Positions 1 through 62,437 of a stretch of DNA of 62,437 nucleotides are shown here, one piece after another. Each line of letters opens with the position of its first letter. Position 1 is the first letter of the stretch. The notes below the pieces were generated by a model, which saw only the letters and a list, made by a program, of their open reading frames with translations, searched no databases and was not told the DNA's origin. This DNA comes from Candidatus Saccharimonadales bacterium. Lineage in GTDB: Bacteria; Patescibacteriota; Saccharimonadia; Saccharimonadales; 2-12-FULL-41-12. The translations under genes and the position numbers were made by a program. Where the stretch lies: contig DASUKF010000021.1 in the NCBI GenBank assembly GCA_036278875.1, positions 1-62,437 of the forward strand, given 5' to 3'.

Positions 1-121
1 GCACTATGGTAGTCGTAGAAAATGCCGTCAAGCTGATAGGCAGTATGGTCAGCGTAGAAATATCACGCTATCATCAGACCGAATCCGGCCGGATGATATT
101 CGCAAATATAGCTAAGTAGAA

Positions 122-3100
122 CTAGTGGAACTTCTTAGTATCTGAATTACTGCCGTCGGTACCGTATATTCCGTCAGGATAAGGCGGAGAAGCCGAGCCT
201 GAGCAGTTACCGTTTGCTGCTGCTCCATGACATATTTCAGTATTATGATCATCGTTGCGATATATGGTAACCGTACCACTACCGCCGTTCCACTCGACAT
301 TTACAGAACCAGATCCTGGTGCTAAATGTGCTGCGGTAAGATGAAAATTCGATCCATTATTACCACCGCTGAAAGATACCGTCCTGCTGTCACTGGAATC
401 ATACAGAACACTGTCTATCACCTGGGCCCTTACTTCTTTGCTGCCGGATACGGCTACCCTGTATTTATAACTCTTGGTCGACGGACTGGAACTGACCGTA
501 TAGGATGCGACCTGCTTGCCATTGACGAAAAAGTTGAGCTTGCCGGGGAAATCGGCGCTGGACAAGGGATGTGTTCCTTGCCTTACCGTCGCGGTAAAGA
601 CACAGGAGTCGGTACAATTTCCGGGTGTGGTAAGTGTGACTATGGGCTTGGCGTCGCTGCAGCTGTGCACGTCGTCCTTCGCAGTGGTATTGCTTCCGTA
701 TGTGGCATAGCCGTTACCACCGTGGAAGATATCGCCTGAGAATTTGTTCGGCTGTGCATTGTACCCGGTTACGCGGGCTAGCGGCGGCGTACAGTCTGTT
801 GCCAGTTTCTTGGAAACTTTGTCTATGGTGGCCGAACTGCTGCTTCCAGGTCCTTTGTACCAGGACGGGAACAGGTCTGTAGACGGGCTGGGTTCGATAG
901 AGCCGAAGCCTACATGGTTGCGTATGACATAAGCGGGCAGCTGCTGTATGCCCTTGGGCCTGGCCCGCTCCTCTGGTTTGAGGTTTTCATGCACGGTATC
1001 CATATACTCATCCCACATCGGCTGGGTCATCGTTTCCATGGCGCCGCTCATAGCCCGGCTCCTGTTATGGTAGCCGACCCATATTCCGGTAGAATACGCC
1101 GTAGAGAAGCCCATCATCCAGCCGTCTTTGGCGTCGTTGGTCGTACCGGTCTTCATCGAGAATTTCCAGCCGTTGAAGACCTGGGACTTATGCCCAAAAT
1201 AACTTGCTCTCGGGTCGCTCATCATATCCGCCACTATGTAAGCGGCCTGAGCATTCACTACCTGCTTGCCCGGAGAGGGCTTCCACTCATCGATAGTTTT
1301 ACCCCGGGCATCTTCTATCTTAAGTATATAGGTTTGCGGTATCAGCTTGCCGTTGCGTGATATGGTGCTGTAACCGTGCACATGTTCGGCCAGTTTGAGA
1401 TATGCACCGTCGCCAATGGCCGAGGAAGAATAACAGGGCTTTTCTTTTGTCAGTGCGTCGTCGGTGTAGCATTTGTAGCCGCTCCCCACTATATCCGGAT
1501 TGCCTGTGTCTTCAAGCCCCATCTTGTCGGCGGTGCTTATGGTCTTCTTAATTCCTGCTATGAGCATGGCTTTTACCGCCGGGATGTTCCTGGAACCGCC
1601 CAGAGCATAACGCAGGGTAAGCGGTCCCGGCTGACGGAAGTCATAATCGTGCAGACAGTTGCCGGTGGTGGAGCTGTGATTGGTACAAGGATAGCCCGGT
1701 ATGGGGTCCGCCGTATCGTACAGCACCGAGCCGGCGCCGAAGTTCTTGGTATTGGCTATCAGCGAAGTATAGTCATAGGGCTTAAAGCTGGAGCCCGGCG
1801 GCAATTTCAAGTTGGCGTAATTGTTCTGGCCGTATACGGGGTTTCTGAAATCAGGCCCGCCGACCAGTGCAACCACCTGGCCCGTTTTGACATCTTCGGA
1901 TACCAGCGCCGCTACATCGCCGCCCTGAGCGCGAACTCTGTACATACCGTCGGCTATGGTCTTTTCGGCCAGCTTCTGCTTGTCCATATCAAGAGTAGTA
2001 ATAACTTTTAGCCCGCCAAGCTTGACCGTTTCGGCGCCGCGCTCTTCTATCAGTTTTTGTTTGGCGGTCAGGACGAACCACGGAGCTAAAATATTAGAGT
2101 ATTTAGTCTTTCGGGGCTTTATCTTCTTAAGCGTATTAACTTTCATAGCCTTATTTTTTTGCTGCTGGGTTATATAGCCTTGCTGCTGCATCAGGTCCAG
2201 AACATAGTGCTGGCGGTTTATAAGCGCTTTTTTGCTGTATCTTGCGCCGTAAGGCGAATATATTGAAGGCGAACGGGGAATAGCGGCCAGGAAGGCAGCC
2301 TCGTCCAGCGTCATATCCTTGGCTGATTTCTGGAAATAATCGCGTTCGGCGGCTTCAACTCCGTACTGGATATCACCGTAAGGCGCGGTGTTCAGATAAC
2401 CTGTCAATATCTGGTCCTTGCTATAGGTCCTTTCCAGCTCCACTGCCAGGATGAGTTCTTTTATCTTACGGGCATAGGTGCGGTCTTTGGTCCAGTCCTG
2501 GGTCAGCTTGACCAGCTGCTGGGTTATGGTGGAGCCTCCCTGCTGGCTGCCGTGTTCTATGTAGTTGTTGACGCCGGCGCGGATGATTCCTTTCACATCG
2601 AAACCACCGTGCTTATAGAAATCTTTATCCTCTACGGCTACGGTAGCCTCTTTCATATATTTGGATATATCCTGGGATTCTACCGGGTTGCGCTTTACGG
2701 CATCGTAATCTTCCCAGAGCAATACTTTGCCGGTACGGTCATAGTATCTGACCGAGCCGCCGATGTTATTGCCGGATATATCCTTCAGGTTCGGCAGGTC
2801 CTTGCGGAAATATGCGAAAACGCCGATAAGCAGCAGGAATACGGCCAGTATGCCTACGCCTGCCAGTTTCAGCGCCATGATGCCGCCTTCGCGGCTGAAC
2901 CAGTAGTTTGCGACTCTCTTGGGATGTAGGCGGTATAAGATACGCTTGAAACGGTTTTTTGGCAGGGTTGCCAGATAAGCCGCGCGTTTGCGCGCTTTTG
3001 AATCCCGTTTGGCCTGCCATCTGCTCTGGAAATTGCTGTGAAGCTTTATGCGGTTGCCTTTTTTTGTCACGTAATGGCTGCGTGCTCCGCCTGAAGGCTT

Positions 3101-3139
3101 TGCTATCCTTAAGCGGATTTTTTTGTTAGGGCCGGCCAT
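122..3139 (-). CDS. mrcA: Class A penicillin-binding protein (PBP1A; glycosyltransferase + transpeptidase) with a long basic N-terminal tail and a ~230 aa C-terminal extension
   Basis: 1005 aa ORF with one TM helix (ALKLAGVGILAVFLLLIGVFAYF). GT51 motifs EDKDFYKHGG, GGSTITQQLVK and RKIKELILAVELE. Transpeptidase motifs SxxK (SSFKP), SxN (GSRN) and KTG (KTGTT). Confidence 0.93.
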   Translation of the reverse strand: MAGPNKKIRLRIAKPSGGARSHYVTKKGNRIKLHSNFQSRWQAKRDSKARKRAAYLATLPKNRFKRILYRLHPKRVANYWFSREGGIMALKLAGVGILAVFLLLIGVFAYFRKDLPNLKDISGNNIGGSVRYYDRTGKVLLWEDYDAVKRNPVESQDISKYMKEATVAVEDKDFYKHGGFDVKGIIRAGVNNYIEHGSQQGGSTITQQLVKLTQDWTKDRTYARKIKELILAVELERTYSKDQILTGYLNTAPYGDIQYGVEAAERDYFQKSAKDMTLDEAAFLAAIPRSPSIYSPYGARYSKKALINRQHYVLDLMQQQGYITQQQKNKAMKVNTLKKIKPRKTKYSNILAPWFVLTAKQKLIEERGAETVKLGGLKVITTLDMDKQKLAEKTIADGMYRVRAQGGDVAALVSEDVKTGQVVALVGGPDFRNPVYGQNNYANLKLPPGSSFKPYDYTSLIANTKNFGAGSVLYDTADPIPGYPCTNHSSTTGNCLHDYDFRQPGPLTLRYALGGSRNIPAVKAMLIAGIKKTISTADKMGLEDTGNPDIVGSGYKCYTDDALTKEKPCYSSSAIGDGAYLKLAEHVHGYSTISRNGKLIPQTYILKIEDARGKTIDEWKPSPGKQVVNAQAAYIVADMMSDPRASYFGHKSQVFNGWKFSMKTGTTNDAKDGWMMGFSTAYSTGIWVGYHNRSRAMSGAMETMTQPMWDEYMDTVHENLKPEERARPKGIQQLPAYVIRNHVGFGSIEPSPSTDLFPSWYKGPGSSSSATIDKVSKKLATDCTPPLARVTGYNAQPNKFSGDIFHGGNGYATYGSNTTAKDDVHSCSDAKPIVTLTTPGNCTDSCVFTATVRQGTHPLSSADFPGKLNFFVNGKQVASYTVSSSPSTKSYKYRVAVSGSKEVRAQVIDSVLYDSSDSRTVSFSGGNNGSNFHLTAAHLAPGSGSVNVEWNGGSGTVTIYRNDDHNTEICHGAAANGNCSGSASPPYPDGIYGTDGSNSDTKKFH

Positions 3140-3232
3140 GTTAGTATCAATAACTCCTTAGGATCAGTAAGATTTATGTAAGATTTGCTACTCATTATAG
3201 CATTTTTGATTCATCACAACATCGATTTTAGT

Positions 3233-3238
3233 TATACT
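3233..3238 (+). promoter_or_regulatory. Candidate -10 box (TATACT) for tyrS, 7 nt before the ATG (leaderless configuration)
   Basis: TATACT is followed by atccagc and then ATG at 3246. No SD lies between them. The -35 is weak (TTCATC). Confidence 0.35.
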
Positions 3239-3245
3239 ATCCAGC

Positions 3246-4499
3246 ATGCATACAGCTCTTTCTCAGGAACTGAAGTGGCGGGGCTTCTCGTATCAGACTA
3301 CATTTGACGATATATCAGAAGTGGATAAGAAAAAATTCACGTTTTATTGGGGGGTTGACCCCAGCTCGGATTCCATGACTATAGGCAACCTGGCCACAGC
3401 CATGATGGTGCGGTATTTCATCGCCCACGGGCACCACGCGGTACTGCTGGTAGGCGGCGCGACCGGCCTGATAGGCGATCCCGACGGCAAGAGCAAGGAA
3501 CGGGAACTTCTTAACCCTGAGCAGCTTAAAAAGAATTCCGAAGCCATAACCAGGCAATATAAAAGGATATTCAAGGGGCTGGAGTTCGAGATAGTCGACA
3601 ATCAACAGTGGTTCAAAGACATAAAATACATCGACTTCCTGCGCGATATAGGCAAGAACGTGCCGATGCGCCAGATGCTGGGGCGCGAGTTCGTGCAGTC
3701 CAGATTGGGCGAGGACAGTAACGGCATAAGCTATGGGGAATTCAGCTATTCGCTTATACAGGGCTATGATTTTCTGCATCTTTTCAGGACTAAGGGTGTA
3801 ACTCTGCAGGTCTGCGGCTCAGACCAGTGGGGCAACAGCATAGCCGGCGTGGAGATGATAAGAAGGATAGAAGGCAAAGAAGCCCATATCTGGTCCGCTC
3901 CGCTGGTAGTAAACAAATCTACGGGGGCAAAGTTCGGCAAGACCGAAGAAGGCGCCGTCTGGCTGGATGGTGCAAAGACCAGTCCCTATGATTTTTATCA
4001 GTTCTGGCTCAATGTAGAGGATGAGAACGTCGAAGATTATCTGAAGATATACACGCTCCTTAGCAAAGAAGAAATAGAAGCGGTCATTGGTGAGTTTCAA
4101 AAAGAACCGGGACAGAGAAAAGCCCAGAAAACGTTAGCCCGTGAAGTTACCCGGCTTGTGCATGGAGAGGAAGAAACCGAATCCGTAGAGCGGATAACCG
4201 CCTGCCTGTTCGGCTCGTCAGATTATTCCGGGCTCACGGCTAAAGATATCGCTACGATGAAACAGATGCTGCCGTCACACGAGGCAAAAGCCGGCGAAAG
4301 TCTGATCCAGGCTTTGGTTTCTACCGGACTGGTCAGCTCGGGCAGTGAAGCCAGGCGCATGTTCGCTCAGAACGCCATAACGCTCAACGGCAAGCCGGCC
4401 GATGAAAACTACACGCTCAAGGAATCCGACGCACTCGCCGCCGGCCACACTATTGTCAGAAAAGGCAAGAACAAGTACGCCATAGTCGAAATTAAATAA
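3246..4499 (+). CDS. tyrS: Tyrosyl-tRNA synthetase
   Basis: 417 aa. It has a HIGH-like region DPSSDSMTIGNL, a KMSKS-like KFGKT and a C-terminal S4-like RNA-binding domain. Length and layout are typical of bacterial TyrRS. Confidence 0.9.
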   Translation: MHTALSQELKWRGFSYQTTFDDISEVDKKKFTFYWGVDPSSDSMTIGNLATAMMVRYFIAHGHHAVLLVGGATGLIGDPDGKSKERELLNPEQLKKNSEAITRQYKRIFKGLEFEIVDNQQWFKDIKYIDFLRDIGKNVPMRQMLGREFVQSRLGEDSNGISYGEFSYSLIQGYDFLHLFRTKGVTLQVCGSDQWGNSIAGVEMIRRIEGKEAHIWSAPLVVNKSTGAKFGKTEEGAVWLDGAKTSPYDFYQFWLNVEDENVEDYLKIYTLLSKEEIEAVIGEFQKEPGQRKAQKTLAREVTRLVHGEEETESVERITACLFGSSDYSGLTAKDIATMKQMLPSHEAKAGESLIQALVSTGLVSSGSEARRMFAQNAITLNGKPADENYTLKESDALAAGHTIVRKGKNKYAIVEIK

Positions 4500-4531
4500 A
4501 TATTGTATAATTAACTATATAACTATGAGGA

Positions 4532-4942
4532 ATGTACGTGGCGGCAGAAGGCAAGATTGAAGAAGCCCCAAGGATACTGCGGTCTTCTTCCCGCGAGGGT
4601 GTTTTTTGGACATCTGTCGCGGTTGTAGGGGTTGGCCTTACGGCTCTAATAGGCGCGCTTTACGGCTATGACAACTATTCTTTTAGCCATTCAGAACTGG
4701 AGGGATTCTCCCTACCGGCAAAGACAAGAGAGTTGAAATCCACGCAGTACGGAACTTTAAAGTTTGTGGTTCCACGGTCTGAAGCAGCAGAACTTGTCTG
4801 TGGAAAATATAACCGAGCTTTAAATACGGATATAGATTTTGATAATGATATAACCCTTATAGATGCGCAAAGTTCAATAGTCAGCTGTATCCCCGACCAC
4901 AGCACTGAATCCTTATTCGGGCAGACTCCCGCTCTGCCGTAA
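4532..4942 (+). CDS. Hypothetical membrane-anchored protein (N-terminal TM helix)
   Basis: 136 aa ORF with hydrophobic segment VFWTSVAVVGVGLTALIGALYGY. GAGGA lies upstream, so GTG at 4538 is an alternative start. No recognisable family. Confidence 0.5.
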   Translation: MYVAAEGKIEEAPRILRSSSREGVFWTSVAVVGVGLTALIGALYGYDNYSFSHSELEGFSLPAKTRELKSTQYGTLKFVVPRSEAAELVCGKYNRALNTDIDFDNDITLIDAQSSIVSCIPDHSTESLFGQTPALP

Positions 4943-4956
4943 ATAGATACCCTGTC

Positions 4957-4962
4957 TATAAT
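4957..4962 (+). promoter_or_regulatory. Candidate -10 box (TATAAT) for recG, 6 nt before the ATG
   Basis: Perfect TATAAT is followed by atagct and then ATG at 4969. No SD. Confidence 0.4.
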
Positions 4963-4968
4963 ATAGCT

Positions 4969-6999
4969 ATGGATGAGAGTATAGCCGACATAAAAGGCGT
5001 GGGTGAGGGCACTGCCAAAAAGTTAGCTAATATAGGCATACATACCAAGGAAGATTTGATATGGAATTTTCCGCGCAAGTACGAAGATTACTCCGCGCTT
5101 ACACCTATAAATAAGCTCAGGCCAGGCCAGGTCACGATAAAAGCCACGATAAAACAGGCGGTTGGCCGCTACGTGCGCAGGGGCATGCATATAACCGAGG
5201 CCGTAGCCAGCGACAAAACCGACAGCGTACGTCTGGTCTGGTTTAACCAGCCATACCGTGCCAAAGGGCTGAAGATAGGCCGGGAATATTATATTTCCGG
5301 CAACTACGAGCTCGGCCGTGGGCGCTTCGCTATCATGAACCCGGGCGCCGAACTGGTCAGCAATTTTCAGGTCAATACCGCGCGTATAATACCTATTTAC
5401 AGGGAAACCAAAGGCCTGCGCTCCGCTGCCATCAGAAAAATCATGGCCGGTATCATGGACGATATCCGGCTTATCGATGAAGGATTGCCGGATTATATAG
5501 TGAAGGATCAGGAACTGGTAAGCCGGGCAGAAGCCTTGCTGGGTATACATTTCCCGGCCAAAGTTGACGATATATCACGCGCTAAAAAACGTTTGGCCTT
5601 CGAAGAAGTTTTCACGCTTGTCTTAACCTCGCTTATCAATAAGAACGAAAATATGCGCGCCAAGGCGCTTAAAGTGCCTTTCAACGAAAAACTTGCCAAA
5701 GAATTCGTGAGCAAACTTCCGTATAAGCTCACCAATGCCCAGCGCAAGGTAACCTGGCAGATTTATAAGGATATAGAAAAGGATATCCCGGCCAACCGGT
5801 TAATCCAGGGCGATGTTGGTGCGGGCAAGACCGTGGTTGCTGCCATGGCCGCACTCATGGCGATGAGCGAAGGCTTCCAGGTGGCCCTTATGGCACCGAC
5901 CGAGATACTGGCGCGTCAGCATGCCAAGACCTTGTCAGAAATGTTCAAGCCTTTGGGATTAAGCGATAGGATAGTCCTGCTTTTAGGTTCAATGAAAGCC
6001 GCCCAAAAACGAAACGCCCACAAAAGCATAAATGAAGGCAGGGCGGAACTTATCATAGGCACCCATGCCCTTATCAGCGAGAAGGTTGATATGCATAAGC
6101 TCGGGCTGGCAATCATCGATGAACAGCACCGTTTCGGCGTGCAGCAGCGCAAGGAACTTCTCAAGAAAGCCGGACATATTCCCCATCTTATATCTATGAC
6201 TGCTACGCCGATTCCCCGCTCGCTGGCCCTCACGGTTTACGGCGAACTTGATATATCCGCACTGGATGAAATGCCACCGGGTCGCAAACCGCCCAAAACC
6301 AAGATAGTTTCGCCGAATTCCAAGAAGCAACTGTATAAGGCCATAGATAAGGAGCTGGAAAGCGGCCGCCAGATGTTCGTCGTCTGCCCGCTTATAAGCG
6401 AGTCCGACAATCTGAACTTTCTTTCCGCGGAAGAGGTTTATGAGGAACTCTCAAAGAAAATATTCCCCCACCGCAAGACGGCTTTGCTGCATGGCAGGAT
6501 GAAGACGGAAGAAAAAGAAAAGATAATGAACGATTTCGTGTCCGGCAAAATCGATATTCTGGTTTCAACTACGGTTATTGAGGTAGGAGTTGATGTTCCG
6601 AACGCCACGATAATGCTTATTGAAGGCGTAGAAAGGTTCGGCTTGGCCCAGATACACCAGCTGCGCGGGCGTATAGGCCGCGGAGAACATCAGGGATATT
6701 GCTATCTGCTCATGAGCGACAGTTCGGCGCCTTCCAGACGCTTGCGGGCGTTGGAACAGACGAATGACGGGTTCAGGCTGGCCGAATTGGATTTGGAGCT
6801 GCGCGGACCTGGAGCCATCTACGGCCTTACCCAGCACGGCGAGCTGGACCTGCGGCTGGCCGATATCAGCGATACCAGGTTCATAGCAACCGTGCGCTCA
6901 AGTGCGCAGGAGTTCATTGACAAGGGCGAAAAGCTGTCCGATTATCCGTGGCTGGAAGAGGAAGTGCACAAAAACCGCCTGATTACGACCCTTAATTGA
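4969..6999 (+). CDS. recG: ATP-dependent DNA helicase RecG
   Basis: 676 aa. N-terminal wedge/OB region, Walker A GDVGAGKT, DEQH box (IIDEQHRFG), TATPIPR and QLRGRIGRG. Confidence 0.93.
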   Translation: MDESIADIKGVGEGTAKKLANIGIHTKEDLIWNFPRKYEDYSALTPINKLRPGQVTIKATIKQAVGRYVRRGMHITEAVASDKTDSVRLVWFNQPYRAKGLKIGREYYISGNYELGRGRFAIMNPGAELVSNFQVNTARIIPIYRETKGLRSAAIRKIMAGIMDDIRLIDEGLPDYIVKDQELVSRAEALLGIHFPAKVDDISRAKKRLAFEEVFTLVLTSLINKNENMRAKALKVPFNEKLAKEFVSKLPYKLTNAQRKVTWQIYKDIEKDIPANRLIQGDVGAGKTVVAAMAALMAMSEGFQVALMAPTEILARQHAKTLSEMFKPLGLSDRIVLLLGSMKAAQKRNAHKSINEGRAELIIGTHALISEKVDMHKLGLAIIDEQHRFGVQQRKELLKKAGHIPHLISMTATPIPRSLALTVYGELDISALDEMPPGRKPPKTKIVSPNSKKQLYKAIDKELESGRQMFVVCPLISESDNLNFLSAEEVYEELSKKIFPHRKTALLHGRMKTEEKEKIMNDFVSGKIDILVSTTVIEVGVDVPNATIMLIEGVERFGLAQIHQLRGRIGRGEHQGYCYLLMSDSSAPSRRLRALEQTNDGFRLAELDLELRGPGAIYGLTQHGELDLRLADISDTRFIATVRSSAQEFIDKGEKLSDYPWLEEEVHKNRLITTLN

Positions 7000-7031
7000 T
7001 TTTTTATCTAAAATATTGTAATCTAACTAAA

Positions 7032-7736
7032 ATGGCTAACTATCCATATTTGGAAAGATGTGCTGAGGCTGTAGCTCAATTAGGACACCGCACGCAAGAT
7101 CTGGCTTCGCGCAAGCCGGGCAAGCGCTTGGGCGCCAGCGACAACTACAGGGTGCAGAGCATAGGCGAGGGCGTTACCGGAATATACCCCAGCCTGGCCT
7201 TGACTATGCTGGGTTCTATAGCCGTTCCGGTTTCTCAGCACCTGGCACTTAAAATGCCGCGGCGCGACAGTGGGCCCCTGGAAAGGTTAATATACGAGGT
7301 TGCCGCAATCGATGAGATTACCAGAAGAGCGCCTAAACTTGCCGAAAAAATGCCGGCATTCATGGGGCTACTGGCGGTGGACGGCGCCGATAGACCGCTG
7401 GCTATCATCACTGAAGATGCTACCAGGTGCGGCAGTTTGCCTATAGAGCCGATGCCCGCAAGTCCGCAGTCGGTGCACGAGCTAAAAAGCGGTTTTGGTA
7501 AAGAAGCTGAAGAAGCAGTGGGGGAAATTGAGCTGGAGAATTCCGTAGCTTTCGATGTGGGCGGCACTGAGAGATGGCTCGATTTCACACCGTCGCCGGT
7601 TTATGCAGCTGCCAGTCTTAGCGACCCGATAACCGTAGTAAAGAATGAGGTAAGAAGCCGACAGAATGAACTTACGGTGCTTATACCCGATGATTCCGTT
7701 TTGGCTGAGGCCGTAAGCTGTATAGTAAAAGTATGA
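7032..7736 (+). CDS. Hypothetical protein, stop overlaps the rsmD start (ATGA)
   Basis: Open frame 6996-7736. ATG at 7032 is preceded by TAATCT (7019-7024), and TTG at 6996 is the alternative start. No recognisable motifs. No competing long ORF. Confidence 0.55.
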   Translation: MANYPYLERCAEAVAQLGHRTQDLASRKPGKRLGASDNYRVQSIGEGVTGIYPSLALTMLGSIAVPVSQHLALKMPRRDSGPLERLIYEVAAIDEITRRAPKLAEKMPAFMGLLAVDGADRPLAIITEDATRCGSLPIEPMPASPQSVHELKSGFGKEAEEAVGEIELENSVAFDVGGTERWLDFTPSPVYAAASLSDPITVVKNEVRSRQNELTVLIPDDSVLAEAVSCIVKV

Positions 7737-8263
7737 GAATAATCGCCGGCAGCCTGGGTGGCAGGCAGTTCGACGCGCCGAAAGGCCGCAGGACACATCC
7801 GATGAGCGAGAAGGCCCGCGGCGGACTGTTTTCCGCTCTGGGCGATATTGAAGGCCTGAGTATTCTGGACGCTTTCGGCGGCAGTGGCGCTATTTCCTTC
7901 GAGGCTGTAAGCCGCGGAGCGAAACATGCCATAGCGATAGATATTGATAAGAATGCCGTTAATACTATTGCCGGTAATGCTAAGAAGCTTGATATTAAGG
8001 ATAAAATCAAAGCTATCAGGGCTAATTCATCCGGCTGGAGCGATAACAACCCCGATGCCCGGTTCGGCATTATCATCTGCGACCCGCCGTTCGAGCAGAT
8101 AAAGATAAATATTATTCAAAAACTTGCCGGTCATCTTGCGGATAACGGCATATTCATAGCCAATATCCCCGGCTCGCTTGAGCCGTTCGAGCTGCAGCTG
8201 CTGGAAATAGTCAAAACCAAAAATTACGGCGACACCACACTGGTGTTTTATAAACCTATCTGA
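7733..8263 (+). CDS. rsmD: 16S rRNA (guanine966-N2)-methyltransferase RsmD
   Basis: 176 aa. MRIIAGSLGGR N-terminus, SAM motif LDAFGGSGAISFEAVSRGA and catalytic DPPF. Confidence 0.85.
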   Translation: MRIIAGSLGGRQFDAPKGRRTHPMSEKARGGLFSALGDIEGLSILDAFGGSGAISFEAVSRGAKHAIAIDIDKNAVNTIAGNAKKLDIKDKIKAIRANSSGWSDNNPDARFGIIICDPPFEQIKINIIQKLAGHLADNGIFIANIPGSLEPFELQLLEIVKTKNYGDTTLVFYKPI

Positions 8264-9221
8264 TTTTCTGCAGGCGGCGCATAAGGGGCAATGAGGCCCG
8301 GTAGGCTCTGTAACGGCCAGGATTCACAGGTAGATGCCAAGTGCCGCCAAGGGCAATATCTTCGCCGCCGAACTTGCGTTTGAAGGTGGAAAATCCTGCC
8401 CAGGGGTGGCTTGTCGGCGCGCCGGGCGGCGCTACGCCGAACAGGTCGAACCATCTTACACCCCGCCCTAAGGCATTTTGCATCGCCTGCCATACCAGGA
8501 CCGTGCCTGCCTCCGCTTTGCGGGCCTCCGGATGAGAGCCTGCATAGGCATAGTGGCCGACCTTGCCGCTTTGCAGGATGATTGCGCCGGCAACCGGCTT
8601 TTTCTCATAATAGGCAAGTTCTAAAAAAGCCGCGCCTTTCGGCATGAGTATTTCGGCCTGTTTTTTAAAATAATCGGCGTTATGCAGGCTGATTTTTTTA
8701 CGGCTGGCAACTTCGCCGAGCATATCGGTGAACAGCTTTATATCCTTCGGCTCGGTCGATGTGCGGAAGCTGAGTCCGCGTTTTTCGGCCCGGTTGATAA
8801 GGTTGCGGAATGTCGCTGACAGCGCGCTCCACCGTTTGGCTTCGGCCAGACTCAGGTCATTGACCACCGTATATGCGGGATTATAGGCTTTTCCGGCTTT
8901 TTTAAGCCCCAGTTTCCTTGCGTTATAGTATAGTCCGTTTCCGAACGGCTCTACGCTCACCCACGACAAACTTCTCCTTTTAGCTTCAGTCCTTATCGTG
9001 CCCAAAGCTTCGGGCAAAACATCCTTATCTTTCAGGAACGGTCCGTAAGGAGTCAGCCAATAATCGCCCAGTTTGGTAGACTGTCTTATCAGCAGGCAGG
9101 ACCAGCCCTTGCCTTTCAGCCGGACTGCGTCTTTGCCCAGGGCTTTTTGGAACTCCGCCCATTCGTCCGTCTGGGTTATAGGGCAGGAGCTAAGAAACTT
9201 ATGTTCGCTAGAAGAAAGCAT
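8256..9221 (-). CDS. FemAB-family peptidyltransferase (peptidoglycan interpeptide bridge formation, FemX-like)
   Basis: 321 aa. N-terminal QTDEWAEFQKALG...YWLTPYGP and C-terminal YAYAGS...WFDLFGV...FSTFKRKFGG match the FemAB family pattern. Confidence 0.8.
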   Translation of the reverse strand: MLSSSEHKFLSSCPITQTDEWAEFQKALGKDAVRLKGKGWSCLLIRQSTKLGDYWLTPYGPFLKDKDVLPEALGTIRTEAKRRSLSWVSVEPFGNGLYYNARKLGLKKAGKAYNPAYTVVNDLSLAEAKRWSALSATFRNLINRAEKRGLSFRTSTEPKDIKLFTDMLGEVASRKKISLHNADYFKKQAEILMPKGAAFLELAYYEKKPVAGAIILQSGKVGHYAYAGSHPEARKAEAGTVLVWQAMQNALGRGVRWFDLFGVAPPGAPTSHPWAGFSTFKRKFGGEDIALGGTWHLPVNPGRYRAYRASLPLMRRLQKIR

Positions 9222-9290
9222 CGGATTAATTGTATCAAAAACAACTTTTCTTGACTTTTAGTGAAAAAATTATAAAAATGATAAACCAGT

Positions 9291-9920
9291 ATGTCAAAAA
9301 ATAACGGAAGAAGTCCGGCGGCGGCCGAGGCCATAGGCGAAAGTTTGTCCATGAACGGCAATGGCCGCGTCAGAGCCGTAGGCACATTCGCGGTATGGAG
9401 GCGGCAAAGTACCGGGTGGAACAGGTCTTACAAAGTAAACAGTAATTTTCGCCGCGAACTTGGCAGTGAGTCCAGGGTATTTGACGGTCCTGGCAGGAGA
9501 TTTTACCTGATTACGCCGGCAGACGGGGCGATAGTGCTGGGGAATGTAGGCGGCAAGTTCGGAAAGATAAAACACCCGCTTAAGCGCAGGGTAGACAGCA
9601 TAGATGGAAGCATAGGCCTGCGGGTATCAGGATTCAGCTTATCACGGCCGAATAGGGACGGAAACAAGACGGTTTCGTTGAAACTCGCTTACGAAGGGGA
9701 GGAAGAAGGACCGGAAGAAGAAAGAGAAAGTCTGCTGAGAAGTTCGCGGGCCAGCGAACTGGGGCTTCCGGGTTTGGCTATGGCGGTTGAGGTGGCTACG
9801 GTCCCGGCCGAGAACAAGCGGGCCGATGTGGAGCCTCTAATTGACGAGCATATGCCTATTGGTATGCCGCTTGATTTTAACCGCCCGGTACTAACATATA
9901 CTCTGGCTCAACCGGAATAA
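9291..9920 (+). CDS. Hypothetical protein
   Basis: 209 aa ORF and the only long frame here. Upstream are TTGACT (9251-9256) and an A/T-rich -10. No recognisable family. Confidence 0.45.
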   Translation: MSKNNGRSPAAAEAIGESLSMNGNGRVRAVGTFAVWRRQSTGWNRSYKVNSNFRRELGSESRVFDGPGRRFYLITPADGAIVLGNVGGKFGKIKHPLKRRVDSIDGSIGLRVSGFSLSRPNRDGNKTVSLKLAYEGEEEGPEEERESLLRSSRASELGLPGLAMAVEVATVPAENKRADVEPLIDEHMPIGMPLDFNRPVLTYTLAQPE

Positions 9921-9951
9921 AGTTGGTAAGATTGTTACTACTGTTGTTAAC

Positions 9952-10036
9952 GGGGATGTGGTGGAATTGGTAGACACGCTAGTCTTAGGAACTAGTGCCG
10001 CAAGGCGTGAAGGTTCAAGTCCTTTCATCCCCACCA
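9952..10036 (+). tRNA. tRNA-Leu, anticodon UAG, type II (long variable arm), CCA encoded
   Basis: Manual cloverleaf. Acceptor stem GGGGATG/CATCCCC. Anticodon stem CTAGT/ACTAG with loop CTTAGGA. Variable arm TGCCGCAAGGCGT. T arm GAAGG-TTCAAGT-CCTTT. Discriminator A followed by CCA. Confidence 0.9.
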
Positions 10037-10046
10037 GACTTTCGAT

Positions 10047-10633
10047 ATGAAGCAACACCATATTATCTATGTACCCGGCATACTTGATGACATTTATCAT
10101 GCCCAGAGTCTGGCCGCAGCGACCTGGAGGATTCATGGAGTACATGGACATTGCCACCCCGTACCTTGGGCGGGAAAAGAAAAATGGCAGCCGAAATTCC
10201 AAAAACTTTTAGATGAGATAGACCGTTACAGGGCGGAGGGCCATGATGTATCGCTTGTTGGCGCAAGCGCGGGTGCCAGCGCTGTTTTGAACGCTTACGC
10301 TGAAAGGGCTGACAGCGTAAAAGGCCTGGTTTATATATGCGCGAAGATAAACGCTCCGGAAACAGTCAGCAGAAAGACATATGCCGAAAACCCCGCGTTC
10401 AAGACATCATTGGAGCTCCTGCAGAAGAATCGTAAAAGGTTTAAACCTGAAGACAAGGCCAGGATGCTGTCGTTAATTCGGAAAAAGACGGGACAGTACC
10501 TTACGAGGCTACAATTATTTCCGGCGTCAAAGAGGAAAAACTGCCTCCGCTAAGGCACGGACGGGCCATAATGTACGCTGTGACTATAGGCGCAAGGGAC
10601 ATCGCGCGTTTTGTGAAAAATATGGATTCCTAG
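10047..10633 (+). CDS. Small alpha/beta-fold serine hydrolase, reading frame interrupted (-1) at the A5 run 10482-10486
   Basis: Frame 0 (10047-10553) carries the nucleophile elbow GASAG. The -1 frame from 10487 reads DGTVPYEATIISG...LRHGRAIMY... and stops at 10631-10633. The junction is CGG AAA AAG. Confidence 0.6.
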
Positions 10634-11373
10634 GCTTTTTTAAGCTGCTGGTAGCGAAACGGCAATACCAGAGAATAGGCTATAGTTGCGGCCGCTCCGG
10701 CCAAAGGTCCGAGCACGGGGATGACACCGATGATTCCTGCGAAAATAGCGACCAGTATGGTTACTCCTATTGCGGCGTAAATAAGCCCCATCTTGCCTAT
10801 GGCCTTATCATTGCTTTTCTTTATAGCATCCATGACGCCGAGGTCCTTATCCACCATGTAGTAAGGCGCCATTACAAGTCTGCCCAATGCTATTATGCCC
10901 GGCACAATCAGCAGTATGAACCCGCCTATTATTATCAGGCCTGAAAGAAGGCTTAAACCGAGTATCCTGAAGAAATACTTCTTCCCGTCTTCAAAAAGCT
11001 CGCTCAAATCAGGTTTTTTTCCGGAGGTACTCTTCACCTGAAGATTTATGGACATCGCGTACAGGAAAATGCCTATCGCCAGGAAAATCAGCACAAACAG
11101 AAAACCGGTGCCGATAATTGCGGCCAGCTGAGTACCGCTCAGACCGCCCCAGTTGTTTATCGGCTGGTAATTCCAGTAGCCGCGCTCTTTATAATGGTCG
11201 TTTCCCGAGGCGCTCCCTACGGCGCTGATAATGGTTAGGATATTGACTACGGCAAAGACCTGCCAGTTTTTCTTGACGATATCCAGGCTTTTGCCCAATA
11301 AGTCGAAAGCGCTGCCTATGGGCTGTTTATCCTTTGTATGTGACTGCTTTTTAGCTTTAGTTTTACCCGCCAT
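10630..11373 (-). CDS. Integral membrane protein (about 5 TM helices), function unknown
   Basis: 247 aa with several long hydrophobic segments. SD AGGGGG lies 4-5 nt upstream of the ATG. The stop overlaps the stop of the convergent hydrolase gene (CCTAGG). Confidence 0.7.
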   Translation of the reverse strand: MAGKTKAKKQSHTKDKQPIGSAFDLLGKSLDIVKKNWQVFAVVNILTIISAVGSASGNDHYKERGYWNYQPINNWGGLSGTQLAAIIGTGFLFVLIFLAIGIFLYAMSINLQVKSTSGKKPDLSELFEDGKKYFFRILGLSLLSGLIIIGGFILLIVPGIIALGRLVMAPYYMVDKDLGVMDAIKKSNDKAIGKMGLIYAAIGVTILVAIFAGIIGVIPVLGPLAGAAATIAYSLVLPFRYQQLKKA

Positions 11374-11435
11374 TATTACCCCCTGTTGACTATCTATTAT
11401 TTAAGCACACAAGCCGGCTTTTAGGAATAAATGTT

Positions 11436-11464
11436 TTGCGTGTTATTAGCATATGTGTTATAAA
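11436..11464 (+). promoter_or_regulatory. Candidate promoter of the his leader: TTGCGT, 17 nt spacer, extended -10 TGtTATAAA
   Basis: -35 at 11436-11441, TGT at 11456-11458, -10 at 11459-11464. The ATG at 11471 lies 6 nt after the hexamer. Confidence 0.5.
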
Positions 11465-11470
11465 AGACGT

Positions 11471-11527
11471 ATGTTCAAAAGAACTTTTCAGCATCATTCT
11501 CATATACTGCCGGAGCGTGTCGGTTAG
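11471..11527 (+). CDS. Candidate his-operon leader peptide MFKRTFQHHSHILPERVG (18 aa)
   Basis: Three His codons fall in a 4-codon window (CAT CAT TCT CAT, 11492-11503). The ORF sits between a promoter and an intrinsic terminator, directly upstream of hisS-hisGHAFIE. Confidence 0.45.
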   Translation: MFKRTFQHHSHILPERVG

Positions 11528-11569
11528 TTAGCTTTTTCCTTGAAAATCCTACGCCGGACTCGCTCCGGC
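11509..11569 (+). promoter_or_regulatory. Candidate antiterminator pairing of the his attenuator
   Basis: GCCGGAGCG (11509-11517) is the exact reverse complement of CGCTCCGGC (11561-11569), which is the terminator loop plus 3' arm. Confidence 0.5.
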
Positions 11570-11575
11570 GTTTTT
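11551..11575 (+). terminator. Intrinsic terminator within the hisS leader
   Basis: ACGCCGGA-CTCGC-TCCGGCGT is an 8 bp GC-rich stem with a 5 nt loop, followed by a T run. Confidence 0.7.
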
Positions 11576-11623
11576 AGTACCTTATTTATTAGATAGAATA
11601 TACTGTTAGAAAAGAAGGAAACC

Positions 11624-12919
11624 ATGAAAAAGAGAATAGAACCTACTATATTAAAAGGAACAAGGGATTATTTCCCTGGCGATATGTCCAAACGCGACAA
11701 GGCGATGAACGTGATAAAAGACACGTTCAGGAGCTTCGGTTACGAGCAGATAGAAACTCCTATCCTAAGCCGCGCCGAAACGATATTGGGCAAAAAAGTT
11801 GAAGAAGACGATCAGAAAATGGCCTACACGTTCAAAGATTACGGCGGCCGCGACATAGCACTGCCGTTTGACCTGACTATGCCTTTCGCACGCTTCGTCG
11901 CAAGTAATTACCAAGAACTGCCGATGCCGTTCAAGCGCTTCCAGCTGCAGCGGGTATGGCGCGCCGAACGCCCGCAACGAGGCCGGCTGCGCGAATTCTA
12001 CCAGTGCGACGTCGACATAATCGGCTCGGACCAGCTGGTATGCGAGGCCGAGATGGCCAAGCTGATATTCGCGGTCTTCGATAACCTGAAGATAAAGGAT
12101 ATTACGGTCAGGGTGAACTCACGTAAACTGCTAAATGAGGTCCTGCTGGGCTATGGAGTGGACAAATCCAAGCTGGTGAAAGCCATCCGGCTGATAGACA
12201 AGCTGGACAAGATAGGGGATAAGGCGGTAGCCGAGCAATTGGGCAAAGAAGGCATAGGAAACGGAGCCGAGATAGTCGACGTGCTCAAGCCTGCCGGAAA
12301 CAACGCCGAAACGCTTGAAAGATTGAAAGATTACGACACTTCGGATCTACGCGAATTTTTGGAGTTATGCGAAGAATTTTCGGTGGATACGGGCAGGATA
12401 ATGCTTGACCCGAGCCTGGCCCGGGGCCTGGATTACTACACGGGAATTACTTTCGAAGTAGTTTCAAGCGACGCAAGTCTGGGTACCATCAGTGCCGGTG
12501 GCAGATACGATGACCTGTGCGGCATGTTCGCAAATAAAGACATGTCAGGAGTCGGTATATCCTTCGGTTTTGAGAGAATAATGATACTTATGGAAGAGTC
12601 CAAGCTGCTGACCGACAACAAGACGAATTCCAAAGTGCTGGTGACCGTATTTGACGAGAAGTCTTTGAGCGATTCGATTAAGATTTACAACTCGCTGCTT
12701 AGTTCAGGCATACCGGCCGAGCTTTATATGGACAAAGCCAAGCTGGCAAAACAGCTGAAGTTCGCAGACAAGAAGAATATCCCCTTCGTCGTCATTCGGG
12801 GTCCTGAAGAGAAACAATCTGAAGAAGTGCTGGTTCGCCGTATGTCCAGCGGCAACCAAAAGAATATTCCTGCGACCCAACTCGCATCATACATTGAGAA
12901 CTATTATGAGGCGCAGTAA
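11624..12919 (+). CDS. hisS: Histidyl-tRNA synthetase (full length, eukaryote/archaea-like subtype)
   Basis: 431 aa. KGTRDYFPGDM, LPFDLTMPFARF, motif 2 WRAERPQRGRLREFYQCDVDIIG, motif 3 GGRYDDL...GISFGFERI, and a C-terminal anticodon-binding domain. SD AAGGAA. Confidence 0.93.
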   Translation: MKKRIEPTILKGTRDYFPGDMSKRDKAMNVIKDTFRSFGYEQIETPILSRAETILGKKVEEDDQKMAYTFKDYGGRDIALPFDLTMPFARFVASNYQELPMPFKRFQLQRVWRAERPQRGRLREFYQCDVDIIGSDQLVCEAEMAKLIFAVFDNLKIKDITVRVNSRKLLNEVLLGYGVDKSKLVKAIRLIDKLDKIGDKAVAEQLGKEGIGNGAEIVDVLKPAGNNAETLERLKDYDTSDLREFLELCEEFSVDTGRIMLDPSLARGLDYYTGITFEVVSSDASLGTISAGGRYDDLCGMFANKDMSGVGISFGFERIMILMEESKLLTDNKTNSKVLVTVFDEKSLSDSIKIYNSLLSSGIPAELYMDKAKLAKQLKFADKKNIPFVVIRGPEEKQSEEVLVRRMSSGNQKNIPATQLASYIENYYEAQ

Positions 12920-13529
12920 CGTAAGAATAGCGATACAGAAATCCGGCAGACTCCGCGAGAAGAGTGAGAAATTGCTGAAGACCTGGGGAATAGACTGCCG
13001 GATAAAGGATAAGAACGTGCTGGTTCTGCCATGCAATGAAGGCAAGTACGAGATTCTTTTCGTGCGCTACGGCGACATACCCCAGTACGTGCAAAGCGGC
13101 GCGGTGGATTTCGGAATAGTCGGCCAGAACATACTATATGAGAACAAATTCAACGTGCGGGTTATAAAGGAGCTTGGTTTCGGAGAGTGCAAGCTGATAA
13201 TCGCGGCTCCGAAACGCTCAACCATAAAAACCTCTAAGGACCTGGAAGGCGAAAGAATAGCTACGTCTTATCCGAACAGCCTGAGAAAATATCTAAAGCA
13301 GGAAGGCTGCGGTGCGACAATCGTCAAGATACGCGGCGGAGTGGAGGCTGCGCCGGCGATAGGGCTGGCGGACGCTATTTGCGATATCACCCAGACCGGC
13401 ACGACGCTCAAGGCCAACGGACTGAAGATAATTTCCACTATTCTGGAGTCGCAGGCCGTACTTATAGAATCCAAGTTCACGACTTCCAAGATGGAGCGCT
13501 TCAAGAGCGAGTGCCTGGAGATATCGTGA
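12906..13529 (+). CDS. hisG: ATP phosphoribosyltransferase, short form (HisG-S, 207 aa)
   Basis: MRRSNVRIAIQKSGRL... is a typical HisG N-terminus, and DAICDITQTGTTLKANGL is the PRPP-binding motif. There is no C-terminal regulatory domain. The ATG at 12906 overlaps the hisS end by 14 nt. Confidence 0.9.
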   Translation: MRRSNVRIAIQKSGRLREKSEKLLKTWGIDCRIKDKNVLVLPCNEGKYEILFVRYGDIPQYVQSGAVDFGIVGQNILYENKFNVRVIKELGFGECKLIIAAPKRSTIKTSKDLEGERIATSYPNSLRKYLKQEGCGATIVKIRGGVEAAPAIGLADAICDITQTGTTLKANGLKIISTILESQAVLIESKFTTSKMERFKSECLEIS

Positions 13530-14125
13530 TAGCCGTTATAGACTATGAAGCCGGCAACATCGGCTCGGTTGTGAATGCCCTCGCTAAACTAAAGGCTGAA
13601 TTTGTAGTCGCATCCGACCCTAGGATTATAAAATCCGCCGCCGGTGTGATATTCCCGGGGCAGGGCAGGGCAGGGCCTGCTATGGATTCTCTTAAAAAAA
13701 CCGGCCTGGACAAACTTCTACCCGTTTTGGAACAGCCTTTTTTAGGCATATGCCTGGGTATGCAATTGATGGTTGATGAATTGGAAGAAGACGGCGTGCG
13801 CGGGCTTTCAATTATCCCCGGCCGCTGCATAAAATTCAGAAGGATCAAACCCGTGCCCCATATGGGCTGGAATAATCTGAATATTACAAAAAGTTTGCAA
13901 TTGCTGGAAGGTGTCAAAGACAAAGAGTACATGTACTTCGTGCATAGTTATTTCGTCGAAGCTCCGGAGAAGTTCGTAGCGGTCACTACCGATTACGGCG
14001 GCGAATTCGCTTCCATAATCGCAAAAGACAATTTCTACGGAGTGCAGGCCCACCCGGAAAAGTCCGCAGGTACCGGCGAAAAGATATTGAAAAACTTTCT
14101 GAAACTTTGCGGAGAAAAGCCATGA
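13526..14125 (+). CDS. hisH: Imidazole glycerol phosphate synthase, glutaminase subunit
   Basis: The GTG start overlaps the hisG stop (GTGA). VIAVIDYEAGNIGSV, catalytic Cys in GICLGMQL, HSY and HPEKS. Confidence 0.9.
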   Translation: MIAVIDYEAGNIGSVVNALAKLKAEFVVASDPRIIKSAAGVIFPGQGRAGPAMDSLKKTGLDKLLPVLEQPFLGICLGMQLMVDELEEDGVRGLSIIPGRCIKFRRIKPVPHMGWNNLNITKSLQLLEGVKDKEYMYFVHSYFVEAPEKFVAVTTDYGGEFASIIAKDNFYGVQAHPEKSAGTGEKILKNFLKLCGEKP

Positions 14126-14832
14126 GGATTTATCCTGCTATTGATTTAATAGACGGGAAAGCCGTACGTCTGGAGCGCGGCGATTATGCCAAAAAAACGG
14201 AATATTCCACCGAACCGGCTGAAGTCGCCAAAGATTTTGCCGCCGAAGGGGCGGAATATATCCATGTAGTCGATCTGGACGGTGCCAAAGCTAAAAAAGC
14301 TGTCAACCTGGAAGCCGTCAGGGCTATCTGTGAATCCGTGGATATTCCTATCCAGGTCGGCGGCGGCATCAGAAGTGCCGAATCTGCCAAAGTTTTGTTG
14401 GATTATGCGGACCGGATCATCATCGGTACGGTCGCTATAACCGAGCCGGAAACACTTAAAGGTATGCTTGATAAGTTCGGCCCCGAACGGGTAGTGGTAT
14501 CTGTTGACTACAAAGCCGGCAAACCGGCTGTAAACGGCTGGCTGGAAGAGGTGGAATTAACTACGGAGGCCCTGCAGGCCCGGCTGAGCGGCTTGGGTAT
14601 AAGAGTAGTCATAGTGACCGATACGGCTTTGGACGGGCTTATGGGCGGCCCTAATGTGCTTCTGATGAAGCAGTGGAGTGAAGCGGGCTTTGAAGTAATC
14701 TGCGCCGGCGGGGTCGCAAGCAGACAGGATGTAAAAGAATTGAAAGACGCAGGAATCGACGGAGCGATAATAGGCAAAGCTCTATATGAAGGCAAAATAG
14801 GCCTGAAGGAGGCTATAGATGCTGGCAAATAG
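14122..14832 (+). CDS. hisA: ProFAR isomerase
   Basis: ATGA overlap with the hisH stop. MRIYPAIDLIDGKAVRL, and a (beta/alpha)8 pattern with GGGIRS and GKALYEG. Confidence 0.88.
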   Translation: MRIYPAIDLIDGKAVRLERGDYAKKTEYSTEPAEVAKDFAAEGAEYIHVVDLDGAKAKKAVNLEAVRAICESVDIPIQVGGGIRSAESAKVLLDYADRIIIGTVAITEPETLKGMLDKFGPERVVVSVDYKAGKPAVNGWLEEVELTTEALQARLSGLGIRVVIVTDTALDGLMGGPNVLLMKQWSEAGFEVICAGGVASRQDVKELKDAGIDGAIIGKALYEGKIGLKEAIDAGK

Positions 14833-15574
14833 AATAATCCCTTGCATGGATATCAAAGACGACCGTGTGGTCAAAGGCACTCATTTCAAGGACCTGGTGG
14901 ACAGCGGCGACCCGCTGGAACTGGCTGTGGAATATGCCGTACAGGGAGCGGATGAACTGGTTCTGCTGGACGTGGCGGCCACCGTAGAAGAACGCAAACA
15001 CCGGGTAGAGCTGGTGCATGCTGTCGCCGAAAAAATCAACATTCCCTTTTCTGTCGGCGGCGGAGTCAGCAGGCTTGAGCATATCCGGGAGCTTCTGAAT
15101 GCAGGAGCCGACAAGGTCTCCATAGGCTCGGCGGCCGTTACCGATACGGATTTTGTACGGCAGGCCTGCGACGAGTTCGGCTCGCAGGCGATAATAGTAT
15201 CCGTAGACCCGAAGAAAAACGGCGATAGATGGGAGGTCTATATAAAAGGCGGCCGCGAAAATATGCATATGGATGCCATAGGATTCGCCCGACGCATGCA
15301 GGACGCGGGCGTAGGCGAACTGCTGGTAAACAGTCTGGACCGCGACGGTACGAAACTTGGGTTTGATATCGAACTTTTAAAACGTATATCGGAAACGGTG
15401 GATATACCGGTCATCGCTTCCAGCGGTGCGGGTAAAATCGAGGATTTCCTTGAAGTTTTTATTAATACTGGCGTCACGGCGGCGCTGGGGGCATCCGTAT
15501 TCCACAGGGGTGAATTTACAGTTGCTCAAGTAAAAACTAAACTAAAGGAGAATAACGTGGAGGTCAGACTGTGA
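14819..15574 (+). CDS. hisF: Imidazole glycerol phosphate synthase, cyclase subunit
   Basis: 251 aa. RIIPCMDIKDDRVVKG, VGGGV, DRDGTKLGFD, ASSGAG. Confidence 0.92.
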   Translation: MLANRIIPCMDIKDDRVVKGTHFKDLVDSGDPLELAVEYAVQGADELVLLDVAATVEERKHRVELVHAVAEKINIPFSVGGGVSRLEHIRELLNAGADKVSIGSAAVTDTDFVRQACDEFGSQAIIVSVDPKKNGDRWEVYIKGGRENMHMDAIGFARRMQDAGVGELLVNSLDRDGTKLGFDIELLKRISETVDIPVIASSGAGKIEDFLEVFINTGVTAALGASVFHRGEFTVAQVKTKLKENNVEVRL

Positions 15575-15891
15575 AAGACAAGATAGATTTTGAAAAGAGC
15601 GGAGGCCTGGTACCGGCCGTCATCCAGGATTCTTCCACGGGCGAGGTATATATGCTGGGCTATATGAACGAAGAGGCATATGAAAAGACACGCTCATCCG
15701 GCTGGGTATATTTTTGGAGCCGGAGCAAAAACAGGCTATGGATGAAAGGCGAGGAGTCAGGGAACAAGTTAAAAGTCGTATCCGTATATGAGGATTGCGA
15801 CTACGACACGCTTTTAATAAAGGTAGAGCTAAAGGGCGAAGCCGTATGCCACACCGGAAATAAAAGCTGTTTTTATCAGGAAATCAAATAG
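15571..15891 (+). CDS. hisI: Phosphoribosyl-AMP cyclohydrolase
   Basis: 106 aa with a GTGA overlap with hisF. LVPAVIQD, WSRSKNRLWMKGEESGN, DCDYDTLL, CHTGNKSCF. Confidence 0.9.
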   Translation: MKDKIDFEKSGGLVPAVIQDSSTGEVYMLGYMNEEAYEKTRSSGWVYFWSRSKNRLWMKGEESGNKLKVVSVYEDCDYDTLLIKVELKGEAVCHTGNKSCFYQEIK

Positions 15892-15900
15892 GAGGTCACT

Positions 15901-16176
15901 ATGACTTTGGACGAATTATATAAGATTATCGAAGAGAGAAAGAAGGAGAAGCCGCAAGGTTCGTATGTAGCCTCATTGTTCGATGAAGGCCCGGCGCGCA
16001 TAACTCAGAAAGTGGGCGAAGAAGCCGTCGAGGTGGTCATTGCCGCCAACCAGGAAAAGAAGGATCGCGTCGTGTCCGAGATGGCGGACCTTTGGTTTCA
16101 CTGCCTGGTGCTCCTTTCCGCGCTGGACATTAAGCCGGAGGAAGTCTACGCAGAGCTGGAAAAAAGACGCAAATGA
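15901..16176 (+). CDS. hisE: Phosphoribosyl-ATP pyrophosphatase
   Basis: 91 aa. SYVASLFDEG, KVGEEAVEVVIAA, EMADLWFHCLVLL. SD GGAGG upstream. Confidence 0.88.
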   Translation: MTLDELYKIIEERKKEKPQGSYVASLFDEGPARITQKVGEEAVEVVIAANQEKKDRVVSEMADLWFHCLVLLSALDIKPEEVYAELEKRRK

Positions 16177-16185
16177 CCGTCCAGA

Positions 16186-16215
16186 TTGGTATTTTATCTT
16201 CCAAGGTGTTATATT
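16186..16215 (+). promoter_or_regulatory. Candidate tig promoter: TTGGTA, 18 nt spacer, TGtTATATT, 8 nt before the ATG
   Basis: -35 at 16186-16191 and extended -10 at 16207-16215. ATG at 16224. No SD. Confidence 0.45.
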
Positions 16216-16223
16216 AGTCGACT

Positions 16224-17507
16224 ATGCAGACTAAAGTTAATAAGATTTCAGACACCAAAGTAAAAATAAGCATCACGGCAGATGCCGCCGAACTTTCCCC
16301 GTACAAAGACCGGGTGCTGGCCCGCCTGGGCAAGGAAGTCAAGCTTGCCGGTTTCCGGCCGGGCAAGGCTCCGCTCAATATGGTAGAGAAGAGCGTGGAC
16401 CAGACCGTATTGCAGCGGGAATTTCTGGACGAGGCCATGACCGGGCTGTATACGCAGGCTGTGAACGCGGAAAAAATACGTCCTGTATCCAGACCGGATG
16501 TTTCGGTTAAGAAATTCGTTCCCTTCGCTACCCTGGATTTTGAAGTTGAAACCGAAATGGTCGGCAATATCAGGCTGGCGGATTATAAGAAGATAAAACT
16601 GGCCAAGCCTAAGCCGGACGTTACCGCCAAAGATGTAAATGACGTTATTGACTCGCTGAAGCTTCGCGTGGCCGAGAAACAGGAAGTAAACCGTACGGTC
16701 AAAAAAGGCGATGAGGCTACCATAGATTTCAAGGGCGTGGACATGAAAGGCGCGGCTATAAATGGCGCTGACGGCAAGGATTACCCGCTGGCAATTGGCA
16801 GCAATACGTTCATCCCGGGGTTTGAAGATAACGTGATAGGCCTGAAGCCCGGCGAAAGCAAGACGTTTGAGCTGACGTTCCCGAAAGATTACGGCGTAAA
16901 TGCTCTGGCTAACAAGAAAGTCAAATTCACAGTAGAAGTGAAGAAGGTCCAAGAGGTGGTCGCGCCGAAGCTGGACGATAGCTTCGCATCGAAAGTCGGG
17001 CCGTTCAAGACGCTTAAAGAACTTAAAGACGATATAAAAAAACAGCTCACTGTTGAGAAACAGAATGAAGCCGATAAGAATTATCTGAACGAATTGGTAG
17101 GAAAGATAACCGATAAAAGCACGGTTTCTCTGCCGGACTCGATGATTGAACATCAGATAGAGCACAGCCTGGAAGATTTGAAACGCAACATAGTATACCG
17201 CGGCCAGACGCTGCAGGAATTTTTTGACCAAGAAGGCACCACCGAAGAAAAGTACCGCAAGGAAGTATTGTATCCCCAGGCTGAAAAGCAGGTCAAAGGG
17301 AGCCTGATACTTTCAGAAATAGCTGATACCGAAGGCGTAACTATCACGCCGGAAGAACTAGAAATAAGATTGCAGGTATTGAAGGGCCAATACCAGGATG
17401 CGCAGATGCAGACCGAGCTGGACAAGCCGGAAGCACGCCAGGACATAGCTTCGCGTATGCTTACGGAAAAGGTCCTGGCCAAGCTGGAAGAATACGCTAC
17501 AAGGTAG
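16224..17507 (+). CDS. tig: Trigger factor
   Basis: 427 aa. N-terminal ribosome-binding signature GFRPGKAP, central FKBP-like PPIase region, and C-terminal helical domain. Confidence 0.9.
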   Translation: MQTKVNKISDTKVKISITADAAELSPYKDRVLARLGKEVKLAGFRPGKAPLNMVEKSVDQTVLQREFLDEAMTGLYTQAVNAEKIRPVSRPDVSVKKFVPFATLDFEVETEMVGNIRLADYKKIKLAKPKPDVTAKDVNDVIDSLKLRVAEKQEVNRTVKKGDEATIDFKGVDMKGAAINGADGKDYPLAIGSNTFIPGFEDNVIGLKPGESKTFELTFPKDYGVNALANKKVKFTVEVKKVQEVVAPKLDDSFASKVGPFKTLKELKDDIKKQLTVEKQNEADKNYLNELVGKITDKSTVSLPDSMIEHQIEHSLEDLKRNIVYRGQTLQEFFDQEGTTEEKYRKEVLYPQAEKQVKGSLILSEIADTEGVTITPEELEIRLQVLKGQYQDAQMQTELDKPEARQDIASRMLTEKVLAKLEEYATR

Positions 17508-17516
17508 CACTGCTGG

Positions 17517-17545
17517 TTGACAAAATACGAACAATCCATTGTAAT
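17517..17545 (+). promoter_or_regulatory. Candidate promoter: consensus TTGACA, 17 nt spacer, TGTAAT, 7 nt before ATG at 17553
   Basis: -35 at 17517-17522 and -10 at 17540-17545. No SD. Confidence 0.45.
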
Positions 17546-17552
17546 ATAGAAT

Positions 17553-18017
17553 ATGGATTTTACCGAGCTTGGCTTGGTTCGGATAGAGGCCAAAGATAAA
17601 GAAGGGGAAGTGCTGGGCCATGCTTTAGCGCTAGGACAATCATTTTCTGAGCTCATGCATGAGCAAGGCTTTGAGCTTCCGGACTCCGTAGAAAAATTGA
17701 TGAAATTCACTGTTGAAACAGTTATAGCACCTACCCAGGACGTACGAAAAGAAGTATTAGAAAGGTTTAAAGGAGCAGAAGTCGATACCACACCGCGTGA
17801 TATAGATGAAGAGGATTTGCCGGCTCTGCTCACAGGACTTTCACTCATGGAGAGTTTCTCTAAGCTGCAATTTAAAGACAGACTTGCCAATGCAAGCATA
17901 GCCGGGCGGAATGGCAGGGCTGCTTTTATTGATCACGCTCCGCAGGCCCAAAGATACCGTAGCAGAATAATTCAAGCCGTTAACGAAGATAAGCTTAGAG
18001 CATTCGGTCTGGATTAG
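17553..18017 (+). CDS. Hypothetical acidic protein between tig and clpP
   Basis: 154 aa ORF with its own promoter-like signal. No recognisable family. Confidence 0.55.
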   Translation: MDFTELGLVRIEAKDKEGEVLGHALALGQSFSELMHEQGFELPDSVEKLMKFTVETVIAPTQDVRKEVLERFKGAEVDTTPRDIDEEDLPALLTGLSLMESFSKLQFKDRLANASIAGRNGRAAFIDHAPQAQRYRSRIIQAVNEDKLRAFGLD

Positions 18018-18040
18018 CACTCTAGCTTGACGAGTGCTAA
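18014..18040 (+). promoter_or_regulatory. CIRCE element (HrcA operator), perfect consensus TTAGCACTC-N9-GAGTGCTAA
   Basis: TTAGCACTC at 18014-18022, a 9 nt spacer, and GAGTGCTAA at 18032-18040. It overlaps the -35 of the clpP promoter. Confidence 0.85.
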
Positions 18041-18055
18041 TTGGTCATGTAAAAT
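18027..18055 (+). promoter_or_regulatory. Candidate clpP promoter: TTGACG, 17 nt spacer, TAAAAT, 7 nt before the ATG
   Basis: -35 at 18027-18032 and -10 at 18050-18055. ATG at 18063. No SD. Confidence 0.55.
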
Positions 18056-18062
18056 CATAGCC

Positions 18063-18680
18063 ATGAGCAATCCGAAAAACGTATTGATACCAACCGTAAT
18101 CGAGCAGGAAGGACGCATTGAGCGAGCCTATGATATTTACTCGCGTCTGCTCAAGGACAATATTATATTCCTGGGAACTGATGTAAATGAGCACACCGCT
18201 AATCTAGTAGTCGCCCAGCTTCTTTTCCTGGCTAATGAGAACCCGAACAAAGATATAAAACTGTATATTAATAGCCCCGGCGGCAGCGTCTACGATGCCC
18301 TGGCTATCTATGACACCATGCAGTATGTGAAGAACGACATTCAGACAGTCGGTATAGGCGTGCAGGCCAGCGCAGCCGCATTCCTTCTTAGCAGCGGTAC
18401 ACGAGGCAAGCGCTCCCTGCTGCAACATGCGACCGTTATGATTCACCAGCCTTCCAGCGGTACCCGCGGCAAGGTTACCGACCAGGAAATCGACCTGCGC
18501 GAAGCTCTGAGAGTAAAGAAACTGTTAGAAGAAATCATGGTCAAGAACACCGGTCAGAAGGCTGATAAGATACATCACGACATGGAACGCGACTTCTGGA
18601 TGACGGCCGACGAAGCCAAGAAATACGGCCTGGTTGACGAAATCATCACCACGACTCCCACGGCACGATCCAAAAAATAA
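18063..18680 (+). CDS. clpP: ATP-dependent Clp protease proteolytic subunit
   Basis: [38 protein letters not shown]. Catalytic Ser region [11 protein letters not shown], His in MIHQPS, Asp in ERDFWM. The TTG at 18027 in the ORF track is the -35 box. Confidence 0.93.
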
Positions 18681-18762
18681 TTCATTACAATAAAATCCTA
18701 ATGCTTGCAAATTAATACTCTTGATGATATTGTCCCTATCAAATTAATGGAGTTAATGATAG

Positions 18763-20136
18763 ATGACTGATTTGGGCCCTGGCGAAGTAATGAAACGATT
18801 TGAGGGTGATTTGCAGGGGCGAGCTGAATGGACGGAGGAATGTCTGGCAGATGTAGCAGAAACTGCCAGGGCACTTGAAAGCGCGCAGACGGTTTTCGAT
18901 CAGGCAACCGAAAGATTCGGCTTTGCAATAAGCTCCCGGGACTCTACCAGAAACTTAGTAATTTCAGCGCTGGAAGCTACTGACTCTGAGCCCGGGGACG
19001 AAGAACTTTGTTCCGCCCTTATGAGCGTTAAAGGGAAGTCTGAAGAAGAGATAAAAGCCTACTTTGCGCATTTAGGCGGGTTAGCCGAAACAGAACAACC
19101 TGTTGTTATTGTAAAAAGCGCGGGAGAATTGGCTACCCCTAGCATTGTGGCTGTAGTTTATGGTCAAACTGTGGCAGGTGAAGATGGCCATGCCGGTCTT
19201 ACGAAGATAGGGCAAGAGGGAAGCAGAAGCCTTCAAATTCCATTAAAACGAAAAATAGGATTCGGATCTAGAGGACTTAATGATTCTACAGGAAGAGGCG
19301 GGAATGATGTATTTACCGGTCTTGAAGGAAACCAGGATATAGAAACGGTGTCGGCAAATCCTGGCTATCCTTTTGAAGAGGTACATTTTGCCGCTTCTGC
19401 AAGAGAGGTTGAAGAAGTTGCAGAAATGGTAAAAGAGTCCGACGCCAGAGAATTGTCCGATGGAGATGCATTAAAAGAATTCAGCTTGCCCACGTTAGTG
19501 GCATACGGAGAAGACGCTGTTAGAGCTGTTACCTGGCGGATAGCGAAAATGGGCGAAACTCATAATCTTTTTGCCAGAAGATCAATAGAAGAAATCGGTT
19601 TGCCTCCGCTGGGCGGGGAAGCTTTAGCCGATGTTGAAATTTCCGATGAATTAGCAAAGAATTTAAGGCTGCAGTTCTACCGGGCTATTTCAAGTTTTAT
19701 GAATGAAAGGTATTCTACGGTTAGCCGGGGGGATAGGGTTGCCGGTCCGCTGGAATTCCTGGCGCCGCTGCTGGATAAAGTCGGCTTAAGCGAAGTGGCA
19801 GTGGCTGATGAGCTAAAACATAGTCTTGACAGGGGATTGGAAGTTAAGAGAAATTCCAAGGGTAACTATGCTGCTTGGACACGGCGAGGCCCCAGGGCTA
19901 CACATGATATGGAATTAGCTGCTAAGAAGCTTGCGGAATTCGGGATAGCCATTTCTCCGGATAGCGATGCCGTCAAAAGAGCCGGGTACGAGCTGGAAAT
20001 TAATGCGTTGGATTCAAAATTAAGGCACGGGACCTTGCCATTGATTGATCCGCTTATAAGGCATAGGCTCAAAAGGGATTTGCGCGAGATGAGACTTGCC
20101 GCTCTTCCTCTAGATGCAGGCGAGCCGAAACAGTAG
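18763..20136 (+). CDS. Hypothetical protein (457 aa) between clpP and rpoB
   Basis: Long uninterrupted ORF with GGAG about 10 nt upstream. No Walker or other recognisable motifs. Confidence 0.6.
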   Translation: MTDLGPGEVMKRFEGDLQGRAEWTEECLADVAETARALESAQTVFDQATERFGFAISSRDSTRNLVISALEATDSEPGDEELCSALMSVKGKSEEEIKAYFAHLGGLAETEQPVVIVKSAGELATPSIVAVVYGQTVAGEDGHAGLTKIGQEGSRSLQIPLKRKIGFGSRGLNDSTGRGGNDVFTGLEGNQDIETVSANPGYPFEEVHFAASAREVEEVAEMVKESDARELSDGDALKEFSLPTLVAYGEDAVRAVTWRIAKMGETHNLFARRSIEEIGLPPLGGEALADVEISDELAKNLRLQFYRAISSFMNERYSTVSRGDRVAGPLEFLAPLLDKVGLSEVAVADELKHSLDRGLEVKRNSKGNYAAWTRRGPRATHDMELAAKKLAEFGIAISPDSDAVKRAGYELEINALDSKLRHGTLPLIDPLIRHRLKRDLREMRLAALPLDAGEPKQ

Positions 20137-20165
20137 TTGACATAAAGTTTTGAGTTAGCTAAACT
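20137..20165 (+). promoter_or_regulatory. Candidate rpoB promoter: consensus TTGACA, 17 nt spacer, TAAACT, giving a ~200 nt 5' UTR
   Basis: -35 at 20137-20142, immediately after the stop of the upstream ORF. -10 at 20160-20165. Confidence 0.4.
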
Positions 20166-20379
20166 GATAGATAAGAAGTAGTGGTCGGCACTATTGTATT
20201 GTCTCAAAAATCCAGACGGTAACGATAGCGATGTCGCAGTAATCTTCGGCGCTAACAGATTAAACACTAGGAATGATCCGAAAAACGAAACGGATTATCA
20301 CAAAAAGGGCGTATATTACAAGGTAATACGCCTGATAACTTATAAGGTCAATTAAATAGGGAGTTATCGGCTACAATTT

Positions 20380-23300
20380 ATGGCAAAGACGGCTAGCACT
20401 AAGAAAAAAGAAACTAATAAAACTAAAAACGGTCGAGTATATTTCAGCGATGTGTCTACCGCGGTAGACCTGCCTAACCTGGTTGATCACCAGAGCCGTT
20501 CCTGGCAATGGTTCGTAGACGAAGGCCTGGGCGAGCTGTTGGCTGAAATAAGCCCGATAGAAGATTACACCGGCACCAAACTTTCCTTGAGCTTCAAGAA
20601 ATACCACTTTGAAAATCCGAAGATGACCGAGGACGAGGCCCGCGAAAACAACGTGAGCTATGAAGCTCCGCTGAAAGCACAGGTAGTCCTAAGCAACAAA
20701 GTTACCGGCGAAGTCAAGGAACATGAGATTTATCTGGGTGATTTCCCATGGATGACCACCCGGGGTACTTTCGTGATAAACGGTGCCGAGCGCGTAGTGG
20801 TAAGCCAGCTTATCCGCTCCGCCGGCGTATTCTTTACCAGCGAACAGGCCGGTACGGGCAATCTGTATGGTGCCAAGGTCATTCCGGGCCGCGGCGCATG
20901 GCTCGAGTTTGAAACTGCCGCCAATACCGCACTTTTCGTGAAAATTGACAGGAAGCGCAAGATTCCGGTTACTACCCTGCTCAGGGCTCTTGGCATGTCC
21001 GAAGCCGAGATGAAAGACGCGTTCAAGCATGTGGACCAGGGAGAAGTAAGCTATCTTGATTCCACTTTGGATAAAGATCCTTCCAAGACGTCATCCGAAG
21101 CATTGATAGAAGTTTACAGACGTCTTAGGCCCGGTGATCTGGCCACGGTGGATAACGCGCGAAGCCTACTTGAGAATATGTTTTATAATTTCAAACGATT
21201 TGATTTCAGCCGTGTCGGACGCTACAAGATAAACAAAAGATTAGACCTTAGCAACGTGCCGAATACCACGGAGAACCGCGTGATGCGGCTCGAGGACCTG
21301 ATAGCTATAATCAGCGAGATAATCCGTCTGAACAATACACAGGAACCGGCCGATGATATCGACAGTCTGGCCAACCGGCGCGTCAAACTTGTAGGCGAGC
21401 TGGTCCAGAGGCAGTTCCGCATAGGCTTACTGCGCATGGAGCGCAATACCAAGGACCGCATGAGCATGAGTGAGATAGAAACTGTTACGCCGGGGCAGCT
21501 TATAAATGCCCGTCCGGTCGTAGCCGCAGTGCGTGAATTCTTTGCAAGCTCTCAGTTAAGCCAATTCATGGATCAGATAAATCCTGTCAGCGAACTTGCG
21601 CATAAAAGGCGCTTGAGCTCTATGGGCCCGGGCGGTTTGAGTCGCGAGCGCGCTGGCTTCGAAGTCCGCGATGCGCATTCTACGCATTACGGACGTATCT
21701 GTGCCGTGGAAACCCCCGAAGGCGCCAATATCGGCCTGGTGCTGAATCTGGCCAATTATGCACGTATAAATGAATACGGTTTCATTGAGACGCCTTATCG
21801 TAAAGTCATAAACGCCGTTACGGCTAAGGACGCGGTAGGCCATATCGCCAGGGTCAACCTGGAAGATGAAAAGGGCAAGGTCGTAGTCAAGGCCGGAGCT
21901 AAGATAACCGCCGCCGATGCCAAGAAGCTTGCCGCCAATAAAAACCAGAAGACATGGCCGGTAAAATCTCGCGTTACTGATAAGATTGAATACCTTGATG
22001 CCGCAGAGGAAGACAAAGCTGTGGTAGCCGGCGCCGGAAACGGTGTAGGCTCTGACGGCTATTTTATCGAGGAAAGGGTTGCCGCCCGTGTCCGGCTTCA
22101 GGTCGGTGAGACCGATGCCGGTGACGTAACCCACATGGATGCCAGCAACAACCAGATAATCGGTTCTATTGCCGGATTGATTCCTTTCGTTGAAAGAGAC
22201 CGTGTTGACCGCGCTTTGGTAGGTTCCAACCAGCAGAAACAGGCCGTGCCTCTTGTAAGGCCGAAGGCCCCTATCATAGGGACGGGCCTGGAAACTTCCA
22301 TTGCCCAGAACAGCGGCCAGGTCGTCTATGCCGAAGAAGCCGGAGAAGTCGTCAAGGCATCGGCTGACGAGGTAGTTGTGAGTTATAAGACCAGGAAAAA
22401 AGTCACTTACAAACCGATGCATTTCGTACGCAGCAATGAAGGCACGTGCATAAACCAGCGCGTAGTCGTTGCCGCAGGTCAGAAAGTCAAGGCCGGCGAT
22501 GTGCTTGTAGAAGGCATGTCTATAGAGAATGGCGAATTGGCACTGGGCCGCGACCTGCGCGTAGCATTCATGCCGTGGGGCGGTTATAACTTTGAAGATG
22601 CCATAGTCATATCCCGCCGTCTGGTAGAAGATGATTCACTTACCAGCATTCATATAGTCGACTACATGACAGAGGTGCGCGAGACCAAACTGGGGCCGGA
22701 AATCGTCACTGGCGACATTCCGAACGTATCAGAGGATGCTCTGCGTCACCTTGACGAAGAAGGTATCGTACGCATCGGCGCCGAAGTCCACCCGGGGGAC
22801 ATACTGGTGGGTAAGATTACGCCGAAGGGCGAACAGGAACTTTCCAGCGAAGAAAGACTGCTTCGCGCTATATTTGGCGAAAAGGCCAAAGAAGTTCGCG
22901 ACACTTCCCAGCGTATGAGCAACGGCAAGCATGGCAAGGTCGTAGGCGTGAAAATATTTTCACGCGACAACGGCCACGAGCTGAAAGCCGGAGTTATAAA
23001 ACAGATTCAGGTATTCGTGGCACAGATGCGAAAAGTCCAGGTCGGCGATAAGCTGGCCGGGCGGCACGGTAACAAAGGTGTCATAGCCAGGATATTGCCT
23101 GCTGAAGACATGCCGTTCTCCGAAGACGGAGTACCGGTTGATATCGTATTGAACCCGATGGGCGTGCCCTCGCGAATGAACCTGGGGCAATTGTTTGAAA
23201 CCCACTTGGGCATGGCTGCAAGAATACTAGGTTTCAAAATTGCCACGCCGTCGTTCAATGGCGTGCCTGTAGACAAGATAAAAGAACTTTTGAAAGAAGC

Positions 23301-23970
23301 CGGCCTGTCTGATGATGGAAAACTGCAGTTATACGATGGCCGAACCGGCGAAGCCTTTAAGGAAAAAAGCGTGGTAGGAAACATGTATGTACTCAAACTG
23401 ACCCATATGGTCACTGATAAGATTCATGCACGCTCCACCGGCCCGTACACTATGGTCACGCAACAGCCGCTGGGCGGCAAGGCGCAGAATGGCGGCCAGA
23501 GGTTCGGAGAGATGGAAGTCTGGGCCCTGGAAGCATACGGAGCATCCAATACGCTTCAGGAAATGCTGACTATCAAGTCCGATGACGTATACGGTCGAAG
23601 CAAGGCCTATGAATCTATAATCAAGCAGACCGACATAGTCGGGCCTAAAGTACCGGAAAGCTTCAACGTGCTTGTCAAGGAGCTTCAAGGCCTGGGACTA
23701 AAAGTTGACCTGATAGAGAGCGACAAAGTTGTCGATGCCGAAGATGTACTTGCCGAGAACATAAAGGGCGAAGCCGATGACCAGTCCGAAGTAGAAGTCC
23801 CCGACCCTAAGGCCAGCAATGTCGATGTCAGCGAAGACGCCACGGTCGATGAGTATATGGTTATGGAACTGGAAGACGATATACCTGCGACCACAGCTGT
23901 TACGGATGACGACAGCGCCGAAGAACAGGAAGAAGAGAAAATTGAAATCACGGAAGAGGGGGAAGCTTAG
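20380..23970 (+). CDS. rpoB: DNA-directed RNA polymerase beta subunit, with an acidic C-terminal tail
   Basis: 1196 aa with conserved blocks throughout: FVINGAERVVVSQL, SQLSQFMDQ.NP, GRHGNKGV, GGQRFGEMEVWALEAYGA. Confidence 0.97.
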   Translation: MAKTASTKKKETNKTKNGRVYFSDVSTAVDLPNLVDHQSRSWQWFVDEGLGELLAEISPIEDYTGTKLSLSFKKYHFENPKMTEDEARENNVSYEAPLKAQVVLSNKVTGEVKEHEIYLGDFPWMTTRGTFVINGAERVVVSQLIRSAGVFFTSEQAGTGNLYGAKVIPGRGAWLEFETAANTALFVKIDRKRKIPVTTLLRALGMSEAEMKDAFKHVDQGEVSYLDSTLDKDPSKTSSEALIEVYRRLRPGDLATVDNARSLLENMFYNFKRFDFSRVGRYKINKRLDLSNVPNTTENRVMRLEDLIAIISEIIRLNNTQEPADDIDSLANRRVKLVGELVQRQFRIGLLRMERNTKDRMSMSEIETVTPGQLINARPVVAAVREFFASSQLSQFMDQINPVSELAHKRRLSSMGPGGLSRERAGFEVRDAHSTHYGRICAVETPEGANIGLVLNLANYARINEYGFIETPYRKVINAVTAKDAVGHIARVNLEDEKGKVVVKAGAKITAADAKKLAANKNQKTWPVKSRVTDKIEYLDAAEEDKAVVAGAGNGVGSDGYFIEERVAARVRLQVGETDAGDVTHMDASNNQIIGSIAGLIPFVERDRVDRALVGSNQQKQAVPLVRPKAPIIGTGLETSIAQNSGQVVYAEEAGEVVKASADEVVVSYKTRKKVTYKPMHFVRSNEGTCINQRVVVAAGQKVKAGDVLVEGMSIENGELALGRDLRVAFMPWGGYNFEDAIVISRRLVEDDSLTSIHIVDYMTEVRETKLGPEIVTGDIPNVSEDALRHLDEEGIVRIGAEVHPGDILVGKITPKGEQELSSEERLLRAIFGEKAKEVRDTSQRMSNGKHGKVVGVKIFSRDNGHELKAGVIKQIQVFVAQMRKVQVGDKLAGRHGNKGVIARILPAEDMPFSEDGVPVDIVLNPMGVPSRMNLGQLFETHLGMAARILGFKIATPSFNGVPVDKIKELLKEAGLSDDGKLQLYDGRTGEAFKEKSVVGNMYVLKLTHMVTDKIHARSTGPYTMVTQQPLGGKAQNGGQRFGEMEVWALEAYGASNTLQEMLTIKSDDVYGRSKAYESIIKQTDIVGPKVPESFNVLVKELQGLGLKVDLIESDKVVDAEDVLAENIKGEADDQSEVEVPDPKASNVDVSEDATVDEYMVMELEDDIPATTAVTDDDSAEEQEEEKIEITEEGEA

Positions 23971-26900
23971 ATGATGCGCAGATATTCCAACGGAACTAAC
24001 ATAGCGGATTTTGATGCGGTACGACTGGCTGTTGCCAGCGCCGAAGATATATTGGACTGGAGCTATGGCGAAGTCACCAAGCCGGAAACCATCAACTACC
24101 GAACACAGAAACCTGAAAGAGACGGTCTTTTCTGCGAGCGTATATTCGGTCCTGCCAAGGACATAAATCCGCACGACGCAAAATATAAAGGCGTACGTTC
24201 CCGCGAAGCCGCCGTGGACAAGAACGGCGAGCTGGTAACCAAATCCATAGTTCGCCGCGAGAGGATGGGCCATATCAAACTGGCTTCTCCGGTAGCTCAC
24301 ATATGGTTTTTGCGCGGAACCCCAAGCGCTATCGGTCTGCTTCTGGGCATGACCGTGAAAAGCCTGGAGCGCGTGGCTTATTTTGCCAGCTATATCATCA
24401 TGTCCGTAGACACTGATAAGCGAGACAAGATACTTGCCGACAAAGAGGCGGAAGCCGCCGCGGCCCAGGAAGCTATAAAGGCTCGCTACGAAGCGGAAGC
24501 CAAGAAAGAAGACGCCAACGTCAAAGCTCTGGCTGAAGCTCAGACCAAAGAACTGGAAGAAGTGCAGACTGAGTTTGATGAATTCAAAGAAAATGTAATT
24601 AGGCTTGAAAAGCGCAATCTGCTCAGCGAGAACGATTACCGTGCTCTGCCGGATGAGTTGCAGAGCCTGGTTAGCGTAGGTATGGGCGGTTCTGCCCTGC
24701 AGGAACTTCTTAACGAGATAGATCTGGCCAAGCTGATAGACGACTTGACCTTAGAAGTCGAAGAGGCAAAAGGCCAGCGTAAAAAGAAGATAATGAAGCG
24801 CCTGCGCCTGCTTGAAAGCATGCACAAGGCTGATATCAAACCGACAAGCACGTGTTTGAGCGTACTGCCTGTAATTCCTCCGGATCTAAGGCCTATGGTG
24901 CAATTGACCGGCGGCCGGTTCGCTACCAGCGACCTTAACGACTTGTATCGCCGCGTTATTAACCGAAACAACCGCCTGAAGAAATTGATTGATTTGAACG
25001 CACCGGAAGTCATCCGCCGTAACGAGCAGCGTATGTTGCAGGAAGCCGTGGATGCGCTTATAGATAACAGCTCTACCAGGAGCGGACGTGCCGTCGCGGC
25101 TACCGGCCAGAGGAGGCGCCTGAAATCGCTTTCCGACATGCTCAAAGGCAAGCAGGGACGCTTCCGCCAGAATCTACTCGGCAAAAGAGTTGATTATTCC
25201 GGCCGCTCGGTAATCGTAGCCGGTCCGGAACTCAAGATGTACCAGTGCGGTCTGCCGAAGATGATGGCCCTGGAACTTTTCAAGCCGTTCGTTATCGGAC
25301 AGCTTATTCAAAAGGAGTTGGCTCATAACATCAGAAGCGCTACGCGTATGATAGAGATGAGCGAGAACGCGGTATGGGATGCCTTAGATGAAGTTATAAA
25401 GGACAAGTACGTGCTTTTGAACCGTGCGCCAAGCCTGCACCGGCTGAGTATCCAGGCTTTCAAGCCGGTACTTATTGAAGGTAAGGCCATACAGCTGCAT
25501 CCTCTGGTATGTAAAGGCTTCAATGCCGACTTCGACGGTGACCAGATGGCAGTTCACCTGCCGCTTAGCGAAAAGGCCCAGAAGGAAGCCCGCGAAATCA
25601 TGGCTGCTAACAAGAACCTGCTCAAGCCTGCCGACGGTTCCCCGATACTTCATATCGAACAGGATATAGTCCTCGGCTGTTACTACCTGACCTATGAAAG
25701 ACCGGGCAATGAACAGAAAGCCAGGTATTACGAAGACATAGCCGAAGCATCCATGGCTTTTGACGGAGGTATATTGAAGCTTCAGGACAAGGTGAATATC
25801 AGGTTCCGCGGCGAAAGGCGCGAGAGTACCTTCGGACGGTTCCTTTTCAACGAAATATTTCCCGATGATTTCCAGTTCCAGGACGAGGCGATGACCAAGA
25901 AAAAACTTGCCAGCGTTATGGCTCAGATATATCAGCAGTACGGCCAGACCCAGAGCGCCGAAATAGCCGATGATCTTAAGAGCCTCGGCTTTGAATATGC
26001 TACACGTTCCGGCCTGAGTATGGGCATGAGCGACTTCGTGGACGTAAAGAACCTTGACGTGGTATTGGACAAGGCTGAAACACGTGCTACCGCAGTGAGC
26101 GAACAGTACGACGAAGGTTTTATAACCGATGATGAACGCTACAGGTTGACGATTGAAACATGGACCGACGCCGATGCTGAGATTCAACAGGCTCTGACCA
26201 AGCAATTCAGCGGCGAGGACAACGCCATGTCACTGGCAGTTACCTCTGGAGCTAGAGGTTCAATCGTCCAGGTGAAACAGATAATCGGCTCCGTCGGTAT
26301 ACTTTCCGACGCCACCGGACGCGCTATGGAGCTGCCCGTCAGGAGCAACTACCGCGACGGTCTTGACCCGCTGGAATATTTCACCTCTACCAGGGGCGCC
26401 AGAAAGGGGCTTATCGATACCGCGCTTAAGACTGCCGACTCGGGTTACCTGACCCGAAGGCTGGTGGATGTCGCCCAGGATGTGTTTACTACCGACGAAG
26501 ATGCCGAAGACCCGGGCTTCGCGATGTATCGTTCCGATGCCAAAGAAATAGGAGTAAGCTATGCTTCGCGCTTAAGCGGACGCTATGCCGCTGAAAAAAT
26601 TGCCGACTATACCAAAAAAGGCGATCTGATAACGGTTGAAAAAGCCCAAAAGATAGATGCCGATGAAAGCCTGGACGGCGTCAAGATAATGAGCGTACTC
26701 AGCTACAGCGGCGTACGCGGCGTCAACCGCAAGAGCTACGGCCTCGACCCGGCCACCGGCGAACTTGTAGCCGACCATAGTCCTATAGGCGTGATAGCGG
26801 CCCAGAGTATCGGCGAGCCCGGTACCCAGCTGACGCTCCGTACTTTCCATAGCGGCGGCGTAGCCGCAGCAGATGACATAACGCAGGGTCTGCCGCGTGT

Positions 26901-27810
26901 CGAAGAGCTGTTCGAGGTCAGGGTGCCCAAAGGTAAGGCATATTTGGCCGATATACCCGGAAAAGTAAGTATCAACGAAGAGGATGACAACTATGTACTC
27001 CAGGTTACTGATGACAAAGCGCAGTCTGCCAAGCTGACCATAGGCGACAGAAATGTTACTGTTGCCGCCAGCAGCGAAGTCGCCGTAGGCGATGTAGTGG
27101 CAGAGGCCGAAGACGGCGGCAATCCTCTAGTAGCTCCGGTAGCCGGCAAAGTATCTCTGACCAAGAAATATGTAAAGATTACCCCGGCCGGACACAGTGT
27201 CATAAGCTACGAGATTCCTACCTATAAACAGCTGGTTGTTAAAGACGGCGACACTATAGAAGCCGGCGACAGATTGACCAGCGGCTCGATAAATCTGCAT
27301 GACCTGATGCGACTGAAAGGCGTAGAGGCTACGCAAAAATACATAATGAATGAAATACTTCGTATCTTTGCCAGCCAGGGCCAGAATATAGCGGACAAGC
27401 ATCTTGAGATAATCGTCCGTCAGATGTTCTCGCGCGTCCAGATAGAAGATCCGGGCGACACCGAGTTCGTCACCGGCGATATCGTCAGCAAGCTCGCCGT
27501 CGTAGAAGCCAACGAAACTTTGGCCGCCGCAGGTAAGAAACCTGCCGTGTTCAACCAGCTTCTGCTCGGTATAACCAAGGCTTCACTTAGCACCGATTCC
27601 TTCCTTTCCGCCGCTTCCTTCCAGGATACGACCAGGGTTCTAATAAGCGCTGCTACCAGCGGCAAGGTCGACAAGCTGTTCGGCCTGAAAGAGAACGTTA
27701 TTTTAGGCCGCAGGATACCTGTAGGGACCGGTGCGGTACAGGAAGAGGACGAAGAAGATGAGTTCGAACCGAGCGAAAATTTAACCGCAGAAGTTGCCTC
27801 AGAGAAGTAA
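23971..27810 (+). CDS. rpoC: DNA-directed RNA polymerase beta' subunit
   Basis: 1279 aa. [14 protein letters not shown] catalytic motif, [32 protein letters not shown], and trigger-loop/bridge-helix regions. The ATG directly follows the rpoB stop. Confidence 0.97.
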   Translation: [1279 protein letters not shown]

Positions 27811-27868
27811 AGGTGTTAAAATTACCATGAAAATTAAGATAAATTTAAATAAGAAGGAGCGGTAAGAA

Positions 27869-28282
27869 TTGCCGACTATTAACCAGTTAGTACGAAAACC
27901 CAGGGCTAAGGCCGCGTCTAAAAGCAAGTCGCCGGCATTGCAAAGGGTATCCAACAATCTGAAGACCCGGCACTATGAAAAACCGTCGCCTTTCAAGCGC
28001 GGCGTATGCGTCAAAGTTACCACCAAGACCCCCAAGAAGCCTAACTCGGCACTCCGTAAGGTGGCGCGCGTACGTTTGACTAACGGATACGAAGTGTGGG
28101 CTTACATAGGTGGTGAAGGCCATAACCTGCAGGAACATGCCGTAGTTCTGATACGCGGCGGCAGGGTGCCCGATCTCCCCGGTGTGCGCTACCACGTTGT
28201 CCGCGGTAATCTGGACCTTCAGGGCGTAGAAAACCGCAAGCAAAGGCGCAGCAAATACGGTGCCAAGAAGGACGGTAAGTAA
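27869..28282 (+). CDS. rpsL: 30S ribosomal protein S12 (TTG start)
   Basis: [11 protein letters not shown]..., [30 protein letters not shown] upstream. Confidence 0.96.
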
Positions 28283-28283
28283 G

Positions 28284-28763
28284 TTGCCGCGCAAAGTCAC
28301 TAAGTCTTTGGTCAGAGATATACAGCCGGACCGCGTATACAACAGCGTGACGGTGCAAAGGCTTATCAACCGGGTCATGCAGGATGGCAAGAAACAGCTA
28401 GCTGAACGTCTGGTATACCGCGGGTTGCAGAAGGCTGCCGACAAACTCAAAGTTCAGAACCCTCTGGAAGTTTTCGAGCAGGCGTTTTCTAACGTAAAAC
28501 CGCATCTGGAAACACGTTCACGGCGTGTTGGCGGCGCCAACTATCAGATTCCTTTCGAGGTAAAAGGCCAGCGCCAGACGCACCTGACCATAATGTGGTT
28601 CGTCGAAGCTGCACGTGCCCGCAAAGGTATGAGCATGGAAGACCGTATAGCCGCCGAGCTGGTTGATGCATACAACGCGACCGGCGCAGCCGTGAAGAAG
28701 AAAGAAGACATGCATAAGATGGCCGAGGCTAATAGGGCCTTCGCCCACTTCGCAAGGTACTAG
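28284..28763 (+). CDS. rpsG: 30S ribosomal protein S7 (TTG start)
   Basis: MPRKVTKSLVRDIQPDRVYNS...DGKKQLAERLVY is the canonical S7 N-terminus. The GTG at 28260 in the ORF track lies inside rpsL. Confidence 0.93.
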   Translation: MPRKVTKSLVRDIQPDRVYNSVTVQRLINRVMQDGKKQLAERLVYRGLQKAADKLKVQNPLEVFEQAFSNVKPHLETRSRRVGGANYQIPFEVKGQRQTHLTIMWFVEAARARKGMSMEDRIAAELVDAYNATGAAVKKKEDMHKMAEANRAFAHFARY

Positions 28764-28766
28764 AAT

Positions 28767-29039
28767 ATGGTAGAGGCCAGGGAAGATATAAGTTGCGACT
28801 TTGACGAAAGTAAAGTGTGCCCACTTAAGTTTGCTAAAAGTAAAGTAGATGCTTTGCAAGCAGATGAGTCTTATGACTCTAGAGTAAGGGGCATAGCAAG
28901 TAACCTAACAAGAATAGACAGAGGAAGACTATATCGTTTAATTGAGGGACCTAATATTTTACAAGAGGGGAGCTGCGATAGCGGTCCTCAGAAAAATTTT
29001 GGCTTTTACGGCAAAGTTATTTGTAACGCAAGAATTTAA
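28767..29039 (+). CDS. Hypothetical 90 aa ORF in an AT-rich insert between rpsG and fusA (coding status uncertain)
   Basis: The ATG lies 4 nt after the S7 stop. Codon usage is AGA/AGG and AGT rich, unlike its neighbours. No family recognised. Confidence 0.3.
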   Translation: MVEAREDISCDFDESKVCPLKFAKSKVDALQADESYDSRVRGIASNLTRIDRGRLYRLIEGPNILQEGSCDSGPQKNFGFYGKVICNARI

Positions 29040-29064
29040 AAGTAAGTAATAAAATAGGAATGAA

Positions 29065-31152
29065 ATGGCAGAAAAGAAATATGCAATAGAAGACATCAGG
29101 AACATCGGTATCATCGCGCATATCGATGCCGGCAAGACCACCACTACTGAGGGTATTCTGTACCGGACCGGCTTGAAGCACAAGATTGGCGCCGTCCACG
29201 AGGGCGAAACCACCACCGACTGGATGGCCCAGGAGCGCGAGCGCGGGATCACTATCGTTTCTGCCGCCGTTACCTGCTATTGGAAAAACAAACAAATAAA
29301 TATTATCGATACACCGGGACATATCGATTTTACCGTGGAAGTAGAACGCTCACTACGCGTGTTGGACGGCGCCGTAGTCGTATTCGACGGCAAGATGGGG
29401 GTAGAGTCACAATCCGAAACCGTTTGGCGCCAGGCTGACAAATACGAAGTGCCGCGTATCTGCTTTATCAACAAGATTAACCAGACCGGCGGCGATTTCT
29501 ATAAATCGCTCGATACCATTCATGCGCGCCTTTCCAAGCGTGCATTTCCTATACATCTGCCGATAGGTTTTGAACAGAAAGTAAGCGGCGTGGTAGACCT
29601 GGTTGATATGAAGGCTTACACCTACAAGGAATTCACCGATAAGGAACTGGTCGTCGGTGAAATCCCTGAAGACATGCAGGATAAAGCCCGGAAGTACCGT
29701 TCATTGCTGATAGAAAACGCCGTAGCCGAAGATGAAAAGATGCTGGAAAAATACCTGGAGGTTGGCGAAGAAGGCCTATCCGACGAAGATATCCGCCATG
29801 CTATCCGCTCAGCCGTACTTACCGGACAGTTCTTCATCGTCAGTGGCGGCGACGGGCGCGGTGTCATTGTGGAAAAACTTCTGGACATAGCTACCGAATA
29901 TCTACCGAACCCTATAGACAGAGGCGGCGCACTGGGTAAGCATCCTAAGACCGACGAAGCGCTCCAACGCGAGCCGGACGCATCCAAGCCTTTGGCAGGA
30001 TTGGCGTTCAAGATAGCTACCGACCCGTTCGTCGGCAAACTGGCGTATTTCCGTGTGTATTCCGGCAAACTCACCGCCGGCAGCTACGTATTCAACAGCT
30101 CAACGGGCAATAAGGAACGTATCGGACGTATCGTGCGCATGCAGGCTGACAAGCGCGAAGAGATAAAAGAAGTAGAAGCCGGTGATATCGCCGCTATTGT
30201 CGGGCTCAAGGACACAACCACCGGCAACACGCTTTCTGATCAAAACCATCCGATAGTACTAGAGAGTATAAATTTTCCGGAGCCGCCGGTCAGTATCGCT
30301 ATAGAGCCTAAGACCAAATCAGACCAGGAAAAGATGAGCCTTGCACTGCAGAGATTAGCGGAAGAGGATCCGACTTTCCGAATCAAAGTAGACGAAGAAA
30401 CCGGCCAGACTATTATTAGCGGTATGGGCGAATTGCATCTTGAAATAATCGTAGACAGGATGAAGCGCGAGTTCAATGTGGAAGCCAACGTAGGTCAGCC
30501 GCAGGTAGCTTACCGGGAAACTATCCGCAAAGATGCCGTAGAAGTACAGGGTAAATTCATCAGACAGTCCGGCGGACGCGGCCAGTACGGCGACGTGTGG
30601 CTCAGATTAAGTCAGAATGAAACCGGCGGCGGATTCGAATTCATCAATTCCATCAAGGGTGGCGCAATCCCCCAGGAATACATAAAACCCGTCGAAGAAG
30701 GTATAAAAGAAGCTATGAATAACGGAGTTCTGGCCGGATACCCGGTAGTGGATGTAAAAGCCGAGCTTTATGACGGAAGCTACCATGATGTCGACTCATC
30801 CGAAATGGCATTCAAAATAGCCGGCTCAATGGCACTCCAGGAAGGCGTGAAGAAGGCGAATCCGGTCCTGCTTGAACCAATCATGAAAGTCGTAGTAGTA
30901 ACTCCTGAAGAATTCATGGGCGATGTCATTGGAGACCTTAACTCTAAGCGCGGCCGCGTAGAGTCCATGGATGACCTGCCCAATAGTATTAAACAGATAA
31001 CCGCATTCGTTCCTTTAGGCGAGATGTTCGGCTATACCACCAACTTGCGCAGTATGACACAGGGCCGTGCAGCCTCAAGTATGGAGCTTGACCACTACGC
31101 AGACGTACCGCCGAACGTAGCCGAAGCCATCATTGCCAAAAGCAGCAAATAA
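29065..31152 (+). CDS. fusA: Elongation factor G
   Basis: 695 aa. [32 protein letters not shown]. Domains II-V are conserved. Confidence 0.96.
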
Positions 31153-31167
31153 TAATATATTTTAGCC

Positions 31168-31620
31168 ATGGCAAGTATCGAAGCCCAAGGTGAGCTGTTA
31201 AATGAGTTTGTAGGAAGGACTGAACCATCCCCTGAATTAGTTGACAGGGCCCAGGGCTTAGTAGAAGTATGGGATGAAATTAACCAGGGCCCCGCGATGA
31301 TATACGCCAGAGCCGCTAATGAAACCACTTATGACAAAATAGATGCGACTGATTCAAAAGTAATGAGAGGATTATACAAAGCGGTAATAGTCGGACGTGC
31401 TTCATTATCATTATTGATGGACTCTCCCAGAATAGTGAAGTGTATGGTAAGCGAAAGTAGTTTTGAGCGACAGTTGAAGCGGGAATATGGCTGGACATTT
31501 CACAAACCCTCTCCCAATCCTGAATATTCAAGACGCCCAGTACCTAAAAAACCTATAGTTGACTACGCTAGAGAATTAATTGAGCTGAAACAGAATGAAG
31601 GAGAAACCGTTTTAGCCTAG
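31168..31620 (+). CDS. Hypothetical protein (150 aa)
   Basis: ORF directly after fusA. TATATT (31156-31161) lies 6 nt before the ATG. More AT-rich than its neighbours. No family recognised. Confidence 0.5.
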   Translation: MASIEAQGELLNEFVGRTEPSPELVDRAQGLVEVWDEINQGPAMIYARAANETTYDKIDATDSKVMRGLYKAVIVGRASLSLLMDSPRIVKCMVSESSFERQLKREYGWTFHKPSPNPEYSRRPVPKKPIVDYARELIELKQNEGETVLA

Positions 31621-31690
31621 TTCTAGAAATCAAATAAACAACTTGCTATTGCTTGCATTTAGACGCTTTTGGATTAAAATAATTCAGAAT

Positions 31691-32068
31691 ATGTTAGTTT
31701 CCCGGGATACTTTAGAAAGTGCAGAAAGATTGGATGTATGGGCCAAAAGACGCGAGGCTTTGGCTGATAGCGCCCACTCAAAATTGAGAAATAGACAGTT
31801 CCTTGGAGCGGCAGGTGATTTTACGTTGAATCTACTCGCGAAAATACCCGAAAGTGTGCGGAAATCCGGCTTCCGCTCTCATGCAAGTACGGATGAGGCG
31901 GTAGGAGTTACATCACAGCTAGTAATAACCTGCGAGGCTACGGATGCGGCCAATGAAAGATTGTTTGTTACCGATGAAGGGCTGGCTTTAAGATTAGGCG
32001 TTCCTAAAGGGCAAATGATACCCGAAGTGCAGCTGGCCAGAACCGTCTTAGCAGACTCTGCCGCTTAA
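31691..32068 (+). CDS. Hypothetical protein (125 aa)
   Basis: ATG at 31691 is preceded by TTGCAT (31653-31658), a 16 nt spacer and TAAAAT (31675-31680). The stop overlaps the convergent aroC stop (TTAA). Confidence 0.45.
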   Translation: MLVSRDTLESAERLDVWAKRREALADSAHSKLRNRQFLGAAGDFTLNLLAKIPESVRKSGFRSHASTDEAVGVTSQLVITCEATDAANERLFVTDEGLALRLGVPKGQMIPEVQLARTVLADSAA

Positions 32069-33150
32069 CCGTTCTGAGCCTTATTTCTCAAATAGTGGTC
32101 CATTATGACCAGGGCGCTCATGGCGTCGACTATCGGTATGGCGCGGGGCAGTACGCAGGGGTCATGCCTGCCGGTAGCTTCTACTTCGACTTCGTTTTTT
32201 TCTAAATCAAGCGTCTTTTGTTTTTTACTGATGGTAGAAACGGGCTTTATCGCTACACGGAAATATATATCTTCGCCGTTACTGATACCGCCGAGTGTGC
32301 CGCCGGCATTGTTAGTTCGGGTACGGATGCGCCCGTCTTTATCCGTATAAAACTCATCATTGTGCTCGCTGCCGCGCATATCGGCGCCTGCGAACCCGGA
32401 ACCTATATCGAACCCTTTGACGGCATTGATGCTAAGCATGCCTTTGCCTAAATCGGCACTGAGTTTATCGAACACAGGCTCGCCAAGGCCTATCGGGCAG
32501 CCTCTTATCAGACCCACTATGATCCCGCCGACGGAATCGCCGCTGTCGCGAACTTCTTCTACCAGCTTTATCATTTCGTTGGCCGCGATGTTATCCGGGC
32601 ATCTGATGATGTTCGATTCTATCTGTTCCTGCGTAACCAGTGATTTATCGACATTTGCTTCGATATCACCGACCTGCTGGACATAGCTCAATATATCTAT
32701 GTTCAGCTTTTCTTTAAGATATTTCTTGGCTATGGCTCCAGCTGCTACGCGGGCCAGGGTTTCTCTTGCCGAAGCACGTCCGCTGCCGCGCCAGTCGCGG
32801 ATTCCATATTTAGCTTGGAAAGTGTAGTCGGCGTGCCCCGGCCTGTAAAGTTTTCTCAGCTGGTCGTAATCTTCAGGACGGATATCCTCGTTCTGAGCCA
32901 GAAGCATTATCGGCGCTCCGGTAGTCACGCCTTCGTAAATCCCGGAAAGTATATGCACCTTGTCCTTTTCGGCCCGTGGAGTGGTTATATCGCTCTGCCC
33001 CGGTTTGCGCCTGTCCAGTTCTTTCTGGATGTCTTCCGCTGTTATTGCCAGATTTGGCGGACAGCCGTCTATAACGCAGCCTACACCGCCGCCGTGCGAT
33101 TCTCCGAAGGTAGTAATCCTGAATAGTTGTCCGAATGTGTTTCCCGCCAT
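32065..33150 (-). CDS. aroC: Chorismate synthase
   Basis: 361 aa. MAGNTFGQLFRITTFGESHGGGVGCVIDGCPP, RPGHADY, GRHDPCV. Confidence 0.94.
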   Translation of the reverse strand: MAGNTFGQLFRITTFGESHGGGVGCVIDGCPPNLAITAEDIQKELDRRKPGQSDITTPRAEKDKVHILSGIYEGVTTGAPIMLLAQNEDIRPEDYDQLRKLYRPGHADYTFQAKYGIRDWRGSGRASARETLARVAAGAIAKKYLKEKLNIDILSYVQQVGDIEANVDKSLVTQEQIESNIIRCPDNIAANEMIKLVEEVRDSGDSVGGIIVGLIRGCPIGLGEPVFDKLSADLGKGMLSINAVKGFDIGSGFAGADMRGSEHNDEFYTDKDGRIRTRTNNAGGTLGGISNGEDIYFRVAIKPVSTISKKQKTLDLEKNEVEVEATGRHDPCVLPRAIPIVDAMSALVIMDHYLRNKAQNG

Positions 33151-33836
33151 TAATCTGTCCTTTTTATTCTTTCCATTATCTTATCGAACTCTTGGCGCGT
33201 AATCTGGCCCGGCGCCGATGCTTCTTCTTCTGTTTCCGGTATAAATATTAGCGCGTTTCCCCATAAAGCGCCAAAAACACGGGTAATTTTACCTTCTTCG
33301 CCCATGCCCAGCACAATGTGCCTGCGGTCGTTTTTCAGGAATTTTACCTTCAGCTTGATAAGCCTTAATGCATCATCGGAGGAATTGCACATGGTAGAGA
33401 GCTTTATGATGCCGGGGGAGTAGGCTTCCATCTCGTTTACAGTCTTTTCCAGTTCATCATATGCCGGAGTTGAATCATAGTTATGGTATGAGCAGATAAG
33501 GTTGTTATCTTTGCCGGAGCTTTTCAGGTAATTCAGCTCTTCCTTTTGAATGACTATATCCAAATCAACCAGACAGTTTTTACTAGTAGCAGTATCCAGT
33601 ACTTTTTTGCGTTCTTCAAAGGGCATTTTAATCGGTTCCAGATTTTGCCGGCGAAGCACCAGGATTATTCTGTCCGGGTATTTATCTATTAACTCCACAG
33701 TAAAATCCGTGTCGAAATCCTCTATATAATCCAGCCAGACTTCAAAGAAACCATAATTCTCCCCGAACTTGTCCAGAGTATCCAGCACATCCTTTTTACT
33801 CCGTTTTATAACCGGCAGGCAGTATCTGTCTTTCAT
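33150..33836 (-). CDS. aroD: 3-dehydroquinate dehydratase, type I
   Basis: 228 aa of type I length and pattern (FEVWLDYI, ICSYHNYDSTP, active-site Lys region IIKLSTM). Overlaps the flanking aro genes by 1 and 4 nt. Confidence 0.8.
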   Translation of the reverse strand: MKDRYCLPVIKRSKKDVLDTLDKFGENYGFFEVWLDYIEDFDTDFTVELIDKYPDRIILVLRRQNLEPIKMPFEERKKVLDTATSKNCLVDLDIVIQKEELNYLKSSGKDNNLICSYHNYDSTPAYDELEKTVNEMEAYSPGIIKLSTMCNSSDDALRLIKLKVKFLKNDRRHIVLGMGEEGKITRVFGALWGNALIFIPETEEEASAPGQITRQEFDKIMERIKRTD

Positions 33837-36448
33837 TTCAGCTTCCCTATAATACTTTTTCTTATGATTTCTTCTGGCGCATCTTTCCCCGTGAACAATC
33901 TGAACTGGGCGAAGGCCTGTTCCAGGAGCATCTCTATGCCGGATATGGTTTTGGCCCCGGATTTTTCAGCATCTTTTAGCAGTCTTGTCTTTAGTGGCGA
34001 ATAAACCACATCGTATACTATCTGCCCGCTTTGTAGCAGGGAAGGATTTATTGGTGATTTATCCTCATCCATACCGACAGAAGTAGTATTGCAGATAATG
34101 TCGCAATCTTTAATTTCTTCAATAGCTTGCAAGTCCGCATACTTGCAGCCGAATCTTTCTGCCAGAAGCCTGGCTTTATCAACCGTGCGGTTATATATGG
34201 TCACGTCGCAGCCGGCCCGGGTAAGTCCGTACGCGAACGCCTTGGCTGTTCCGCCGCCGCCTATTATCGCGGCTTTCTTTTCTTTTAACTCTGTGATTCT
34301 TCTAAGCGGCTCGACGGCACCTATCCAATCGGTGTTATATCCTCTTAAAATACCGTTTTCCTGAACTATCGTATTGACTGCGCCTATCTTTTCCGCAATC
34401 GGGTCTATACTGTCCAGGAATGGAATTACGAGCTCCTTATGCGGCATGGTCAGGCTTACGCCTCGTATGTCGCGGTTTTTTATCTGTTCTATGAAACTGC
34501 CGACGTTATCGGGTTTTACACGCCTGGCTTCATAAACGAACTCATCGTCTATCCCCAGCTCCCTGTAGCCTAGATTATGGATGTCGGGCGAAAGGGAATG
34601 CTTGATAGGGTCGCCTATGACCATGCATATCTTCGGCGTATGCTGTCCGAGTTTATCCAGTATATTGTTAGCTATGCGGTTGGGGCTGTCGGACGTGGTG
34701 TCGAATACGAAATCTGCATAGCGGAAATAATTTCCCTTGCGTTTTCTCCATACTTCGCCAAGTTCGCCTATGAGCGTCGGCTGGGTACTAAGCTCCGGCC
34801 GGTTCTTGTCCGTCCTGATGCGCATAGACAGTATCCTAGGCTCGGCTTTTAAAAGAAGGGTCAAGCAGTCATCGGCAAAATACTTCATATTTTCAGAATC
34901 CAACACTATTCCGCCGCCGGAAGAAAAAATACGATTCTTTTTGCGGCTGACTTCAGCGCATATATCAGACTCCAGCCTGCGGAAGCGGTCCCAGCCGTCT
35001 TCCAACACGATATCGCGGATTTTTTTGCCGTATTTTTCTTCAAGATATTCATCCATGTCTATGAATTCTTTGCCCAGCTTTTTTGCGAGTGTTTTACCCA
35101 CGGTGGTTTTGCCGCTGCCGCGCATCCCTACAAGCAATATGCTGGAAAACTTTCTCTCAACAACGCTTAAATTCGTTATCTTTTTTAATTCATCCCAAAA
35201 TCCGGGGAAAGTTTTGTCTACTACGCCGGGGTCGGTTATTTCTATGCCCGGTGTCTTAGTCCCGGCTACCGCGAACGACATCGCTATCCGGTGATCGCCG
35301 TAACTGTCTATCAGGCTTCCTGACGGCTCGCCGCCTTGTATCGTCAGGCTTTCCTCTGTGGAATCCGAGCTTATACCCATTTTTGCCAGTTCATTCTCCA
35401 GTGCGACTATACGTTCCGTTTCCTTGACGCGAAGCGAGCCTATGCCCCTGATAGTAGACTTACCCGGGGCGAATGCGGCAAGTACGGCCATGGTCATGGC
35501 CTGGTCCGGACATTTCTGCATATTCACTTCAATCGGTCGTATACTGCCGCCTGTCACTGTTATAGAGTTGTCACCGGTTTCAATTTTGGCATTCATTTCG
35601 CCCAATACATTCAGGAACTGTCTATCGGCTTGTTTGGAATCCGGGTTTAGGTTGCTTACCGTAACTTTGGAACCGTTAAGTACTGCCGCGGCGAAAAAAT
35701 AAGCGGCGCTGGAGAAGTCGCCTTCGACATGATATTTATCGGCTTCATATTTCTGGGGTTTTATCTCATAGGATTCATGATCGTAAGCTTTTACATCTAC
35801 GCCGAACTTATGCATCACGTCCAGGGTCATATCTACATAAGGCGCTGATATCTGTTTTCCTTCTATTTTTATCTCAGCAGGGGTTTTTAAAAGAGGCGAT
35901 ATTAAAAGGAGTGCGGATAGGAACTGGCTACTTGTTCCGCCGCTGATACGGGCTTTGCTTTTGTTTAGAGAAGAACTGCTTACTTTTATGGGCGGGAAAC
36001 CTTCTTTGCCTAAGTAGGTTATATCTGCGCCAAGACTTCTGAGCGCCTCTACAAGGTCGCCTATAGGCCTGTTATTCAGGCCTTCTTCGCCGGTGATTAT
36101 CTGCTTGCCTGGTACGATGGAGCATAAAGCGGTGATAAAGCGTATGGTTATACCTGAAAGGCCGGCATTTAGCTCAAAATCCTTATCCTTTATGTCTTTT
36201 ATGCTTCCTTTTACTATAAATTCGTCATTTGTTATATCTATTTTTATACCGAGTTTATTCAGGCAACGGCTCATGGATTTCGTATCGTCACTTAAAAGAG
36301 CGCCGGTTATTTTTACCGGGGTTTCAGACAATGCAGCCGCCAGAAGTGCTCTGTTGGTATAGCTTTTAGAGCCGGGCACCTCTACTGCGGTTTCAAATGG
36401 GCCGGCTACCGGTTTGATACCGGCGGCCTTTAACTTTAAGATATCCAT
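33833..36448 (-). CDS. aroA/aroK/aroE: Trifunctional fusion: EPSP synthase (aa ~1-425), shikimate kinase (~430-600) and shikimate dehydrogenase (~605-871)
   Basis: One uninterrupted 871 aa frame. AroA: VPGSKSYTNRALLAAAL, GGTSSQFLSALLL, DHRIAMSFAV. AroK: Walker A GMRGSGKTT, SSGGG. AroE: GDPIKHSLSP, TMPHKE, GAVNT, GYNTDWIG, GGGGTAKA. Confidence 0.9.
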   Translation of the reverse strand: MDILKLKAAGIKPVAGPFETAVEVPGSKSYTNRALLAAALSETPVKITGALLSDDTKSMSRCLNKLGIKIDITNDEFIVKGSIKDIKDKDFELNAGLSGITIRFITALCSIVPGKQIITGEEGLNNRPIGDLVEALRSLGADITYLGKEGFPPIKVSSSSLNKSKARISGGTSSQFLSALLLISPLLKTPAEIKIEGKQISAPYVDMTLDVMHKFGVDVKAYDHESYEIKPQKYEADKYHVEGDFSSAAYFFAAAVLNGSKVTVSNLNPDSKQADRQFLNVLGEMNAKIETGDNSITVTGGSIRPIEVNMQKCPDQAMTMAVLAAFAPGKSTIRGIGSLRVKETERIVALENELAKMGISSDSTEESLTIQGGEPSGSLIDSYGDHRIAMSFAVAGTKTPGIEITDPGVVDKTFPGFWDELKKITNLSVVERKFSSILLVGMRGSGKTTVGKTLAKKLGKEFIDMDEYLEEKYGKKIRDIVLEDGWDRFRRLESDICAEVSRKKNRIFSSGGGIVLDSENMKYFADDCLTLLLKAEPRILSMRIRTDKNRPELSTQPTLIGELGEVWRKRKGNYFRYADFVFDTTSDSPNRIANNILDKLGQHTPKICMVIGDPIKHSLSPDIHNLGYRELGIDDEFVYEARRVKPDNVGSFIEQIKNRDIRGVSLTMPHKELVIPFLDSIDPIAEKIGAVNTIVQENGILRGYNTDWIGAVEPLRRITELKEKKAAIIGGGGTAKAFAYGLTRAGCDVTIYNRTVDKARLLAERFGCKYADLQAIEEIKDCDIICNTTSVGMDEDKSPINPSLLQSGQIVYDVVYSPLKTRLLKDAEKSGAKTISGIEMLLEQAFAQFRLFTGKDAPEEIIRKSIIGKLK

Positions 36449-36473
36449 CCTACCAATAATAATTCAAAAAGGT

Positions 36474-36502
36474 TAGACAGCGAAGTTTTTATAGATTAGA
36501 AT
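36474..36502 (+). promoter_or_regulatory. Candidate promoter of the cys leader: TAGACA, 17 nt spacer, TAGAAT, 7 nt before the ATG
   Basis: -35 at 36474-36479 and -10 at 36497-36502. ATG at 36510. Confidence 0.5.
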
Positions 36503-36509
36503 AATTAGG

Positions 36510-36581
36510 ATGATTTTAAATGTTAAACGCGGTTTGAGCATGTGTCGCAGCTGTATGCACGGCTGTTGCCTCAATTGTTAG
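36510..36581 (+). CDS. Candidate Cys-rich leader peptide MILNVKRGLSMCRSCMHGCCLNC (23 aa)
   Basis: The last 13 codons include 5 Cys and 2 Met. The ORF sits between a promoter and an intrinsic terminator, upstream of cysH. Confidence 0.5.
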   Translation: MILNVKRGLSMCRSCMHGCCLNC

Positions 36582-36600
36582 ATTAAATAAAGCTAACCAT

Positions 36601-36631
36601 AACCTCCCGAGCAACAGCCGGGAGGTTTTTT
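36601..36631 (+). terminator. Intrinsic terminator within the cysH leader
   Basis: AACCTCCCG-AGCAACAGC-CGGGAGGTT is a 9 bp stem ending in a T6 run. Its loop and top are complementary to 36560-36572 in the leader ORF. Confidence 0.75.
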
Positions 36632-36656
36632 AATTTGTCAAAAATAGGAGAATGGA

Positions 36657-37385
36657 ATGACTTACAAGATTAAATCAATAGCAGCCGACATAGCTCGCCT
36701 GAACAACCGTCTTGACGGCTTAAGCCCGGAAGAGATAATCCGCTGGGCTGATAGGAGCTTTGCCGGCGGCCTGTATGCCGCCTCAAGCTTCGGCGCCGAA
36801 TCGGCGCTGCTTTTAAGCGCTATTAAAAAAACCGGAATCAGCATACCGATAGTTACTATCGACACCGGATTCTGGTTTCCTGAAACGCATGAGTTCATGG
36901 ATCGTCTGGCGGACGAATACGGCCTGGATATACGGGTATTCAGCCCGGATAAAGAAGATATAAAGCGCATAGACAAGACTTTCCTTTGGACTGACAGTAT
37001 AGAATCGTACAACCGGATAACCAAGCTGGAGCCTATGAGCCGGGCCGCCGAAGAGCTTGGCATCAGAGCGTTATTGTCCGGAGCGCGTCGTTATCAGACC
37101 GCTGGCCGCTCCAGGCTGCGTCACCTGGAGGTAGGAAATGACGGCGAAATACGGATTTATCCGTTCATAGACTGGACACGCGAAGAAGTGGAGAAGCTGT
37201 TCCGGCGCAAAGAATTGCCCAGACACCCCCTATACGACCTGGGGTATGAATCCATAGGCGACTGGACGATAACCCGGCCGGGTACGGGACGTGACGGCAG
37301 AAACCTCGGTATAAGAAACGAATGCGGTCTTCATATACTGCCGGGAAGCAACAAGCATTTTCAGACCATCCGGCCAACAGGATAA
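36657..37385 (+). CDS. cysH: Phosphoadenosine phosphosulfate (PAPS) reductase
   Basis: 242 aa. PP-loop-like SSFGAESALL, DTGFWFPET, GARRYQTAGRS, C-terminal catalytic motif ECGLH. No Fe-S cysteine cluster. SD AGGAG. Confidence 0.85.
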   Translation: MTYKIKSIAADIARLNNRLDGLSPEEIIRWADRSFAGGLYAASSFGAESALLLSAIKKTGISIPIVTIDTGFWFPETHEFMDRLADEYGLDIRVFSPDKEDIKRIDKTFLWTDSIESYNRITKLEPMSRAAEELGIRALLSGARRYQTAGRSRLRHLEVGNDGEIRIYPFIDWTREEVEKLFRRKELPRHPLYDLGYESIGDWTITRPGTGRDGRNLGIRNECGLHILPGSNKHFQTIRPTG

Positions 37386-37501
37386 AAATACTTTACAAAC
37401 TTCTTAGTTTGCTTTAACATATTTTGGTAGCTTGCGTGGGTATTAGTATACTCATGCTAAAATATTTCTAACTATCAATATTCAAGGAGACCAAAGAACA
37501 A

Positions 37502-38683
37502 ATGGCAGACTTTGATCGAAGCAAACCCCATATTAACGTCGGTACCATGGGTCACGTTGACCACGGTAAGACTACATTAACCGCGGCTATTACCGCCGTG
37601 CTGGCCAAGAAACTTCCCAGCGATGTCAACAAGCCTATAGCTTATGACCAGATTGACAATGCCCCCGAGGAAAAACAGCGTGGTATCACCATCGCTACCT
37701 CCCACCAGGAATACGAAAGTGAAAAACGCCACTACGCACACGTTGACATGCCGGGACATGCCGACTACGTAAAGAATATGATTACCGGTGCTGCGCAGGT
37801 AGACGGTGCTATCTTGGTCGTTTCTGCCGCAGACGGCCCTATGCCTCAGACCCGCGAACACGTGCTACTGGCACGCCAGGTCGGTGTACCCAGCATATTG
37901 GTATTTATGAACAAGATGGACCTGGCCGATCCCGAATTGGTCGAGCTGGTTGAAGAAGATATCCGCGACCTGCTTGCTAAGAACGATTTCGACCGAGACT
38001 GTCCTATTATCAAGGGTTCTGCCACTAAGGCTCTTGAAGGTTCTGCAGAGGACGAAGACGCTATCATGGAACTGATTAAGGCCATGGACGACTATATTCC
38101 GGAGCCTAAGCGCGACCTCGACAAGCCTTTCCTGATGCCTATCGAGGACGTATTCTCCATCAAAGGACGTGGTACTGTTGCTACCGGACGTATCGAAACC
38201 GGTATAGTTAAAATGAACGACGAAGTAGAAATCGTCGGTATCAAAGACACTCACAAAACCGTTGTTACAGGGATTGAAGCATTCAAGAAAAACCTCGACC
38301 AGGGTCAGGCGGGCGATAACGCAGGCCTTCTGCTCCGAGGTATAGAGCGCGATGATATAGAGCGTGGACAGGTACTTTGCAAGCCGGGTTCTATTACTCC
38401 GCACACTGAATTTGACGCGGAAGTATATGTCCTTACCAAGGAAGAAGGCGGACGGCACACACCGTTCTTCAAAGGTTACAAGCCTCAGTTTTATTTCCGA
38501 ACCACTGATGTTACCGGCGAAGTCGAACTTCCGGCTGACAAAGAGATGGTCATGCCCGGCGACACCGTAACATTCAAGGTCAAACTGCTCGCGCCTATTG
38601 CTATGGACCAGGGTCTTCGCTTCGCTATTCGCGAAGGCGGACGAACCGTAGGCGCCGGCGTCGTTACAAAAATCAACAAATAG
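37502..38683 (+). CDS. tuf: Elongation factor Tu
   Basis: 393 aa. [27 protein letters not shown]. Conserved throughout. Confidence 0.97.
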
Positions 38684-38699
38684 ATAAAAGCAAAAAGCT

Positions 38700-38731
38700 A
38701 AAAAGCCCTGGCTGGCAAGTCGGGGTTTTTT
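38700..38731 (+). terminator. Intrinsic terminator after tuf
   Basis: The A-run, then GCCCTGGC-TGGCAA-GTCGGGG (7 bp stem with two G:U pairs), then T6. Confidence 0.7.
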
Positions 38732-38750
38732 ATGTTATAACTAATCAATT

Positions 38751-39551
38751 ATGTCAAATCCGGAAGCATCTCTGCTGGGTGAATGGCTGGGGGCAGAGCA
38801 GTATGAACTGGCTATGCCGGCCGGATGGCTGCGTGTCTTTGCCCATACGGGCACCTTAAAAGCACTAGAGAAACACGGCGTAGAACCGACCAGTGTACGC
38901 GGGGCAAGTGCCGGCGCAGAAGCCGGTGGTTTGTATGCTGCCGGCATGGATCCGGAAGATATAGAAAAGTTTTTGATAGGTATTCGACGTAAAGATGTGT
39001 GGGATCCTGATTATACATTCGGCTTGCTTAGACACGGATTAAAAAGCCGCACGGGTTTTTTAAAAGGAAGGCTGCTTGAAGGAAAATTCCGCGAAGCGGT
39101 AGGCGATGTACAGATCCAGGACTTGGCTATGAAGCTTAGCATTTCGGTGACGGATGTTTTGAGCTGGGACGCCGAAGCCCTAACCGAAGGCGATCTGCCA
39201 CGTGCTATGACTGCTTCGTCCGCGTTTCCGTTCTGGCTGCAACCCCAACTGGTAAACGGACGGCCGAAATTAGACGGCGGTATAAAAGATCACGCCGGAC
39301 TGGCCGACTCCCCCAAAGATGAGCGTACTTTCTTTGCCGGCCATGAACCTCACGGCTTCAGGTCAAGGTTTGACAGGGGAGATACTGAGGCATTCGAGGG
39401 CCGGACAAATATAGCGGTACTCGAGATTCCCGGTATACCATCAGTAAGTCCTTTTGCTTTGGAGGAGGGTAAGGCAGCTATTAACCACGCTATGGAATAT
39501 ACCGAACAAGCCCTATACCTGCCCGTCGAAGGGCAATTTGGAGAAATTTAA
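38751..39551 (+). CDS. Patatin-like phospholipase with a degenerate oxyanion-hole motif
   Basis: 266 aa. GxSxG nucleophile GASAG and catalytic DGG (KLDGGIKDH). The position of the usual GGGxRG reads PAGWLR. TGtTATAAC lies 9 nt before the ATG. Confidence 0.75.
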   Translation: MSNPEASLLGEWLGAEQYELAMPAGWLRVFAHTGTLKALEKHGVEPTSVRGASAGAEAGGLYAAGMDPEDIEKFLIGIRRKDVWDPDYTFGLLRHGLKSRTGFLKGRLLEGKFREAVGDVQIQDLAMKLSISVTDVLSWDAEALTEGDLPRAMTASSAFPFWLQPQLVNGRPKLDGGIKDHAGLADSPKDERTFFAGHEPHGFRSRFDRGDTEAFEGRTNIAVLEIPGIPSVSPFALEEGKAAINHAMEYTEQALYLPVEGQFGEI

Positions 39552-39594
39552 AAAAGATGTTATAATTATATAAATAATCAGAGAAAGAAGTAAA

Positions 39595-40131
39595 ATGCAC
39601 AAGAGAGTAGAGCCCACCTATGAAGTTAATTTCATTGAACGCCTTGAAAACGGCGAGATAGGCCGATGGGCGTCGGCGTATGTAAGCGGTTTTAAGGAAG
39701 GCGAAAGCCGCCATGAGCAGGTTGAAAAAACTTTAGGCAAGCTGGGTTCTCCCGTCGTTGACGGCGATTTTAAAATGCGCCGCATGAGAACCGCGGAACT
39801 GCATGCTGCCCTCAGAAAGAACGGGCGGGAAGGCAGCGCTCCGGATATACAGGAATTTGGCGGCTTGACTGCGCACATTACCCATCCTGAAGGTGAAGAC
39901 TTAAAAAGAGTGCGGGACGAGCGGCTGGAAATGGTCGCCGAATGGATAGTGGACATAGAAGCGGTCCAGCAGGGACAGTATGCTGGCTTTGGTGCTATTA
40001 GAAGCGGCCTGGGCCTGATAACCAGACAGAACGCCGATAGACTGGAAGCCCAGATAAGAGACAGGCATGGGCCTATATATAACAACGGCCAGTCTGGCTC
40101 AAACGTGGTGGAGTTACCTAAGACTGCCTAA
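39595..40131 (+). CDS. Hypothetical protein (178 aa)
   Basis: ORF preceded by the extended -10 TGtTATAAT (39558-39566) and a purine-rich SD-like tract. No family recognised. Confidence 0.5.
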   Translation: MHKRVEPTYEVNFIERLENGEIGRWASAYVSGFKEGESRHEQVEKTLGKLGSPVVDGDFKMRRMRTAELHAALRKNGREGSAPDIQEFGGLTAHITHPEGEDLKRVRDERLEMVAEWIVDIEAVQQGQYAGFGAIRSGLGLITRQNADRLEAQIRDRHGPIYNNGQSGSNVVELPKTA

Positions 40132-40274
40132 GCATTCCATTGCCTGACACTTGTCAGCCGCAGTAAAATAAGTTATCATTGAGCCCTAAATTAAACCAGC
40201 TGACTAAAAGTTATTTTGAAAAGACAGAATAATGTTACAGCAGACTAACGATAAGTTAGAAAGGAACAACACCT

Positions 40275-40619
40275 ATGGCAACGACACCTCCTCCGGCGGA
40301 CGGTAAAAAAGAAAGCAAGCAGCGTATACGCATACGCCTGAAGGCTTATGACCACAAGGTCATCGACCAATCTGCCAAACAGATTGTAGATACGGCGGTC
40401 AGGACGGGCGCGACTATTTCCGGCCCTATTCCGCTGCCTACCCGCAGGAGTACTTTCACGGTGGTAAAAAGCCCCCATGTGTTCAAAAAGGGCCGCGAGC
40501 AGTTCGAGATGCGCGTGCACAAACGCCTGATAGACGTGCTTGATCCGACCCCAAAGACGATTGACTCGCTTATGAATCTTTCACTTCCCGCCGGCTGCGA
40601 CGCCGAAATCAAAATGTAG
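40275..40619 (+). CDS. rpsJ: 30S ribosomal protein S10
   Basis: [24 protein letters not shown]...GPIPLPT...[28 protein letters not shown]. Confidence 0.95.
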
Positions 40620-40723
40620 CCACATAATGCGGGTCTTTTATAGCGCTCATGTTTCAAAATATTATTGCTGTATTTTGAATAATATGCTATACGTAATATG
40701 AGTAATACGGGAGAAGACAAAAA

Positions 40724-41440
40724 GTGAGAGAGCGAATAGGTGAAATAGCCAAGAAAACAAAAGAAAATCTTAAAAAAGTCACGGCTGTAGCCGCCATAGC
40801 AGGGAGTGGAGCGTTGTTCTTGGCAGGATGCGGCGTAGGTGATGTATTGCCGCACGACAAAAGCCAGGATTATCCTACCCATACACTTAAAGAAGCTAGA
40901 AAAACGGCTCTTAATAAATACGAGCATAAACTTGGCAGAATGAATCCTTCCGAAAAATTTGCCGCACAATATTTAGGCGTCTTTGCGGCTGACGTAGTAA
41001 AGACCAAAGCGACTGACTATGACGGAGAAAACTTAAGCGTGAAAGATTTTTATAAATTTAAGATCAATAATGCGTGTCTTAAGGGCACTGTTTTTGATAT
41101 AGCCGGCGGCGAATTAAAGATAACGGCTAACGGCTTCTTGTCCTCGTTAAGCGCCAGGGCTGATTTTCCTGCCCCGGCAGCATTTGCTTATGTAGGCGGA
41201 TCCCGCCCCGATGTCTTGCACGTTAAGCCTATAGGGCAAGACGGCAGTTCTTACGGGCTGTCTTTCAGGGGCGTGGAAGGAAATGACCAATTGTCGCCCC
41301 TGGATCAGTTTACATCTGATGTGCTTGATACGAACGGTTGTGATACGGGTTTAGTCAGTCATGTGACTGTAGGCGAGGACCCGGATGACATTATGCAGTT
41401 CAACGACTTCCAGAAATACGCATACACTGTCCCTAGGTAG
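40724..41440 (+). CDS. Hypothetical lipoprotein inserted between rpsJ and rplC
   Basis: GTG start with SD GGGAGAAG 7 nt upstream. Signal peptide plus lipobox ([13 protein letters not shown]). 238 aa, no family recognised. Confidence 0.6.
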
Positions 41441-41467
41441 TTTAGTTTTTGTAGAATTTACCACGCA

Positions 41468-41497
41468 TTGACTAGTGTTAGCCTTTTGTGGTAATCT
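41468..41497 (+). promoter_or_regulatory. Candidate promoter for rplC and the downstream genes: TTGACT, 18 nt spacer, extended -10 TGgTAATCT
   Basis: -35 at 41468-41473, TGG at 41489-41491, -10 at 41492-41497. Confidence 0.45.
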
Positions 41498-41524
41498 GTT
41501 ATGGTCTGTTGATGAATAATCGCG

Positions 41525-41589
41525 CATGGCGCGTCTTGGAAGGTCTATCTCGACAGAGGTAGAAACCACCGACCGCCATGATTTTATTG
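41525..41589 (+). promoter_or_regulatory. Long irregular stem-loop followed by a U-rich tract in the rplC leader (attenuator-like)
   Basis: CATGGCG (41525-41531) pairs with CGCCATG (41574-41580). This encloses the hairpin GGTCTATCTC-GACA-GAGGTAG(AA)ACC (41542-41567) and is followed by ATTTTATT. A competing local hairpin CGCGC-ATG-GCGCG lies at 41521-41533. Confidence 0.35.
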
Positions 41590-41616
41590 TCAGCTTAAAA
41601 TAAAGGAGCAAGTAGC

Positions 41617-42234
41617 TTGAAGGCACTTATAACCCGAAAACTCGGTATGACTAGCGCTATCACTGAAGATGGCAGCGTTGCTGCTGTTACCCTGCTTTCC
41701 GCTCCTGCCAATGTAGTGACGCAGATTAAGAATGCCGAAACGGACGGCTATCAGGCAGTCCAGTTGGGCTTTGAAGAGTCAAAGAAACTTTCCAAATCCG
41801 TACTGGGCCACCTTAAGCCGGCAAAAACGAATGCCAAGGTGATGTGCGAAATCCGCGTGGATGAATTGCCTGAAGAGCTTAAGGTCGGCGAAAAGATAAG
41901 CGCCGACCTTTTTAGTGAAGGCGATGTAGTGAGTGCTACCGGCACCAGCAAAGGAAAAGGTTTTGCCGGTACTATAAAGCGCCACAATTTCCATCGCGGC
42001 CGCAAGACCCACGGCGGACGCAGCTATCGCCGCCCGGGCTCCATCGGTTCTATGTATCCGCAGAAGATTTTCAAGGGTAAGAAAATGGCCGGGCAGATGG
42101 GGGACGAGAAGGTAACCGTTAAGAACCTGAAGATTGCGCTTGTTGATAACGAGCATAGTGTAATAGGTGTTTTCGGCGCCGTTCCCGGTCCCAGGAAAGG
42201 ACTTGTAGTCCTGAAAGGAGCCAACAATGGCTAA
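41617..42234 (+). CDS. rplC: 50S ribosomal protein L3 (TTG start)
   Basis: MKALITRKLGMTS..., GTSKGKGFAGTIKRHNF. SD AAGGAG 8 nt upstream. Confidence 0.95.
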   Translation: MKALITRKLGMTSAITEDGSVAAVTLLSAPANVVTQIKNAETDGYQAVQLGFEESKKLSKSVLGHLKPAKTNAKVMCEIRVDELPEELKVGEKISADLFSEGDVVSATGTSKGKGFAGTIKRHNFHRGRKTHGGRSYRRPGSIGSMYPQKIFKGKKMAGQMGDEKVTVKNLKIALVDNEHSVIGVFGAVPGPRKGLVVLKGANNG

Positions 42235-42901
42235 TGCTGTCAGTTATTCCGCGGCAGGTGTAAAGTCCGGAGCTAAAACGGCGCTTGATAAATCCGTATT
42301 CGGCCTTGAGGTTAAAAGCCACGGCCTTCTCCGCTATGCTTATCAGGTGTTTTTAGACAACGGACGCGTCAACCTGGCCAAGACCAAGACAAGGGGTGAA
42401 GTTATCGGCAGTACAAAGAAACCGTGGCGGCAAAAAGGCACCGGGCGCGCTCGTTTCGGCTCCAGGTACAACCCTATCTGGCGCGGCGGCGGTATAATCT
42501 TCGGTCCCCGCGGAGTAGAAAATTACTCCAAGAAATTCAACACCAAAGCCAAGAAACAGGCTGTAAGACAGGCTTTGAGCCTCTCCGCAGCTGAAGACCG
42601 CGTAAAGATCATTGACGATTTCGCATCCAAGGACGGCAAAACCAAGAAAAGTGCCGCTCTGCTCAATAAAATAGAGGCTGAAGGCCGCGTACTTCTGGTG
42701 GTTGACAAAAAAGACGGTCAGGTACTGCGTTCTGTAAATAATCTTCCGAACGTTGACGTTTCCAGCCCGAATTACCTTAACGTTTATAAGATAATGAATG
42801 CCGATACTCTGGTAATTACTAAAAAATCGCTTGGATCCATTTCCGAATGGCTGTCTGACAAGGCCAAGCCTCAAGCCAAGAAAGCAAAAAAGGCCGAATA
42901 A
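42227..42901 (+). CDS. rplD: 50S ribosomal protein L4
   Basis: [15 protein letters not shown]...[12 protein letters not shown]. Lys-rich C-terminal tail. Confidence 0.95.
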
Positions 42902-43275
42902 TGAGCAAGACGATGATTCTAAAACCGAGGATGAGCGAAAAAGCCTACGCGCAAAGCCATGCGGTGAACACCTATGCTTTCGACGTCCCTAAGACTGCCA
43001 ACAAGATTAGCGTTGCCAAAGCGGTAACCGAGCAGTTCAAAGTCACCGTGGAAAACGTGCGTATAGCCGTAGTTAAGGGCAAAAAGGCCCGTTCCATACG
43101 CATCGGCGGCACCCGCAAGGTCGTGTCCGGCAAAAGACCCGATGTAAAGAAAGCTTATGTTCGCATCAAAACCGGCGAAACCATTCCTATCTTCGCAAGC
43201 ATTGACGAGGCAGAAGAAAAGGCGCGCAAGGCCGAGGAAAAAGCAGCTAAGAAAGCCAAGAAGGATGCCAAATAA
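42901..43275 (+). CDS. rplW: 50S ribosomal protein L23
   Basis: ILKPRMSEKAY..., FDVPKTANKISVAKAV, KKAYVRIK. Lys/Ala/Glu-rich tail. Confidence 0.93.
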   Translation: MSKTMILKPRMSEKAYAQSHAVNTYAFDVPKTANKISVAKAVTEQFKVTVENVRIAVVKGKKARSIRIGGTRKVVSGKRPDVKKAYVRIKTGETIPIFASIDEAEEKARKAEEKAAKKAKKDAK

Positions 43276-44129
43276 TGCCTATTAAGACATACAAGCCTAC
43301 TACTCCCGGCCGCCGCGGCATGACTACGCAGAACATGGATGATATCACCGCTAAGAAGCCTGTAAAATCGCTCATCAGAATAAGGAAGCAAAAAAGCGGC
43401 AGGAACAATCAGGGCCGCATAACAACCCGTCATAAGGGCGGTGGAGCCAAGAAGTTTTACCGCATAATCAATTACAGGCCCGATGAAGGCGCTCAATTGA
43501 AAGTGGAACAGATAGAATACGACCCTAATCGCAGCGCCCGCATCGCCCGGGTCAAAGACGAGAACGGCGCTTATCATTACATACTGGCATCCTCCGCGAT
43601 GAAACCGGGCAAGACCGTCAAGGTCGGCAGCGAAGCTCCCATTGAGAGCGGCAACCGTCTGAAACTTGCTGATATTCCTGCCGGCAGTCAGGTCCATGCC
43701 GTCGAACTGGAACCGGGCAGAGGCGCTCAATTGGTACGAAGTGCCGGCGCAAGCGCACAGCTCATGGCCAAGGATAACGGCTATGCCCAGCTTAAGCTTC
43801 CCAGCGGCGAAGTAAGGATCGTCAAACTGGACTGCATGGCGTCCATAGGCACTATCGGCAACATGCAGCATCAGAATATCAAGGTAGGCAAGGCGGGCCG
43901 CAACCGGCACAAAGGTATCAGGCCTAGCGTGCGCGGCGTAGTCATGAACGCGGCCGACCATCCGCATGGCGGTGGTGACGGCGGAAGACACGGTATCGGC
44001 GGCGGTAAGAACCACGGTGCCGCTCCGAAGACGCCCTGGGGCCAGAAGACACTGGGCTACAAGACACGCAGGCGCAAGAGCACAGATAAGTACATAATCA
44101 GAAACCGCCGGGCAGGCAAGAGGAGATAA
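43275..44129 (+). CDS. rplB: 50S ribosomal protein L2
   Basis: MPIKTYKPTTPGRRGM, RHKGGGAKK, MNAADHPHGGGDG. Confidence 0.97.
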   Translation: MPIKTYKPTTPGRRGMTTQNMDDITAKKPVKSLIRIRKQKSGRNNQGRITTRHKGGGAKKFYRIINYRPDEGAQLKVEQIEYDPNRSARIARVKDENGAYHYILASSAMKPGKTVKVGSEAPIESGNRLKLADIPAGSQVHAVELEPGRGAQLVRSAGASAQLMAKDNGYAQLKLPSGEVRIVKLDCMASIGTIGNMQHQNIKVGKAGRNRHKGIRPSVRGVVMNAADHPHGGGDGGRHGIGGGKNHGAAPKTPWGQKTLGYKTRRRKSTDKYIIRNRRAGKRR

Positions 44130-44138
44130 GGATAGATC

Positions 44139-44414
44139 ATGAGCAGAAGTTTGAAGAAAGGACCGTTCGTAGACCCGAAGCTGGCTCGCAAAGTAGCCGC
44201 TCTCGGCAAAGAGGACAGGACAGTTATCAAGACCTGGGCCCGCTATAGCGCCATTCCGCCGGAATTCGTCGGGCGCACCATAGCAGTCCATAACGGCAAA
44301 ACGCACGTTCCTGTATTCATAACGGAGAACATGGTCGGCCATAAGCTGGGAGAGTTCGCTCCTACCCGCAAATTCCGAAGACACGGCGGTAAGCTCGCGA
44401 AAGGACAGGCGTAA
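44139..44414 (+). CDS. rpsS: 30S ribosomal protein S19
   Basis: [35 protein letters not shown]. Confidence 0.96.
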
Positions 44415-44800
44415 TGAGCAGTATAGTTAAAGCCAGTGCAAAAGGAGTACGCATGAGCCCGCGCAAAGTCGGTGTCGTAGCTGCTTTGGTCCGCGGACGC
44501 AGTGTTACTGACGCCATAACTATCCTGGAGAATGTTCCGCGCCGTTCAAGCCAGCCGGTCAAGAAGGTCATAGAAAGCGCCAAGGCCAATGCCGAGAACA
44601 ATCACAACCTGCAGGGTAGCAGTCTGGTGCTATCCAGGATTTCAGTAACTCCCGGCCCCAGGATTAAGAGATACCGCCCTGCCGCACGCGGCAGTGCTCT
44701 GCCTTATCAGAGGAAATCCAGCCATATTTTCGTAGAAATAGAAGGCGAGCCTAAGCCGGCTAAGAAGCCTGCGGCAACAACCAAGAAGGAGGCCAAATAA
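44414..44800 (+). CDS. rplV: 50S ribosomal protein L22
   Basis: VRMSPRKVGVVAALVRGRSVTDAITIL...SAKANAENN. Confidence 0.94.
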   Translation: MSSIVKASAKGVRMSPRKVGVVAALVRGRSVTDAITILENVPRRSSQPVKKVIESAKANAENNHNLQGSSLVLSRISVTPGPRIKRYRPAARGSALPYQRKSSHIFVEIEGEPKPAKKPAATTKKEAK

Positions 44801-44801
44801 C

Positions 44802-45431
44802 ATGGGTCAGAAAGTAAATCCGGTAAGTTTCCGCCTGCAGGTCAACAAGCAATGGCGTAGCAAATGGTTCGCTAACAAAAAAGAATACGCGGATTATCTG
44901 CAGCAGGACCTGAAAGTCAGGAAGCTCATAAATGACGAGCTTGGTTCCCGTGCAGCCATAAACAAAGTTGACATCGAGCGTTCACCCAATCTGGTTACGG
45001 TCACATTGACCACGGCCAAAGCCGGCGTAGTAATCGGCCGCGGCGGCGCAGGTGCCCAGTTGCTGAAGGACAAGATTGAGAAAATCTACGGTGTTCCCGC
45101 CAGGATAAACATAGAAGAGATCAAGAAATCCGAGCTTTATGCCAAGCTGGTAGCCGAAAATATCGCACACCAGCTGGAGAGAAGGATTTCATTCAGGCGG
45201 GCTATCAAGCAGTCTTCGGCCGCTACCATGCGCGCCGGCGCCAAAGGCATACGCATAGAAGTCGCTGGCAGGCTTAACGGAGCGGAGATGAGCCGCCGCG
45301 AAAAAGAAGTCGCAGGCAGCGTTCCTTTGCATACGCTCAGGGCTGATATTGACTATGCTCTGGCCAGGGCCCGCACTCCGGCCGGCATCATAGGTGTAAA
45401 AGTCTGGATCTACAAAGGAGAGGCCTTTTAA
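44802..45431 (+). CDS. rpsC: 30S ribosomal protein S3
   Basis: MGQKVNPVSFRL, KH domain GVVIGRGGA, GRLNGAEMSRRE. Confidence 0.96.
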   Translation: MGQKVNPVSFRLQVNKQWRSKWFANKKEYADYLQQDLKVRKLINDELGSRAAINKVDIERSPNLVTVTLTTAKAGVVIGRGGAGAQLLKDKIEKIYGVPARINIEEIKKSELYAKLVAENIAHQLERRISFRRAIKQSSAATMRAGAKGIRIEVAGRLNGAEMSRREKEVAGSVPLHTLRADIDYALARARTPAGIIGVKVWIYKGEAF

Positions 45432-45845
45432 ATGTTAGTACCTAAGAAACTGCAGTACAGGCGGGTGCGCAAGGGCCGTATCAAGGGTCCTGCTAACCGT
45501 GGCAACAATATTGCCTTCGGTCAGTATGCCCTGCAGTCGCTGGGTCAGGAAAGAGTCACCAGCCGCCAGATAGAATCCGCAAGACAGGCTATGACGCGCT
45601 ACGTCAAACGAGGCGGCAAGATCTGGATACGCATATTCCCGCATACGCCTGTCACCAAGAAGCCTCTGGGGCTCAAGATGGGCGGCGGCAAAGGTTCTCC
45701 CGAATACTTCGTAGCCAAAGTCAGGAAGGGCACCATACTTTTTGAGATGCAAGGCGTGCAGGAAGAAGTTGCCCGCGAGGCCATGCGTCTGGCAGGCCAT
45801 AAACTGCCGGTCAAGACCAAGTTCATAGTACGGGAGGGCGAATAA
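45432..45845 (+). CDS. rplP: 50S ribosomal protein L16
   Basis: [43 protein letters not shown]. Confidence 0.96.
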
Positions 45846-46045
45846 TGAAGATTGCCGAGGTCAGAAAGATGGACACCAAGGAACTGGTCAATAGTATAGA
45901 AAAACTGCGCCAGGAAATAGCCGAATTGCGCCGCAGCGTGCATATGGGCGAGAACAGCAATGTCAGGATGATACGCACCAAGCGCAGGGAACTGGCCAGG
46001 ATGCTCACAGTCATGAGCGAACAATTAGCTAAGGAGAAGATATAA
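45845..46045 (+). CDS. rpmC: 50S ribosomal protein L29
   Basis: 66 aa with the L29 pattern (EL...LR.E...LR......G...N...IR..RR.IAR..TV). Expected operon position. Confidence 0.9.
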
Positions 46046-46428
46046 TGGCAAAGACATTGATAGGTACGGTTACTTCAGTTGCCCCGGATAAGACCGCGGT
46101 CGTTGCCGTTAATACCCGAAAAACCCATCCTATATATAAGAAACAGTACATTGTTACCAAGAAATTTATGGCTCATGACGAAGACAATTCATGCAAGGTC
46201 GGCGACCGTGTAAGCATCATAGAAACCAGGCCGATATCCGCACGTAAGCGGTTCAAACTGGAAAAGATACTGGAACATGCCAGCCTGACCAAAGAAGACT
46301 TGAAGGCTATAGAAACCGAATCCGAAGAAGTTAAGGAAACTAAGACAGTTGAAAAAGAAGAGGCGAAGACCAAGCCGGCTAAAAAGACGGCTAAGCCTGC
46401 CAAGAAAGACGAAGGAGCGAGCGAATGA
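46045..46428 (+). CDS. rpsQ: 30S ribosomal protein S17 with a Lys/Glu-rich C-terminal extension
   Basis: [18 protein letters not shown]...HPIYKK...[27 protein letters not shown]. About 45 extra C-terminal residues. Confidence 0.93.
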
Positions 46429-46793
46429 TACAGCAGGAATCCAGATTAGGCGTCTGTGACAACAGCGGTGCCAAGGAACTGCTCTGTATCCGTGTGCTCG
46501 GCGGTACCCGCAGAAGGTACGCTCGTGTCGGCGATGTTATCGTCGCTACCGTCAAGCAGGCCAACCCCAGTGGAAACGTCAAGAAAAAGTCTGTCGTACG
46601 CGCCGTGGTAGTCAGGACACGCAAGCCGATAAAACGAAAAGACGGTTCTACAATAGTTTTTGATGATAATGCCGCCGTGATAATCGGCGATGACAAACTT
46701 CCTAAAGCTACCCGTATATTCGGTCCGGTTCCGCGCGAGCTTCGCGACCTGGGTTATAACAAGATAATCAGCTTGGCTCCGGAGGTACTATAA
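46425..46793 (+). CDS. rplN: 50S ribosomal protein L14
   Basis: [27 protein letters not shown]. Confidence 0.97.
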
Positions 46794-47134
46794 TGAGCGC
46801 ACCGGTATACAAGATAAGGTTAAAAAAAGGCGACAAAGTAGTTGTACTTTCCGGCAAATACAAGGGCGAAACAGGCACTATACTGGCTACCCACCCCAAG
46901 GAAAACAAGGTTACCGTGGAAGGTATCAATGTGGTCAAAAAAGCTATAAAGCCTAACCGTCAGTATCCGCAAGGCGGGATTATCGAAATCACCAAACCTT
47001 TATGGGTAAGCAAAGTTGCCATAGTCGATCCCACCGGCAAAAAACCGAGCCGTATTGGTTATGAAATCAGCAAATCAGGCAAGAAAGTCAGGATTTACAA
47101 GAAATCCGGCAAAGAAGTTAAGGAGGCTAAGTAA
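46793..47134 (+). CDS. rplX: 50S ribosomal protein L24
   Basis: KOW motif KKGDKVVVLSGKYKGETGTIL. Expected operon position. Confidence 0.94.
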   Translation: MSAPVYKIRLKKGDKVVVLSGKYKGETGTILATHPKENKVTVEGINVVKKAIKPNRQYPQGGIIEITKPLWVSKVAIVDPTGKKPSRIGYEISKSGKKVRIYKKSGKEVKEAK

Positions 47135-47739
47135 TGGCAGATACTGACACCGCTAAGAAGCCGGCAGCTGCAAAAAACAAGCTTGAGCCTACTGCGCGTC
47201 TGAAGCAGCTATACAACGACAAGATAGCCGCGGAACTGAAGAAAGAACTAAACCTGGCCAACATGCATCAGGTGCCCAGACTTGAGAAGGTTGTATTGAA
47301 CGTAGGTCTTGGCAAGGCCAAGGATGACAAGAGGGTTTTTGAGGCCGCAAATAACACGCTTATACGAATAACCGGCCAGAAGCCTCAGGAAACTTACGCT
47401 CGCATGAGCATCGCTACATTTAAATTGCGCGAAGGTAACAGGGTAGGCCTGAAAGTTACATTGCGCGACGAACGCATGTATGAGTTCCTTGACAGGCTCA
47501 TAAACATCGTCCTGCCGCGCCTGAGGGACTTTCACGGCGTGAGCCTGAAGTCTTTTGACAAGCAAGGCAATTACAGCCTGGGACTGGTTGAGCAGTCTAT
47601 ATTCCCCGAGCTTTCATTCGAGGAAACATCTGTAGCTCATGGTATGCAGGTAGTAATCGTGACGGACTCAAACGACGTAGAACATAACAGGGCTTTGCTG
47701 ACCAAGTTCGGCATGCCTTTTGAGAAGGAGGATAAATAG
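47134..47739 (+). CDS. rplE: 50S ribosomal protein L5
   Basis: [48 protein letters not shown]. Confidence 0.96.
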
Positions 47740-47740
47740 T

Positions 47741-48010
47741 ATGGCCAAAAAATCAATCGTTAACAGGGACGAAAAACGAAAAAAAATGATAGCCAAATAT
47801 GCCGAAAGGCGTGCTGAGATGAAACGGGCGGGCGATTACGTGGGATTGCATCTTTTGCCAAGGAACTCTTCGCCCACCAGGCATAAGAACCGATGTATTG
47901 AAACGGGCCGGCCGCGAGCCTATATGAGGACTTTCGGATTATCCAGGATTTCGTTCAGGGAGCACGCCTCAAAGGGCGAAATACCCGGTGTAACCAAAGG
48001 AAGCTGGTAG
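47741..48010 (+). CDS. rpsN: 30S ribosomal protein S14, long non-zinc form (89 aa)
   Basis: [15 protein letters not shown]..., [29 protein letters not shown]-terminal W. No CxxC pairs. The upstream TTG at 47720 lies inside rplE. Confidence 0.93.
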
Positions 48011-48019
48011 GAGGAAAGA

Positions 48020-48415
48020 ATGGTATCTACAGACCCGATTTCAGATATGCTGACCCGCCTGCGTAATGCTATAGCCGTAGGCAAGAATGAAGTAAGTCTG
48101 CCGCACTCCCGTGTGAAGCAGTCGGTTGCTTCATTGCTTCAAAAGAGCGGTTTCATTGACGGCGTCAAGGTAGACGGTGAAGGTATCGATAAAAAAATCG
48201 TTATCGCCATAAATCCGGACAAAGAGAACGCACGCATCACCGAGATAACCCGTCTGAGCCGTCCCGGACGAAGGCTTTATGCCAAGGCCAAGGACATTCC
48301 TAGGGTCAAACAGGGCCGCGGCATCGTAATACTTTCTACTTCAAAAGGCGTTATGACAGGTGATGAAGCAAGAAAAGCAAAGGTCGGCGGCGAGCTGATA
48401 TGCAAGGTGTATTAA
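48020..48415 (+). CDS. rpsH: 30S ribosomal protein S8
   Basis: DPISDMLTRLRNA, ILSTSKGVMT, GGELICKVY. Confidence 0.96.
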   Translation: MVSTDPISDMLTRLRNAIAVGKNEVSLPHSRVKQSVASLLQKSGFIDGVKVDGEGIDKKIVIAINPDKENARITEITRLSRPGRRLYAKAKDIPRVKQGRGIVILSTSKGVMTGDEARKAKVGGELICKVY

Positions 48416-48430
48416 GGTAGGGATATATAG

Positions 48431-48970
48431 ATGAGCAGAATCGGAAAAATGCCAGTCAAGATACCGTCGGGAGTAACCGTCAATATAGATAATGACACTA
48501 TAACCGTCAACGGTTCAAAGGGCACGCTTACACAGTTCGTTATGCCTGAAGTCAGTATCAAACAGCAGGATGATGAATTAGTTTTCAAAGCTGTAGATGA
48601 CGAGCAGGTGTCGCGCTCCAAACACGGTCTGATGCGCAGCCTGGTACAGAATATGGTTACCGGCGTCAGTCAGGGTTTTGAGAAAAAACTCGAGGTCAAC
48701 GGCATCGGTTACAGGGTCAATCTGGCCGGACGTGATCTGCGCATGAGCCTGGGTCTGTCCCACGAAGCCGTTTACAGGATACCCGAAGGGATAGACGTAA
48801 AAGTCGAACAGAACATTATCACGGTCAGCGGCATCAGCCGCCAGCAGGTTGGCCAGGTCGCTTCCGAGATACGGTCTTTGAAAAAGCCGGAACCTTACAA
48901 GGGCAAAGGCATAAAGTATGTTGATGAGAGGATAATCCGTAAAAGCGGTAAATCAGGTAAGGAAAAATAA
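48431..48970 (+). CDS. rplF: 50S ribosomal protein L6
   Basis: [34 protein letters not shown]. Confidence 0.96.
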
Positions 48971-49326
48971 TGAACAGAGTCGAATCTAAGAAAACCAGAG
49001 CTATTAGGAGGCAGAACCGGGTGAGAACCAGCCTGAGGTCCGCTTCACCGCGCCCGCGCCTTTCCGTATTTATCAGCAACAGGAACATATCCGCCCAGAT
49101 AATTGACGATTCCGTGCACAAAACCTTGGTTTCCGCATCTACTACCGGCAAGGATGTTACTAAAGGCAATATGACTGAAAAAGCTGTCGCAGTAGGCAAA
49201 GAGATAGCTAAAAAAGCAAAGGCCAAGAAAATAACCGAAGTAGCACTGGACAGAGGTCCGAGACTGTTTCACGGACGAATAAAAGCTCTGGCTGACGCCG
49301 CGCGAGAGGAAGGACTAAAGATATAA
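48970..49326 (+). CDS. rplR: 50S ribosomal protein L18
   Basis: RRQNRVR...[42 protein letters not shown]. Confidence 0.95.
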
Positions 49327-49901
49327 TGGCTGATACTAGAAGAGGCAGAGAAATGAAAGTTCAAGAGCTTGAGGAAAAGCAGTTCGAAGAAAGAGTACTG
49401 AACATAGACAGGGTTGCCCGCGTGGTCAAAGGCGGACGCCGTTTCAGGTTCCGGGCGCTCGTAGTAGTCGGCGATAAGAAAGGCCGCCTCGGAGTAGCCA
49501 TCGCCAAAGGCGCAGATGTTACCACCGCGGTTTCCAAAGCCGTAGAAGCAGCCAAGAAGGACATGACCAGCCTGTCGCTTTATAACGGTACCTTGCCACA
49601 CGAAGTTCAGGCCAAGGTCGGCGGAGCCGATATATTGATAAAGCCGGCAGGCCCGGGTACCGGCTTGATAGCCGGCGGCGTGGTTCGCACGCTGCTTGAA
49701 GTAGGCGGCGTACACAATGCTTTGTCCAAATCGCTAGGTTCGTCCAACAAAGTCAATTCGGCTTATGCCACACTGAAAGCTCTTAAAAGCATGCAGCCAG
49801 CTGACAAGTGGATAACCCGTGCCGGTTCTGAAAAGCCCAAATCAGCCCCTAAGAAAACCGCTAAATCAGACGATAAGAAGGCCAAGGATAGCAGCAAATG
49901 A
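49326..49901 (+). CDS. rpsE: 30S ribosomal protein S5 with a Lys-rich C-terminal tail
   Basis: ERVLNIDRVARVVKGGRRFRFRALVVVGD, GPGTGLIAGG. Confidence 0.96.
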   Translation: MADTRRGREMKVQELEEKQFEERVLNIDRVARVVKGGRRFRFRALVVVGDKKGRLGVAIAKGADVTTAVSKAVEAAKKDMTSLSLYNGTLPHEVQAKVGGADILIKPAGPGTGLIAGGVVRTLLEVGGVHNALSKSLGSSNKVNSAYATLKALKSMQPADKWITRAGSEKPKSAPKKTAKSDDKKAKDSSK

Positions 49902-50368
49902 AGTTTAACGAACTGAAAACTACCAGACAGAAAAAGCCCACCCGTGTAGGCCGCGGTATATCTGCTGGCGGCGGCAAGACCGCAGGCCGTGGTACCAAAG
50001 GCCAAGGCGCCCGCAAAAGCGGCGGTGTAAGGCCCGGATTTGAAGGTGGCCAGCTGCCGCTCTATATGCGTTTGCCAAAACTGCGCGGTTTCAAATCGCA
50101 CCGTGCCCCTACGGCCGTCGTGTATACAGGTCAGCTGGAAGCACTGGGCAGGGCCAAGGTTGATTCGACCGTTCTCGCCGAAGCCGGTATCATAGAAAAC
50201 CCTTACCAGAAGGTAAAGGTAGTCGTAAACGGTGATCTGAAGAAAAAGGTTGAAGTCAAACTGACCGGAGCAACCGCCTCAGCAGAGAAAATGATAGCCA
50301 AGGCCGGCGGCAGTTTTCATAAGGTAGAACAATTGAAACGGCCCAAGAAAACCGTCGAAAAGAAGTAG
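49898..50368 (+). CDS. rplO: 50S ribosomal protein L15 (directly follows rpsE, with no rpmD between them)
   Basis: RVGRGISAGGGKTAGRGTKGQ..., GFEGGQLPLYMRLPKLRGF. Overlaps the rpsE stop by 4 nt. Confidence 0.95.
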   Translation: MKFNELKTTRQKKPTRVGRGISAGGGKTAGRGTKGQGARKSGGVRPGFEGGQLPLYMRLPKLRGFKSHRAPTAVVYTGQLEALGRAKVDSTVLAEAGIIENPYQKVKVVVNGDLKKKVEVKLTGATASAEKMIAKAGGSFHKVEQLKRPKKTVEKK

Positions 50369-50416
50369 TATTGTATACTTAGTCGTAAGAAAAAGAGAGG
50401 GTAAGTAAACGTCTGA

Positions 50417-51895
50417 ATGAACTGGAAACTGATTTGGAAATCGCTGGCCGATGCAGACATGCGCAAGAAAATCTTCGCAGTCCTTGGCATCATAGTGGTC
50501 TACCGCGTACTGGCTCATATACCTATACCTATCAGCGACCCGCAGAATGTCCGCCAGGTCCTGGAATCATTGTTCACTTCCAGTAATACACCTCAGTTCT
50601 TGAGTTTTCTGAATGCCCTGTCCGGCGGCGCGCTGGCCAAATTTTCCATCATGCTCGTCGCTTTGGGGCCGTATATTAATGCCAGCATAATAATGCAGCT
50701 GCTTACCCGGGCCATACCCCGGCTGGAAACTTTGAACAAAGAAGGCGAATACGGCCGCAAGAAAATAAACCAGATGACCCGTATCCTGACCCTGCCCTTG
50801 GCGATAGTCCAATCCATAGGTGCTATTTATATAGTCAAACAGCAGGCCAGTCAGATATCCGGCCTTGACATAACAGCACACAGTTCGCCGATGCAGTGGG
50901 TGCTGATGGTGGTCGCGCTTACCGGCGGTTCGATGATACTTATGTGGCTGGGGGAACTTATAACCGAGCAGAATATCGGCAACGGTATATCGCTTCTGAT
51001 AACCGTAGGCATAGTCAGTACCTTGCCGGGCATGCTTAGCGGTCTGGTCGGTGGTGTGTTCTCAGGCAGTCACAAGATAAACTTCATCGGCCGCCAGATT
51101 CCTCTGGATTACCACCAGCTTAAGATATTCGCCATTGTCGCGATACTGGTGATTCTAACCATAGTAATAGTGGTGAAGCTGAACGAAGCGGCGCGCAAAC
51201 TTACCGTGCATTATGCCAAGCGTGTCCAGGGCAACCGCACCTATGGCGGTGTTACAACCATGCTGCCGGTCAAGCTCATTGGCGCCGGCGTGGTACCTAT
51301 CATCTTTGCGGTAGCTTTCCTTAGCGTTCCCAGTTTCATCGGACAGATACTTTCTACTAACGCCTCGGAAAAACTCCAGCACCTCGGCACTGTTTTGCTT
51401 CAATGGTTCCAGACGCCTTCGGCCCAGACTTTTGCCACCGGCGACTGGCATTCATATATATATCCGGTCACTTATTTCATATTGGTCTTTCTTTTCACTT
51501 TCTTCTATACCAACATCACTTTCAACGCCAAGGAAATTGCCGAGAACCTGCAGAAGCAAGGCGGTTTTATCGCCGACGTGCGTTCCGGTCCGCAGACCGA
51601 GAAGTATCTTTCAAGAGTGGTTAACAGGCTGACTCTGTTCGGGGGTATCGCTATCGGTATATTGGCGGTGGTGCCTATAGCGGCGGAAATATTCTTCGGC
51701 AATAACCTGGCTATCGGCGGTACCAGCGTGCTTATATTGGTTTCCGTATCGCTCGAAACGCTCAGGAAAGTGGAATCCCAGGCCCTTATGGTCACTTACA
51801 GCCGGTATGACGGCGGAGACTTTTTCCAACAGGTTGAGCAAGAAGAGAAGAAAAGCCGGTTCCCTGTAAAGAAATTCAGGAGAAAGAAGAAGTAA
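50417..51895 (+). CDS. secY: Preprotein translocase subunit SecY (with a basic C-terminal extension)
   Basis: 492 aa and 10 TM pattern. LGIIVVYRVLAHIPIP, ALGPYINASIIMQLL, GELITEQNIGNGISLLI, GGFIADVRSGPQTEKYL. Confidence 0.96.
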   Translation: MNWKLIWKSLADADMRKKIFAVLGIIVVYRVLAHIPIPISDPQNVRQVLESLFTSSNTPQFLSFLNALSGGALAKFSIMLVALGPYINASIIMQLLTRAIPRLETLNKEGEYGRKKINQMTRILTLPLAIVQSIGAIYIVKQQASQISGLDITAHSSPMQWVLMVVALTGGSMILMWLGELITEQNIGNGISLLITVGIVSTLPGMLSGLVGGVFSGSHKINFIGRQIPLDYHQLKIFAIVAILVILTIVIVVKLNEAARKLTVHYAKRVQGNRTYGGVTTMLPVKLIGAGVVPIIFAVAFLSVPSFIGQILSTNASEKLQHLGTVLLQWFQTPSAQTFATGDWHSYIYPVTYFILVFLFTFFYTNITFNAKEIAENLQKQGGFIADVRSGPQTEKYLSRVVNRLTLFGGIAIGILAVVPIAAEIFFGNNLAIGGTSVLILVSVSLETLRKVESQALMVTYSRYDGGDFFQQVEQEEKKSRFPVKKFRRKKK

Positions 51896-51896
51896 C

Positions 51897-52778
51897 ATGC
51901 CAAACCCGGAGCAGGGAGAAGCGGCCAAAATGTCACCCTTTGAGAGAGTTACAGCCGCAACAGGAGTTCTTCTTACCGTGGCAGCTATTGCTTATCCTTA
52001 CCCTTCTACAGAAGCACACCAGCATTCAGATGAACCCTTGGTTGAAAAATGCAGGGAAGAATATCCGCCGCAGCCGGCTGAACTAACCATGGAAGATTAC
52101 TTCGGTGTAGATCGATGGGGGTATCAAAGGCCGCAAGCCGGGAATGTGCTTCAAATTTTAAAGCACAGGCTAAGGGAAAATCAGCTCCACGCCTATGAAG
52201 TCAGCCCTGAACGCAGCCATAGGATAGAAGCGCAAGTCAATCGCTTCGCTGCCGGCATGGTAGAGCGCGCTAACGACGGTGATACTACGTATAAGTTTTT
52301 GCAGGGCGGCGGAGGCGCTTTTCTTGACGGTAATTTCCTAACAGGACCCGGTGGGGGCCTGGAACCGGCGGCTGATGATTATGAAGGTTTTGGTTGGCTG
52401 TGGAGAGATGTTAAAGATGATAACGGTAAAATAATCAAACAAGAGATTGTTGACGGAATATACCGCCACAGTGACGGTACATATTATCCTCAGCCTCGTC
52501 CATGGACACTTTCAGTCTACGATAAAAATGCCCAGTCCACCTTTGAAGCTCCGGAAGGCCTCGGCCTGGTAGAGTGTGCCTCCGTTCCGGGTAATGGCGC
52601 TACTCAAGGTTGGCGGGTTTCACATTATGATTTCAATCACCTGGGCGAGCCCGGCTCTGATACCGTGCAGCTTGAGCCCTGGGTCTATGGCAACACTACT
52701 ATCGCTGATGTGCAATTAGCGGATAGACGGGCTGCTCACTTTATCGACAACAGGTACGACCCTGGAGTCGGACAATAA
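51897..52778 (+). CDS. Hypothetical exported or membrane-anchored protein (293 aa)
   Basis: The ATG lies 1 nt after the secY stop. N-terminal hydrophobic anchor VTAATGVLLTVAAIAYPYP. No family recognised. Confidence 0.6.
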   Translation: MPNPEQGEAAKMSPFERVTAATGVLLTVAAIAYPYPSTEAHQHSDEPLVEKCREEYPPQPAELTMEDYFGVDRWGYQRPQAGNVLQILKHRLRENQLHAYEVSPERSHRIEAQVNRFAAGMVERANDGDTTYKFLQGGGGAFLDGNFLTGPGGGLEPAADDYEGFGWLWRDVKDDNGKIIKQEIVDGIYRHSDGTYYPQPRPWTLSVYDKNAQSTFEAPEGLGLVECASVPGNGATQGWRVSHYDFNHLGEPGSDTVQLEPWVYGNTTIADVQLADRRAAHFIDNRYDPGVGQ

Positions 52779-52780
52779 GA

Positions 52781-53005
52781 GTGCCTGCACTGATTCCTAT
52801 AATAATTATCGTCTTGCTGGAGGGTTTCTGGCTGTGGATGCTTAGGGAGATGGCATATAATCCGGACATTCCGCCTAATAATACCAGCGGCAGATTTAAC
52901 TGGCCGCCTATATCTAAAGTAGAGTGGGCTTTCCTGTTCGTACTTCTAAACGTAGCCGCCGCCGGCTTCTACTACTTCGTCGTATATAAAGAAATTCGCC
53001 GGTAA
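52781..53005 (+). CDS. Small 2-TM membrane protein (74 aa)
   Basis: The GTG start lies 2 nt after the upstream stop. Two hydrophobic helices (LIPIIIIVLLEGFWLWML; WAFLFVLLNVAAAGFYYFVV). Confidence 0.5.
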   Translation: MPALIPIIIIVLLEGFWLWMLREMAYNPDIPPNNTSGRFNWPPISKVEWAFLFVLLNVAAAGFYYFVVYKEIRR

Positions 53006-53011
53006 AAAATG

Positions 53012-53040
53012 TTGCAATTTTGAGAAGTGTTTGATATGAT
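53012..53040 (+). promoter_or_regulatory. Candidate infA promoter: TTGCAA, 17 nt spacer, TATGAT
   Basis: -35 at 53012-53017 and -10 at 53035-53040, 19 nt before ATG at 53060. Confidence 0.5.
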
Positions 53041-53059
53041 ACTTGTCTAGTTATATTTT

Positions 53060-53281
53060 ATGGCCAAAAATAAGGAAGTTATCGAGCTTACGGGTACTAT
53101 CGTAGAAACCCTGCCAGGAACACAATTCAAGGTGGAGCTCGAAAATGGCCATCAAATCATAGCTCACGTCGCCGGCAAGATGAGGAAGAACTACATCCGC
53201 ATCGTTCCAGGTGACAGCGTTACGGTCGAGTTGACACCTTACGACCTTACGAAGGGCAGAATCACGTATCGCAAAAGTTAA
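53060..53281 (+). CDS. infA: Translation initiation factor IF-1
   Basis: 73 aa. [65 protein letters not shown]. Confidence 0.96.
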
Positions 53282-53328
53282 CATCAATTAAGCAGTGTGT
53301 TATTGCGTAAAAAGGAGCAATAATCCGT

Positions 53329-53445
53329 ATGAAAGTACGTGCAAGTGTAAAGAAAATCAGTTCCGATGATAAAATCGTCCGCAGAAAAGGACGACTGTAT
53401 GTCATTAACAAAATGAAGCCTAAGCACAAGCAGAGGCAAGGTTAG
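53329..53445 (+). CDS. rpmJ: 50S ribosomal protein L36, Cys-less (non-zinc) variant; not in the ORF track (38 aa)
   Basis: Manual translation gives [44 protein letters not shown] upstream. Canonical position between infA and rpsM. Confidence 0.9.
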
Positions 53446-53452
53446 TATATAT

Positions 53453-53839
53453 ATGGCCAGGATTTCAGGAGTTACCATACCGAACGAAAAGCAGGTGCAG
53501 ATAGCATTGCAGTATATATACGGTATTGGTAAGAAACATGCGAAAGAAATACTAGCAAAAGCTAAAGTAGAACCAACCGTACGGGTAAAAGACCTGACAG
53601 AAGGCGAAATAGGCAAGATTTCCGAGATCGTCGGCAATGATTACATAGTCGAAGGCGAATTACAGCGCATAGTTACGGGCAATATCAAGCGTCTGAAAGA
53701 TATAAAGACCTATCGCGGTATGCGCCATTCGGCTAGCCTGCCCAGCAAGGGCCAAAGGACCAAGACCAACGCTAGGACGCGCCGTGGCAAGAAAGTAACC
53801 GTCGGCGGCACGGCGAAGAAAGTAGCGTCTAAGACTTAA
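53453..53839 (+). CDS. rpsM: 30S ribosomal protein S13
   Basis: [45 protein letters not shown]. Confidence 0.96.
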
Positions 53840-53847
53840 GGATAATT

Positions 53848-54255
53848 ATGGCAGAGGAAACCAAGACCACCGCACCCAAGACAAGGAAAAAGAAAGCCAA
53901 GCGCAGCGTGCCTGCCGGACAGGTACATGTTCTGGCAACTTTCAACAACACCATAGTTACCGTTACCGACACGAAAGGCGGAGTACTTACGAACTCCAGT
54001 GCCGGAGCCTGCGGTTTCCGTGGCAGCAAGAAAGGCACCGCCTATGCCGCTCAAGTCGCCGCCGAGAAAGCTATAGAAGATGCGAAACAGCGTTTCGGTC
54101 TGAGTAAAACCGATGTATTCATCAAAGGTGTCGGTCTGGGCCGCGATGCGGCTGTCAGAGTTTTGATTTCTGCCAATATATCGGTTGATTCCATACAGGA
54201 TGTAACAGGAGTTCCGCATGGCGGAACACGCCCGAGGAAAGCGAGGAGAGTATAG
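53848..54255 (+). CDS. rpsK: 30S ribosomal protein S11
   Basis: VHVLATFNNTIVTVTD, GFRGSKKGTAYAAQ, DVTGVPHGGTRPRK. Confidence 0.96.
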   Translation: MAEETKTTAPKTRKKKAKRSVPAGQVHVLATFNNTIVTVTDTKGGVLTNSSAGACGFRGSKKGTAYAAQVAAEKAIEDAKQRFGLSKTDVFIKGVGLGRDAAVRVLISANISVDSIQDVTGVPHGGTRPRKARRV

Positions 54256-54870
54256 ATGGCTAGAGATACGCGTTCTATCGTAAAGATGAGCCGCCGCGAA
54301 GGCTACGCTCTTCACCCCAAGGCCCATAAAGCGCTCGTAAAGCGCTCTACTCCTCCGGGTCAACAAACCAGGGGCTATAGAAGCAAGCCGAGCCAGTATT
54401 CGCTTCAGCTTCGGGAAAAACAGAAGGTAAAACGGCTTTACGGCCTTTTGGAAAAGCAGTTCCGCAACCTGATGAAAGAAGCATCCAGGGCTAAGGGTGA
54501 ATCCGGTCAGATCCTGCTGAGATTCTTAGAACAGCGCGCCGACAACGCCGTATATCGTTCAGGGCTGGCTACAAGCCGACGGGCCGCCCGCCAGCTGGTT
54601 ACTCACGGGCATTTCACCCTGAACGGGCGTCGCGTAGACGTTCCATCTATCAGGCTGAAAACGGGAGACGAGCTGAAACTGCGGGACAAGTCCAAAAACA
54701 GCGAATATTTCAAGCATATCGATGACGTAAGCCCTGCACCGAGCGAGATACCGGGGTGGCTGAAAGTCGATAGAAAGAGGTTTGAGATAAAAGTAACCGG
54801 CGAGCCTGGTCGAGAAGAAGCGGAGCCGGATATAAATGAGCAATTAATAGTTGAGTTCTACTCACGTTAA
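54256..54870 (+). CDS. rpsD: 30S ribosomal protein S4
   Basis: SQYSLQLREKQKVKRLYGLLEKQFRN. S4 domain RADNAVYRSGLATSRRAARQLVTHGHFTLNGRRV. Confidence 0.95.
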   Translation: MARDTRSIVKMSRREGYALHPKAHKALVKRSTPPGQQTRGYRSKPSQYSLQLREKQKVKRLYGLLEKQFRNLMKEASRAKGESGQILLRFLEQRADNAVYRSGLATSRRAARQLVTHGHFTLNGRRVDVPSIRLKTGDELKLRDKSKNSEYFKHIDDVSPAPSEIPGWLKVDRKRFEIKVTGEPGREEAEPDINEQLIVEFYSR

Positions 54871-54890
54871 GTTAAGGAGACGAGCTAACA

Positions 54891-55838
54891 ATGACAAAAA
54901 ATATTCATGTGCCAGGGGTAGTAAAGACTGAGGACCACGGCAAGACCCAGTCTACATTTACCATTGAACCGCTTCACAGCGGTTACGGCATGACTCTGGG
55001 CAACAGCCTTAGAAGGGTCCTGCTTTCATCTATTTCCGGTGCGGCCATCACTGCATTCAAAGTAGAAGGCGCCAGCCACGAGTTCACCACGCTTCCGGGC
55101 GTAAAAGAAGACATAGTTGAGATAATTCTTAACCTCAAAGGCGTTCGTTTCCGCATATTTTCCGACGAGCCTCAGACTATCCGTCTGAGCAAAAAGGGCT
55201 CCGGTGCGGTGACCGCCAAAGATATTCAAGTGAACGCTGATGTAGAAGTGGTCAACAAGGACCATGTAATCGCACATATCGATGGTGCTTCAGCCAGCAT
55301 CAACATGGATATAGTGGTCGAAAAGGGCCGCGGCTACCGTGCTATCGACGAATCAGGCAGCAAAAAAGTCGTCTCCGATATGATAGCTATCGATTCTATC
55401 TTCAGTCCGGTACTCCGGGTACGATACAAAGTTGAGAACACCCGTGTCGGACAGATGACCGACCTGGACAAGCTCATCATAACCGTCGAGACTGACGGAA
55501 CTATTACTCCGCGCGAGGCCTTTGAGGAAGCTTCCGCTATACTGGTCAACCAATATACTGCGCTGGCCGGACAGACCAGAGTAGAACAGGGCGCTCCTTT
55601 GAACGCCGCTGATGAAAGTTCTGACGAAGCCGGTGTTTCCGACGATTCGCCTGCTCTGATGACATCCATAGAAGATTTGAACCTTTCCGCGCGTACTACT
55701 AACGCGCTGGTCAACAACGATATACACACGCTTAAGGACCTTTTCGCTCTTAGCGATATGGAACTGCGCGAGCTGAAAGGCTTCGGCAGCAAAGCACTTG
55801 ATGAGGTCAAAGAAAAAATGGCGGAGATGGAATTCTAA
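54891..55838 (+). CDS. rpoA: DNA-directed RNA polymerase alpha subunit
   Basis: 315 aa. FTIEPLHSGYGMTLGNSLRRVLLSSI, and a C-terminal domain LNLSARTTNALVNNDIHTLKDL. Confidence 0.96.
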   Translation: MTKNIHVPGVVKTEDHGKTQSTFTIEPLHSGYGMTLGNSLRRVLLSSISGAAITAFKVEGASHEFTTLPGVKEDIVEIILNLKGVRFRIFSDEPQTIRLSKKGSGAVTAKDIQVNADVEVVNKDHVIAHIDGASASINMDIVVEKGRGYRAIDESGSKKVVSDMIAIDSIFSPVLRVRYKVENTRVGQMTDLDKLIITVETDGTITPREAFEEASAILVNQYTALAGQTRVEQGAPLNAADESSDEAGVSDDSPALMTSIEDLNLSARTTNALVNNDIHTLKDLFALSDMELRELKGFGSKALDEVKEKMAEMEF

Positions 55839-56297
55839 ATGCACAGACACGGATACAAAGGTCGAAAACTCGGTCGCGAACGCGACCAGCGCCGAGCCCT
55901 TCTAAAGGGCCTGGCCGACTCTTTGATTGTCCATGGTTCTATAGAAACTACCATATCTAAAGCCAAGGAATTGGTTCCTTACACGGAAAAGCTGATAACC
56001 AAAGCCAAGAAGGGTGACCTGCACAATCGCAGGATGATTGTTGCCAAGCTCCAGACAGTCGAATCGGCCCATAAGCTGGTTGACGATATAGCCCCTAAGC
56101 TTTCTGTGCGGGACAGCGGACACCTTAGGATATCTAAGACCCGAGCCCGCAGGGGTGACAATGCACAGCTGGCCAAAGTCAGTTTCGTAGATGACCTTAC
56201 TGCAAAAACACCGGTTAAAGTACCCGCCAAACCTGCGGAAACGAAAAAACCGGCCGCCAAGAAGCCTGCAGCGAAAAAGACAGGAGCTAAAAAATAA
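55839..56297 (+). CDS. rplQ: 50S ribosomal protein L17 with a Lys/Ala/Pro-rich tail
   Basis: MHRHGYKGRKLGRERDQRRALLKGLADSLIVHGSIETT. Confidence 0.95.
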   Translation: MHRHGYKGRKLGRERDQRRALLKGLADSLIVHGSIETTISKAKELVPYTEKLITKAKKGDLHNRRMIVAKLQTVESAHKLVDDIAPKLSVRDSGHLRISKTRARRGDNAQLAKVSFVDDLTAKTPVKVPAKPAETKKPAAKKPAAKKTGAKK

Positions 56298-56734
56298 TGA
56301 AAACTTATTCCGCCAAGCCGACTGATGTAGAAAGAAAATGGTATGTTCTGGATGCCGGCAAACTTACCCTTGGCAGATTATCCACCCAGGTGGCTAAACT
56401 TCTGATGGGCAAGGAAAAGCCTATGTTCACCAAACATATAGACTGCGGCGACTACGTGATAGTCATAAACTCCGACCGGCTCAAAGTCACCGGTAAAAAA
56501 ATGGATGACAAAGTTTATTACAAGCATTCAGGTTATCCCGGCGGCCTGAAAGAACTCAGCCTAAAGGAGAAGATGGAAAAGGATTCTACCGATGTAATCG
56601 TCCGAGCCGTGCGGGGTATGCTGCCGGATAACAAGCTTCGCAACCCAAGGCTGGCACGATTGAAGGTATACAAAGACGAGAATCACGGCCACAGTGCGCA
56701 AAAACCCGAAACTTTCGAACTGGAGAAATCATAG
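56297..56734 (+). CDS. rplM: 50S ribosomal protein L13
   Basis: RKWYVLDAGKLTLGRLSTQVAKLLMGK, DCGDYVIVIN, YYKHSGYPGG. Confidence 0.96.
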   Translation: MKTYSAKPTDVERKWYVLDAGKLTLGRLSTQVAKLLMGKEKPMFTKHIDCGDYVIVINSDRLKVTGKKMDDKVYYKHSGYPGGLKELSLKEKMEKDSTDVIVRAVRGMLPDNKLRNPRLARLKVYKDENHGHSAQKPETFELEKS

Positions 56735-57124
56735 ATGAATTATTTTTACGGATTAGGACGACGCAAGAGCTCTACTGCCAGAGTCAGGTTGCAGAAAGGC
56801 AAAGGCGTCATAACGGTAAACAACAAGCCTGCCGAAGAATATTTTTCGGCCAGCCAGCAGTTGCTTCATGAGCTGGACAAGCCTTTTATTGCGCTTGAGC
56901 AGGAAAACAAGTACGACATCAGCGCCAAAGTAAACGGCGGTGGCCACGCAGGCCAGATAGGTGCTATAAGGCTCGGTATCGCCAAAGCTTTGGTAGAGCT
57001 GAATGCAGACTTTAAGAATACACTTAGGCGCGCCGAACTGCTCGGCCGCGACCCGCGCGAAAAAGAACGCAAGAAGTTCGGCCTCAAGGGCGCCCGCAAG
57101 AAGAGACAATTTACCAAGCGTTAA
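56735..57124 (+). CDS. rpsI: 30S ribosomal protein S9
   Basis: GLGRRKSSTARVRL, GGGHAGQIGAIRLGIAKAL, DPREKERKKFGLKGARKKRQFTKR. Confidence 0.96.
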   Translation: MNYFYGLGRRKSSTARVRLQKGKGVITVNNKPAEEYFSASQQLLHELDKPFIALEQENKYDISAKVNGGGHAGQIGAIRLGIAKALVELNADFKNTLRRAELLGRDPREKERKKFGLKGARKKRQFTKR

Positions 57125-57143
57125 GCTATAATAAAACTTAAGA

Positions 57144-58166
57144 ATGAGTAAGCCTGTTATTCTAACCGGTCTTAGAGCTAATAACGAGCTTCATATAGGT
57201 AATTATTTCGGTGCTCTTTTGCCTATGGTCGACATGGCTAAGAACAAGACAAAAGATTATCAGATTAACCTGTTCATTCCCGACCTGCACAGTATTACCA
57301 CGCCGATAGAGTACAAGAAACTACAAGCGCAAATAATGCAGAATCTAAACTTATTTACGGCCGCCGGCCTGCCTTTGGGTGAGCCGGACGTAAACCTTTA
57401 CCGCCAGAGCTATATTAGCGCGCATTCAGAGCTGACCTGGATATTGGACTGCTTCACCGGTTTCGGTGAAATGAGCCGCATGACCCAATTCAAAGATAAA
57501 AGAGATGAATCAAAAGAAGTGTCTGTCGGATTGTTTAACTATCCGGTGATGATGGCGGCGGATATACTGCTGTATGGCGCGGAATACGTACCGGTCGGTG
57601 ATGACCAGACCCAGCATCTGGAGTATACCCGCGATATAGCCGAACGCATGAACAACAGGTTCGGCAATGTATTCACCGTTCCTAAGCCGGTGAAAGAACA
57701 GCACAAGTTTTTTGCCAAAGACCAAGGGCTTAGGATTAAAGACCTGGCAAATCCGGATAAAAAAATGAGCAAAAGCACTGAGTCCGATAAGGGCGTGATA
57801 TTCCTGCAGGACAATCCTGAAATTGCTAAAAAGAAGATAATGTCCGCCACGACGGACAGTCTGAACCGGGTCAAGCATGATCCGGATAACCAGCCGGGCG
57901 TATCAAATTTGATTGAGATTTACGGTTTGGTAAAAGGTAAAACGGCCAAAGAAGCTGAAGCAGACTTTGCCGGCCAGACTCAATACGGCCAATTCAAACA
58001 GACCGTAGCTGAAACGGTGGCGGAATTTCTGCAGGAGTTTCAGGCCAGGCTTGCCGGAGTAAACGAAAAAGACATTCAATCTAAACTGATAGAGTCCGAG
58101 AAAAAGATGAATATCCAGGCAAATGCCACTCTTTTGAAAGTACAAAAAGCCATCGGGCTCAGGTAG
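57144..58166 (+). CDS. trpS: Tryptophanyl-tRNA synthetase
   Basis: 340 aa. HIGH-like ELHIGNYFGA, GDDQTQHLEYTRDIA, KMSKS present (KKMSKS). Confidence 0.93.
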   Translation: MSKPVILTGLRANNELHIGNYFGALLPMVDMAKNKTKDYQINLFIPDLHSITTPIEYKKLQAQIMQNLNLFTAAGLPLGEPDVNLYRQSYISAHSELTWILDCFTGFGEMSRMTQFKDKRDESKEVSVGLFNYPVMMAADILLYGAEYVPVGDDQTQHLEYTRDIAERMNNRFGNVFTVPKPVKEQHKFFAKDQGLRIKDLANPDKKMSKSTESDKGVIFLQDNPEIAKKKIMSATTDSLNRVKHDPDNQPGVSNLIEIYGLVKGKTAKEAEADFAGQTQYGQFKQTVAETVAEFLQEFQARLAGVNEKDIQSKLIESEKKMNIQANATLLKVQKAIGLR

Positions 58167-58170
58167 GAAA

Positions 58171-59025
58171 TTGGAGCGCGAAAGACTCGACTATCTTGTA
58201 GCAAGGCAAGCGGGGGTTAGCAGATCGATGGCCTTAAGCCTGGTAGAGGGTGGTGCCGTCAAAGTCGACGGCAAGACCAAGACCAAGCCCAGCCAGAAGT
58301 TTGATTTAAATAGCAAGCTTGATATCGACATGCCAAAGCACAAGCCTTCGCCACTGAAGCTAGAAGTTATCTATGAAGATGATGACTGCGTGGTGATTAA
58401 TAAGCCCGCAGGAGTGTTGGTTCATTCCAAAGGAGCATTCAATATTGAGAGTACGGTAGCTTCATGGCTGCTTCCCAAGGTTAAGGGCTTCGATAAAAAC
58501 AATAACCGGGCAGGTATAGTACACCGGCTGGACAGGGGTACCAGCGGCGTAATGCTATGTGCTAAAAATCCGGAAGCTTTAAGTTTCTTTCAAAAACAAT
58601 TTTCATCCAGAAAAGTTATAAAAAAATACGTGGCGGTTATAGAAGGAAATCTTGAGCCCGCCGAGGCCGTCATAGACATTCCGATAGAAAGAAATCCCAA
58701 GGATCCGAAACGCTTCAAAGTGTCAATGAACGGCAAGTATGCCAAGACGGCGTATAAAATACAGAAAATTTTTACATATGCTGGCCACGAATACAGCCTT
58801 TTATCGTTGACTCCGAAAACCGGTCGGACGCATCAGCTTAGGGTGCACTTGAAACACATGAAACATCCTATAATAGGTGATGATTTTTATGACGGCAAAA
58901 AGGCAGACAGGTTGTATCTTCATGCCTTAAGCCTGGAGATAACCTTGCCGGGCGGCAAGCGCGAAGTATTTACGGCTGATTTGCCTTCGGTATTTAATAA
59001 ACCTAAAATATCAAGCGATGGATAG
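58171..59025 (+). CDS. rluD: RluA-family 23S rRNA pseudouridine synthase with an N-terminal S4 domain (RluD-like), TTG start
   Basis: 284 aa. RLDYLV...S4-like region, VINKPAGVLVH, catalytic HRLDRGTSG, GRTHQLRVH. Confidence 0.8.
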   Translation: MERERLDYLVARQAGVSRSMALSLVEGGAVKVDGKTKTKPSQKFDLNSKLDIDMPKHKPSPLKLEVIYEDDDCVVINKPAGVLVHSKGAFNIESTVASWLLPKVKGFDKNNNRAGIVHRLDRGTSGVMLCAKNPEALSFFQKQFSSRKVIKKYVAVIEGNLEPAEAVIDIPIERNPKDPKRFKVSMNGKYAKTAYKIQKIFTYAGHEYSLLSLTPKTGRTHQLRVHLKHMKHPIIGDDFYDGKKADRLYLHALSLEITLPGGKREVFTADLPSVFNKPKISSDG

Positions 59026-59875
59026 ACTGCTTATCAACCCCTCTACTAAAGCGGCGCTGGACAGGATAATCGCCAGCTCGCCGCATGCCATAGGCCTGCA
59101 GGGTGAAAAAGAAAGCGGGCGGGAGTGTATATCCCTATATATAGCTGCAAAGATGCTGGAAGTGGCTGAGCCTCGCCACTACCCCTATATGCATGTCGTA
59201 AAATGCAAACCCAAGGACGCTATAGATGACATACGCGAAGCTATAAGCTTTTTGAAACTTAAGATTCCCGGTGAAAGCAAAATCAGAAGATGCCTGGTTT
59301 TCTTATCTTTTGAAAACTTGGGCCATGAAGCACAAAACGCCCTCTTAAAATCATTGGAAGAGCCTCCAGCCGATACTGTGATTATAATTACCACCGATTC
59401 GCGCGGCAGTCTTTTGCCTACGACGGTTTCGCGTTTGTCGTGGGTGGATATCCTGCCCGTTAGCCTAAGCCAGGCGCAGGAATATTTCAAAAATAGTTAT
59501 GACAAGGAACATATAGAAAAAGTTTTTCTTTTGAGCGGCGGCAGACCGGCCATGACAATAAAACTTTTAAAAAATTATGATGAGCACCCGCTGGTCCAAT
59601 CAATAAATCAGGCCAAGGGAATACTGCAGGCGGACAGGTTCGAGCGCTTAGCGGCTATAGACAAACTTACCAAGGAAAAGGACTTTGACATAGAGATTTT
59701 CATGGATTCACTATCCAAAATTTTGGAAACCATGTTAAAGAACCGTATAAATAAGAACAGTATTATAGATTACAGACTGCTCGCAAACCTAAAAAAGCTT
59801 ATGAGTGCCAAAGCTTCCCGGCGCTACAATACCAACCAGAAATTGCTTTTAGCCGATTTATTCTACGGGCTGTAA
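59018..59875 (+). CDS. holB: DNA polymerase III delta' subunit
   Basis: 285 aa. Degenerate P-loop, QNALLKSLEEPP, sensor TVSRL. Overlaps the upstream gene by 8 nt. Confidence 0.8.
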   Translation: MDRLLINPSTKAALDRIIASSPHAIGLQGEKESGRECISLYIAAKMLEVAEPRHYPYMHVVKCKPKDAIDDIREAISFLKLKIPGESKIRRCLVFLSFENLGHEAQNALLKSLEEPPADTVIIITTDSRGSLLPTTVSRLSWVDILPVSLSQAQEYFKNSYDKEHIEKVFLLSGGRPAMTIKLLKNYDEHPLVQSINQAKGILQADRFERLAAIDKLTKEKDFDIEIFMDSLSKILETMLKNRINKNSIIDYRLLANLKKLMSAKASRRYNTNQKLLLADLFYGL

Positions 59876-59901
59876 GCATAAAAATGATATAATCAGGGCT
59901 T

Positions 59902-60558
59902 ATGTACGAATTGTTACTGCTAGCCGTATTTGCCGCCGTCGTGCTCCGTACGTTCCAGATAGACGAAACCGAAGCAGATGACCTTCCACACAAGATAAGT
60001 ACCCGGATAGGCCGCCTATGGGACATAGTTCACCAGGGCATGCGCGAAAACCGCCTGGTCAGGGCTGAAAAAGCCTTGCTTGCGATACTGAAGATAGACC
60101 AAAAAAACGCAGCCGCGTACAACCGCCTCGGCATACTTTATGCCAAGCAGAAAGAGTATAAAGATGCGATAGATTGTTTTGAGATTGCCTGCAGCATCGA
60201 GCCGTCGGCATCGAGCCTGCATAATCTGGGCCTTGTTTATTATGAAACGGAAAATTACGAACGTGCCGCGACGGCTTTTGAAGAGGCGCTGAAACTGGAA
60301 GATAACATGGCCGCCAGGCATATTGCTCTTGCAAAAGCGCTTGAATATCTGGGTAACAACAAGTTGATGGTCACTCATCTGGAGCGTGCCGTAGAGATAG
60401 AACCTACCAAAGAATCATACAAGCTTCTTATCAATGCTTACCGCAAGACGAACGAAGAAGAAAAAGCCGACATTCTGGAGGACAAGATTTCCAAGCTTAT
60501 AACTACTCGTGCGAAGAAGCGGTTCCGTGTCCAGCGGGCCAAAAGAGTCGTGGTATAA
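59902..60558 (+). CDS. TPR-repeat protein with an N-terminal TM helix
   Basis: 218 aa. N-terminal LLLAVFAAVVL, followed by 3-4 TPR units (AAAYNRLGILYAKQKEYKDAIDCFEIA...). Confidence 0.7.
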   Translation: MYELLLLAVFAAVVLRTFQIDETEADDLPHKISTRIGRLWDIVHQGMRENRLVRAEKALLAILKIDQKNAAAYNRLGILYAKQKEYKDAIDCFEIACSIEPSASSLHNLGLVYYETENYERAATAFEEALKLEDNMAARHIALAKALEYLGNNKLMVTHLERAVEIEPTKESYKLLINAYRKTNEEEKADILEDKISKLITTRAKKRFRVQRAKRVVV

Positions 60559-60560
60559 GC

Positions 60561-60824
60561 TTAATCAAACCATTTCCATACAGGTATCATATACCGTGCC
60601 CATGAGCGCGCCGTTCTTCTATGAACCAGTCCGAAAGTGATGACCACTCCGGGTACGAATAGATAAAAACCGAACAAAAATGTCAGATAGAAAACAAAAG
60701 GCGGCAAAGTAAAAAGTATAACTCCACTTAGGATAAGTATTATGCTGCCGACAATGCAATGTATCAGCGCGGTTATTTTGAGCCAAGTATAGTCTATGTA
60801 TCTGGGCCTTTCCTGCCTCGTCAT
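60561..60824 (-). CDS. Small 2-TM membrane protein (87 aa)
   Basis: Hydrophobic helices ITALIHCIVGSIILILSGVILFTL and VFYLTFLFGFYLFVPGVVITFGL. TATAAT (60834-60839, minus strand) lies 9 nt before the ATG. Confidence 0.5.
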   Translation of the reverse strand: MTRQERPRYIDYTWLKITALIHCIVGSIILILSGVILFTLPPFVFYLTFLFGFYLFVPGVVITFGLVHRRTARSWARYMIPVWKWFD

Positions 60825-60951
60825 ATGGCATACATTATATATTAAAATTTTTAGGATTTACTGTTTTTTGCAGGAAAAACAGGCTTTAACGTCATATAAG
60901 TTATAGCTTATATATTCCATCATCAAAGATTAATAGTTTGTAATTGTTAGT

Positions 60952-60980
60952 TTGACAGCTCATTTACCCGTGGAATAAAT
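60952..60980 (+). promoter_or_regulatory. Candidate glnA promoter: consensus TTGACA, 17 nt spacer, ATAAAT
   Basis: -35 at 60952-60957 and -10 at 60975-60980. The leader has SD GAGAGGG 7 nt before ATG at 61013. Confidence 0.45.
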
Positions 60981-61012
60981 TAAGCTTAAAGTAACGATGA
61001 GAGGGTTAAAAA

Positions 61013-62437
61013 ATGCAACAAGAAGCAAAATTAAAAAAATTTCTGGAGCTTACATATGATGAGCTTGAGGAATTGAACCTAGAAGCCCGCACAATAACCG
61101 ACCCGACAAAAGCCGAAAAAGAGCATACGGCCACGCTGAACCGTGAGAATGGGATCAAAGCCGTGACAGTCTGCTTTTCCAACATAGAAGGCAGACTTCA
61201 TATGCTGGATTATGACAAGAAATTCTTCTTAAAATCACTGGACAACCTTACTTTTGACGGCTCGTCCATCCGCGGTTTCAGCGAGCTGCACGAGTCTGAT
61301 TTGCGTCTAAGTATAGACTGGACCAGTCTGACATACCTGCCTTCGGACGTGTTCGGGCCGGGCAAAGTGGCCGTTTTTGCCAACATCGCGGATAAGGACG
61401 GCAAGCCGTATGAATCCGACTTCCGCGGGCGCTTGCAGGATTACTCCCGCAAAACCAAAACCTCGAAAGGCCTGGAAGGCTTCATGGCTCCAGAAATCGA
61501 GGGCTTTGTCCTTGATGGAATTGATGCTGAACAGCACTATAACAGACACAAAGGTTTTGCTTTGATGACTACGGGCGGTTATTACCATACCTTGCCCCTG
61601 GATAAGCTCCGCACGTTCATTGATACGGTAGCGGATGTACTGCGTTCTATGGGGTTCCAAAACGAAAAGGATCATCCGGAAGTCGCACCGTCCCAGTTTG
61701 AAAGTAACTTCTCATATACCGATGTCGTACGTGCCTGCGACCAAATAGTCCTTTACAAGCTTGTTTGCAGGCAGGTAGCACATAGCCTGGGTATGACAGC
61801 GACATTCCTGCCGAAACCTGTGCAGGGACTTAATGGCAACGGTATGCATGTTAACTTTTCACTGGCAAAAAACGGCAAAAACGCTTTTTATGACAAGGCC
61901 GGACGGGACAATCTTTCCAAATACGGCTGGGAAGTTATAGGCAAGATACTTAATCGGGCCACCGAAATATCCTTGATACTTAACTCCAGCGTCAATGCTT
62001 ACCGCAGGCTTGACCCGAACTACGAAGCCCCGAACCAGATAAAGGCATCAGCCCAGGACAGAGGCTCTATGGTACGCGTGCCTCTTGGCAACGAACGTTC
62101 GGCACGTATAGAAATAAGGTCCGTTTCGCCGGATGCAAGCCCTTACCTTATGATGTACACTGTCATGAAGATAGCCATAGAAGACAAAGTGCCTGCCAAT
62201 AGCACCCGCCGGCAAAGACTAAAGTTCTTGCCAGGCAACGTAAATGACGCTATACGCCAGTTCAGGGCAAGCACTTTCACGACGCAGGTTTTAGGCAGGT
62301 CCAGCAAAGCTAAATACCTTGAATACAAGGTCGCATCAGCACACCGAAACCCCAAGGAGCTAGGCGATATCATCAAAGAATCCGAGATACTGTATCACCA
62401 CGAAGTCACCAACCAGCACCTCTGGAGCATTTTCTAG
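61013..62437 (+). CDS. glnA: Glutamine synthetase (stop codon is the last triplet of the window)
   Basis: 474 aa. HPEVAPSQFE, KPVQGLNGNGMHVNFSL, NAYRRLDPNYEAPN, RVPLGNERSARIEIRSVSPDASPYL. Confidence 0.88.
   Translation: MQQEAKLKKFLELTYDELEELNLEARTITDPTKAEKEHTATLNRENGIKAVTVCFSNIEGRLHMLDYDKKFFLKSLDNLTFDGSSIRGFSELHESDLRLSIDWTSLTYLPSDVFGPGKVAVFANIADKDGKPYESDFRGRLQDYSRKTKTSKGLEGFMAPEIEGFVLDGIDAEQHYNRHKGFALMTTGGYYHTLPLDKLRTFIDTVADVLRSMGFQNEKDHPEVAPSQFESNFSYTDVVRACDQIVLYKLVCRQVAHSLGMTATFLPKPVQGLNGNGMHVNFSLAKNGKNAFYDKAGRDNLSKYGWEVIGKILNRATEISLILNSSVNAYRRLDPNYEAPNQIKASAQDRGSMVRVPLGNERSARIEIRSVSPDASPYLMMYTVMKIAIEDKVPANSTRRQRLKFLPGNVNDAIRQFRASTFTTQVLGRSSKAKYLEYKVASAHRNPKELGDIIKESEILYHHEVTNQHLWSIF

Follow-up and report, generated by a model that had tools for sequence, protein, structure and literature searches.

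The leader region upstream of hisS in the genome of the uncultivated Saccharimonadales (TM7/Patescibacteria) bacterium analyzed here is, judging from its sequence and that of its homologs, very probably a ribosome-mediated histidine attenuator controlling hisS and hisGHAFIE. Within the window (the whole 62,437-nt stretch of DNA that was analyzed), this region combines a short leader open reading frame (ORF) carrying clustered His codons with two mutually exclusive RNA structures, a terminator and an antiterminator, all of which recur in 16 relatives. An earlier note on this DNA had put forward a candidate histidine attenuator, an interpretation which our comparative tests on His codons, pairing and ribosome geometry all favored. 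The switch would be of a known kind, although we found no report of one in Patescibacteria.

Anatomy of the hisS leader

The features of the region and the adjacent genes are as follows (basis in parentheses).

11436-11441, + strand: -35 hexamer of promoter P1, TTGCGT (read from sequence)
11456-11464, + strand: extended -10 TGtTATAAA, after a 17-nt spacer and 6 nt before the leader ATG
11471-11527, + strand: hisL-like leader ORF of 18 codons, MFKRTFQHHSHILPERVG and stop (read from sequence)
11482-11489, + strand: what is left of segment 1, degenerate; its counterpart in relatives, UUAACUAACC, pairs with GGUUAGUUAA at the ORF end
11492-11503, + strand: sensor codons CAT CAT TCT CAT, i.e., His8, His9, x, His11 (alignment of 17)
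11508-11524, + strand: antiterminator 5' strand (segment 2), within the six sense codons preceding the leader stop (minimum free energy [MFE] fold, RNAalifold consensus, pair counts)
11534-11546, + strand: small AU-rich hairpin UUUUUCCUUGAAAA in the apical region of the antiterminator (folding; sequence not conserved)
11551-11575, + strand: intrinsic terminator with 8-bp stem ACGCCGGA/TCCGGCGT, loop CTCGC and T5 tract (terminator ranking, folding, pair counts)
11594-11604, + strand: TAGAATATACT box with overlapping -10-like hexamers TAGAAT/TATACT (alignment of leaders)
11615-11619, + strand: hisS Shine-Dalgarno (SD) sequence AAGGA (read from sequence and alignment)
11624-12919, + strand: hisS, histidine--tRNA ligase with anticodon-binding domain, first regulated gene in the proposed scheme (TIGR00442)
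12906-16176, + strand: hisG-hisH-hisA-hisF-hisI-hisE, co-oriented and tightly packed

The earlier note had placed the promoter boxes and their spacer, the leader ORF with its His codons, and the terminator 48 nt before the hisS ATG (11624) at these same positions, and every one of these coordinates agrees with the sequence. The hisS product scores 383.6 bits against TIGR00442 (cutoff 286.75), with the hisZ model below its own cutoff, and hisS is overlapped by 14 nt by a short-form hisG, the hisGHAFIE genes presumably belonging to the same operon. A tblastn search of the window found no hisD, hisC, hisB, second hisS or trpR-like gene; with hisD, hisC and hisB missing in the window lineage, histidine may not be a product of this operon in the first place.

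As the -10 element ends 6 nt 5' of the leader ATG, the predicted transcription start site lies on or adjoining A11471, such that the leader ORF is probably leaderless. A -10-to-ATG distance of 6-8 nt in 11 of the 17 homologous leaders fits this prediction, with other spacing in five relatives (10-11 nt in three, and 17 nt, or 9, in L089 and L098) and an SD sequence, absent from the window leader ORF, in L093; L093, L089 and L098 are therefore probably not leaderless. The leaderless start put forward in the earlier note agrees with the -10 geometry of most leaders and probably does not extend to all of them. P1 was not called by a simple promoter scanner because its -35 matches at just 3/6 positions, and we take it as real because it is conserved in relatives, which carry a P1-like -35 (TTGACA, TTGCCA, TTGCAT or similar) 16-18 nt from the -10 as well as, in ~10 of the 17 leaders, the TGn of the extended -10. 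A longer leader ORF starting from the in-frame ATG at 11453 was rejected, as this codon lies inside the -10 region and occurs in the window only.

The His cluster in the leader is unlikely to have arisen by chance: His makes up 1.8% of residues in long ORFs, and at least 3 His in 4 codons are found in only 3 of the window's 756 ATG-started ORFs of 8-40 codons, two of which are the leader itself with alternative starts. Neither a regular-expression search nor a covariance model of the element (R1) found a second leader copy in the window.

Conservation among relatives

We compared the window with ten relatives picked by HisRS protein similarity (60-87% identity; L081-L087, L089, L098 and L099) and with six loci (L092-L097) retrieved from metagenomes with a DNA pattern in which His codons were not specified. 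The ORF, the terminator and the antiterminator are present in each of the 16, and a hisS-containing operon always follows the element, even though these operons encode two types of HisRS and come in several gene orders. A search of 83 hisS loci from other lineages with covariance model R1 turned up no copy. A separate HisRS protein search of genome contigs returned relatives from other phyla at <=41% identity (L001-L080), which are too distant for leader comparison and served as negative controls alone.

The homologous leader ORFs span 17-20 codons, with conservation of the start and stop codons, the reading frame (kept in all 16 relatives) and three to four His codons. An in-frame HHxH or HHHxH cluster is found in 17/17, including the six loci retrieved without specifying His codons, in line with the importance that the earlier note had attached to these codons. 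Changes between CAT and CAC within the cluster are synonymous, the x codon varies freely, N-terminal length differences are multiples of three, and the His codons lie at a constant distance from the antiterminator arm throughout the alignment. The peptide N-terminus is not conserved, in contrast to a conserved C-terminus of the form PE[RL][VLI]G.

This conserved C-terminus could also be expected if the ~105-nt unit were chiefly a stand-alone gene, encoding a terminated sRNA or a trans-acting 18-aa peptide, with hisS transcribed from the TAGAATATACT promoter and the alternative hairpin incidental. The -10-like box 3' of the terminator is indeed conserved (in the window and L081-L086, and partly in L087 and L098), and attenuator RNAs and leader peptides are reported to be able to act in trans in Sinorhizobium (PMC7298713, PMC7968998). 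The conserved C-terminus, though, coincides exactly with the antiterminator strand, so that RNA pairing explains its conservation; the N-terminus drifts, the element remains in place before hisS operons even where gene order and HisRS type differ, and a stand-alone gene would account neither for the His cluster nor for the constant spacing between it and the arm. We therefore regard this alternative as improbable, while attenuation and a trans role could coexist. The box itself may, from its sequence, constitute a second, attenuator-independent promoter (P2) for basal hisS transcription; given its position between terminator and hisS, hisS transcription might in part, or even for the most part, escape attenuation.

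Alternative folds and ribosome position

The terminator hairpin (11551-11571, followed by TTTTT to 11575) ranks first among the terminator-like sites in the initial 20 kb of the window (8 pairs, 6 of them G-C; -13.6 kcal/mol), and an 8-bp GC-rich hairpin with T5-6 is conserved in 17/17 sequences, with 99.3% of terminator cells paired compared with 27-49% in slid controls. We ruled out that it serves the upstream gene (10630-11373), which lies divergently on the minus strand, so that the terminator ends no upstream gene. Terminator-like sites are not significantly enriched in the genome region (28 found vs. 22.3 +/- 5.4 expected), and general use of intrinsic terminators by this organism therefore stays putative. 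This last point, together with mycobacterial leaderless Cys-rich sORFs that unmask a downstream ribosome binding site (RBS; bioRxiv 10.1101/834739), would be compatible with an attenuator acting at the level of translation or through Rho, in which stalling alters hisS initiation or Rho access instead of intrinsic termination. Such an arrangement is very unlikely here, considering the canonical hairpin and T tract in every leader, and considering that the hisS SD sits 40 nt past the T tract and shows no more than weak, non-specific pairing in the 180-nt fold. RBS sequestration was looked for and not found, the weak pairing belonging to a low-frequency MFE structure.

In the competing fold, GCCGGAGCG (11509-11517) is perfectly complementary to CGCTCCGGC (11561-11569), as the earlier note had observed, and the pairing extends beyond its 9 nt: the MFE structure of 11471-11580 pairs 11508-11524 with 11553-11570 (-33.5 kcal/mol, z = -3.96; 2/200 shuffles fold as well). 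Since the 3' strand of this antiterminator (11553-11570) uses both terminator arms, the two structures are mutually exclusive. The antiterminator is also the RNAalifold consensus of the leaders, and 94.8% of its cells are paired across the 17 sequences (vs. 27-49% in slid controls), such that relatives keep the complementarity on which the earlier note had relied. Compensatory changes are few (L087, L095 and L099), with 2 terminator pairs and 3 antiterminator pairs changed on both sides and most of these double changes coming from a single sequence, L087; in L099 and L095, arm changes (GAGCUUG and GAGCUU) accompany changes in the terminator loop (CAAGCUU and AAGCUC). Since the arms hardly vary, they offer little covariation.

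A hairpin of the classical 1:2 type is found in about 13-14 of the 17 leaders at -10 to -18 kcal/mol, with 83% of its cells paired and covariation not above shuffles. The window has AACUUUUC in place of the UUAACUAACC of its relatives, leaving just weak 1:2 pairing, and the 5' part of its leader folded alone has no significant structure (z = 0.48).

This lack of a Stem I-like structure 5' of the arm bears on the idea of a ligand-, tRNA- or protein-binding switch (T-box-like or similar), in which tRNA(His) or a protein, not the ribosome, would read CAU/CAC. Both are His specifier codons, hisS is T-box regulated in Firmicutes (PMC2965389), and a TrpR-family gene in front of hisS-hisG in more distant Patescibacteria indicates that protein regulators of this operon exist. 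Searches of 11300-11700 nevertheless returned no match to His_leader (RF00514) or T-box (RF00230), at gathering score or E <= 10, and no other Rfam family fits even at E <= 10; moreover, start codon, frame, stop and three to four His codons are conserved, with the intervening codon free. With neither a model match nor a Stem I, we rejected the T-box reading, and consider binding switches in general extremely unlikely. Rfam matches with E > 3 (LhrC, CRISPR-DR61 and P13) reflect chance or a generic terminator alone.

In the attenuation mechanism that we infer from these features, which presupposes coupled transcription and translation, a functional terminator and a response to histidine, transcription from P1 would begin at AUG 11471 or no more than one or two nucleotides away, and a 70S ribosome would load on the leaderless 18-codon ORF. 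With ample His-tRNA(His), the ribosome would reach the stop codon at 11525 and cover 11508-11524 during transcription of 11551-11575, allowing the terminator hairpin to form and an RNA of roughly 105 nt to be released. With charged tRNA(His) scarce, it would stall while His8 or His9 occupies the A site, and its leading edge would stop just short of 11508, such that the free 11508-11524 segment could pair with 11553-11570 and polymerase would read through into hisS. In most relatives the UUAACUAACC/GGUUAGUUAA hairpin would play the classical 1:2 role, and the window copy, having largely lost this hairpin, would work as a three-segment switch.

We modeled this choice with ribosome-mask partition functions for all 17 sequences, with the ribosome assumed to cover -12 to +14 relative to the P site. 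P(terminator) was 0.97-0.999 when the ribosome sat at the stop codon and <= 0.001 when its A site was on the clustered His codons, so that the stall-vs.-stop logic of the earlier note holds in silico in every sequence; stalling at the third His codon gave mixed outcomes. The comparison of free energies that the note had suggested yields -33.5 kcal/mol for the antiterminator and -24.3 kcal/mol for the terminator state of the window, and with the antiterminator far more stable at equilibrium, termination would depend entirely on an assumed pause of the ribosome at the stop codon.

In this model the arm would be freed by any slowdown ahead of codon 10, and the leader contains just three His codons, which together raise the question of a generic sensor of translation coupling, devoid of amino-acid specificity and with incidental His codons. 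We find this highly improbable: the His cluster is kept in 17/17 while other N-terminal residues drift, the six loci retrieved without a His requirement also carry it, and the element is exclusively associated with hisS/his genes.

Relation to known attenuators and implications

The proposed histidine attenuator resembles the proteobacterial hisL/trpL attenuators in its short ORF, clustered regulatory codons and overlapping terminator and antiterminator, in a logic whereby the antiterminator is released by stalling and blocked by a ribosome that has reached the stop, and, in most relatives, in a 1:2-type hairpin. It has no sequence or covariance-model similarity to His_leader RF00514, however, and the leaders compared here hold 3-4 His codons compared with seven consecutive ones in E. 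coli hisL. Further differences are an antiterminator 5' strand contained within the ORF, a mini-ORF that probably starts leaderless instead of behind an SD, hisS as leading gene, and a CPR host. An aminoacyl-tRNA synthetase (aaRS) operon under a leader peptide is likewise found in E. coli pheST, where the pheM leader peptide senses the operon's own charged tRNA; that attenuator is Phe-sensing, SD-led and proteobacterial, in an operon without biosynthetic genes.

Further parallels come from actinobacteria, such as the leaderless leader peptides of Streptomyces lividans (leuL, trpL, alaL, thrL and ilvL), those with terminators before leuS, trpS, alaS and thrS (PMC8079986), and the leaderless trp, leu, ilv and aroF leaders of Corynebacterium (PMC8079986, PMC3890552). 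These too are ORFs of 12-22 codons with 2-6 regulatory codons (PMC8079986, PMC3890552), some followed by a hairpin and U stretch and several directly 5' of aaRS genes; they belong to another phylum, bear no sequence relationship to our element and include no listed His-specific example, and the aaRS gene in our case forms part of a his biosynthetic operon. Predicted His leaders in Bacillus precede a hisS paralog and hisZ (PMC2965389), sharing with our element a His-codon mini-ORF and premature terminator before HisRS-family genes; compared by description alone, these Firmicutes leaders differ in not being reported as leaderless. In mycobacterial leaderless polycysteine sORFs, a sensory mini-ORF is likewise the first cistron and stalling at clustered codons remodels downstream RNA (10.1101/834739), with an unmasked RBS as output instead of a canonical intrinsic terminator. 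The earlier note had singled out the apparently leaderless ORF, the short His run and hisS as first gene as departures from the classical case; with precedents in Streptomyces and Bacillus, none of the three is novel. Leader peptides have been argued to arise by convergence (PMC2965389), and the present element would add a further case for such attenuators arising repeatedly before aaRS and biosynthetic genes.

To our knowledge, almost nothing is known of gene regulation in Saccharibacteria and other CPR bacteria, most of which cannot be grown alone. A conserved attenuator recognizable from sequence would thus provide evidence for coupling, intrinsic termination and, probably, leaderless translation in CPR bacteria, and the ratio of terminated to readthrough leader RNA in metatranscriptomes could gauge histidine or tRNA(His) status. 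Our literature search found no relevant report of leader-peptide attenuation in Saccharibacteria/CPR. A stronger claim, that this is the first documented ribosome-mediated attenuator in CPR bacteria and that it also controls a HisRS doubling as HisZ-type partner of the translationally coupled short-form HisG, we put forward as a tentative and rather doubtful one. If it were true, these ultra-small cells would couple transcription tightly to translation and initiate leaderless with 70S ribosomes, and both tRNA charging and his-pathway flux would be set by one charged-tRNA sensor, the pathway in the window lineage being truncated to the AICAR/IGP branch point. The element also draws attention to the coupling of hisS with short-form hisG and to the truncated his operon. 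Finally, the mini-ORF is missing from the called genes listed for the relatives' contigs, an annotation which our analysis corrects.

Promoter, leader and competing hairpins upstream of hisS

Sequence reading of 11100-11800 placed the promoter and the leader ORF of the candidate histidine attenuator exactly where the earlier note had put them, and the proposed terminator was likewise present at its coordinates.

Features of the window around the leader (coordinates, strand where assigned, description)
10630-11373, minus: gene upstream of the element, UPF0259/YciC-like membrane protein
11436-11441 and 11456-11464: promoter, TTGCGT, 17-nt spacer and extended -10 TGtTATAAA
11471-11527, plus: leader ORF encoding MFKRTFQHHSHILPERVG*, codons ATG TTC AAA AGA ACT TTT CAG CAT CAT TCT CAT ATA CTG CCG GAG CGT GTC GGT TAG
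11508-11517 with 11561-11570, and 11519-11524 with 11553-11559: antiterminator pairs
11551-11571, plus: terminator ACGCCGGA-CTCGC-TCCGGCGT, then TTTTT to 11575
11594-11604: TAGAATATACT, two overlapping -10-like hexamers
11615-11619: hisS Shine-Dalgarno (SD) sequence AAGGA, rated good
11624, plus: hisS ATG
12906-16176: his cluster, hisG-hisH-hisA-hisF-hisI-hisE

Because the -10 box ends six bases before ATG 11471 and no SD precedes that ATG in the window, we infer on good grounds that the window leader is initiated leaderless, although this would not hold family-wide. Across 17 leaders (the window and 16 relatives), 16 have a -35 and a -10 box, 16-18 nt apart and often with TGn, upstream of the leader ATG, and the -10 ends 6-8 nt from the ATG in 11 leaders (the window among them), 10-11 nt in three, and 17 (or 9) nt in two (L089 and L098); the remaining leader, L093, has an SD instead. 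We rejected an extended leader (MCYKRRMFKRTF...) starting at an in-frame ATG 18 nt upstream (11453-11470): that ATG falls within the predicted -10 region, and the relatives have nothing equivalent.

The terminator hairpin ranked first among 28 terminator-like sites in a scan of the first 20 kb of the window, and as the upstream gene is divergent, this plus-strand terminator ends no upstream gene. Such sites are not enriched in this genome region, which may tell against the model. Across 11471-11580, the structure of minimum free energy (MFE) is a long antiterminator hairpin (-33.5 kcal/mol, z = -3.96, equalled by 2 of 200 shuffles), rather than the terminator, and it takes up both terminator arms; the terminator by itself reaches -13.6 kcal/mol and the best terminator-containing structure -24.3 kcal/mol. 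The complementarity described in the earlier note is thus real, but its 9-nt extent was too short, since the MFE hairpin joins 11508-11524 to 11553-11570. Folded separately, the 5' part (11471-11550) showed no significant structure (z = 0.48).

Distribution of the leader among relatives

For comparison we collected contigs encoding HisRS relatives, chosen by protein similarity alone and blind to the leader; the closest proteins (87% and 63% identity) are annotated Candidatus Saccharimonadales, and their contigs share with the window the neighbourhood recG / rsmD-like / UPF0259 / hisS...tig, which assigns the window to a Saccharimonadales (TM7, Patescibacteria/CPR) genome. A homologous element lies ~100-155 nt upstream of hisS in all 10 relatives with 60-87% HisRS identity.

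Leader peptides of the ten relatives
L081: MFYITDQHHAHTSPERVG
L082: MFKTYSNQHHLHLSPERLG
L083: MVIQLTNQHHSHPLPERVG
L084: MVKQLTDQHHTHLLPERVG
L085: MVIKLTNQHHIHLSPELSVS
L086: MVKQLINQHHTHLLPELVG
L087: MIYLTNHHHDHICPELVG
L089: MNLLNLTNQHHVHLSPELVG
L098: MYLSNLTNQHHSHLSPELVG
L099: MNTFNYTNHHHLHLSPELVG

A metagenome scan, whose pattern constrained a portion of the antiterminator strand together with the stop region and the terminator CGGAC and left the His codons, promoter and 3' arm free, returned six further loci (L092-L097), every one with an in-frame His cluster (MVFKVSNQHHVHISPERVG, MRNRLNHHIHTMPELVG, MRLLFNTHHHLHLQPERIG, MIYQTNQHHLHILPELVG, MRYITANQHHSHISPERLG and MFIQTNQHHVHISPERVG). Five of the six operons encode a different HisRS of ~440 aa, directly after the leader in L093 and L096 and behind divergent HisG-like, HisE-like or other ORFs in L092, L095 and L097; the sixth, L094, is a 1.4-kb contig cut off within a HisG-like ORF, too early to show a hisS. 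As HisRS type and intervening ORFs differ among loci, the leader goes with hisS, and not with one gene order, wherever the contig extends far enough.

In these Saccharimonadales-like contigs, the divergent HisG-like ORFs behind leaders lie at 4555-5853 in L092 (oriented), 981-1431 in L094 and 1400-3318 in L097 (oriented), scoring ~45 bits with Pfam HisG in L092 and L097 and apparently split in L092 and L094. L092 also has a HisE-like ORF, and in L092 and L097 the 440-aa HisRS follows; the stretches examined contained no further his genes. Behind the L095 leader (oriented, 6487-7829) come a 212-aa ORF without a Pfam match and an AstE/AspA-like gene (succinylglutamate desuccinylase/aspartoacylase type), then hisS.

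Three more distant Patescibacteria loci with 57-60% HisRS identity (L088, L090 and L091) lack the leader and carry a TrpR-family gene (PF01371, YerC-like) directly upstream of hisS-hisG-his (3697-4008, 3638-3922 and 3086-3370, respectively), which suggests that a protein regulator takes the attenuator's place there. In L090 a terminator-like hairpin separates this gene from hisS. A covariance model of the 17 leaders found no copies in 80 hisS loci of other phyla or in these three, and, as far as the loci searched show, the leader family seems restricted to a Saccharimonadales clade.

Histidine codons, pairing and ribosome position

In the alignment of the 17 leaders, the regulatory codons specify His in every sequence, with synonymous CAT/CAC variation in L087, L095, L097 and L099. 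The position between them holds at least 13 different codons and never gains or loses a base. The N-terminal end of the peptide drifts, its length varying only in multiples of three, and no sequence has an indel between the His codons and the antiterminator strand. We count these patterns as evidence for a mini-ORF that is probably translated, with histidine as the putative signal. Histidine makes up 1.8% of residues in long ORFs of the window, where at least three His in four codons occur in 3 of 756 ATG-started ORFs of 8-40 codons, two of the three being this leader.

The RNAalifold consensus of the 17 leaders is the antiterminator. Its 16 pairs are paired in 94.8% of cells, with three pairs changed on both sides, and the terminator has standard pairs in 99.3% of cells, with two pairs changed on both sides; sliding the 3' partner by 1-3 columns left 27-49% paired. 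Since one strand has to pair with either of two partners, near-invariant arms are expected, and covariation is accordingly modest; it comes mostly from three sequences: L087 (stem CCCCGA/UCGGGG, arm GCCCGGAGC), L095 (arm GAGCUU, loop AAGCUC) and L099 (arm GAGCUUG with CAAGCUU, one bulge allowed).

We then simulated ribosome positions by forcing a footprint from -12 to +14 of the first P-site base to be unpaired. With the ribosome at the stop codon, the terminator helix had a probability of 0.97-0.999 across the 17 sequences; with either of the first two His codons in the A site, or the third in HHH leaders, it was at most 0.001, and the last His (after the variable codon) gave mixed values from 0.03 to 0.99. 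For the window copy, a stall with His9 in the A site puts the ribosome's leading edge about one base short of 11508, where the antiterminator 5' strand begins. The proposed logic of stalling versus reaching the stop thus fits all 17 sequences under simulated masking.

A feature absent from the earlier account is that in ~13-14 of the 17 leaders the codons immediately preceding the His cluster (UUAACUAACC) can pair with the ORF end, stop codon included (GGUUAGUUAA). The resulting hairpin would be the equivalent of the classical 1:2 hairpin, with its 5' strand lying under a ribosome that stalls at the His codons. The 5' part of these leaders by itself folds at -10 to -18 kcal/mol, and the terminator-containing state and the antiterminator become nearly isoenergetic (-31.2 vs. 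-32.2 kcal/mol in L083, -31.3 vs. -32.4 in L092, -31.6 vs. -32.8 in L097); in L095 the MFE is the terminator state. This helix is paired in 83% of cells, against 7-46% for slid controls, with covariation not above shuffles. The window has AACUUUUC at that site and the helix is largely lost, so its copy would act as a three-segment switch, in which an untranslated leader would give readthrough by default.

The comparative evidence supports the attenuator interpretation, and we consider it very probable that the element is a His-tRNA(His)-sensing, ribosome-mediated transcription attenuator.

Known systems and the downstream operon

The element had no match to Rfam His_leader or T-box even at E <= 10, placing it outside those sequence families; in function it is very probably a leader-peptide transcription attenuator. 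The earlier note held three features to be unusual (leaderless ORF, short His run, synthetase gene first), but precedents exist for all (PMC8079986, PMC3890552, PMC2965389). Streptomyces lividans has leaderless 12-22-codon leader peptides upstream of leuS, trpS, alaS, thrS and biosynthetic genes, part of them with a hairpin and U stretch (PMC8079986); Corynebacterium has similar leaders (PMC3890552); and a prediction by Naville & Gautheret puts His leader peptides ahead of both a hisS paralog and hisZ in Bacillus (PMC2965389). Mycobacterial polycysteine sORFs are leaderless too, but serve translational control (10.1101/834739). The mechanism is therefore textbook, with leaderless, aaRS-linked versions already known; this kind of attenuator is known, and in a full-text literature search leader-peptide attenuation did not turn up for Saccharibacteria or CPR, nor did any such cis-regulatory element for this phylum-level group. 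Its value lies in the strong comparative evidence, the lineage, and side questions on hisS-hisG coupling and a truncated pathway.

The window hisS encodes a true, full-length HisRS that has an anticodon-binding domain and scores 383.6 bits with TIGR00442, exceeding the cutoff; hisZ models fall short of theirs. Behind it come short-form hisG, which overlaps hisS by 14 nt, and then hisH, hisA, hisF, hisI, hisE and tig. We found no hisD, hisC or hisB anywhere in the 62-kb window, nor in L081, L084, L085 and L087; in five other relatives (L082, L083, L086, L089 and L099) hisD and additional genes lie between hisG and hisH, and L082, L083 and L086 have clear hisC and hisB annotations. As the window lineage lacks these three genes, the biosynthetic part of its operon would end at imidazole-glycerol phosphate (IGP) and AICAR, and with the pathway truncated, the relevant physiological target may be hisS itself; the shortened pathway may serve purine (AICAR) metabolism instead of histidine synthesis. 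Short-form HisG normally requires HisZ, no hisZ is visible in the window, and the window HisRS may double as a HisZ-type partner. The window HisG is ~207 aa from ATG 12906 (hisS-hisG stretch 11624-13529), and hisS-hisG coupling recurs across Patescibacteria (L088, L090). In L087, a separate 104-aa HGTP_anticodon ORF (7335-7649) follows hisE.

Between the terminator and the hisS SD, the TAGAATATACT box is kept in the window and L081-L086 and partial in L087 and L098, with TATAAT there in L089 and L099; its conservation extends to relatives with HisRS identity as low as 68%, amid variable flanking bases. It may be a second, internal promoter for basal hisS expression, which would suit an essential gene, or another binding site; as a promoter it would weaken the model, since some or most hisS transcription might then bypass the attenuator. 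Elsewhere in the window, a perfect sigma-70 consensus promoter (12/12, TTGACA-17-TATAAT; 9269-9297, minus) lies upstream of a 321-aa minus-strand ORF (8256-9221), and a tRNA gene lies at 9952-10033 (plus).

Follow-up and report, generated by a model that had tools for sequence, protein, structure and literature searches.

The gene cysH, which encodes phosphoadenylyl-sulfate (PAPS) reductase, occupies positions 36657–37385 of the forward strand in a 62,437-nt window (the whole stretch of DNA analysed here) on contig DASUKF010000021.1 of the Saccharimonadales assembly GCA_036278875.1 (Saccharibacteria, candidate phyla radiation). Its product matches PF01507 and the NCBIfam model NF002537 (189.6 bits, cut-off 154) and carries an ECGLH motif at its C-terminal end. 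No other sulfate-pathway genes were seen within the 62-kb window. A first-pass annotation of this DNA had described a promoter, a short Cys-rich open reading frame (ORF), an intrinsic terminator and a competing antiterminator helix upstream of cysH, all on the forward strand, and all of these features were found where it had placed them. The Shine–Dalgarno (SD) sequence AGGAG that it had listed between the terminator and cysH is also present, at a position corrected here to 36646–36650, which is outside the terminator hairpin and 6 nt 5′ of ATG 36657.

The leader ORF (MILNVKRGLSMCRSCMHGCCLNC, 36510–36581) comprises 23 codons and opens with ATG 36510; no other start codon lies between this ATG and the preceding in-frame stop. 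Five codons specify Cys (36543, 36552, 36564, 36567 and 36576) and two internal codons specify Met (36540 and 36555), in agreement with the earlier description. The adjoining Met and Cys codons at 36540–36545 (AUG UGU) are conserved and represent the predicted sensing position, at which the Cys codon would sit in the ribosomal A site.

Upstream of the ORF is the best promoter-like match in the interval 35800–37600 (10 of 12 positions), consisting of the −35 hexamer TAGACA (36474–36479), a 17-nt spacer and the −10 hexamer TAGAAT (36497–36502), as had been proposed. The −10 hexamer ends 7 nt before ATG 36510, and the predicted transcription start (36509–36510) coincides with the A of the leader AUG or precedes it by 1 nt. 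This short distance, along with the lack of an SD sequence, leads us to predict that the leader mRNA is leaderless.

The intrinsic terminator extends from 36601 to 36631. Its hairpin (AACCTCCCG-AGCAACAGC-CGGGAGGTT, 36601–36627) begins 19 nt past the leader stop codon, has a 9-bp stem plus two inner pairs and is joined to a run of six U nucleotides (36626–36631); its folding energy is −18.7 kcal/mol. A consensus terminator scan missed this hairpin only because the loop limit of the scan is 8 nt. Canonical intrinsic terminators are used elsewhere in the genome, for example after tuf. A second element of the same build, carrying His codons, precedes a his operon in the same genome (11459–11575); the first-pass annotation had noted the resemblance to a His element at 11436–11623.

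Conservation of the leader among Saccharibacteria

The design is present in 11 distinct loci of uncultured Saccharibacteria, namely that of the window and ten others (L002, L009, L013, L010, L012, L003, L007, L006, L015 and L020), whose CysH proteins are 47–78% identical. Promoter, SD-less ATG, Cys-rich ORF, terminator and alternative helix occur in every one of them. Three gene contexts occur, divergent aro genes followed by cysH and tuf, the order fusA–cysH–tuf and the order argS–cysH–DPRP, and one of the 11 loci combines an unrelated gene neighbourhood with a different terminator sequence. The terminator is also retained in a further locus, L005. The CysH protein P0003 (74% identical) was left out of the leader comparison.

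Promoter geometry is conserved along with the ORF. A T[AC]GACA hexamer is found at the equivalent place in nine of the 11 loci, and a TAnnnT hexamer ends 6–8 nt before the leader ATG in the relatives, six of which have TATGCT, except in L009, where the distance is 10 nt; counting the window, the 6–8-nt gap holds for 10 of 11. No SD sequence precedes the leader ATG in any of the 11 loci, and an (A)GGAG-type SD lies shortly 5′ of the start codon at every cysH shown. The internal, conserved ATG 36540 was considered as the true start and rejected, as it has neither an SD sequence nor promoter geometry; in each of the 11 loci, moreover, the first ATG is followed by an uninterrupted frame.

The leaders comprise 20–33 codons, the longest being that of L007, and contain 4–7 in-frame Cys codons. 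Met-Cys is found in 10 of 11 leaders, as is Cys-Cys, which is absent from L007. Met-Cys and Gly-Cys-Cys are the only conserved leader residues. Comparing upstream regions in related genomes, a check suggested by the first-pass annotation, thus gave the outcome it had anticipated: the Cys codons are kept in frame while length and the remaining residues drift. On sequence grounds, this is the pattern expected for a sensing ORF rather than for a folded peptide.

The element is absent from three more distant cysH loci (CysH 41–46% identical). A scan of genome contigs with CysH yielded one distant locus (L004, 41%), which is without the leader and serves only to mark the boundary of the leader-bearing clade. 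No matches to the leader-core pattern were found in viral contigs. Searches of Rfam at the gathering threshold for the whole window, and at E ≤ 10 for 36400–36700, returned nothing relevant; the best sub-threshold leader-type match was Phe_leader (18.5 bits, E 0.96, against a gathering score of 55).

The terminator shows similar persistence. Its distance from the leader stop codon is 17–27 nt across the loci, and a run of five to seven U nucleotides follows the hairpin in every locus, as it does in the terminator after tuf. Compensatory changes preserve the stem, with CUCCCG/CGGGAG becoming CUUCCG/CGGAAG in L010 and L006 and GACCCC/GGGGUC occurring in L015. Assignment of the hairpin to the upstream gene (fusA in L010, L012 and L020) was rejected because in four loci (the window, L002, L009 and L013) the gene on that side points the other way, and because the promoter before the ORF is conserved.

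Predicted mutually exclusive folds of the leader RNA

Nucleotides 36560–36572, which span the codons for His-Gly-Cys-Cys-Leu, can pair with nucleotides 36609–36620, which take in the terminator loop together with the final base of the 5′ arm before it and the two opening bases of the 3′ arm after it. We call these the 5′ and 3′ strands of the antiterminator, segments 2 and 3. As the first-pass annotation had reported, the helix contains a one-nucleotide bulge; it has 12 pairs and a duplex energy of −21.6 kcal/mol, where shuffled ORF segments give −12.9 ± 3.3 kcal/mol (z −2.7, P = 0.014). Individual z-scores across the loci are modest, ranging from −1.1 to −4.8. A helix of 10–17 bp joining the Gly-Cys-Cys codons to the terminator top is found in 11 of 11 loci, and its first pair lies 17–22 nt from the first base of the first Cys codon in the ten loci measured.

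MAFFT alignments of the leader and terminator are out of structural register because of loop-length changes and a different stem in L015. Pairing was assessed by per-locus duplex prediction, a test of cognate against non-cognate pairs and an anchor-based pair table. Cognate pairs of ORF and terminator have a mean energy of −20.3 kcal/mol, compared with −18.9 kcal/mol for non-cognate pairs (permutation P = 0.04). The flanks of the antiterminator vary on both strands at about six positions and G–C to G–U changes occur in the core, whereas L009 and L013 each carry one uncompensated internal mismatch. The covariation that the first-pass annotation had called for is therefore seen in part: both strands change in the antiterminator flanks, but the antiterminator core is nearly invariant, so that covariation of this helix rests on the flanks and on about eight independent sequences.

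Minimum free energy (MFE) structures were computed for ten loci with or without masking of ribosome-covered positions, the stalled case on a truncated transcript. In the ribosome-free RNA, the MFE structure of all ten combines the terminator with pairing of segment 2 to an upstream strand, segment 1 (36544–36554), which in the window pairs with 36559–36569 at −11.9 kcal/mol. With a ribosome at the stop codon, only the terminator forms and the antiterminator is absent, again in ten of ten. With a ribosome stalled at the first Cys codon of a truncated transcript, the antiterminator (10–15 pairs) becomes the MFE structure in all ten loci. The mutual exclusivity of terminator and antiterminator that had been proposed is thus upheld in both comparison and folding, and segment 1, which would act as an anti-antiterminator, would complete the earlier model with the classical layout of 1:2, 2:3 and 3:4 pairings.

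The folds also refine which codons can serve for sensing. The earlier logic, in which a ribosome at the stop codon gives termination and one stalled at the first Cys codons gives readthrough, agrees with the predictions for the stop codon and for the first Cys codon; the later Cys codons are unfit for the role. A stall at the second Cys codon leaves seven antiterminator pairs, and the terminator then prevails, whereas stalls at codons three to five cover segment 2 fully. These last three Cys codons sit in or 3′ of segment 2, where a stall favours termination, and their conservation is unexplained by the attenuation model.

Two results bear on how such a switch could operate. Even when a stalled ribosome is included, the terminator fold of the window exceeds the antiterminator fold in stability by 5.4 kcal/mol, and L009 is similar (−17.8 against −12.8 kcal/mol); control must therefore be kinetic, and readthrough depends on an assumed order of folding during transcription. 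Furthermore, when the RNA has been made only to 36620, an intermediate length, the antiterminator is the MFE structure without any ribosome, so termination as the default of the untranslated leader is not secure.

A model for attenuation of cysH

These features probably constitute a ribosome-mediated transcription attenuator for cysH that senses Cys through charged tRNA-Cys, and perhaps also Met, a reading in which we have good confidence. From sequence features, their conservation and predicted folds we infer where transcription starts, that the ribosome stalls, in what kinetic order the RNA folds and how expression responds to cysteine. A more tentative proposal, to which we give slightly less than an even chance, is that cysH in a clade of Saccharibacteria is under the control of a leaderless leader peptide and an intrinsic terminator, with a his-operon element of the same build in the same genome.

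If the attenuator model is correct, transcription would begin at, or 1 nt before, AUG 36510, and the 23-codon ORF would be translated from a leaderless 5′ end. When Cys is plentiful, the ribosome would reach the stop codon at 36579, where it would cover segment 2 but stop short of the terminator at 36601; the hairpin and U run would form and transcription would end before cysH. When no ribosome is present, segment 1 would sequester segment 2, and the terminator would form too.

When charged tRNA-Cys is scarce, the ribosome would stall with the first Cys codon (36543, in the conserved Met-Cys pair) in its A site. In this position it would melt segment 1, with its front edge about 4 nt short of segment 2, which could then pair with the emerging terminator apex (36609–36620) before the 3′ arm of the terminator is synthesized. 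The resulting 12-bp helix would occupy the loop, flanked by no linker at one end and by just one unpaired base (36608) at the other. Such a helix would be incompatible with the stem, so the hairpin would fail to close in time and RNA polymerase would read into cysH.

Alternative explanations

The mini-ORF might instead encode a functional Cys-rich micropeptide, for example one with metal or redox activity, one that matures into a RiPP or one that partners CysH, with the hairpin acting as a leaky terminator between co-transcribed genes. The conserved Cys residues and the pattern Cys-x(2–4)-Cys … Cys-Cys in 11 loci would suit such a peptide, and the attenuation model has no need of Cys codons three to five. 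However, the spacing of the Cys residues varies, as do peptide length (20–33 residues) and every residue other than Cys, Met and Gly, whereas GGCUGUUGC is kept at the nucleotide level, synonymous positions included, and at all loci finds its complement in the terminator apex. No genes for modification enzymes or transporters occur near the leader ORF in the gene neighbourhoods of the window and its relatives, and a strong terminator separating partner genes would be unusual. We regard a micropeptide as quite improbable.

An ORF that senses Cys could also act on cysH translation, by unmasking of the ribosome-binding site or by coupling, with the hairpin being a non-working terminator. Precedent comes from mycobacteria, in which Ms5788A, a leaderless polycysteine ORF characterized by experiment, exerts its effect at translation (10.1101/834739), and the terminator arms do resemble anti-SD and SD sequences (CCUCC and GGAGG). 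Against this, the SD of cysH lies 15 nt past the U run and is largely unpaired in the folding ensemble (unpaired probabilities of about 0.6–0.8 for the first three of its five bases, those covered), which led us to reject sequestration of the SD, and the run of U nucleotides behind every hairpin is that of a terminator such as the one after tuf. Translational control of this kind is thus very unlikely.

A third possibility is that the two folds are switched by ligand binding, as in a riboswitch, or in trans by an RNA-binding protein or a tRNA, and that the ORF is incidental. The alternative structures can indeed be drawn independently of translation, and sulfur genes in other phyla are under riboswitch or T-box control. 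The absence of any Rfam family at threshold led us to drop riboswitch and known-leader readings, and no conserved structured domain remains for ligand binding. An incidental ORF also sits poorly with the conservation, in 11 loci, of an uninterrupted frame, of Cys codons within it and of the spacing between promoter and ATG, and the 17–22 nt between the first Cys codon and the helix fits a ribosome footprint. We give this explanation a very low probability.

Finally, a Cys-rich ORF and its complementarity could be accidents of an AT-rich spacer beside an ordinary terminator. Cys makes up only 0.67% of residues in the proteins of the window, and the probability of at least five Cys in 22 codons is 3 × 10−7 at that frequency or 3 × 10−4 for random codons; because the window contains 662 short ATG ORFs, for which the latter value gives an expectation of about 0.2 in one genome, the significance from a single genome is modest, as are the single-locus duplex scores. 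As judged from sequence comparison, however, recurrence of the whole design in 11 loci with CysH proteins only about 50% identical, one of them with another gene context and terminator sequence, settles the question and already refutes chance, leaving it next to no probability.

Relation to known leader-peptide systems

Classical leader-peptide attenuators, known from Proteobacteria and Actinobacteria, include trpL, hisL, pheL, thrL and ilvL, as well as pheM for pheST. The ribosome-mediated attenuator proposed here resembles them in having a short ORF, rich in codons for the end-product amino acid, upstream of a pathway gene, in having segments that can form 1:2, 2:3 (antiterminator) and 3:4 (intrinsic terminator) pairings with ribosome position setting the fold, and in having a terminator that is thermodynamically stronger than the antiterminator. 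It differs in that the leader has no SD sequence and lies at the predicted 5′ end of the transcript, in its predicted sensing of Cys and in its occurrence in Saccharibacteria. Unlike in classical systems, moreover, the antiterminator is predicted to pair with the terminator loop and the top of the stem rather than mainly with the 5′ arm, and several regulatory codons fall within and after segment 2.

The first-pass annotation had stated that attenuation by a leaderless leader peptide was not described, which was an overstatement. In mycobacteria, stalling at the Cys codons of leaderless polycysteine short ORFs (Ms5788A and the ‘Cys ribulon’; Canestrari et al. 2020, Mol Microbiol 114:93) relieves repression (10.1101/834739). 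The cysH leader is predicted to share with these a leaderless short ORF with clustered Cys codons before a gene of cysteine metabolism and remodelling of mRNA pairing by a ribosome stalled at those codons. The mycobacterial criterion of at least two consecutive Cys codons (10.1101/834739) describes 10 of the 11 Saccharibacteria leaders, L007 having none. Ms5788A, however, unmasks a ribosome-binding site and so exerts translational control, which its authors contrast with terminator-based models (10.1101/834739), whereas the Saccharibacteria leader ORF is separated from cysH by a canonical hairpin and U run, with the SD left unsequestered. There is also no sequence relationship to the mycobacterial ORFs, which belong to another phylum with another G+C content.

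The claim is weakened further by the uORFC-8-2 motif upstream of cysS in Rhodobacterales (Brewer et al. 2021), for which the available text of the report describes a predicted uORF with conserved Cys codons in a stem, followed by an intrinsic terminator, and proposes, as a prediction only, ribosome-mediated attenuation in response to Cys-tRNA (PMC8632094). A Cys-codon uORF followed by an intrinsic terminator is thus common to both. In that text, uORFC-8-2 serves a tRNA synthetase gene of Alphaproteobacteria rather than a sulfur-assimilation gene, and a leaderless start, predicted for the cysH leader, is not part of the description (PMC8632094). Compared by description, Cys positions and stems also differ, with uORFC-8-2 having two tandem Cys codons at positions of about 14–15 in the first of two stems, and a terminal U run (PMC8632094). 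Candidate leader ORFs with Cys runs near the stop codon were likewise noted before cys/cbs operons of Actinobacteria (Seliverstov et al. 2005), where, in the absence of terminator hairpins, Rho-dependent termination was suggested (PMC1262725). These are also short Cys-codon ORFs upstream of a cysteine gene, but the cysH element has an explicit, conserved terminator and antiterminator.

What is new is therefore the occurrence in this lineage, cysH as the target and the pairing of a predicted leaderless start with a terminator, by which the element joins the mycobacterial leaderless Cys sensor to the classical terminator-based attenuator. A limited literature search found no earlier report of leader-peptide attenuation in Saccharibacteria, and the element, if it acts as proposed, would be the first ribosome-mediated transcription attenuator family known from the candidate phyla radiation. 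As a cis-regulatory element in Saccharibacteria it is well defined, conserved and testable, and it would also aid genome annotation, as in at least one case (L012) the public gene call for cysH extends through the leader and terminator.

Saccharibacteria are small-genome epibionts commonly taken to be auxotrophic for amino acids. If the attenuator works, ribosomes would read the leader mRNA from its 5′ end, and transcription and translation would be tightly coupled in these organisms from the very first mRNA nucleotide. The invariant Met-Cys pair would make the leader a joint sensor of both sulfur amino acids. By tying cysH expression to the charging of tRNA-Cys, the attenuator would bear on whether small-genome epibionts make their own cysteine, and, if real, it would argue that cysH feeds cysteine synthesis in these supposed auxotrophs.

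A leader element upstream of cysH

The region preceding cysH contains the promoter, leader ORF, terminator and antiterminator pairing described in the first-pass annotation. On the plus strand, a −35 hexamer TAGACA (36474–36479) is separated by a 17-nt spacer from a −10 hexamer TAGAAT (36497–36502) that ends 7 nt 5′ of an ATG at 36510, and this pair is the top sigma-70-like match (10 of 12 positions) in the 1.8 kb scanned. The ATG, which is the earliest start codon downstream of an in-frame stop, opens a plus-strand ORF encoding MILNVKRGLSMCRSCMHGCCLNC and a stop codon (36510–36581). The proteins of the window contain 0.67% Cys, and the presence of 5 Cys in 22 codons has a probability of 3 × 10−7 at that frequency, or 3 × 10−4 for random codons, although the window’s total of 662 short ATG ORFs makes this single-genome significance only modest.

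Beginning 19 nt 3′ of the ORF stop codon is a plus-strand terminator, AACCUCCCG-AGCAACAGC-CGGGAGGUU with a U6 run (36601–36631), whose hairpin folds at −18.7 kcal/mol and is absent from a simple terminator scan solely because the loop limit of that scan is 8 nt. Its arms (36601–36627) resemble anti-Shine-Dalgarno (AACCUCC) and Shine-Dalgarno (SD; GGGAGG) sequences. The SD AGGAG reported before cysH is present, at the corrected position 36646–36650. The antiterminator comprises 12 pairs between nucleotides 36560–36572 (segment 2, within the ORF) and 36609–36620 (segment 3), with a duplex energy of −21.6 kcal/mol, compared with −12.9 ± 3.3 kcal/mol for shuffled ORF segments.

Conservation among cysH loci

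Related cysH loci (designated by L numbers) were gathered by two protein searches, contig look-ups and a metagenome scan, and span 41–78% CysH identity. A Cys-rich mini-ORF and a terminator precede cysH in 10 further distinct loci, or 11 including the window. The additional leader peptides are MNLNLKHGLNMCGGCKMHGCCPYC (L002), MNLLDKNSMCNGCRVSSCCSIC (L009), MNLVFHSRSCMCSRFQDAGCCCDC (L013), MKRAYDHFDMCSRYHCAGCCSC (L010), MKRAIIQFGMCSQQSCAGCCSR (L012), MQRATLQSRMMCSPQSCAGCCSR (L003), MRRANIYSMMCSLQSCAGCC (L020), MKQLAADQIGTQTIQITNRGGMCSQCPCAGCPL (L007), MSSLKSKQICMRSCMPEGRCCD (L006) and MKQTTTVMMCCMDNCSCCCCDS (L015). The L005 locus is cut by a contig end and retains the terminator. Gene contexts differ, with cysH-tuf divergent from aro genes in the window, L002, L009 and L013, fusA-cysH-tuf in L010, L012 and L020, and argS-cysH-DPRP-mscL in L015. 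Across these contexts, the element has therefore stayed with cysH.

Cys codons are conserved in these relatives, and Met-Cys and Gly-Cys-Cys are the only peptide features kept among the 11 loci, whereas length and the remaining residues drift, as would be expected of a sensing ORF rather than a folded peptide. Gly-Cys-Cys is in frame in 10 of the 11 loci. The first Cys codon directly follows a Met codon in 10 of 11 leaders, and internal Met is enriched roughly threefold, which suggests that the leader may sense Met and Cys jointly. The possibility that the mini-ORF encodes a functional Cys-rich micropeptide is disfavoured by the variation in Cys spacing and peptide length, by conservation of GGCUGUUGC at the nucleotide level and by the location of the terminator between the mini-ORF and cysH.

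The leader ATG lies 6–8 nt after the end of a −10 hexamer of the form TAnnnT, often TATGCT, in 10 of 11 loci; the gap in L009 is 10 nt. A T[AC]GACA or TTGCAC sequence precedes the −10 at 16–17 nt, or is replaced in L006 by a TGn extended −10. This geometry predicts that the transcript starts at the A of the leader AUG or 1–2 nt upstream. No leader ATG compared is preceded by a suitably spaced SD, and every cysH shown has an (A)GGAG-type SD shortly 5′ of its start codon. Conservation of reading frame and promoter geometry, along with the lack of any Rfam match to the leader region, disfavours a riboswitch or protein switch. Translational control as in mycobacteria is likewise disfavoured, given that the cysH SD lies outside the hairpin and that in all loci the hairpin leads into a U run.

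The leader element is missing at three more distant cysH loci, L004 (41%), L016 (46%) and L018 (43%). The L018 gene lies within a sulfotransferase/polysaccharide cluster (933–4509), adjoining sulfotransferase, methyltransferase and polysaccharide pyruvyl transferase genes. This setting suggests that such distant CysH-like genes have a function linked to PAPS but not to the synthesis of cysteine. At L012, the public cysH call (2501–3241; 246 amino acids) takes a TTG at 2501 as its start, which places its first codon within the leader ORF and makes the call span the terminator; the SD-led ATG at 2589 is likely the true start. Unannotated leaders can thus distort gene calls.

Covariation and alternative folds

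Covariation lends the proposed design real but limited support. In the terminator stem, L010 and L006 have CUUCCG/CGGAAG in place of CUCCCG/CGGGAG, and L015 has the unrelated GACCCC/GGGGUC. The antiterminator core, GCUGUUGC with GCAACAGC, is nearly unvarying, apart from G-U pairs that replace G-C in L010, L007 and L006. In its flanks, about six positions have changed on both strands yet remain paired, with L006 and L015 being the most informative. One uncompensated mismatch is retained in each of L009 and L013. Pairing of an ORF with its cognate terminator is favoured by a mean of 1.4 kcal/mol over non-cognate pairing (permutation p 0.04, with sequences partly non-independent). Recurrence of the whole design across the 11 loci rules out chance.

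Ten leaders were folded with a mask over the ribosome-covered positions that extended up to 12 nt beyond the initial base of the codon in the A site, and the predicted structure changes with ribosome position. Without a ribosome, segment 2 pairs with bases further upstream in the ORF, around the Met-Cys codon (segment 1, 36544–36554 in the window), leaving the terminator intact in all 10 loci. When the first Cys codon occupies the A site and the transcript ends at the antiterminator 3′ strand, the antiterminator is the minimum free energy (MFE) structure, with 10–15 pairs (10/10). A ribosome at the stop codon allows the terminator alone to form.

For full-length RNAs with a stalled ribosome, terminator and antiterminator folds are equal in energy in L010, L003 and L006 and lie 0.1 kcal/mol apart in L013, and the terminator is better by 1.1–1.7 kcal/mol in L012, L007 and L015, by 3.9 in L002, by 5.0 in L009 and by 5.4 in the window. 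In a length series for the window, 12 antiterminator pairs form with RNA out to 36620–36624, and the terminator prevails only once 36627 is available. These modelled energies indicate that the choice must be kinetic, as is the decision of the Escherichia coli trp attenuator.

Across loci, the antiterminator takes up the terminator loop, 1–4 bases of the 5′ arm and 1–5 bases of the 3′ arm. In the window, a single free base (36608) separates the 12-bp helix from the 5′ strand of the stem, and on the 3′ side helix and stem directly adjoin. Because an H-type pseudoknot needs a loop spanning the helix, this geometry implies that helix and stem cannot coexist, in agreement with the mutual exclusivity originally claimed.

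The first Cys codon lies 17–22 nt 5′ of the first antiterminator pair and the stop codon 17–27 nt 5′ of the terminator, and both spacings fit a ribosome footprint. Cys codons 3–5 fall within segment 2 or beyond it, and a ribosome stalled there would favour termination; Gly-Cys-Cys is possibly retained because its codons need to pair with two partners, segment 1 and the terminator apex. Conservation and folding support the original reading of a Cys-responsive leader-peptide transcription attenuator, which we consider highly probable. Beyond the features, conservation, spacing and predicted folds observed here, this mechanism would entail a transcript start at the predicted site, ribosome stalling at Cys 12 (the first Cys codon, 36543), an order of folding and a physiological response to Cys.

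Genomic neighbourhood and other leader-like elements

According to its NCBI record, the cysH product derives from a ‘Candidatus Saccharimonadales bacterium’ assembly. It scores above cut-off for PF01507 and NCBIfam NF002537 and carries the ECGLH motif, as in the PAPS-reductase type. No other sulfate-pathway genes were seen within the window, which elsewhere carries an rpoBC/str/S10 ribosomal region and a his operon. Downstream of cysH are tuf and a patatin-like gene. Divergently upstream are an AroA-AroK-AroE fusion (33833–36448, minus strand; 871 amino acids; EPSP synthase, shikimate kinase and shikimate dehydrogenase), then aroD and aroC; in L013, AroA-AroK and AroE are separate. In L010, L012 and L020, cysH lies between fusA and tuf inside the str/S10 ribosomal cluster, and in the window (at 29065–38683), L002, L009 and L013 the divergent aro operon is additionally inserted upstream. 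A minus-strand promoter-like site, TTAACA-17-TATTCT (36498–36526), has a −10 overlapping the plus-strand TAGAAT almost base for base, and could form a bidirectional promoter also serving the aro operon.

A second element of the same build (11459–11575) looks like a leaderless His attenuator. An extended −10, TGn-TATAAA (11456–11464), is followed after 6 nt by an ATG at 11471 opening the ORF MFKRTFQHHSHILPERVG (11471–11527), and by a terminator, CGCCGGA...UCCGGCG with U5, ending at 11575. In-ORF nucleotides 11508–11517 pair with the terminator 3′ side in the free MFE structure (z −3.96), and a hisS/hisZ-like gene, hisG, hisH, hisA and hisF lie downstream. Just 3′ of tyrS (4500–4607), a TATAAT-like box precedes a short ORF, MRNVRGGRRQD (4525–4560; 4 Arg in 11 residues), followed by a hairpin and T6 (about 4575–4607) that may merely be the tyrS terminator.

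Relation to known attenuators

In Mycobacterium smegmatis, experiments have established leaderless polycysteine ORFs as attenuators that respond to Cys (10.1101/834739). The characterized example acts by unmasking a ribosome-binding site, whereas the window has an SD outside the hairpin and a terminator with a U run; the authors of the mycobacterial study set their example apart from terminator-based attenuation and left transcription or translation open for other loci. The Cys leader peptides predicted in Actinobacteria in 2005 lack terminators (PMC1262725), in contrast to the element described here. For Rhodobacterales, a uORF with Cys codons and an intrinsic terminator at its end has been proposed upstream of cysS (PMC8632094), rather than cysH. 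Because of these precedents, the novelty originally claimed does not extend to the kind of element. It does hold for the lineage: our literature search, whose coverage is incomplete, turned up no account of attenuation by leader peptides in Saccharibacteria or the candidate phyla radiation. Also new are the target, cysH, and the joining of a leaderless start to a classical terminator/antiterminator in which the antiterminator binds the top of the terminator. The element is a well-supported new variation on a textbook mechanism, from a phylum that is still poorly understood, rather than a new kind of system.
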